Shown one piece after another: positions 1-27,651 of a stretch of DNA of 27,651 bases. The stretch is from the IMG/VR virus record IMGVR_UViG_2663763171_000005; one strand, written 5' to 3'. The notes under the pieces are model-generated. The model did no database searches, had not been told where the DNA came from, and saw only the letters and a program-made list of their open reading frames with translations. The DNA comes from a virus. Taxonomy: Duplodnaviria > Heunggongvirae > Uroviricota > Caudoviricetes. How positions within the stretch are numbered: position 1 is the stretch's first letter; every line of letters begins with the position of its first letter. The translations under genes and the position numbers were made by a program.

Positions 1-132
1 GGTTGCACATCAAAGCAGTCTGTCAGTCAGTGCGTGAAGCCACCACCGCCTCCGGCGTGGATAATGCAGCCTCCCCCCGACTGGCAGACACCGCTGAACG
101 GGATTATTTCACCCTCCGGGAACGACTGGTAA
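1..132 (+). CDS. Rz1: o-spanin Rz1, C-terminal fragment, embedded in the +1 frame of Rz
   Basis: Frame-1 translation from position 1 reads GCTSKQSVSQCVKPPPPPAWIMQPPPDWQTPLNGIISPSGNDW then TAA at 130-132. It is Pro-rich with a lipobox-type Cys at the start, matching lambda Rz1, and lies wholly inside Rz in another frame. Confidence 0.8.
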   Translation, partial: GCTSKQSVSQCVKPPPPPAWIMQPPPDWQTPLNGIISPSGNDW

Positions 133-191
133 TGATGCAGGCCCAACTTGAAGGTGCTCAGCAATACATAACCGAGCAGTGTTTAAAGTAA
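3..191 (+). CDS. Rz: i-spanin Rz, C-terminal fragment (5' end lies outside the window)
   Basis: Frame-3 ORF translation ...HIKAVCQSVREATTASGVDNAASPRLADTAERDYFTLRERLVMMQAQLEGAQQYITEQCLK is recognisably the C-terminus of lambda-type Rz, from memory of the lambda protein. Stop at 189-191. Confidence 0.85.
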   Translation: MHIKAVCQSVREATTASGVDNAASPRLADTAERDYFTLRERLVMMQAQLEGAQQYITEQCLK

Positions 192-267
192 AATCTTAAC
201 TACAATATGATTCATTTTGATGATTGTTTCATAAGGAACAGTGAAGTAAGATCTAAGAGGAGTTAAA

Positions 268-273
268 TTTTAT
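268..273 (+). promoter_or_regulatory. Candidate sigma70 -10 hexamer (TATAAT) in the AT-rich spacer upstream of trkG
   Basis: Exact TATAAT at 268-273, about 55 nt upstream of the trkG ATG. No convincing -35 was found, so this is speculative. Confidence 0.2.
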
Positions 274-328
274 ACAGTATAATCATAATATTGCAGCAAG
301 GTGGTTATAATTGAAAGAATATTTAGAT

Positions 329-1786
329 ATGAATACATCTCATGTAAGAGTTGTTACTCATATGTGTGGGTTCCTGGTTTGGCTCTATAGTCTTTCAATG
401 TTGCCACCAATGGTTGTAGCATTGTTTTATAAAGAAAAAAGCCTGTTCGTTTTCTTTATAACTTTCGTTATATTTTTTTGCATTGGTGGCGGAGCGTGGT
501 ATACAACTAAGAAATCTGGCATTCAATTACGTACCCGTGATGGGTTTATTATAATTGTAATGTTTTGGATTTTGTTTTCTGTTATTAGTGCATTCCCTTT
601 ATGGATTGACTCAGAACTTAATTTAACGTTCATTGATGCTCTGTTTGAAGGGGTTTCTGGAATAACAACAACAGGAGCAACTGTAATTGATGATGTTAGT
701 TCATTACCTCGGGCATATTTGTACTATCGGTCACAGTTAAATTTTATAGGTGGTTTAGGAGTTATTGTTCTGGCGGTTGCAGTATTGCCATTATTGGGTA
801 TTGGTGGTGCAAAGCTTTATCAGTCAGAAATGCCGGGGCCATTTAAGGATGACAAACTCACTCCCCGCCTGGCCGATACGTCACGGACACTGTGGATAAC
901 TTATTCTTTATTAGGTATTGCTTGTATTGTCTGTTATAGACTTGCAGGAATGCCTTTGTTTGATGCTATTTGTCACGGGATTTCCACAGTTTCGCTTGGT
1001 GGTTTCTCAACTCATAGCGAGAGTATCGGATATTTTAATAACTATTTGGTTGAGCTGGTGGCTGGTTCTTTTTCCCTGCTATCGGCTTTCAACTTCACTC
1101 TTTGGTATATTGTTATTAGCAGAAAAACGATAAAACCTTTAATCAGAGATATTGAACTTCGTTTCTTTCTGTTAATAGCCTTAGGGGTGATCATTGTTAC
1201 CTCTTTCCAGGTCTGGCATATAGGTATGTATGACTTGCATGGAAGTTTTATTCATTCGTTTTTTCTTGCCAGCTCCATGCTCACTGATAATGGTTTAGCT
1301 ACGCAGGATTATGCAAACTGGCCCACGCACACGATAGTGTTTTTGCTGTTGTCAAGTTTCTTTGGGGGATGTATAGGTTCAACCTGTGGTGGAATTAAGT
1401 CACTTCGATTTCTTATACTTTTCAAACAAAGCAAACACGAGATAAATCAGCTTTCTCATCCCAGAGCGTTGTTGAGTGTAAATGTAGGAGGGAAGATAGT
1501 TACAGATCGTGTAATGAGGTCTGTATGGAGTTTCTTTTTTCTTTATACTCTCTTCACGGTGTTTTTTATACTGGTGTTAAATGGTATGGGATATGATTTT
1601 CTTACATCATTTGCAACAGTGGCTGCATGTATTAATAATATGGGATTAGGTTTTGGGGCTACTGCATCGTCATTCGGAGTGCTTAATGACATTGCAAAAT
1701 ATTTAATGTGCATAGCTATGATTCTTGGTCGCCTTGAAATTTATCCTGTTATTATATTGTTTTCAGGTTTTTTTTGGCGCTCCTAA
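329..1786 (+). CDS. trkG: Trk-system K+ uptake protein TrkG (TrkH/TrkG family membrane protein); prophage cargo gene
   Basis: ORF 311..1786 translation (MNTSHVRVVTHMCGFLVWLYSLSM...) matches my recollection of E. coli K-12 TrkG (485 aa), which is encoded in the Rac prophage. It is multi-pass hydrophobic with repeated glycine-rich pore-loop-like motifs (e.g. GGLGV). Start placed at ATG 329 to give 485 aa; the ORF opens at TTG 311, 7 nt after an AAGGTGG Shine-Dalgarno, so TTG 311 is an alternative start. The gene is visibly AT-rich relative to its neighbours. Confidence 0.93.
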   Translation: MNTSHVRVVTHMCGFLVWLYSLSMLPPMVVALFYKEKSLFVFFITFVIFFCIGGGAWYTTKKSGIQLRTRDGFIIIVMFWILFSVISAFPLWIDSELNLTFIDALFEGVSGITTTGATVIDDVSSLPRAYLYYRSQLNFIGGLGVIVLAVAVLPLLGIGGAKLYQSEMPGPFKDDKLTPRLADTSRTLWITYSLLGIACIVCYRLAGMPLFDAICHGISTVSLGGFSTHSESIGYFNNYLVELVAGSFSLLSAFNFTLWYIVISRKTIKPLIRDIELRFFLLIALGVIIVTSFQVWHIGMYDLHGSFIHSFFLASSMLTDNGLATQDYANWPTHTIVFLLLSSFFGGCIGSTCGGIKSLRFLILFKQSKHEINQLSHPRALLSVNVGGKIVTDRVMRSVWSFFFLYTLFTVFFILVLNGMGYDFLTSFATVAACINNMGLGFGATASSFGVLNDIAKYLMCIAMILGRLEIYPVIILFSGFFWRS

Positions 1787-1923
1787 TATATGGCTGATTT
1801 ATAATTGTGAGTTTAATATTATGTTGACTCACTCATTGATCCAATACCTAACTTTACCAGCAACACCTCCGCCCCCAGTAGCACTGGCTGCTGGGGTGCG
1901 TTTTATTCATAAAGCAAGGCTGT

Positions 1924-2712
1924 ATGAGCGAGAAATTAAAGATAGTCTATCGCCCATTACAAGAATTGTCACCGTATGCGCACAACGCCAGGACGCACAG
2001 TACTGAGCAGGTGGCACAACTGGTAGAAAGTATTAAGCAATTCGGCTGGACTAATCCGGTGCTGATTGACGAAAAGGGCGAAATTATTGCGGGTCACGGT
2101 CGTGTTATGGCGGCTGAAATGCTCAAAATGGATTCTGTTCCGGTCATTGTTCTGTCTGGCCTGACGGATGAGCAGAAAAAGGCGTACCGCCTGGCAGATA
2201 ATCGCCTGCCGATGAATGCTGGCTGGGATGAAGATCTGTTGCGGATGGAGCTGTCGGACCTAATCAATGCTGATTTTGATGTCTCCCTGACAGGCTTCAT
2301 CCCGGCAGAAATTGATGAACTGTTGACGGATGTTTTGCCCGGTACAGGAAATGAGGAGGAGCCGTATACGACGAAAATTGATACGCCTGTTTATGAGCCG
2401 TCAGGCGGTAAACCGGATATCAGTGAACTGTACGACGATACGAAAACTCAGGAGCTGATCAGCCGGATACGTTCGGCGTCCCTTGATCCTGATATTGAGA
2501 AATTCCTCCTGTGTGCAGCAGAACGTCACACGGTGTTTAATTTCAGCAGAATTGCGGACTATTACGCTCATGCCCCCGCTGAAATTCAGTGCCTTTTCGA
2601 GGAGTCGGCGCTGGTGATCATTGATTATCAGCAGGCTATTGAAAATGGATTTGTCCGAATGACGCAGCGCATGGTGGAGATCATGCATGGCGGGGAGGAG
2701 GAATATGCGTGA
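1924..2712 (+). CDS. ParB-like nuclease domain protein (ParB/Srx N-terminal fold)
   Basis: 262-aa ORF. The N-terminal region carries the ParB-type motif ...VLIDEKGEIIAGHGRVMAAEM... (GxGR box). Probably the full-length counterpart of the truncated K-12 Rac gene ynaK (from memory, unverified). The stop overlaps the next gene's start. Confidence 0.75.
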   Translation: MSEKLKIVYRPLQELSPYAHNARTHSTEQVAQLVESIKQFGWTNPVLIDEKGEIIAGHGRVMAAEMLKMDSVPVIVLSGLTDEQKKAYRLADNRLPMNAGWDEDLLRMELSDLINADFDVSLTGFIPAEIDELLTDVLPGTGNEEEPYTTKIDTPVYEPSGGKPDISELYDDTKTQELISRIRSASLDPDIEKFLLCAAERHTVFNFSRIADYYAHAPAEIQCLFEESALVIIDYQQAIENGFVRMTQRMVEIMHGGEEEYA

Positions 2713-3637
2713 TGATTTTTGCGCCTTTATTCTGACTCACGGGCGACCGGACAAAGTTCTGACTTACCGGACGTTGCGTCGTGCTGGCTATACCGGGAAA
2801 ATTTTTATCGTTGTTGATGATGAAGATAAGACACGGCATCAGTACATGGCTGAATTTGGTGAACAGGTGCTGGTATTTTCCAAAGCCGATATTGCTAGTC
2901 GTTTTGACGAAGCCGATAATTTTAGTGACCGCCGCTCAATTTTTTACGCCCGTAATGCCTGTTTCGACCAGGCAAAACTGGTCGGGTGTAAATACTTCAT
3001 TCAGCTCGATGATGATTATCACGAGTTCCAGTTTCGGGTGGATCGCAACTATGACCAGGCCTATTTCCCGATAAGGAAACTGGATGAGATCCTTTCTGAA
3101 ATGCTTGCGTACTACGAATCAATACCTGCTCTTTCCATCGCTATGTCGCAGGGCGGGGATTTTCTTGGTGACAATGGCGGCCATGCTTCGTGGGTGAAAC
3201 GCAAGGCAATGAACAGCTTTATCTGTTCGGTTGATCGACCGTTCTCATTCATGGGGCGCATTAACGAGGATGTGAATACGTACACGAATCTCGGTCGCTG
3301 TGGTGAATTGTTTATGACGATCGGTGCTGTCCAGTTAGGGCAGAAACAGACGCAGAAAAACAGCGGCGGAATGACCGAGCTGTATCTGGATTCCGGAACC
3401 TACGTTAAAAGTTTTTACTCCGTCATGTATGCGCCGTCGTGCGTAAAAATCTCACTTATGGGTGCCAGTCATAAACGCATTCACCATCAGGTCACCTGGA
3501 ACAACGCTGCAGTAAAAATCCTTCACGAAAAATACAGGAAGAAGACACCCTGCATATCAATGGGGGTGACAAATGATTCCGTATTCGAAAGTCGAGTCTC
3601 TGGCAGCGTGCCGGATGACTGCACAACAAATCGCTGA
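2705..3637 (+). CDS. Hypothetical protein, possible GT-A-like nucleotide-sugar transferase fold (DxD-type motifs)
   Basis: ORF 2687..3637. Start chosen at ATG 2705, which follows GGAGGAGG (2693-2700) by 4 nt. Contains acidic motifs IFIVVDDEDK and FIQLDDDYHEF about 60 aa apart, in the arrangement seen in GT-A glycosyltransferases; this is pattern-based inference only. Probably the intact form of the K-12 Rac pseudogene ydaY (unverified). Confidence 0.6.
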   Translation: MRDDFCAFILTHGRPDKVLTYRTLRRAGYTGKIFIVVDDEDKTRHQYMAEFGEQVLVFSKADIASRFDEADNFSDRRSIFYARNACFDQAKLVGCKYFIQLDDDYHEFQFRVDRNYDQAYFPIRKLDEILSEMLAYYESIPALSIAMSQGGDFLGDNGGHASWVKRKAMNSFICSVDRPFSFMGRINEDVNTYTNLGRCGELFMTIGAVQLGQKQTQKNSGGMTELYLDSGTYVKSFYSVMYAPSCVKISLMGASHKRIHHQVTWNNAAVKILHEKYRKKTPCISMGVTNDSVFESRVSGSVPDDCTTNR

Positions 3638-3824
3638 CGTTCTGGATGTTGATCTGAACCGACTGAAAGAAAATCGGGAAGCAATGACAGATTTTTATGC
3701 GGCCATCCGTAAGGGCAGAGCGAAAGGTGAAGCCGAGTTACGAGCGGCATTGTTTAAGCTTGCCAGAAAAGGGGATGCCTTTGCTCTGCGCGAACTACTC
3801 AGGGTGGATAAAAATCAGGACTAA
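3573..3824 (+). CDS. Small hypothetical protein, possibly DNA-binding (helical, basic)
   Basis: 83-aa ORF preceded by GGGGGTGA. Overlaps the 3' end of the upstream ORF by 65 nt in another frame. Ends 3 nt before the small terminase ATG. An internal ATG at 3615 is an alternative start. Confidence 0.45.
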   Translation: MIPYSKVESLAACRMTAQQIADVLDVDLNRLKENREAMTDFYAAIRKGRAKGEAELRAALFKLARKGDAFALRELLRVDKNQD

Positions 3825-3827
3825 CTG

Positions 3828-4922
3828 ATGAGCAGACCGGACTGGGGGGCGTTGCAGCAGGAGTATATTGCTGAATACACCCGCTCCGGTATATCTCCGG
3901 TGGCATGGTGTGAAGCAAGGGGACTGAATTACGCAACAGCCCGTCGTTACATCAAAAAAACTCCGAAAAATGCGCAGACAGAAATGTGCAAAACTGCGCA
4001 AAAAAGTGCGCAGAAAAAATCTGCGCAGACTGCACAAAAGCGGAACGAAAAATCTCAGGAAAAAAAGCCAGTATTCGATGCGGGCCTGAATGAGGGCGAC
4101 GCGGAGGAATTTTCGTTCTGTCCCGATGAATTCGGCATTTCTGACCAGCAGGCTAAGTTTGCGATGCTTGTTGCTCAGGGTAAAAAGCCGACAGAGGCGT
4201 ACCGACTAGCCGGTTATGAGGGGCAAGGTGCGACAGCTAACAGCAACGCCAGTCGTATGCTTAGAAATGCCAGGGTTTTTCGCGCTATCAGCTACTTCCG
4301 CAATCAGTACCAGAAACGCTATACCGCAGACCTGGATTTACTAGTGAGTCAGTTGATGGCTATTGTCCTGGCCGACCCCAATCAGCTTGCACAATTTCGC
4401 CGTGTTAACTGCCGTTATTGCTGGGGCGAGAATCATCTCTACCAGTGGCGCGATATAGCAGAATTCGACAAGGCAGCGGCGCAGGCTTCCAGAGATGGCA
4501 AACCCGAACCGGAATATGGAGGCCTCGGCTTTGTTGATAACGCCATACCCAATCCGGACTGCCCGAAGTGCTGCGGTGAGGGAACGGGACAGCTTTATAT
4601 GGCTGATACCACTCTGCTTGATGGGGATGCGCGGCAATTATATGCAGGGGCAAAATTCGGAAAATTCGGCGTTGAGATCCTGCTGGAGGATAAGGCTGCC
4701 GCCCGGCGTGAATTGTTGCGTTTGTTTTCTGCTGGCGGGGCTTTATGTGCAGATAAGCGGCTACGGGAACTGGAAATTGAACGGCGCAGAATGGAAAACC
4801 AGAAGCTGCGCAAAGAGATCGAAACGGTGGAAGATAATGAACATCCCCAGCCTGTGGCGATCAATATTAATGTGGTTGATGCCAGAGTAAGGAGTGATGA
4901 AGATGATCTCTCCGACGCTTAA
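3828..4922 (+). CDS. Terminase small subunit (N-terminal HTH DNA-binding domain)
   Basis: 364-aa ORF directly upstream of the large terminase. N-terminal HTH-like segment ISPVAWCEARGLNYATARRYI, followed by a lysine-rich linker and a Cys-rich segment (CRYCWGENH...CPKCCGEG). Confidence 0.8.
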   Translation: MSRPDWGALQQEYIAEYTRSGISPVAWCEARGLNYATARRYIKKTPKNAQTEMCKTAQKSAQKKSAQTAQKRNEKSQEKKPVFDAGLNEGDAEEFSFCPDEFGISDQQAKFAMLVAQGKKPTEAYRLAGYEGQGATANSNASRMLRNARVFRAISYFRNQYQKRYTADLDLLVSQLMAIVLADPNQLAQFRRVNCRYCWGENHLYQWRDIAEFDKAAAQASRDGKPEPEYGGLGFVDNAIPNPDCPKCCGEGTGQLYMADTTLLDGDARQLYAGAKFGKFGVEILLEDKAAARRELLRLFSAGGALCADKRLRELEIERRRMENQKLRKEIETVEDNEHPQPVAININVVDARVRSDEDDLSDA

Positions 4923-6204
4923 TGTGCCTCAGGCGCGATTTCTTTCAATGCCCCATAAATTTAAAGCCTATATTGCTGGTTTTGGCTCGGGCAAAACATG
5001 GGTTGGGTGTGGCGGCATATGCAAGGGGATTTGGGAGCATCCAGGTATAAATCAGGGATATTTTGCGCCAACGTATCCCCAAATTCGCGATATTTTTTAC
5101 CCTACAGTGGAAGAAGTTGCTGCTGACTGGGGATTGAACGTAAAAATTAATGAGGGAAATAAAGAGGTTCACTTTTATTACGGACGCCAGTATCGGGGAA
5201 CCACTATCTGCAGATCGATGGAGAAGCCACAAACGATCGTCGGTTTCAAAATTGGTAATGCGTTGGTGGATGAACTGGACATTTTGCCGAAGGAAAAAGC
5301 CAGAACGGCGTGGCGCAAGATAATTGCACGTATGCGTTATAAGATTGATGGACTTCGCAACGGTATTGACGTTACAACCACGCCGGAAGGATTCAAATTT
5401 GTCTACGAGCAGTTTGTTAAAGCCGTGCGTGAAAAAACAGAGCTGGCCTCACTGTATGGTCTGGTGCAGGCATCTACTTTCGATAATGAAAAGAACCTGC
5501 CAGCAGATTACATTCCTTCGCTTCTTGAATCATACCCTCCAGAGCTGATTAAAGCCTATCTTCGAGGACAGTTTACTAACCTGACAAGTGGTACTGTTTA
5601 CCATCAGTTTGACCGGAAACTGAATAATTGCGAAGAAGTGGAGCAGCCAGGGGAGCCGATTTATATTGGGATGGATTTTAACGTTGGAAAGATGGCGGGA
5701 ATCGTCCATGTGCTGCGTTTGGGGCTTCCATGTGCGGTAACTGAAATCATCAATGCCTACGATACGCCGGATATGATCCGCATCATTAAAGAACGCTTCT
5801 GGCTGTATGATGGGAATGATTACCGGAAAGTGAGGGAAATTTATATTTATCCAGATGCTTCCGGGGATTCCAGAAAATCAAGTAACGCAAGTACGACGGA
5901 TATAGCCCAGCTTAAGCAGGCTGGTTTTAACGTTGTGGTGAACAGCTCGAACCCGCCAGTAAAAGATCGCGTTAACTCAATGAATGCAATGTTCTGCAAT
6001 GCCAATGGTGAGCGTCGCTATAAAGTTAATGTGAAGCGTTGCCCGTTATATGCCGAATCTCTGGAGCAACAGGTCTGGGATGAGAAGGGGGAGCCTGATA
6101 AAAAATCTGGCAATGATCACCCGAATGATGCCGGAGGTTATTTCATCGTTAAGCAATTCCCTATTGTCAAACCGACCGGAAGAGTCACATCACTTCGGAT
6201 TTAA
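4903..6204 (+). CDS. Terminase large subunit (ATPase plus nuclease)
   Basis: Walker A motif AGFGSGKT near the N-terminus, Walker B-like LVDELD, and acidic nuclease-type motifs (IGMDFN, YIYPDASGD) in the C-terminal half. Start ambiguous among GTG 4894, ATG 4897 and ATG 4903; ATG 4903 has the best spacing from TAAGGAG (4888-4894). Confidence 0.88.
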   Translation: MISPTLNVPQARFLSMPHKFKAYIAGFGSGKTWVGCGGICKGIWEHPGINQGYFAPTYPQIRDIFYPTVEEVAADWGLNVKINEGNKEVHFYYGRQYRGTTICRSMEKPQTIVGFKIGNALVDELDILPKEKARTAWRKIIARMRYKIDGLRNGIDVTTTPEGFKFVYEQFVKAVREKTELASLYGLVQASTFDNEKNLPADYIPSLLESYPPELIKAYLRGQFTNLTSGTVYHQFDRKLNNCEEVEQPGEPIYIGMDFNVGKMAGIVHVLRLGLPCAVTEIINAYDTPDMIRIIKERFWLYDGNDYRKVREIYIYPDASGDSRKSSNASTTDIAQLKQAGFNVVVNSSNPPVKDRVNSMNAMFCNANGERRYKVNVKRCPLYAESLEQQVWDEKGEPDKKSGNDHPNDAGGYFIVKQFPIVKPTGRVTSLRI

Positions 6205-6206
6205 TT

Positions 6207-7613
6207 ATGGCTGATATATCAACACCCAACCTCGACTATAACGATATGCTGGAGGCGTGGGATATTAACGACGCACTGATGGGCGGTACGCTTGAAATGC
6301 GCAGGCAGGGGGAAAATTATCTCCCAAAATGGCCTAACGAAGATGAAGACGCTTATAAAAAACGCCTGTCTGTGGCTACGCTACTTCCTGTGTATGAAGA
6401 AAGCATCAAGCAAAATATTGGGCGCATATTTGCAGAGCCGACAGTATTGAGTGAGGAAACGCCGGCAAAAATCAGGGAATATGCAGAAAATATCGACATG
6501 GAGGGGAGCCGACTGGATGTGTGGGCGCAGCAATTTTTCAGCCTCGCATTTCAGTATGGTGTGGCACATGCGCTGGTGGACTATCCACGAACGGATATGA
6601 AAGAGATTCGGACAAAAGCCGATGAAAACGCGACCGGTGGTCGTCCGTACGTTACGATGCTGAATCCACGCCAGGTTATTGGATGGAAATCGAAAGTTGA
6701 AAAAGGGAAAGTTGTTCTCACTGATTTGCGTATAAAAGAGGTCATCATTATTGATGGTGATGATTTCGGGCAGAAGAAGGTGGAGCAGATCCGCCATATT
6801 ATGCCCCGTCGAGTTGAAATTTATCGACGTAGCGAAGGCACTAATGGCGAATCTGTCTGGACGCTTCATGAGTCATGGAATACCAGCCGTGATGATATTC
6901 CTCTGGTAACACTGTACACGAAGAAAACAGGATTTATGCGTGGTACACCGCCATTGCTTAATCTTGGCTTGCTGAATATCAAGCACTGGCAAAGCCAGAG
7001 CGAGCAGGACAATATTCTTCATGTTGCCCGCGTTCCATTGCTGGTGGCCTACGGGCTGGACAGGAATGAAGAACTGACGGTTGGTGCATCCACCGCTACG
7101 ATTTTTGAGGACAGAACAAAAAATGGCCTCGAATATGTTGAACATAGTGGCGCAGCGATAGAATCTGGCGAAACATCACTTGAGAAGCTGGAAAATCAGA
7201 TGCGTCATGCCGGCGCTAAACTTCTGCGTGCTGAAAATACATCCACCAAATCTGTTGATCAGACTAATGAAGAGCGAATGCAGGAAAACTCGCCGCTTTA
7301 TACAATGGCGAACTCCCTCGAAGATGCCCTCGATAATATTCTCCAGATAATGGCGGAATGGATCGGAGAGAGTTGCGGTGGCAATGTGGATGTGCGCACT
7401 GAACTGGATGTATCTGCCCAGGTGTTTGACTCATCCTCCGCGCTGGCTGTTCAGTCATTGCGTCAGGGCGGTGATATACGTCAGATTGATGCGGTTCGGG
7501 TGTTGCAGGCGTTGAAATTTATCGATCAGGATTCCCGTCCAGAGGAAGTGATCGATGAATTAAAAAATCAGAGTGTAATGCTGATGGAAATCAATGATGC
7601 AAACCGTGAATGA
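6207..7613 (+). CDS. Portal protein
   Basis: 468-aa ORF immediately after the large terminase and before the MuF-like head morphogenesis gene, the canonical position. Size and acidic C-terminus are consistent with a portal. Call is by synteny. Confidence 0.7.
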   Translation: MADISTPNLDYNDMLEAWDINDALMGGTLEMRRQGENYLPKWPNEDEDAYKKRLSVATLLPVYEESIKQNIGRIFAEPTVLSEETPAKIREYAENIDMEGSRLDVWAQQFFSLAFQYGVAHALVDYPRTDMKEIRTKADENATGGRPYVTMLNPRQVIGWKSKVEKGKVVLTDLRIKEVIIIDGDDFGQKKVEQIRHIMPRRVEIYRRSEGTNGESVWTLHESWNTSRDDIPLVTLYTKKTGFMRGTPPLLNLGLLNIKHWQSQSEQDNILHVARVPLLVAYGLDRNEELTVGASTATIFEDRTKNGLEYVEHSGAAIESGETSLEKLENQMRHAGAKLLRAENTSTKSVDQTNEERMQENSPLYTMANSLEDALDNILQIMAEWIGESCGGNVDVRTELDVSAQVFDSSSALAVQSLRQGGDIRQIDAVRVLQALKFIDQDSRPEEVIDELKNQSVMLMEINDANRE

Positions 7614-8709
7614 ACGGCTGCGTGATGAATCAATTGCTCATGCAGTCTGGATATCCCGCTATAGCACTGGCGTGGCTGCCAGAATGGTGAAAATACTGAA
7701 TGACAGCGATGCGGAACTTACTGCTCGCCTGCTGATAGCACTGGACAGCCTCGATCCAGGTAGTTTTACCGTTAAGCGCCTGGAGTCACTTCTGGCGAGC
7801 GTCAGAGAGGTTAACCGCACTGCTATTAACAGCATGTTTACCAGTCTCTCCGGAGAGCTGAACGAGCTGGCAATTTATGAGGCTGGTTATCAGTTAAGTC
7901 TGTTTGATTCTATGCTACCTGATTTTGTTGCTGATGTTCACCCTCTGGTTGGTATCTCTCCTGATGCACTTTATGCCGCTGCAATGGCGCGACCATTCCA
8001 GGGACGACTGCTCAGTGAGTGGGCCTCAGATCTTGAGGCGGATCGGCTCAGACGCATAACAAATACAGTGCGTCAGGGTTTTTTGCTGGGGGATACCAAT
8101 GAGCAGATCGCAAGAAAAATTCGGGGACATGTCAGTAAGGGATTTCAGGATGGTGCATTGCAGATGAGCCGGGCTAATGCGGCCAGCATTGCAAAAACAG
8201 CGGTTGGACATCTTGCTGCTACTGCCCGTGAGAGTTTTGCCAGCGCGAATAATGATTTGATTAAGGGTAAGCAATGGTTATCAACGCTTGATAATCGTAC
8301 TACGCCACAATGTCGAATCAGGGATCGCCTCAAATATACGCTGAATAATAAACCTGTAGGTCACAGCGTGCCTTATTTGCAGGGGCCGGGAAAAATTCAT
8401 TTCTGCTGCCGCTCAACGGAAACGTTCATTCTGAAATCAGCGAAGGAACTGGGTATTGATGTTCGCGATATTTCCCCGGCTGAGCGGGCCAGCATGGATG
8501 GCGTGGTGGCCGGAGATACAACCTACAGGGAATGGTTTTTGCGTCAGCCTTACACCAGACAAAAACAGATTGTGGGGGAAAGCCGAGCAAAGCTGATTCG
8601 GGATGGTGGTATGTCGCCAGATGAATTTTACACCGATAAAGGCGAATGGCTGACGCTGAAGCAGCTCCGTGAGCGTGATGCACAGGTATTCAGAAAAGCA
8701 GGGATTTAA
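7594..8709 (+). CDS. Head morphogenesis protein (MuF-like / SPP1 gp7 family)
   Basis: 371-aa ORF overlapping the portal stop. Position after the portal and general sequence character fit the minor-capsid head morphogenesis family. Confidence 0.7.
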   Translation: MMQTVNERLRDESIAHAVWISRYSTGVAARMVKILNDSDAELTARLLIALDSLDPGSFTVKRLESLLASVREVNRTAINSMFTSLSGELNELAIYEAGYQLSLFDSMLPDFVADVHPLVGISPDALYAAAMARPFQGRLLSEWASDLEADRLRRITNTVRQGFLLGDTNEQIARKIRGHVSKGFQDGALQMSRANAASIAKTAVGHLAATARESFASANNDLIKGKQWLSTLDNRTTPQCRIRDRLKYTLNNKPVGHSVPYLQGPGKIHFCCRSTETFILKSAKELGIDVRDISPAERASMDGVVAGDTTYREWFLRQPYTRQKQIVGESRAKLIRDGGMSPDEFYTDKGEWLTLKQLRERDAQVFRKAGI

Positions 8710-8729
8710 ATAAATCATTTATTACAACA

Positions 8730-8756
8730 GGCTACCTTCGGGTGGCCTTTTTTATT
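8730..8756 (+). terminator. Intrinsic terminator-like hairpin after the head morphogenesis gene
   Basis: GGCTACC-TTCG-GGTGGCC (7-bp stem with one G-U pair, UUCG tetraloop) followed by TTTTTTATT. Confidence 0.6.
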
Positions 8757-8813
8757 GCTGCGATCCGGATGGTGAGCAGCGTAACTGTCGGAAGACTTAA
8801 ACCAGGTACTAAT

Positions 8814-9578
8814 ATGAAACTGAAAACGGTCGAGATTAACGGAAAACAATACGCAGAAATTGATACTGCTGGCCTGCCAGTTTATGTGCACGACGATGGT
8901 AAAGAAATTGGCTTCGATGCACCGCTGGCGACAAAAAAAATTACAGAGCTTAATGGCGAGGCAAAAAATCATCGCCTGGCTAAAGAAGCTGCAGAGGAAA
9001 AACTGGCTAAGTTTGCCGCTATCGAAGACCCGAAGAAGGCGATCGAGGCACTGGAAATGCTGTCAAAAATCGACCAGAAAAAGCTGCTCGATGCGGGACA
9101 GGTTGACCAGGTTAAGGCAGAAATTACGAAAAATTTTCAGCAGCAATTAGATGAAGAAAAGCAACGCTCTCAGATGCTGGAGAAGCAGCTTTACGATTCT
9201 ATGATTGGCGGTAGTTTTGCGGGTTCAAAATATATTGCCGATAAAATTGCGATCCCGGCAGATTTATTACAAGCCCGCTTCGGGCAGGCATTCAAAGTGG
9301 AAGAAGGGAGGATCGTTGCTTATGACGCTTCCGGCAACAAAATTTATTCCCGCGCGAAGCCTGGCGAACTGGCGCAGTTTGATGAGGCGCTGGAGTTCCT
9401 TGTCGAAAATTACCCTCAGAAAGACTACATCCTGAAAGCCAGTGGCAACAATGGCGGCGGCTCCCGTCCGACACAGCATGATATTGGTCAGAAAACGATG
9501 AAACGCTCTGCTTTTGATGCACTGGATGTTGCAGGTAAGCAAAACGCATTGAAAGACGGTATCACAATCGTTGATTAA
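8814..9578 (+). CDS. Scaffolding protein
   Basis: ORF 8742..9578. The upstream part overlaps the terminator hairpin, so the start is placed at ATG 8814 (MKLKTVEINGKQ...). Highly charged, helical/coiled-coil-like sequence (EEKQRSQMLEKQLYD) located directly before the major capsid gene. Confidence 0.7.
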   Translation: MKLKTVEINGKQYAEIDTAGLPVYVHDDGKEIGFDAPLATKKITELNGEAKNHRLAKEAAEEKLAKFAAIEDPKKAIEALEMLSKIDQKKLLDAGQVDQVKAEITKNFQQQLDEEKQRSQMLEKQLYDSMIGGSFAGSKYIADKIAIPADLLQARFGQAFKVEEGRIVAYDASGNKIYSRAKPGELAQFDEALEFLVENYPQKDYILKASGNNGGGSRPTQHDIGQKTMKRSAFDALDVAGKQNALKDGITIVD

Positions 9579-9676
9579 CACATTTGTCAGCTTCCGGATG
9601 GGAGCTGGTGTCAGGGCTGGATAGCTCATTACTCCATCTATTCACAATTACGCAAATTTTTAAGGAATATTTAATT

Positions 9677-10816
9677 ATGGCTGGAAATACCCTGACCGGG
9701 TTGATCCCGACTATTTATACCGCCCTGGATGTTGTATCCCGTGAGCAGGTAGGTTTTATCCCTGCGGTAGCAAAAAACGCAAAAGCTGACGCCGCAGCAA
9801 AAGATCAGACGGTAACCGCGCCAGTTGCGCCTGAGGCGAAAACCGAAGATATCGTACCGGGGCCGTCAGCTCCGAATACCGGTGATCAAAATATTGGCAC
9901 TGTTGATGTAAAAATTACTAAATCCAAAATGGCACCGGTTAAATGGAATGGTGAAGAACAACTGGCTCTTGGCCCTTCAGGGACTTACAACACCATTCTG
10001 GCTGATCAGTTCAAGCAGGCTTTTCGCGCCCTTGCAAACGAGGTTGAGGCTGATCTTGGTGCGTTGTATTTCGGTGCTTCCCGCGCCGTGGGAACCGCAG
10101 GGACAACGCCGTTTGGTGTTAAAGATGATCTTTCTGATGCTGCTCTGGCTCGTCAGGTTCTGGAGGATAACGGCGCACCGACAACCGATCTGCAGATGGT
10201 GCTTGGCTCCACTGCCATTGCTAATTTGCGCGGAAAACAGTCTGTATTGTTTAAAGTGAATGAATCCGGCACTGAACAGCTACTGCGTGAGGGCGTGTTG
10301 GGGCGTCTGGAGGGATTCAATATTCACAGTTCGGCAGGTGTGAAACGAGCGCCAAAGGTTGCTGCAACTGGTTATCTCGTGAATGGAGAGAAAAAAGAAG
10401 GCGATGTTCTTATTTCCATTGATACTGGTTCGGGGAGTATTTCTGCAGGTCAGATTGTTACGTTCGCTGGTGATCCGAATCAGTATGTTGTGGCAGCAGC
10501 GACCAGCAATCTGATTACTCTTGCAGCGCCCGGACTGCGTCAGGATCTGGCCGATGATACTGCCATCACAGTTGTTGGGGCCTTTACTGCAAATATGGCG
10601 TTTGATCGCAACGCGTTTCTGCTGGCATCCCGTACTCCGGCAATGCCGGAAGGTGGCGATAATGCTGATGATGTAATGAATGTTACGGACCCGATTTCAG
10701 GGATTACGTTCCAGATTGCACTGTATCGTCAGTATCGCCAGGTGCGCTATGAAGTTGGACTGGCATGGGGTGTTTCATCAGTGAAGCCGGCACATGGTTG
10801 TCTGATTCTTGGTTAA
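9677..10816 (+). CDS. Major capsid (coat) protein
   Basis: ORF 9584..10816. Start placed at ATG 9677, which follows TAAGGAA (MAGNTLTGLIPTIY...). About 380 aa, directly after the scaffold and followed by a strong terminator hairpin. Confidence 0.8.
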   Translation: MAGNTLTGLIPTIYTALDVVSREQVGFIPAVAKNAKADAAAKDQTVTAPVAPEAKTEDIVPGPSAPNTGDQNIGTVDVKITKSKMAPVKWNGEEQLALGPSGTYNTILADQFKQAFRALANEVEADLGALYFGASRAVGTAGTTPFGVKDDLSDAALARQVLEDNGAPTTDLQMVLGSTAIANLRGKQSVLFKVNESGTEQLLREGVLGRLEGFNIHSSAGVKRAPKVAATGYLVNGEKKEGDVLISIDTGSGSISAGQIVTFAGDPNQYVVAAATSNLITLAAPGLRQDLADDTAITVVGAFTANMAFDRNAFLLASRTPAMPEGGDNADDVMNVTDPISGITFQIALYRQYRQVRYEVGLAWGVSSVKPAHGCLILG

Positions 10817-10826
10817 ACATTCAAAC

Positions 10827-10848
10827 GGGGCTTCGGCCCCATTTTTAA
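10827..10848 (+). terminator. Intrinsic terminator-like hairpin after the major capsid gene
   Basis: GGGGC-TTCG-GCCCC (5-bp GC stem, UUCG loop) followed by ATTTTTAA. Confidence 0.6.
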
Positions 10849-10858
10849 TGGGGGGCAT

Positions 10859-11035
10859 ATGGCCGGATTAACTAAAGAGCAAAGAGCACAGCGTGAAGCC
10901 GCACAAAAAACGCAAATTGAGTTAGTGGTTATGGTGACCGATTATCAGATGTTTCCCGGCGCACCAACTATCGCTAATGTTCATCCTGATGAAGTTGACA
11001 ACTGGAAGGCTATGGGCTGGAAAACTCAGGAGTAA
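10859..11035 (+). CDS. Small hypothetical protein (58 aa), absent from the supplied ORF track
   Basis: ATG 10859 preceded by GGGGGG; translation MAGLTKEQRAQREAAQKTQIELVVMVTDYQMFPGAPTIANVHPDEVDNWKAMGWKTQE; TAA at 11033-11035. It fills the capsid-to-connector gap exactly and ends 3 nt before the next ATG. Confidence 0.45.
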   Translation: MAGLTKEQRAQREAAQKTQIELVVMVTDYQMFPGAPTIANVHPDEVDNWKAMGWKTQE

Positions 11036-11038
11036 CAC

Positions 11039-11434
11039 ATGATCACTTACGTGACCTGTGATGACGTTGATAATGCGTTTGGGAACGCCTGGACGAGTGA
11101 GAACGCTAAAAATAAAGCTGTTTTAATGGCTAATGCCTGGCTTAATGGCTTCAACCTGAAAATTAACCCATCCCGTATTCCGGAAGAGGTAAAACTTGCG
11201 GGAGCATATGCAGCCAGAATTGCCTCATTCGGTAAGTTGTTTCAGCAGAAAAATGATTCTGGCGTTGTTATCAGTAAAGCCGTGTCGGCTGACGGGGTCA
11301 GTGTATCGAAATCATTTTCTGAGTTGCCAGCAAACAGCACTGCATTGCTTGAACCCGATTTACAGCTTGCGATAGCACTGCTGAAACCGTACGGACTTAG
11401 TCGCTCACAAGTCAGGGTTGTGAGGGGGGGATAA
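11039..11434 (+). CDS. Head-tail connector / head completion protein
   Basis: 131-aa ORF at the head-tail joining position; stop overlaps the next start (TAATG). Call is by synteny. Confidence 0.6.
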   Translation: MITYVTCDDVDNAFGNAWTSENAKNKAVLMANAWLNGFNLKINPSRIPEEVKLAGAYAARIASFGKLFQQKNDSGVVISKAVSADGVSVSKSFSELPANSTALLEPDLQLAIALLKPYGLSRSQVRVVRGG

Positions 11435-11817
11435 TGGGGCTTCGTGAAGAGATTCAGTCAGAGGTTGCCGCTGCTTTTGATGAGGATTTAGCGGACGCCG
11501 TGAGTGATTTTTCTGGTTCTTACGTTACGCACCGGCACTGGGATCCTGTGACGGAAACTGGCGGCGAATCCACCGCAATCTATACCGGGCGAGGCGTGTT
11601 GACACGTTATAAGCTGGGCAGAATTGATGGGATTAATATTTTGCATGGTGACCTTAAATTAACCGCTCTGGTATGCGAGGTTACGGATAAACCAGCTGTC
11701 GACCATATTATTGAGATTTATGATCCTGTATCAAGGCAGTTACAACGATACGAGGTAATTACAGCAAGTGTAGATCCTTCCGCATCAGTTTACTCTATCC
11801 AGTTAAGGAGAGCGTAA
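11434..11817 (+). CDS. Head-tail joining (head closure) protein
   Basis: 127-aa ORF, translationally coupled to its neighbours. Call is by synteny. Confidence 0.55.
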   Translation: MGLREEIQSEVAAAFDEDLADAVSDFSGSYVTHRHWDPVTETGGESTAIYTGRGVLTRYKLGRIDGINILHGDLKLTALVCEVTDKPAVDHIIEIYDPVSRQLQRYEVITASVDPSASVYSIQLRRA

Positions 11818-12198
11818 ATGGCAAAGGCATGGGATATAGAACCGTCAATATTTGCCGGGATGATTGAGGAAGATGTAGGGCTGAAGATTCGCTACATCGC
11901 TATGCAGATTCTTACTGCTATTGATATTGCTGCTCCGGTTGATACCGGACGTTTCAGAAATAACAACCTGGTGTCGTTACAGCATCCCGATTTTGGTATA
12001 TCTGATAACGTGGATCCGAACGGTACGATTGCTGTTCAGCGTGGGATCGGGGTTATTTCGAAAGCTGCAAATTACGGGGTTATTTATATCCAGAATAACC
12101 TTCCTTATGCAGAGGCTCTTGAAAACGGTCATTCACAACAAGCGCCAACTGGCGTGTATGCCAACGCTTTTCATGGTGTTTTACAGGCTTACAAATGA
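11818..12198 (+). CDS. HK97 gp10-like neck / tail completion protein
   Basis: 126-aa ORF with the C-terminal motif NNLPYAEALENGHS, which resembles the HK97 gp10 family signature. ATGA overlap with the next gene. Confidence 0.65.
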   Translation: MAKAWDIEPSIFAGMIEEDVGLKIRYIAMQILTAIDIAAPVDTGRFRNNNLVSLQHPDFGISDNVDPNGTIAVQRGIGVISKAANYGVIYIQNNLPYAEALENGHSQQAPTGVYANAFHGVLQAYK

Positions 12199-12587
12199 AG
12201 TTTACTGAAATCAGAAATACGGTTATTTCCAGAATGACGGCACAGACGATTATTGATGGAAAAGACGTATTGTATCCGAACGGGCCAACGTTCGATCCTT
12301 CCGGTAAGTTAATCTGGGCGCGGTTAAGTAATATTCCCGGGCAGGCTGGAGTTAATGAAATTGGCGCGGGGCCGGTTGTTTATCGCACGGGGATAATCAT
12401 TATTCAGTTATTTGTCCCCGCAGGTTCTGGTTCAAAACTCATTACTGAGACAGCCGATAAATTGCGGGAACTGTTTGAGTTTCAGGATGACGATCGTCTC
12501 AGTTACCAGGCTGTTTCCTCAATAGCCGTTGGCGAAAAGAATGGCTGGTTCCAGCTTAATCTTCAAATTCCATATCGCGCGCTCTAG
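12195..12587 (+). CDS. Tail terminator / tail completion protein
   Basis: 130-aa ORF immediately upstream of the major tail protein. Call is by synteny. Confidence 0.55.
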   Translation: MKFTEIRNTVISRMTAQTIIDGKDVLYPNGPTFDPSGKLIWARLSNIPGQAGVNEIGAGPVVYRTGIIIIQLFVPAGSGSKLITETADKLRELFEFQDDDRLSYQAVSSIAVGEKNGWFQLNLQIPYRAL

Positions 12588-12613
12588 CGCAATTAATGAC
12601 ATAGGAGGCTCCT

Positions 12614-13576
12614 GTGAGTTCAGGTGCAAAGGTTATCTCGGCATTTATCCGGGAGACGGTTGCAGGCACTACGCCAGCAAGTGGTGACTGGAGTTTATTA
12701 AAACGCACAAGCTGGGGAGTAAAACCCACCCAGAATAAAGGCGAAAATAATGAGATTGGTGGCTCCCGGATGGCTCAGGGGGCGACGCCTGGCACTGTGG
12801 ATGTCGGCGGTGATGTTGGTACCAAATTTCGCTGGGGTCAACATGATGATTTTCTTGCATCCTGTTTCGGCGCGGAATGGTCAGGCGATTCTCTGACAAT
12901 GGGGAATGAGCGAATAACATTTTCTCTGGCGACCTATGCGTCCGATGTCGGAATTGCCTCTGTCGTCAGAGGAGCGCAGGTTGGCTCATGGAAAATGCAG
13001 ATCCCTAACGACGGCGATATTACAGCGACCGTAACCTTTGCCGGACTGGACTGGGAATCAAAGGCCGATGATACGAATTTTATCAAAGGCGAACCTGTGG
13101 ATAGTGCAGGAAAGCTACGTTATTCGTTTAAGGAGGTTTCAGCAGTAAGCCTGAATGGTGTTGCCGGAGGTAACGGTTTTTGTATCGACAGTTTTGATAT
13201 TCAGTTCGATAACAAACTCCAGACACAGCGTTGTATCGGGACTGGCTCGCCTTATGCAGGAGCAAATATTCCGACTACTTTTACACCGTCCGGTACGGTG
13301 ACGCTTTCATGGTCTAAAGCCGCGTGGGAAATCTGGAGTAAAACACTGACTGGAGAAACAGTTCCGTTCAGCTTCACGCTTTCGAATGGAGAGGGGGCAT
13401 ACACTTTCAGTTTCCCGAAGGTTCAGGTGTCAGGTGAATGGCCTGATGGGGGTAATAGCGACATTATCCAGGTTCAATTGAGCATTACCGCAGCAGATGA
13501 AGCACCTACGATAACCAGAAAAAAAAATTCCCCGGCTGCCGTGATCGCAAAAGCCAGTGCTGAGGCGATTAGTTGA
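12614..13576 (+). CDS. Major tail (tube) protein
   Basis: 320-aa ORF with a GTG start at 12614, 5 nt after AGGAGG (12603-12608). Lies directly upstream of the chaperone pair and tape measure gene. Gly/Ser/Thr-rich, beta-type sequence. Confidence 0.8.
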   Translation: MSSGAKVISAFIRETVAGTTPASGDWSLLKRTSWGVKPTQNKGENNEIGGSRMAQGATPGTVDVGGDVGTKFRWGQHDDFLASCFGAEWSGDSLTMGNERITFSLATYASDVGIASVVRGAQVGSWKMQIPNDGDITATVTFAGLDWESKADDTNFIKGEPVDSAGKLRYSFKEVSAVSLNGVAGGNGFCIDSFDIQFDNKLQTQRCIGTGSPYAGANIPTTFTPSGTVTLSWSKAAWEIWSKTLTGETVPFSFTLSNGEGAYTFSFPKVQVSGEWPDGGNSDIIQVQLSITAADEAPTITRKKNSPAAVIAKASAEAIS

Positions 13577-13636
13577 TTTTCCGTTATTCCTCCTGTGGTA
13601 CTGCCCTACAGGGGGACGCATTGAATGAGGTTATGG

Positions 13637-14086
13637 ATGTTTATTCTTAATCAGAAAATTATCATTGGTGGAGAACGCTGGTTTACGCCAATGAAGGACT
13701 TAAAACCTGTAGACGGGTTAAAACTGTTGGTGGCAAGCAGCGATAACGATCAGTATCGCTCCCGTAATGCATTAATCCGTCGCCACATTGAGAAAATGGA
13801 TGCCAGTTTGCACGTCGGAACGAAGGAGTTTGATATTTCAAAGGTTTCCGAGGTGGATTCTGTTGATGATTTACTCATTGATAATGCCGCTCGTTATCTG
13901 CTGAAAGACTGGAAAGGGGTTGGTGAACTGGTTAATGGTGTTGAGGTTGCACTGGAATATACGGCAGAACGAGGGATCGCGCTGCTTAAGCAGAATCCAG
14001 AGTTGTACTGGCAGATCCTTGCAGAAGCAGCCAGCATCGCCCAGGGTAAAGAGCAGCAGAAGCAGGATACGATAAAAAAGCCATAG
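13637..14086 (+). CDS. Tail assembly chaperone (lambda gpG analogue)
   Basis: ORF 13625..14086. Start placed at ATG 13637, 6 nt after GAGG. Acidic protein. Ends ...DTIKKP with the slippery heptamer A AAA AAG in its last codons. Confidence 0.8.
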   Translation: MFILNQKIIIGGERWFTPMKDLKPVDGLKLLVASSDNDQYRSRNALIRRHIEKMDASLHVGTKEFDISKVSEVDSVDDLLIDNAARYLLKDWKGVGELVNGVEVALEYTAERGIALLKQNPELYWQILAEAASIAQGKEQQKQDTIKKP

Positions 14087-14394
14087 CTGCCCAGCGGTGG
14101 TTATCGGAGTTCGGGGGAGAAAGGGGGGAAAAGGCAAGATGGAAGCGAGAAAAACTCAGGTTGCCACCGATACCGGAACCAGAAATAGACCCGGTGCTTA
14201 AGGAGTTGTTGTACGCCTATTCGGTAATATCCCGTGCCCGACGTTATGCTGGAATGGCTGGGGTGCCTTTGCCTTTATCTCTGACAGAGATAAATGAATA
14301 TTTAGCCACTCATCCGGTATTGATTGAGCGCGATGAATTTGAAGCAGTGATCTTTGCACTGGATGACCAGTATTTTCAGGAGCAGTGTGTGTAG
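13637..14394 (+). CDS. Tail assembly chaperone frameshift fusion product (lambda gpGT analogue); -1 shift at 14074..14080
   Basis: After a -1 shift on A AAA AAG (14074-14080), the new frame is open and runs into the track ORF 14161..14394 (...PPIPEPEIDPVLKELLYAYS...), stopping at TAG 14392-14394. The fused frame ends just upstream of the tape measure gene, the canonical arrangement. Confidence 0.7.
14074..14080 (+). promoter_or_regulatory. Programmed -1 ribosomal frameshift slippery heptamer A_AAA_AAG
   Basis: The heptamer ATA-AAA-AAG sits in the zero frame of the chaperone gene three codons before its stop. It is identical to the classic dnaX-type slippery sequence. Confidence 0.7.
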
Positions 14395-14515
14395 TTGTTA
14401 ATTACGTACACTCTGTTACAGAGATGTGATGGTGTCTTTAATTAAATCGATGATGCTCCTGGAGAAAAGCATTGCGTGGCCTCGTAATCGCTATATCTAC
14501 TATTATGTCGCCTGA

Positions 14516-14541
14516 AACCCACTTCGCGGTGGGTTTTTTGT
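14516..14541 (+). terminator. Intrinsic terminator-like hairpin between the chaperone genes and the tape measure gene
   Basis: AACCCAC-TTCGCG-GTGGGTT (7-bp stem) followed by TTTTTGTTG, then AGGAG and the tape measure ATG at 14560. Confidence 0.5.
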
Positions 14542-14559
14542 TGTCAGGAGTTTTAATAA

Positions 14560-17500
14560 ATGGCAGAGCAAACCTCGCGTCTCGCAATAATTATTGATAG
14601 CACTGGAGCGAAAAATAATGCTGACAATCTGACCTCCTCATTAGTCAAAATGACGCAGGCTGGGGAAACTGCTGCAAATAGCGCAGGGAAAGTGACTAAG
14701 GCAACAGAAGATGAGAAGAACGCGCTCGCAAAATTAAAAGCAGCTATTGATCCAGTTGGTGCCGCAATTGATACTGTCGGTCGACGCTATTCTGAATTAA
14801 AGAAATTTTTCGATAAAGGGCTTATTGATAAAGAAGAATATGAATTTCTTGTCCGTAAACTTAATGAAACCACAGAGGAATTGAGCGGGGTTGCGCAAGC
14901 GCAGAGAGAAGCCGAGAAGGCCGGAAAACTTGCTGCCGCCCAGCAGGAAGCGCAGGCTCAGGCCTTTCAAAGAATGCTGGACAAGATCGACCCTCTGGCT
15001 GCGGCGCTAAGAAATCTTGAACAACAGCATGATGAACTTAATGCTGCGTTTGCATCCGGGAAAATAAATGGTTCTCAGTTTGAGAATTATAGCCGAAAAA
15101 TACAGGAAACACGGCGAGAGCTTACCGGAGAGGCTCAGGCAGAGCGAGAAGCAGCAAAAGCGCATGATGAACAGGTTGTTGCTTTGCAACGTCTGATTGC
15201 TCAACTTGATCCTGTCGGAACTGCTTTTAATCGTCTGGTAGAACAACAGAAACAGCTCAATGAAGCAAAAGCTAAGGGGATGCTTTCTCCTGAAATGTAT
15301 GAGGAGCTTTCTGGAAAACTTCGTGCTATGCGGAGTGAGCTTGAGGTTACTCAATCACAATTAAGCAAAACCGGAATGTCGGCAAAACAAACGGCTTTTG
15401 CTATGCGCATGTTGCCTGTACAAATGACGGATATTGTTGTTGGGTTGTCCACTGGTCAGTCGCCATTTATGGTGTTAATGCAGCAGGGCGGCCAGCTAAA
15501 AGATATGTTCGGTGGGATTGGCCCGGCGATCAAAGGTGTAGGTTCTTATGTGCTGGGATTAATTAATCCTTTTACCCTGGCCGCAGCAGCCGTTGGGGTC
15601 TTAGGACTGGCTTACTATAAAGGCTCTCAGGAGCAGGACGAATTTAATAAATCTCTTATTCTTACCGGAAATCAGTTGGGGACAACCAGCGGGCAATTGG
15701 GCGATATAGCTCAACGTGCCGGGAATGCGGCTGATTCGACAACTGGTGCTGCGGCGGCAGTATTAAATCAGCTTGTGCGTTCGGGAAAGGTAGCGAGCAG
15801 TTCGCTGGAGCAAGTGACGACAGCGATAGTAAAAACGAGCGAAGTAACAGGAATATCAACCGAACAACTGGTTAATGACTTCAATGAAATTGCAAAGGAT
15901 CCTGTCAGTGCCATATCAAAACTTAATGATCAGTACCATTTTCTGACACTTGCGACTTATAACCAGATTAAGGCGCTACAGGATGAAGGGAACCAGCAGG
16001 AGGCCGCCCGCATTGCGACAGAAGAATACTCATCCTCAATGATCCAGCGCACCAACCAGATTAAAGAAAATCTTGGTTATCTTGAGACTGCATGGAAAGC
16101 TGTCGCAGACTCCGCAAAATGGGCATGGGATTCCATGCTGGATATTGGCCGTGAGGCCTCCCTTGATCAAAAAATCTCAGATGTTCTCCGTCAAATTGAT
16201 GAAATAGAAAAAAATACCCGACCCGGAGTTTTCGGGTTAGGTGGCATTGGAGATGGCGGAGCTCAAAATAAAAGGCTGGCACGATTAAAGCAGCAATTGG
16301 GCGTACTTCAAGCAGAAAAAATTGCTCAGGACGTACTAAATTCATCAATAAACGATTACAACAAGCGACAACAGGAAGGAATTGAACTCAGACAGAGAGC
16401 AGATGCCTTTTCAAAACAATATCAGACCCGGGAGCAGCAGAGAGCTAGTGAACTTGCAAAACTGGAAAAGCTAAAGAATCAGTATTCAAAGGAAGAATAT
16501 AATAATCTTATCGCTCAAATAAATGAGCGTTATAAAGATCCAAAGCAACCAAAGGCGAAAGGTTATTCTGATGATGCAGCCCAACGAATGATTGATCATC
16601 TGAATCAACAGAATGCGTTACTAAGTTCACAAGCTGAGTTGACCGTTAAATTAAGTTCCTCTGAACAGGAACTGGTTAAGTGGCGTCAGCGGATTGCCGA
16701 CCTAGAGTCACGACCATCATCGAAATTAACCCAGGATCAGAAATCGCTTCTCTTACACCGGGAAGAAATAACCACGTTGATGGAGAAAAATGTTGCGATT
16801 GAAAAAAATAACAGGCTAATCAAGGAATCCGCCGAAATAACAGCATGGCGTGATTCATTGCAGGCTTCGATTGATAATCGTCAGCAGGGGTATGATATTC
16901 AGATTGCTGGTTATGGGGTTGGCGATAAAAATCAGCAACGCCAGCAGGAATTACTGCGGATTGAACATGGATATAACAATCAGCGTCTGCAACTTGAACG
17001 TGACTATGCAGATAAATCCCGTGGAATGTCAGATCATGTTTTTCAAGAGAAAATGCAGGCTCTGAATGATGCTCTGGAACGGGAAAAAGAAATTGTCAGA
17101 CAGAAAAACGAGCAGCTCGATATTCAGGCAGGAGACTGGGTTAGTGGTGCCTCCCAGGGATTCAATAACTGGCTGGATGACACTAAGGATATCAGTGAGC
17201 AGATAAAATCAACCACGACTCAGATGTTTGATGGGATGACCGATGCGCTGGGTGATTTTGTCACGACAGGCAAGGCAAATTTTCGTTCTTTCGCTACTTC
17301 CGTGATTTCGGATCTTAGTCGAATAGCATTAAAGGCTTCAATTACTGGGATTTTCGACAGCATTAGTAACAGTTCTTCTGGGGGGATTTTAGGAACTATC
17401 GGGAGTGCTATTAGTAAATTTATTCCGAATGCAAAGGGCGGTGTTTATGAGTCTCCGTCATTGAGCACGTATTCGAACGGTATTTATGATTCCCCGCAAT

Positions 17501-17793
17501 TTTTTGCTTTTGCAAAAGGGGCTGGTGTTTTTGGTGAGGCTGGACCGGAAGCCATTATGCCATTAACACGAACTTCCGATGGTTCTCTTGGTGTCAGAGC
17601 TATTAATAGTAAAAGTGGTAATGGAGGCGGAGATATTACCTATGCCCCTGTATACCAAATCACTATTCAAAATGACGGCCAGAATGGAGAGATTGGCCCT
17701 CAGGCAATAAAAGCACTTATGGGGATGGTTGATCAGCGGGTGCAGGGCAATCTGTTAAATATGCGACGTGATGGGGGAATGTTAAGTGGCTAA
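14560..17793 (+). CDS. Tail tape measure protein
   Basis: 1077-aa ORF downstream of the chaperone pair. N-terminal half is coiled-coil-rich with internal repeats. A central hydrophobic/Gly-rich segment ([32 protein letters not shown]...) is typical of tape measure proteins. Confidence 0.92.
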
Positions 17794-18124
17794 TACGGAA
17801 GAATTTCACTGGTTACCAGAGGATGGAATGAAAACAGAAAATAAACCATCGATAAAAACTGTAAGATTTGGTGATGGTTATGAGCAACGAAGTCCAAATG
17901 GACTTAATCATTCTCTGCGCGTTTTCACCTGTGATTTCAAAGTTGAGGCGAATGAACGTGATTCATTTGAAAAATTTTTAGCCCGGCATGAAGGCTATAA
18001 ATCTTTTTTTTGGCGCCCGCCGGGTATTAACAGAAAAATCAGAGTGGTGTGTCGAACGTGGTCAGCGACAGAACATATCACCTATACCGATTTTTCGTGT
18101 CAGTTTGACGAAGTGGTGATCTGA
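17786..18124 (+). CDS. M: Minor tail protein M (tail tip assembly)
   Basis: Translation ...[35 protein letters not shown]... aligns with lambda gpM (FRWKVKPGMDV...VRFGDGYSQRAPAGLN). The alignment supports the upstream GTG 17786 as start, overlapping the tape measure stop. Confidence 0.88.
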
Positions 18125-18822
18125 TGCAGGACATACAACAGGAAACGCTGAATGAATGCATTCGTGCGGAGCAGTCGGCCAGCGTGGTGCTCTGGGAAAT
18201 CGACCTGACCGAGGTAGGCGGGGATCGCTACTTTTTCTGCAATGAGCAGAACGAGAAAGGAGAGTCTGTCACCTGGCAGAGTCGGCAGTATCAGGCCTAT
18301 CCCATTCAGGGGAGTGGATTTGAGATGAACGGCAAAGGTGCCAGTGCAAGGCCAACGCTGAAAGTCTCTAATCTGCACGGCATGGTCACCGGGATGGCGG
18401 AAGACCTGCAGAGTCTGGTCGGCGGAACGGTGGTCAGGCGTAAGGTTTACGCCCGTTTTCTGGATGCGGTGAACTTCGTCAACGGAAACAGTGACGCCGA
18501 TCCGGAGCAGGAGGTGATCAGCCGCTGGCGTATTGAGCAGTGCAGCGAACTGAGCGCGGTCAGTGCCTCCTTTGTACTGTCCACGCCGACGGAAACGGAC
18601 GGCGCTGTTTTTCCGGGGCGCATCATGCTTGCTAATACCTGCACCTGGACCTATCGCGGTGATGAGTGCGGTTATCACGGTCCGGCTGTCGCGGATGAAT
18701 ATGACCAGCCAACGTCCGATATCACGAAGGATAAATGCAGCAAATGCCTGAGCGGTTGTAAGTTCCGCAATAACGTCGGCAACTTTGGCGGCTTCCTTTC
18801 CATTAACAAACTTTCGCAGTAA
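18124..18822 (+). CDS. L: Minor tail protein L (tail tip assembly)
   Basis: 232-aa translation [33 protein letters not shown]... is near-identical to lambda gpL as I recall it, including the C-terminal Cys cluster CSKCLSGCKF. Confidence 0.93.
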   Translation: MQDIQQETLNECIRAEQSASVVLWEIDLTEVGGDRYFFCNEQNEKGESVTWQSRQYQAYPIQGSGFEMNGKGASARPTLKVSNLHGMVTGMAEDLQSLVGGTVVRRKVYARFLDAVNFVNGNSDADPEQEVISRWRIEQCSELSAVSASFVLSTPTETDGAVFPGRIMLANTCTWTYRGDECGYHGPAVADEYDQPTSDITKDKCSKCLSGCKFRNNVGNFGGFLSINKLSQ

Positions 18823-18827
18823 ATCCC

Positions 18828-19571
18828 ATGACACAGACAGAATCAGCGATTCTGGCGCACGCCCGGCGATGTGCGCCAGCGGAGTCGTGCGGCTTCGTGG
18901 TGAGAACACCGGAGGGGGAAAGATATTTTCCCTGCGTGAATATTTCCGGTGAGCCGGAGGAGTATTTCCGGATGGCTCCGGAGGACTGGCTGCAGGCAGA
19001 GATGCAGGGTGAGATTGTGGCGCTGGTCCACAGCCACCCCGGTGGTCTGCCCTGGCTGAGTGAGGCCGACCGGCGGCTGCAGGTGCAGAGTGATTTGTCG
19101 TGGTGGCTGGTCTGCCGCGGGGCGATTCACAAGTTCCGCTGTGTGCCGCATCTCACCGGGCGGCGCTTTGAGCACGGGGTGACGGACTGTTACACGCTGT
19201 TCCGGGACGCTTACCATCTGGCGGGAATTGAGATGCCAGATTTTCATCGTGAGGACGACTGGTGGCGTAATGGTCAGAATCTCTATCTGGATAATCTGGA
19301 GGCTACAGGGCTGTATCAGGTGCCGTTGTCAACGGCGCAGCCGGGCGATGTGCTGCTGTGCTGTTTTGGTTCATCGGTGCCGAATCATGCCGCCATTTAC
19401 TGTGGTGACGGCGAGCTGCTGCACCATATTCCTGAACAACTGAGTAAACGAGAGAGGTACACCGACAAATGGCAGCGACGCACACACTCCCTCTGGCGTC
19501 ACCGGGCATGGCACGCATCTGCCTTTACGGGGATTTGCAGCGATTTGGCCGCCGCATCGACCTTCGTGTGA
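18828..19571 (+). CDS. K: Tail tip assembly protein K (JAMM/MPN-like plus NlpC/P60-like domains)
   Basis: 247-aa ORF starting 6 nt after the L stop. Contains a JAMM-type motif HSHPGGLPWLSEAD (HxH-x7-S-xx-D) and a downstream Cys/His pair (DCYTLF...HAAIY). Overlaps gene I by 103 nt in another frame. Confidence 0.9.
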   Translation: MTQTESAILAHARRCAPAESCGFVVRTPEGERYFPCVNISGEPEEYFRMAPEDWLQAEMQGEIVALVHSHPGGLPWLSEADRRLQVQSDLSWWLVCRGAIHKFRCVPHLTGRRFEHGVTDCYTLFRDAYHLAGIEMPDFHREDDWWRNGQNLYLDNLEATGLYQVPLSTAQPGDVLLCCFGSSVPNHAAIYCGDGELLHHIPEQLSKRERYTDKWQRRTHSLWRHRAWHASAFTGICSDLAAASTFV

Positions 19572-20116
19572 AAACGGGGGCCGAAGCCATCCGGGCACTG
19601 GCCACACAGCTCCCGGCATTTCGTCAGAAACTGAGCGACGGCTGGTATCAGGTGCGCATTGCCGGGCGTGATGCAGGCGAAAATGAATTATCTGCCCGTC
19701 TTAATGAACCGCTGGCAAATGGTGCCGTGATCCACATCGTTCCGCGTCTGGCGGGTGCCAAAAGTGGCGGTGTGTTTCAGGCGGTGCTGGGTGCGGCGCT
19801 GATTGCGGTGGCATGGTGGAACCCTGTGGGCTGGCTGGGGGCCGCGGCTGTATCGGGTATGTATGCAGCAGGGGCCAGTATGATCCTGGGTGGTGTGGCG
19901 CAGATGCTGGCACCGAAAGCCAGGACGCCCACGGCAGCCAGTACAGATAACGGCAAACAGAACACGTATTTCTCGTCACTGGATAACATGGTTGCCCAGG
20001 GTAATGTTCTGCCTGTTCTGTACGGGGAAATGCGCGTGGGGTCACGTGTGGTTTCTCAGGAGATCAGCACGGCAGACGAAGGGGATGGTGGTCAGGTTGT
20101 GGTGATTGGTCGCTGA
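19469..20116 (+). CDS. I: Tail tip assembly protein I
   Basis: 215-aa translation MAATHTLPLASPGMARICLYGDLQRFGRRIDLRVKTGAEAIRALATQLPAFRQKL... is lambda gpI-like, with a hydrophobic Gly/Ala-rich middle and a conserved C-terminus ...VLPVLYGEMRVGSRVVSQEISTADEGDGGQVVVIGR. Confidence 0.9.
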   Translation: MAATHTLPLASPGMARICLYGDLQRFGRRIDLRVKTGAEAIRALATQLPAFRQKLSDGWYQVRIAGRDAGENELSARLNEPLANGAVIHIVPRLAGAKSGGVFQAVLGAALIAVAWWNPVGWLGAAAVSGMYAAGASMILGGVAQMLAPKARTPTAASTDNGKQNTYFSSLDNMVAQGNVLPVLYGEMRVGSRVVSQEISTADEGDGGQVVVIGR

Positions 20117-20135
20117 TGCAAAATGTTTTATGAGA

Positions 20136-20160
20136 AACCGCCTGCGGGCGGTTTTGTCGT
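20136..20160 (+). terminator. Weak terminator-like hairpin between I and J
   Basis: AACCGCC-TGCG-GGCGGTT stem-loop followed by TTGTCGTTT. The U-tract is interrupted, so this may be an attenuator or mRNA structure rather than a terminator. Confidence 0.3.
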
Positions 20161-20176
20161 TTATGGAGCGTGAGGA

Positions 20177-24873
<4,697 letters not shown>

Positions 24874-24891
24874 ATTTTATAACCCATAACG

Positions 24892-24917
24892 GGCGTCAGA
24901 AATGACGCCTTTTTTAT
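24892..24917 (+). terminator. Intrinsic terminator after J
   Basis: GGCGTCA-GAAA-TGACGCC (perfect 7-bp stem) followed by TTTTTTATT. Confidence 0.75.
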
Positions 24918-24939
24918 TGCAGAAAAGCGAGAGGTAATT

Positions 24940-25539
24940 ATGCGTAAACTTTATGCCGCCATTTTGTCCGCAGCCATTTGTCTGGCCGTATCCGGTACGC
25001 CTGCATGGGCGTCTGAACATCAGTCCACGCTGAGCGCGGGGTATCTTCATGTCTCGACGAACGTTCCCGGCAGCGATGATCTGAACGGGATTAACGTGAA
25101 ATACCGTTATGAGTTTACGGACACACTGGGGATGGTGACGTCTTTCAGCTATGCAGGAGACAAGAATCGCCAGCTTACCCGTTACAGCGATACCCGCTGG
25201 CATGAAGATTCCGTTCGTAACCGCTGGTTCAGCGTAATGGCGGGGCCCTCTGTGCGCGTGAATGAATGGTTCAGTGCGTATGCGATGGCGGGCGTGGCTT
25301 ACAGCCGTGTGTCGACTTTTTCCGGGGATTATCTCCGCGTAACTGACAACAAGGGGAAAACGCATGATGTGCTGACCGGAAGTGATGACGGTCGCCACAG
25401 CAACACGTCTCTGGCGTGGGGGGCTGGCGTGCAGTTTAACCCGACCGAATCCGTGGCCATTGATATTGCTTATGAAGGTTCCGGCAGTGGTGACTGGCGC
25501 ACTGACGGTTTCATCGTGGGTGTCGGTTATAAGTTCTGA
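24940..25539 (+). CDS. lom: Outer membrane protein Lom (Ail/Lom/PagC family beta-barrel)
   Basis: 199-aa ORF with a signal peptide ([24 protein letters not shown]) and a C-terminal aromatic residue (...GVGYKF), typical of outer membrane beta-barrels. Sits at the lambda lom position between J and stf. SD GAGAGG lies 5 nt upstream. Confidence 0.92.
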
Positions 25540-25565
25540 TTAGCCAGGTAACACAGTGTTATGAC

Positions 25566-25593
25566 AGCCCGCCGTTTCAGGCGGGCTTTTTTG
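25566..25593 (+). terminator. Intrinsic terminator after lom
   Basis: AGCCCGCC-GTTTCA-GGCGGGCT (8-bp stem) followed by TTTTTTG. Confidence 0.75.
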
Positions 25594-25603
25594 TGGGGTG
25601 AAT

Positions 25604-27651
25604 ATGGCAGTAAAGATTTCAGGTGTACTGAAAGACGGCACAGGAAAACCGGTACAGAACTGCACAATCCAGCTGAAAGCAAAACGTAACAGCACCACGG
25701 TGGTGGTGAACACGCTGGCATCTGAAAATCCGGATGAAGCCGGGCGTTACAGTATGGACGTTGAGTACGGTCAGTACAGCGTTATTCTGTTGGTGGAGGG
25801 ATTCCCGCCGTCACATGCCGGGACCATCACCGTGTATGAAGATTCTCAACCCGGTACGCTGAATGATTTTCTTGGTGCCATGACTGAGGATGATGTCCGT
25901 CCGGAGGCACTGCGCCGTTTTGAGCTGATGGTGGAAGAGGTGGCGCGTAACGCGTCCGCGGTGGCACAGAACACGGCAGCCGCGAAGAAGTCAGCCAGCG
26001 ATGCCAGCACATCAGCCCGTGAGGCGGCAACCCATGCGACTGATGCTGCGGACTCCGCACGCGCAGCCAGCACGTCAGCCGGACAGGCCGCGTCGTCGGC
26101 TCAGTCAGCGTCTTCCAGCGCAGTAACGGCATCAACAAAGGCCACTGAAGCATCAAAAAGTGCTGCCGCTGCAGAGTCCTCAAAAAGCGCGGCGGCCACC
26201 AGTGCCGGTGCGGCGAAAACGTCAGAAACGAATGCTTCAGCGTCACAACAATCAGCCGCCACTTCTGCATCCACCGCGACCACGAAAGCGTCAGAAGCTG
26301 CCACCTCAGCCAGAGATGCGTCGGCTTCAAAAGAGGCGGCAAAATCATCAGAAACGAGCGCAGCCTCGAGCGCCAGTAGTGCAGCCTCCTCGGCAACAGC
26401 GGCAGGCAATTCCGCGAAGGCGGCAAAAACGTCCGAGACGAACGCTAAGTCTTCTGAGACGGCAGCAGCACAGAGTGCCTCCGCAGCAGCAGACTCAAAA
26501 ACAGCGGCTGCCTCATCTGCCAGCGCCGCGTCAACAAATGCCGGGCAGGCCTCAGCCAGTGCCACCGCTGCCGGAAAGTCGGCAGAAAGCGCCGCATCAT
26601 CCGCTTCAACAGCCACAACGAAGGCTGGCGAAGCCACTGAACAGGCCACGGCAGCAGCGAGGTCAGCTTCCGCAGCGAAGACATCCGAAACGAACGCGAA
26701 AGCGTCGGAAACCAGCGCAGAATCCTCAAAAACGGCTGCCGCATCGTCAGCCAGTTCGGCGGCGTCATCGGCATCATCGGCGTCTGCTTCAAAAGATGAG
26801 GCGACCAGACAAGCGTCAGCAGCGAAGGGCAGCGCCACGACGGCATCCACGAAGGCGACAGAGGCAGCTGGCAGTGCGACGGCGGCAGCTCAGAGCAAAA
26901 GTACGGCGGAATCCGCGGCAACGCGCGCCGAGACAGCAGCAAAACGGGCAGAGGATATTGCATCCGCCGTGGCGCTTGAGGATGCGAGCACGACGAAAAA
27001 GGGGATAGTACAGCTCAGCAGTGCGACTAACAGCACTTCCGAGTCACTGGCGGCAACGCCAAAAGCCGTTAAGGCCGCGTATGACCTGGCTAGCGGGAAA
27101 TATACCGCTCAGGACGCTACGACAGCACAAAAAGGAATTGTCCAGCTCAGTAGTGCAACCAACAGCGCATCTGAAACGCTTGCTGCGACACCGAAAGCAG
27201 TGAAAGCAGCTAATGACAATGCGAATGGTCGGGTACCTTCTGCCCGTAAGGTGAATGGTAAGGCGCTTTCAGCGGATATAACACTGACACCGAAAGATAT
27301 TGGTACGCTTAACTCAACAACTATGTCATTTAGCGGTGGTGCTGGTTGGTTCAAATTAGCAACGGTAACCATGCCGCAGGCGAGTTCTGTTGTTTCAATT
27401 ACGTTGATTGGTGGGGCTGGATATAACGTCGGTTCACCTCAACAGGCAGGTATATCTGAACTTGTTTTGCGTGCAGGTAATGGTAACCCGAAGGGGATTA
27501 CTGGTGCTTTATGGCAGCGCACTTCGGCAGGGTTTACAAATTTTGCCTGGGTCAATACATCTGGTGATACTTACGATATTTACGTTGCAATCGGAAATTA
27601 TGCGACTGGTGTAAATATTCAATGGGATTATACCAGTAATGCCAGCGTGAC
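25604..27651 (+). CDS. stf: Side tail fibre protein Stf, 5' portion (3' end lies beyond the window)
   Basis: ATG 25604 follows GTGGGGTG. Translation MAVKISGVLKDGTGKPVQNCTIQLKAKRNSTTVVVNTLASENPDEAGRYSMDVEYGQYSVILL... then a long Ala/Ser/Thr-rich repeat region, then ...KVNGKALSADITLTPKDIGTLNSTTMSFSGGAGWFKLATVTMPQASSVVSITLIGGAGYNVGSPQQAGISELVLRAGNGNPKGITGALWQR..., matching lambda Stf and K-12 StfR as I recall them. No stop in frame before the window end. Confidence 0.92.
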   Translation, partial: MAVKISGVLKDGTGKPVQNCTIQLKAKRNSTTVVVNTLASENPDEAGRYSMDVEYGQYSVILLVEGFPPSHAGTITVYEDSQPGTLNDFLGAMTEDDVRPEALRRFELMVEEVARNASAVAQNTAAAKKSASDASTSAREAATHATDAADSARAASTSAGQAASSAQSASSSAVTASTKATEASKSAAAAESSKSAAATSAGAAKTSETNASASQQSAATSASTATTKASEAATSARDASASKEAAKSSETSAASSASSAASSATAAGNSAKAAKTSETNAKSSETAAAQSASAAADSKTAAASSASAASTNAGQASASATAAGKSAESAASSASTATTKAGEATEQATAAARSASAAKTSETNAKASETSAESSKTAAASSASSAASSASSASASKDEATRQASAAKGSATTASTKATEAAGSATAAAQSKSTAESAATRAETAAKRAEDIASAVALEDASTTKKGIVQLSSATNSTSESLAATPKAVKAAYDLASGKYTAQDATTAQKGIVQLSSATNSASETLAATPKAVKAANDNANGRVPSARKVNGKALSADITLTPKDIGTLNSTTMSFSGGAGWFKLATVTMPQASSVVSITLIGGAGYNVGSPQQAGISELVLRAGNGNPKGITGALWQRTSAGFTNFAWVNTSGDTYDIYVAIGNYATGVNIQWDYTSNASV

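Follow-up and report, generated by a model that had tools for sequence, protein, structure and literature searches.

The segment at about 163/192–1907, between the lysis genes Rz/Rz1 and the ParB-like gene ynaK, is very probably a cargo cassette (moron) of the lambdoid prophage Rac that carries the potassium transporter gene trkG. It was analysed within a stretch of 27,651 nucleotides, here called the window, which begins inside Rz. The gene is that known as b1363 in E. coli K-12, found in an undeleted copy of its prophage, and it does not represent a new kind of system. The presence of trkG in Rac, its low GC content and foreign origin, its own promoter, its control by H-NS and its transport properties are already known from the literature. 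What goes slightly beyond published work is the placement of the K-12 deletions on a full-length Rac late region, the finding that no trkG-less version of this backbone could be detected, the chromosomal location of the TrkG clade elsewhere in the Enterobacterales, and a suggested translation start at TTG311.

The initial annotation of this DNA had placed a TrkG reading frame of 485 residues directly after Rz/Rz1 and had interpreted it as a horizontally acquired cargo gene in the slot between lysis and packaging genes. The frame and its position are borne out by the reading frame itself and by Pfam matches to TrkH and Phage_lysis (Table 1). The interpretation, which is already to be found in the literature, is supported by base composition, by promoter studies in K-12, and by the use of the same slot in the related prophage Rac-SA53. 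In its composition, its signals, and its expression in prophages that are repressed or defective, trkG conforms to what is usually understood by a moron.

Table 1. Positions of the trkG segment, its candidate signals and the adjoining phage genes in the window.
Feature	Position	Strand	Evidence or remark
Rz, 3' end	1–191 (frame 3–191)	+	Pfam Phage_lysis 1.9e-23; identical to K-12 rzpR
Rz1, 3' end, embedded in another frame	1–132	+	proline-rich lipoprotein tail ending in stop; identical to K-12 rzoR
-35/-10 match	182–211	+	motif scan
AT-rich upstream spacer with candidate trkG expression signals	192–328	+	composition, motif scan
TATAAT, perfect	278–283	+	motif
Shine-Dalgarno AAGGTGG	298–304	+	motif
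In-frame TTG directly after TAA stop	311	+	sequence
trkG coding sequence, usual annotation	329–1786	+	485 aa, TrkH family; start may instead be TTG311 (491 aa)
AT-rich 3' tail of cargo segment	1787–1859	+	28.8% GC; island end at about 1856
Intrinsic-terminator-like element: GC-rich hairpin 1870–1900, then TTTTATT 1901–1907	1870–1907	+	terminator scan, RNA fold
ynaK	1924–2712	+	Pfam ParB_N 8.7e-7; phrog_620 1.7e-90
TET-associated-type glycosyltransferase	2687–3637	+	Pfam TAGT 4.1e-34
Small ORF	3573–3824	+
Small terminase	3828–4922	+	Pfam Terminase_2 3.8e-8
Large terminase	4894–6204	+	Pfam Terminase_6N 3.7e-33, Terminase_6C 3.4e-10

Identity and integrity of trkG

The open frame of trkG extends over 311–1786, which yields 485 residues if translation begins at ATG329 and 491 residues if it begins at the in-frame TTG311. 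The product matches the Pfam family TrkH (PF02386) over profile positions 3–500 of 502, with a score far above the curated cut-off (483.2 vs 27 bits, E=1.1e-144), and the TrkH structures of V. parahaemolyticus (3PJZ/4J9U) align with it end to end (E=2e-121). In an alignment of 14 sequences, which includes twelve homologues at 61–79% identity, the pore motifs TTTGA, SLGGFST, TDNGL and NNMGLG are invariant, and all of them are kept in the window. The selectivity-filter glycines of the four pore loops (TTTG116A, SLG224G225FST, TDNG322L and NNMG439LG) all lie in invariant columns. The glycine-rich intramembrane gating loop FFGGCIGSTCGGIK (residues 344–357; FFGGCxGSTCGGIK) and the C-terminal arginine R468 are likewise invariant and present, and the pore loops as well as the gating loop align to the solved TrkH structure. 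The same Pfam family and the same arrangement of four pore-loop repeats with a gating loop are seen in TrkH of E. coli and V. parahaemolyticus (PDB 3PJZ, 4J9U, 6V4J-L), which represents a paralogue clade distinct from TrkG.

Compared with TrkG of K-12, the protein is identical at 483 of 485 positions, the substitutions (K-12 to window) being S330N and C458Y. Residue 330 falls in a variable column, while tyrosine is the common residue at position 458 among the homologues; as Y458 is the family consensus, it is C458 of K-12 that is the odd allele. At the nucleotide level, bases 2–2000 show only a handful of differences from Rac of K-12 MG1655, in which the same gene has the same neighbours (rzpR/rzoR – trkG – ynaK). 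Near-identity to b1363 and the flanking Rz/Rz1 and ynaK mark the gene as the Rac trkG orthologue. Judged from its sequence, the segment is the trkG of the Rac prophage and is free of any disabling lesion: such lesions were sought by alignment and are absent, the frame being open and the invariant motifs complete.

In keeping with this, it is scarcely credible that trkG is a decaying remnant which has lost its function. Such decay is not without precedent, as the prophage is degraded in many strains, an IS5-family insertion within trkG occurs in one genome, and truncated copies of the gene exist. The gene in the window, however, is full length, and of its two substitutions relative to the functional K-12 protein one restores the family consensus and the other is confined to a variable column. 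The same conservation is seen at the population level, where 1,551 of 5,426 complete E. coli genomes (about 29%) carry trkG and 1,517 records have it at no less than 99% identity.

K+ transport by TrkG of K-12 depends on the TrkA gating ring, and the protein mediates Na+-dependent K+ uptake together with some Na+ uptake (PMC9898762); the allele in the window differs from it at 2 of 485 residues. The product would be expected to act as the membrane pore subunit of the Trk K+ uptake system, paired with the TrkA gating ring of the host.

Composition, origin and insertion slot

The trkG gene had been described as conspicuously AT-rich compared with the flanking phage genes, and this holds for GC content, GC3, codon usage and segmentation alike. 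Its GC content is 38.0%, compared to 54.0% in the Rz tail (3–191) and 50.8% in the rest of the window (1924–27651); the lowest value among all other 1,458-bp windows of the stretch is 42.7%. GC3 (32.5%) is the lowest among the 24 genes tested in the window, and AT-rich/rare codons account for 11.1% of trkG vs 4.7% of the pooled late genes. When the first 6 kb were divided into three segments by likelihood (LLR 41.7), an AT-rich island was delimited at 163–1856, with 36.4% GC vs 58.6% to its left and 48.5% to its right. The comparison of GC content and codon usage that the initial annotation had asked for thus sets trkG clearly apart from its neighbours, and a composition unlike that of the neighbouring phage genes is among the properties by which morons are recognised.

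AT-rich spacers had been noted on both sides of the gene. This is correct for the upstream spacer (192–328), which has only 25.5% GC, while the downstream spacer (1787–1923; 41.6% GC overall) is AT-rich only in its first part, 1787–1859; the remainder (1860–1923) has 56.2% GC and includes a stable hairpin.

A low GC content might conceivably follow from the residues that make up a very hydrophobic membrane protein and would then be no sign of foreign origin: Phe, Ile and Leu, with their T-/A-rich codons, are abundant in TrkG, and trkG shows a strongly negative AT skew throughout. We regard this as extremely improbable, and the reading is already contradicted by GC3 and by GC-rich homologues. 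GC3, on which the choice of amino acids has little influence, is itself at the minimum of the window, and the upstream spacer, which is non-coding, is still more AT-rich than the gene. Moreover, a 70%-identical homologue from Enterobacter has 56.7% GC, and a value of 53% has been reported for E. coli trkH (PMC9898762).

Proteins of the TrkG clade with 60–79% identity are widespread in the Enterobacterales. Chromosomal genes of this clade in Enterobacter, Pectobacterium, E. fergusonii and Serratia belong to the same length class and are located outside prophages. The above-mentioned Enterobacter homologue has a GC content equal to that of its flanks and is found among core chromosomal genes, namely a radical-SAM, a multicopper-oxidase-family and an acyltransferase gene and that for topoisomerase IV subunit A. 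In Pectobacterium, the homologue adjoins the core genes for glutamyl-tRNA reductase, lolB, ribose-phosphate pyrophosphokinase, peptidyl-tRNA hydrolase and a YchF-type GTPase, and that of E. fergusonii also has a non-phage neighbourhood. As members of the TrkG clade are ordinary genes of the chromosome in other Enterobacterales, we infer that the phage lineage captured trkG from a bacterial chromosome, including the direction of this transfer, so that the phage gene is best read as a captured bacterial gene. The Serratia homologue (positions 1–13461 of the contigs) is found on an island together with a D5-type primase, a Na+/alanine symporter, transposase remnants, and a DUF4011 helicase-like protein of 1,960 residues.

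The slot occupied by trkG has counterparts in other lambdoid phages. On the lambda map, the cargo gene bor is placed after the lysis cassette and before the small terminase gene; it is read from the opposite strand, unlike trkG, whose orientation is that of the late operon. In Rac-SA53 (KU052037.1), the LT-IIa toxin genes eltIIaA/B are situated between the endolysin gene and terS (23488–24628), and thus in the same slot as trkG, although the virion module of this prophage differs, with only about 6% of the query being shared. The three cases, bor, eltIIaAB and trkG, are alike in that an accessory gene which is dispensable for phage growth resides between the lysis genes and the small terminase gene. 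They differ in detail, as ynaK and the glycosyltransferase gene intervene between the cargo and terS in the window, unlike the situation for bor of lambda and eltIIaAB of Rac-SA53. Rac-SA53 also carries a pertussis-like toxin pair between its Q and holin genes.

The first backbone gene past the cargo is ynaK, which is full length here and truncated in K-12. An empty site, represented by 465 nt of Rz joined to 465 nt of ynaK, was sought in 5,426 complete E. coli genomes, with the requirement that this Rz and this ynaK allele occur within about 965 bp, and none was found without trkG. An earlier, unbalanced Rz–ynaK query had been uninformative, as the ynaK half alone gave 82% coverage. Since no empty site was detected, the case for an insertion is built on composition and on the analogy with Rac-SA53 and not on a before/after pair, and trkG looks fixed in this phage lineage. 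As to the genes which separate the cargo from the terminases, ynaK and the glycosyltransferase gene (1924–3637) may form a DNA-modification pair; the glycosyltransferase also matches phrog_842, which is annotated as hydroxymethylcytosine glucosyltransferase.

Expression signals and translation start

The upstream spacer had been considered to be a possible site for a promoter of trkG itself. This view is supported by data obtained in K-12, whose 137-nt spacer is 100% identical to that of the window. Genomic SELEX revealed a constitutive RpoD (sigma-70) promoter at trkG, which is among the few in any K-12 prophage, and the authors of that study concluded that trkG must have entered Rac along with its own promoter (PMC5811629). 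A luciferase reporter was active in K-12 when fused to a fragment that starts within Rz and ends with the base preceding ATG329 (PMC9898762, supplementary primers). The trkG transcript is increased in hns and hns stpA mutants, with repression by H-NS being partial (PMC9898762); it also rises 3.8-fold under SlyA overexpression, and the list of the H-NS regulon includes trkG (PMC5797941). In a repressed prophage, trkG would probably be transcribed from its own sigma-70 promoter within the AT-rich upstream spacer, and H-NS/StpA would be expected to damp this promoter in part.

The sequence itself is less explicit. The conserved TATAAT is preceded by a poor -35 region, and a generic promoter scan of positions 1–4000 returned 6 sites vs 8.1 expected in shuffled sequence; as there is no enrichment over shuffles, the promoter is unproven by sequence alone. 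The 79%-identical gene of E. fergusonii has unrelated chromosomal neighbours; a comparison of the two upstream regions showed conservation of the blocks AGTATAAT and GGTATAATTGA only.

Because trkG is co-oriented with the late operon (Rz, terminases), Q-antiterminated late transcription should also cover the gene in lytic growth. It might even be argued that trkG has no promoter of its own and is a mere passenger of the late operon, so that its K+ uptake would aid the phage during lytic growth and not the lysogen. The read-through expected from the organisation of lambdoid late operons is consistent with such a role, as is the lack of enrichment in the promoter scan. We nevertheless consider it very unlikely, as trkG is transcribed and functional in Rac of K-12 despite the loss of the Q/late-promoter region: there, ydaW runs straight into the rzpR remnant, and it is in the region lost between these genes that full-length relatives carry a Q-type gene. 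Expression of trkG in K-12 is therefore independent of the late promoter. The luciferase activity of the upstream fragment and the RpoD SELEX site (PMC9898762, PMC5811629) speak against this explanation as well, given that the upstream sequence is the same here. We thus favour an autonomous promoter which is active in the lysogen. Read-through from the late operon might serve the lytic cycle of the phage too, and trkG may have a role there in addition to that in the lysogen.

The assignment of the translation start also merits attention. The usually annotated ATG329 has no ribosome-binding site, TTG311 is preceded by the Shine-Dalgarno AAGGTGG, and homologues start with GTG (Enterobacter) or TTG (Pectobacterium) after a GGAG-type site, at a position equivalent to TTG311. 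A start at TTG311 would give a protein of 491 residues, which is the length of most TrkG homologues. From these comparisons, the true start of trkG may be TTG311, 18 nt upstream of the annotated ATG329. If so, the reference annotation of K-12 trkG is six residues short.

Downstream of the gene, the hairpin at 1870–1900 comprises 13 pairs with a predicted stability of -25.2 kcal/mol (z = -3.7), and none of 200 shuffles folds as well. A factor-independent terminator of its own, another hallmark of morons, is thus present as a computed prediction, and transcription of trkG would most likely end at this hairpin. The downstream spacer differs from that of K-12 by a single base, C1872T, which lies in the hairpin and converts a C-G pair to U-G in K-12. 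Conservation of the terminator was sought in E. fergusonii, and none was found. The part of the spacer that contains the hairpin has a normal GC content, and the element may be a component of the phage backbone instead of the cargo. A scan of the whole window against Rfam gave no match, so the spacers of trkG contain no known RNA element.

The late region and the possible mobility of trkG

Compared with the window, Rac of K-12 lacks 2178–13736 (11,559 bp) and 15495–25143 (9,649 bp), and it carries an IS5 in lom. The remnants of the deleted stretches are annotated as ynaK, ydaY, ynaA and lomR; only the first 254 nt of ynaK are kept. The junction of the first deletion shares only the 2-nt sequence AA. 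The late module in the window restores both deletions and is complete in kind. Its virion genes comprise those for the small and large terminase, portal, head-morphogenesis protein, scaffold and major head protein; these are accompanied by genes for the adaptor, head closure, tail completion and terminator proteins, for the tube-type protein, chaperone and tape measure, and for M, L, K, I, J, Lom and StfR, the last of which is open. Of the 5,426 complete E. coli genomes, 682 contain at least 80% of the 25-kb late region. The region upstream of Rz can be followed in NZ_CP084096, which is identical over 1–3000, and in ON470614, and in both it extends from intR through Rz; in NZ_CP084096, intR adjoins ttcA.

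The initial annotation had gone further in taking the element for an intact Rac-like phage by which trkG could be mobilised in a complete virion. That every type of head and tail gene is represented agrees with the first part of this proposal, but J is split and the window does not include the early half of the prophage. J (20177–24873) is divided into reading frames of 712 and 861 residues by a tandem duplication of 1,298 bp, the copies of which (20969–22266 and 22267–23564) are 97.5% identical; this length is not a multiple of three and causes a frameshift. Neither ON032529 nor any of the 20 best complete E. coli genomes contains this duplication. An actual lesion, recombination between two J alleles, or a chimeric assembly could each account for it.

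Mobilisation of trkG by a virion is plausible but is not established, given the split of J and the nature of the database records that carry the gene. There are ten such records in the phage database, and all are either prophages predicted by PHASTER or a mislabelled chromosome fragment. We rejected these matches as evidence for virions, the ON4706xx records being PHASTER predictions from draft genomes. The record ON032529.1, entitled "Salmonella phage SPF_0923, complete genome", was likewise rejected as a phage: at 28143–35262 it passes from the right arm of Rac into the host genes sitABCD, uspF, ompN and the pyruvate-flavodoxin oxidoreductase gene, and it has no early region, so that it is a chromosome fragment. 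No isolated phage that shares this head module was found in the phage database. Full-sized Rac-like prophages have already been described (PMC5917428), and some Rac-like prophages of O157:H7 have been reported to be transmissible (PMC4632033).

If the prophage were active, Na+-dependent K+ uptake could be spread by lysogenic conversion. The proposals that the full-length Rac-type prophage bearing trkG is an active temperate phage which spreads this uptake system, and that translation of trkG begins at TTG311, are tentative ones, and taken together we consider them rather unlikely.

The late genes of the window are not uniform in composition. At about 18100–23800, the GC content rises from the 45–50% seen in the head and tail-shaft genes to 56–60% in L, K, I and J, the tail-tip genes of lambda type, and this jump marks a mosaic boundary in composition near the M/L junction. 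The gene for the side tail fibre, stfR (25604–27651), stays open as far as the window extends, and the N-terminal half of its product consists of a long Ala/Ser/Thr-rich region of low-complexity repeats. It is these repeats that give rise to a GC content of 60% and a strong A-over-T skew at 25.8–27.0 kb.

Follow-up and report, generated by a model that had tools for sequence, protein, structure and literature searches.

With one exception, the known phage DNA sugar modifications begin at 5-hydroxymethyl-pyrimidines. To our knowledge, every characterised DNA glycosyltransferase of the TAGT family requires a hydroxymethyl group, and we know of no precedent for the glycosylation of canonical DNA by a glycosyltransferase. 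The TAGT family was reportedly defined in 2013 by Iyer et al., who are also said to have put forward a ParB hypothesis. The exception is 5-hydroxycytosine, described in one 2026 report as the start of phage DNA sugar modification. The closest described enzymes are GT-A DNA glycosyltransferases that phages encode in association with 5mYOX/TET dioxygenases (Burke et al., 2021; Pyle et al., 2023/2024); they cluster with a C5-methyltransferase and/or a dioxygenase making 5hmC or 5hmU and are often located near ParB and terminase genes. An active-site motif R...DDD...EDY/F was assigned to the base J glucosyltransferase (JGT) of kinetoplastids and to phage GT-A enzymes glycosylating 5hmC (Pyle et al.). 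In the same work, intact hypermodification pathways were normally clustered, and about 65% of the phage glycosyltransferase contigs had no neighbouring handle-making enzyme and were set aside as less obviously DNA-related. By family definition and RefSeq name, JGT, which acts on 5hmU generated by JBP1/2, and mammalian GREB1, a large multidomain protein that O-GlcNAcylates ER-alpha, have a related GT-A domain. A link between ParB-like proteins and DNA-modification enzymes has also been discussed in print. In experiments, a phage T-dioxygenase depended on ParB176 for its action on dsDNA, and the ParBs of that study are encoded beside, and required by, a post-replicative dioxygenase (O'Toole et al., PNAS 2026). 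In addition, ParB-fused phage DNA N6/N4 methyltransferases (PHROG 498; MTase_II) are frequently encoded in prophage late regions.

The locus described here lies in a window of 27,651 nucleotides (the whole stretch of DNA analysed, IMG/VR record IMGVR_UViG_2663763171_000005) and combines a ParB-like protein with a glycosyltransferase (GT) of the TAGT/JGT/GREB1-related family. The cassette is carried by an Escherichia coli prophage of the inducible lambdoid type. The gene pair is flanked upstream by the trkG moron (311–1786) and downstream by the plus-strand genes of the terminase small subunit TerS (3828–4922; Pfam Terminase_2, 3.8e-8) and large subunit TerL (4894–6204; Terminase_6N, 3.7e-33; Terminase_6C, 3.4e-10), in accordance with the position given in the earlier note. 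In the gap between trkG and the cassette, a pattern scan detected a terminator-like hairpin on the plus strand (1873–1896; a 10-bp stem with seven G-C pairs, followed by TGCGTTTTAT; consensus match only). The trkG moron transcript probably ends at this hairpin, and late transcription would have to read through it.

The ParB-like partner (262 amino acids, 1924–2712) and the GT (310 amino acids, 2705–3637) are both encoded on the plus strand. Reading the sequence confirmed every element that had been reported for this region, namely the ORF with the GHGR box, the coupled second ORF with its Shine-Dalgarno sequence and two acidic motifs, and a third ORF overlapping its 3' end. At the translational-coupling junction (2694–2712, plus strand), the start codon of the GT (ATG, 2705) overlaps the stop codon of the partner (TGA, 2710–2712), giving ATGCGTGA, and the Shine-Dalgarno sequence GGAGGAGG (2694–2701) is separated from the ATG by 3 nt. 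Because of this coupling, the GT and its acidic partner are probably made together. An alternative GT reading of 316 amino acids would start at ATG 2687; in homologues, however, the protein starts with the MRDDF read from 2705. Both ORFs are real genes and not chance ORFs, because they match Pfam families (ParB_N, 8.7e-7; TAGT, 3.7e-34) and PHROGs (620, 1.7e-90; 842, 7.5e-104) and each has thousands of homologue clusters. The third, small basic ORF (83 amino acids, 3573–3824, plus strand) overlaps the 3' end of the GT gene and ends 3 nt ahead of the TerS start codon (ATG, 3828); its RefSeq version is shorter and starts further downstream. It matches PHROG 309 ('terminase small subunit', 8.3e-23, profile positions 145–218 of 319) and is kept at the same position in enterobacterial loci according to phmmer. 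In distant loci it is absent, and TerS directly follows the GT. The small ORF probably belongs to the packaging genes and not to the cassette.

In the Rac prophage of Escherichia coli K-12, the earlier note had seen truncated remnants of both genes. This holds for the ParB gene, of which the first 87 amino acids remain as ynaK, the partner described here being its intact form (Pfam, PHROG, and Foldseek). The GT gene is wholly deleted in K-12. The gene ydaY, which follows ynaK, was considered as a GT remnant and rejected, as it is a tail-region gene in intact prophages.

The family assignment of the GT is already known in the databases. The protein matches Pfam TAGT (PF20691) with an E-value of 3.7e-34 (118.9 bits, cut-off 27.5), the match spanning residues 8–222 and profile positions 4–205 of 205, and carries the RefSeq name "GREB1-related protein". 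The PHROG 842 match (7.5e-104) is complemented by PHROG 31222 over residues 199–280, which reveals a conserved extension of about 60 amino acids past the end of the Pfam model. NCBIfam yielded no GT model, and a sequence search against PDB chains gave no matches. In the AlphaFold2 (AF2) model, the mean pLDDT was about 66 and the C-terminal half was poorly modelled. The leading PDB matches in Foldseek were GT-A enzymes such as SpsA, glycogenin, WrtF, and ColGalT1, which match at the generic level of the GT-A fold (E about 1e-3 to 1e-4). Against BFVD, the top matches were TAGT-domain viral proteins (E 5.6e-21, TM 0.69–0.76). No transmembrane segment was found, and the protein is, as modelled, a soluble enzyme of the GT-A fold, as had been guessed from its motifs. 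The two acidic motifs VVDDED (residues 36–41) and QLDDDY (residues 100–105) do correspond to invariant GT-A motifs in the alignment. The invariant residues are R14, D38/D41, D102-D103-D104, Q149/D152, N187-E188-D189, and R258/H260-H261; R14, D102–D104, and E188-D189 were invariant in all 20 aligned sequences. D102-D103-D104 is the predicted metal/NDP-sugar motif, and R14 and E188-D189 are the predicted active-site residues. This R...DDD...ED pattern, common to the GT and the 5mYOX/TET-linked enzymes, fits the motif of Pyle et al., with EDV instead of EDY/F as the third element. The clade described here differs from those enzymes by the 60-residue extension and by an obligate partner bearing a specific C-terminal domain (CTD); JGT and GREB1 also lack such a ParB/CTD partner. 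The GT of the T4-like Aeromonas phage 65 matches Pfam TAGT far better (6e-62) than the GT studied here and has no ParB/CTD neighbour. An assignment as a T-even hmC glucosyltransferase was rejected, since the lambdoid prophage is annotated without a hydroxymethylase pathway. The annotation of PHROG 842 as 'beta-glucosyl-HMC-alpha-glucosyltransferase' comes from a cluster of remote homologues, and when the GT was compared by tblastn with 50,697 phage records, no T2, T4, or T6 record was among the matches listed.

The partner matches Pfam ParB_N (29.3 bits, cut-off 26.3) and PHROG 620, with PDB profile matches at about 1e-5 (Noc, Spo0J, and ParB) and Foldseek matches to Noc, ParB-CDP, KorB, Srx, and SerK (1.6e-6 and weaker). 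These matches confirm the ParB/Srx fold proposed earlier, which belongs to the N-terminal domain. The ParB/Srx nucleotide-binding domain (NBD, residues about 1–95) and an adjacent helical segment (96–144) are encoded at 1924–2355 (plus strand; PDB profile, PADLOC, PHROG 498, AF2). The GHGR P-motif (G57-H58-G59-R60, nucleotides 2092–2103) is located at this domain, and the surrounding IIAGHGR aligns with IIAGERR of Noc and Spo0J in the PDB profile. As in the canonical CTPase clamps ParB, Spo0J, Noc, and KorB, the second arginine of GERR is kept (R60, invariant), and the Box III asparagine is present as N93. Unlike these clamps, the partner lacks a helix-turn-helix (HTH) domain, a ParA protein to work with, and any recognised domain for dimerisation, and it is strongly acidic (pI 4.50, net charge −24). 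Pfam detected neither a recognisable DNA-binding domain nor an HTH family. A canonical partition function (ParABS), as suggested by the database label 'chromosome (plasmid) partitioning protein', was rejected: the TIGR00180 match (38.1 bits, cut-off 58.45) covers residues 11–94 only, all NCBIfam ParB models are below their cut-offs, no HTH was found, and no parA is annotated in the Rac-type prophage. Instead, residues 10–144 match PADLOC MTase_II (1.5e-38) and residues 3–141 match PHROG 498 (6.1e-51), covering positions 13–151 of 436 and 31–171 of 633, respectively. The N-terminal module of the ParB-fused methyltransferases thus corresponds to partner residues of about 3–144. Unlike those fusions, the partner contains no methyltransferase domain; the CTD follows, and catalysis resides in the separate, coupled GT gene.

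The unannotated CTD (residues 145–262; 2356–2709, plus strand) comprises about 115 amino acids and starts with a disordered linker, followed by a helical domain. In the AF2 model of the partner, whose confidence is moderate (pLDDT 66), strands and helices occupy residues 1–93, helices residues 103–134, and helices residues 172–255, with pLDDT values below 50 at residues 136–170. The linker contains the invariant motif Y148-T-x-K-I-x-x-P155-x-Y157-E-P, and the helical part contains AAxR201-H202, E226, SALVIID234, and an acidic tail. Among 17 distant partners, the CTD and not the ParB domain is the most conserved region. It gave no significant Pfam or PDB match; an interpretation as a canonical ParB dimerisation domain or HTH was rejected, as neither database supports it. 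Clustering at 50% yielded 1,187 CTD representatives. The order NBD, helical segment, disordered linker, and CTD, without a DNA-binding domain, agrees with that of ParB176 as compared by its published description, and both proteins share the Foldseek neighbours Noc, Myxococcus xanthus ParB, and PadC. The adjoining enzyme is a GT here and a dioxygenase in the systems of O'Toole et al.

A survey of the co-occurrence of both genes, which the earlier note had proposed, revealed a module that is conserved beside the terminase. Wherever a GT ORF was present among the loci examined, an ORF detected by the ParB HMM was located directly upstream on the same strand, in Enterobacteria, Bacteroidota, Firmicutes, Actinobacteria, and a haloarchaeal virus, and the two ORFs overlap or abut in essentially all other loci as well. 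Judged by gene order, the ParB-like partner and the GT form an obligate cassette. The CTD was found in 28 of 50,697 phage records, and all 28 were among the 40 GT-carrying records. Across 40 non-redundant loci, the correlation with the GT was higher for the CTD (r = 0.85) than for the N-terminal part of the partner (0.62), pointing to the CTD, and not the ParB domain, as the part that tracks the GT most closely. Vibrio jumbo phages retain the CTD alone; in Vibrio phage pv27, it is located upstream of the GT, and this pair lies amid primase, exonuclease, and helicase genes. In one locus the GT is present as two paralogues, of which one is fused to a SAM methyltransferase. No natural CTD-GT fusion, which would have spoken for an interaction, was detected among the 150 best representatives; the apparent fusion P0241 was rejected as a frameshift chimera. 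Terminases of at least four unrelated families (Terminase_6N, Terminase_3, GpA, and TerL_ATPase) are usually encoded just downstream, with TerL within about 0.3–3.6 kb in most loci with enough downstream sequence. Of 5,426 complete E. coli genomes, 867 (about a sixth) carry the intact cassette, which also occurs in the late operon of lytic-type phage genomes. A known anti-phage defence system was considered and rejected, since PADLOC has no matching model for the GT or the small ORF and the partner is matched only via its methyltransferase-type N-terminal module. No experiments on the ParB-like/GT pair were found in the literature searched, which also contained nothing relevant on the pair for the Lactobacillus delbrueckii phages Ld17 and Ld25A. 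The pair is mentioned neither in the 5-hydroxycytosine paper nor in the paper on injected anti-restriction proteins; the Tmn/Nmad5 paper was discarded as a source because it deals with another modification gene. The earlier description of the pair as essentially uncharacterised is too strong nonetheless, given that the family is covered by Pfam, PHROGs, and RefSeq naming and the link between ParB and DNA modification is in print. The obligate pairing, the GT-tracking CTD, and the missing hydroxymethyl source go beyond the databases.

In contrast to the 5mYOX/TET-linked GTs, no C5-methyltransferase and/or 5hmC/5hmU-making dioxygenase accompanied the cassette in the contexts examined. No TET_JBP or thymidylate-synthase family was present in the precomputed per-gene Pfam matches of contigs covering ±10 kb. 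Both were also absent from the 25 commonest families listed in pooled Pfam scans (121 and 78 neighbour ORFs from 15 diverse loci), which is strong, short of absolute, evidence against a common TET/JBP neighbour. The annotation of the Rac-type prophage contains no acceptor-making enzyme. The complete 31.8-kb genome of phage c5 has no candidate for a TET/JBP dioxygenase or a thymidylate-synthase-like enzyme; its unassigned ORFs of at least 139 amino acids encode proteins of 208, 169, 155, and 139 amino acids, none with a Pfam match. Judged by these searches, the cassette and its genomes, as examined, appear to lack a dioxygenase or hydroxymethylase that makes a 5-hydroxymethyl handle.

The pair could well be a two-component, late-expressed glycosylation module, and we tentatively favour the phage's own DNA as its most likely target. 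A DNA-modification or anti-defence module, as proposed in the earlier note, remains the leading hypothesis because the module is conserved next to the terminase and those phage enzymes of the GT family that have been characterised glycosylate DNA; the part of that proposal now in doubt is the nature of the target, since the acceptor-making enzyme is absent and a protein target is thereby possible. The connection to DNA is drawn from the N-terminal module that the partner shares with DNA methyltransferases, the replication-gene context in pv27, and the ParB176-like layout. In such a module, the CTD of the partner would bind or activate the GT, and the ParB/Srx nucleotide-binding module may bring the enzyme to, or hold it on, double-stranded DNA, on the model of the phage ParB-like activators needed by a thymine dioxygenase subclass on dsDNA. 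Co-expression with the terminase would allow concatemeric phage DNA to be marked just before packaging, and in the next host the mark might shield it against restriction or other defences that target nucleic acids. The strong acidity of the partner, its lack of a recognisable DNA-binding domain, and the glycosylation of a protein by the relative GREB1 speak against a DNA target. It is possible, if on balance doubtful, that the CTD-GT core glycosylates without any hydroxymethyl handle, the acceptor being either canonical DNA (an exocyclic amine or another position) or the Tyr/Thr motif of the partner, which would then carry a DNA-associated, protein-primed glycan.

A GT that modifies proteins would need no hydroxymethyl-pyrimidine, of which no source was found in any context examined. 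Its acceptor may be the partner itself, for example in the manner of glycogenin, with the invariant Tyr/Thr of its YTxKIxxPxYEP linker as the site, or a packaging or virion protein with the partner as substrate or adaptor. GREB1, of the same family, O-GlcNAcylates a protein, and fold neighbours glycosylate proteins or peptides (glycogenin on Tyr, ColGalT1 on hydroxylysine, SunS/ThuS on Cys); the invariant Y148/P155/Y157 motif lies where the pLDDT is below 50 and is kept even in the CTD-only variant. However, these fold neighbours are generic GT-A matches, no protein acceptor is indicated, the characterised phage family members act on DNA, and the N-terminal module of the partner is the one fused to DNA methyltransferases, so that a protein GT appears rather unlikely. 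Still less probable is an ordinary TAGT pathway, in which the GT would glycosylate 5hmU or 5hmC. The hydroxylase or hydroxymethylase forming these bases would then either have diverged beyond recognition or lie at another place in the phage or host genome. Divergent dioxygenases do exist, as thousands of the contigs with a 5mYOX profile in O'Toole et al. have no TET/JBP Pfam annotation, and the commonest neighbours of 5mYOX genes in their survey were GTs, ParBs, and terminases; the pooled scans, in which the 25 commonest families were listed, may hide a single weak match. Against this pathway stand the complete genome of phage c5 and the well-studied Rac-type prophage, both without a candidate, the lack of such an enzyme within 10 kb in every contig examined with per-gene Pfam matches, and the normally clustered organisation of intact pathways (Pyle et al.).

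A role outside nucleic-acid or virion modification is highly improbable. The partner would then be a partition, nuclease, or packaging-site factor and the GT a lysogenic-conversion enzyme altering a host surface polymer, comparable to the prophage-encoded TarP. The database label of the partner, the location of the cassette after the trkG moron, and the finding that phage GT-A enzymes have TarP as their best PDB match (Pyle et al.) fit such a role. It is contradicted by the TIGR00180 score and the missing HTH and parA with regard to partition, and by the absence of a membrane segment in the GT, the presence of the cassette in the late operon of lytic-type phages, and the strict coupling of the genes across Gram-negative, Gram-positive, and archaeal hosts, which have no common envelope polymer. 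Nothing indicates the nuclease function that the earlier note had also considered; the partner has a pI of 4.5, and its GT-linked part is the new CTD and not the ParB domain.

The cassette provides a clean, widespread, and genetically tractable two-gene example of the unexplained GT majority of Pyle et al. If the acceptor of the favoured glycosylation module is DNA, a new DNA modification could be at hand, with a bearing on the evasion of restriction and defence systems, host range in phage therapy, sequencing artefacts, and enzymatic DNA labelling; glycosylation of canonical DNA, if true, would mean a hitherto undescribed chemistry of DNA modification. If the acceptor is a protein, a family of DNA glycosyltransferases would have been turned to protein targets in phages. 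By analogy with the dioxygenase systems, the activation of DNA-modifying enzymes by orphan ParB-like proteins would extend to a second enzyme class. The CTD, a specific uncharacterised domain, is pointed to as the probable interface with the GT, and if glycosylation proceeds without a hydroxymethyl handle, about a sixth of complete E. coli genomes would encode, in the CTD, a new domain that activates the GT or serves as its acceptor.

The window covers the late genes of a lambdoid E. coli prophage of the Rac type, in the gene order trkG, ParB-like gene, glycosyltransferase (GT) gene, small ORF, TerS (Terminase_2), TerL (Terminase_6N/6C), and portal and head genes. The trkG moron (311-1786; TrkH, 1.1e-144) is low in GC (approximately 0.39) and is an insertion with the lysis genes on one side and the packaging operon on the other; pattern matching predicts a strong terminator-like hairpin behind it (1873-1896). 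The GC content elsewhere in the late region is 0.45-0.51, and 0.55-0.62 in a block at approximately 18-24 kb. The gene pair was found as the earlier note had read it. The 262-aa ORF (1924-2712, plus strand) has its GHGR box at residues 57-60. The 310-aa ORF (2705-3637, plus strand) is translationally coupled to it, its ATG at 2705 overlapping the upstream stop (ATGCGTGA) behind a Shine-Dalgarno sequence (GGAGGAGG, 2694-2701), and contains VVDDED at residues 36-41 and QLDDDY at residues 100-105. The third small ORF, which overlaps the 3' end of the GT gene, is also present (3573-3824). It encodes a basic protein of 83 aa, its stop lies 3 nt ahead of TerS, and it is kept in enterobacterial loci only. 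The small ORF aligns with the middle of the TerS PHROG (8.3e-23), and TerS (3828-4922, 364 aa) has an N-terminal HTH-like region of its own, with a weak match to the IS66 TnpA-type HTH; packaging recognition may therefore be split across the two genes.

The 310-aa protein matches the TET-associated glycosyltransferases (TAGT; Pfam PF20691, 3.7e-34, residues 8-222) and PHROG 842 (7.5e-104), and is named 'GREB1-related protein' in RefSeq and UniRef. In its AF2 model, confidence is good up to residue 150 and poor from there on. The leading PDB fold neighbours are GT-A enzymes (WrtF, a Leptospira GT, SpsA, glycogenin, ColGalT1, and SunS), and the best viral-structure matches are TAGT-domain proteins (5.6e-21, TM 0.69-0.76). 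Residues invariant among 20 homologues of at least 59% identity include R14, D38, D41, D102-D104, Q149, D152, N187-E188-D189, and R258/H260/H261. They reproduce the pattern 'R...DDD...EDY/F' found in 5hmC-glycosylating phage GT-A enzymes and the base-J glucosyltransferase (Pyle et al.). Family, fold, and invariant residues thus show that the GT-A fold, previously a guess from motif spacing, was assigned correctly and that both acidic motifs are functional ones (D38/D41 and D102-D104).

The ParB/Srx fold proposed for the N-terminal part of the partner is borne out by Pfam (8.7e-7), by profile matches to Noc, Spo0J, and ParB structures (IIAGHGR aligned with IIAGERR), and by its Foldseek neighbours (Noc, ParB-CDP, PadC, KorB, sulfiredoxin, and a serine kinase). 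A function as partition ParB was rejected, since the protein scores below the TIGR00180 cut-off, lacks an HTH, has no parA neighbour, and is strongly acidic (pI 4.5, net charge -24), a property shared by the homologues from all lineages tested. Residues ~3-144 correspond to the N-terminal module of ParB-fused phage DNA methyltransferases (PHROG 498, 6.1e-51; PADLOC MTase_II, 1.5e-38). In the AF2 model, a nucleotide-binding domain is followed by helices (103-134), a disordered linker (136-170), and a helical C-terminal domain (172-255), which is the layout described for the phage ParB-like activator ParB176 (O'Toole et al.). A thymine dioxygenase requires ParB176, which likewise has no DNA-binding domain, on dsDNA in vivo and in vitro, and the commonest neighbours of phage genes of the TET/JBP-type dioxygenase group (5mYOX) are GTs, ParBs, and terminases (O'Toole et al.). 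Burke et al., citing Iyer et al. (2013), mention the idea that during packaging ParB guides modification enzymes to DNA.

In an alignment of 17 distant partners, conservation was highest not in the ParB domain but over the C-terminal ~115 residues, here termed CTD (residues 145-262). The CTD starts with the linker motif Y-T-x-K-I-x-x-P-x-Y-E-P, in which Y148, P155, and Y157 are invariant or nearly so, and continues with a helical domain (AAxRH, E226, SALVIID); searches of Pfam and the PDB with the CTD gave no significant match. Clustering at 50% yielded 1,187 CTD representatives, mostly the C-termini of 250-300-aa proteins, together with some short forms. In one metagenomic representative (P0265, 433 aa), the CTD is preceded by a tandem pair of ParB N-terminal domains. 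Genuine CTD-GT fusions were absent from the best 150 of the 1,187 representatives. In Vibrio jumbo phages, the ORF 5' of the GT consists of the CTD alone, with no ParB domain (139 aa in pv27). In pv27 (locus L117, 4459-5888) and five related jumbo phages, the CTD-GT pair lies amid primase, exonuclease, and helicase genes and not beside the terminase. The CTD occurs in 28 of 50,697 phage records, all of them among the 40 that tblastn identified as GT-bearing. GT records without it are decaying copies (some L. delbrueckii phages), a divergent Porphyromonas pair, and remote T4-like Aeromonas homologues, which also lack a ParB. Across 40 non-redundant loci, mean pairwise identity was highest for the GT (55%), followed by the CTD (48%) and the ParB part (34%). 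GT divergence followed that of the CTD (r = 0.85) more closely than that of the ParB part (r = 0.62); as the loci are related by phylogeny, these correlations are purely descriptive. Judged from these sequences, the real partner of the GT is probably the new C-terminal domain.

Beyond the E. coli/Salmonella set, GT homologues of 39-47% identity were found in Nocardia phage NTR1, Lactobacillus phages phi jlb1, c5, phiLdb, and PMBT4, haloarchaeal virus HHTV-2, and the Vibrio jumbo phages; Porphyromonas phages matched at 27%. In phi jlb1, c5, HHTV-2, NTR1, and the Porphyromonas phage, the GT gene starts before the end of a ParB-type gene, and in four of these five, terminase genes follow within ~0.6 kb; in c5, the pair is ORF1-ORF2, directly after the cos site. 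Scanning one genome per species gave 27 loci with GTs of 50-59% identity to the E. coli protein (Enterobacteria, Bacteroides, Dysgonomonas, Lachnospiraceae, Desulfovibrionaceae, Prosthecochloris, Hyphomonadaceae, Saccharibacteria, and others). The survey of co-occurrence suggested earlier, carried out with homologue-built HMMs, placed a ParB-type ORF directly 5' on the same strand in every locus with a GT ORF, nearly always overlapping or abutting it. TerL lies ~0.3-3.6 kb 3' in most of the loci whose sequence extends at least 4 kb downstream, a lower bound because the TerL seeds miss some families. No fewer than four unrelated Pfam families are represented among the adjacent terminases (Terminase_6N, Terminase_3, GpA, and TerL_ATPase). 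Given the strict pairing and the diverse terminases downstream, the pair is an obligate, mobile cassette that travels whole between phages whose packaging machines differ, while its position at the start of the packaging operon stays the same.

The L. delbrueckii phages Ld17 (KJ564037/NC_025420), LL-Ku (AY739900/NC_022989), and Ld25A (KJ564036/NC_025415) have a fragmented GT or a 45-residue remnant beside the ParB gene, and the GT is intact in their sisters c5, phiLdb, and PMBT4; some lineages are therefore losing the cassette, which is dispensable. In a Hyphomonadaceae MAG (L111, 2614-6161), the ParB-like gene precedes two GT paralogues. The first of them (564 aa) carries a SAM-dependent methyltransferase domain fused to its C-terminus (Methyltransf_23, 1.3e-5; Methyltransf_11, 3.8e-4), which points to a more complex glycan that may be methylated. 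The locus also shows that the system is open to enzymatic elaboration. In a cassette-bearing metagenomic phage (L115, 17837-20316; L116, 8659-11138), four consecutive GT2-family genes just 3' of the major capsid gene are reminiscent of virion-glycosylation clusters. Pooled Pfam matches near the cassette in Bacteroidales loci (L095, L097, L102, and relatives) included the DNA polymerase III beta-clamp (two loci), extra ParB_N proteins, PAPS-reductase/DUF3440, one C5 DNA methyltransferase, and one N6/N4 DNA methyltransferase, so that other DNA-modification genes cluster in the same late-region slot.

Within E. coli, the 2.1-kb stretch 1800-3900 is 100% identical to the chromosomes of several strains and is found in 10 deposited phage records at ~98.7% identity; 16 matches are on plasmids. 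It matched 1,607 of 5,426 complete genomes but only 867 over at least 80% of its length, and truncated remnants like that of K-12 thus appear about as common as intact copies. Truncated equivalents of both genes had been expected in K-12 Rac. This holds for the ParB gene, cut to its first 87 codons (ynaK), but not for the GT gene, which is wholly absent; the next K-12 gene, ydaY, is a tail-region gene in intact prophages. In NZ_CP058571.1 (L001, 20125-20382), RefSeq tags an intact 262-aa gene, identical to that of the window, as a partial 'ynaK' pseudogene with a missing C-terminus, which leaves the conserved CTD unannotated. The mislabel apparently stems from the reference name of the truncated K-12 gene.

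To our knowledge, all characterised relatives transfer a sugar onto a 5-hydroxymethyl group, which a dioxygenase or a thymidylate-synthase-like enzyme supplies. No such annotation was found from recT to gpJ of the Rac-type prophage, and no handle-making enzyme in the complete c5 genome, whose sole unassigned ORFs of 139 aa or more are without a Pfam match. TET_JBP was absent from precomputed Pfam matches of contigs covering ±10 kb. Two pooled Pfam scans (121 and 78 neighbouring ORFs, 15 diverse loci) likewise gave no handle-making enzyme among the 25 commonest families, a scope that leaves room for a lone weak match. A hidden hydroxylase is improbable. Pyle et al. reported that ~65% of phage GT contigs have no handle-making neighbour and regarded their connection to DNA as less obvious; a literature search gave no paper characterising a 5mYOX-less ParB-TAGT pair.

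The most likely reading, which we hold tentatively, is a two-component, late-expressed DNA glycosyltransferase. The GT would be the catalyst, the CTD of the partner would engage it, the ParB/Srx module would provide nucleotide-gated access to dsDNA, and co-expression with the terminase would allow DNA to be marked ahead of encapsidation. The main rival, a protein target of the GT, is rather unlikely; it has precedents in GREB1 and the glycogenin-like fold neighbours, and the invariant Tyr/Thr motif in the disordered linker of the partner could be an acceptor or docking peptide. That the pair serves no modification at all is very improbable.

Since the family assignments are already public in databases and the link between ParB and modification has been published, the pair is not categorically new. 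New, as far as sequence comparison can tell, are a very widespread TAGT clade lacking a hydroxylase, its obligate partner with a previously unrecognised domain, and the fixed slot before diverse terminases. The open question of what such GTs modify is thereby turned into a two-gene experiment in E. coli.
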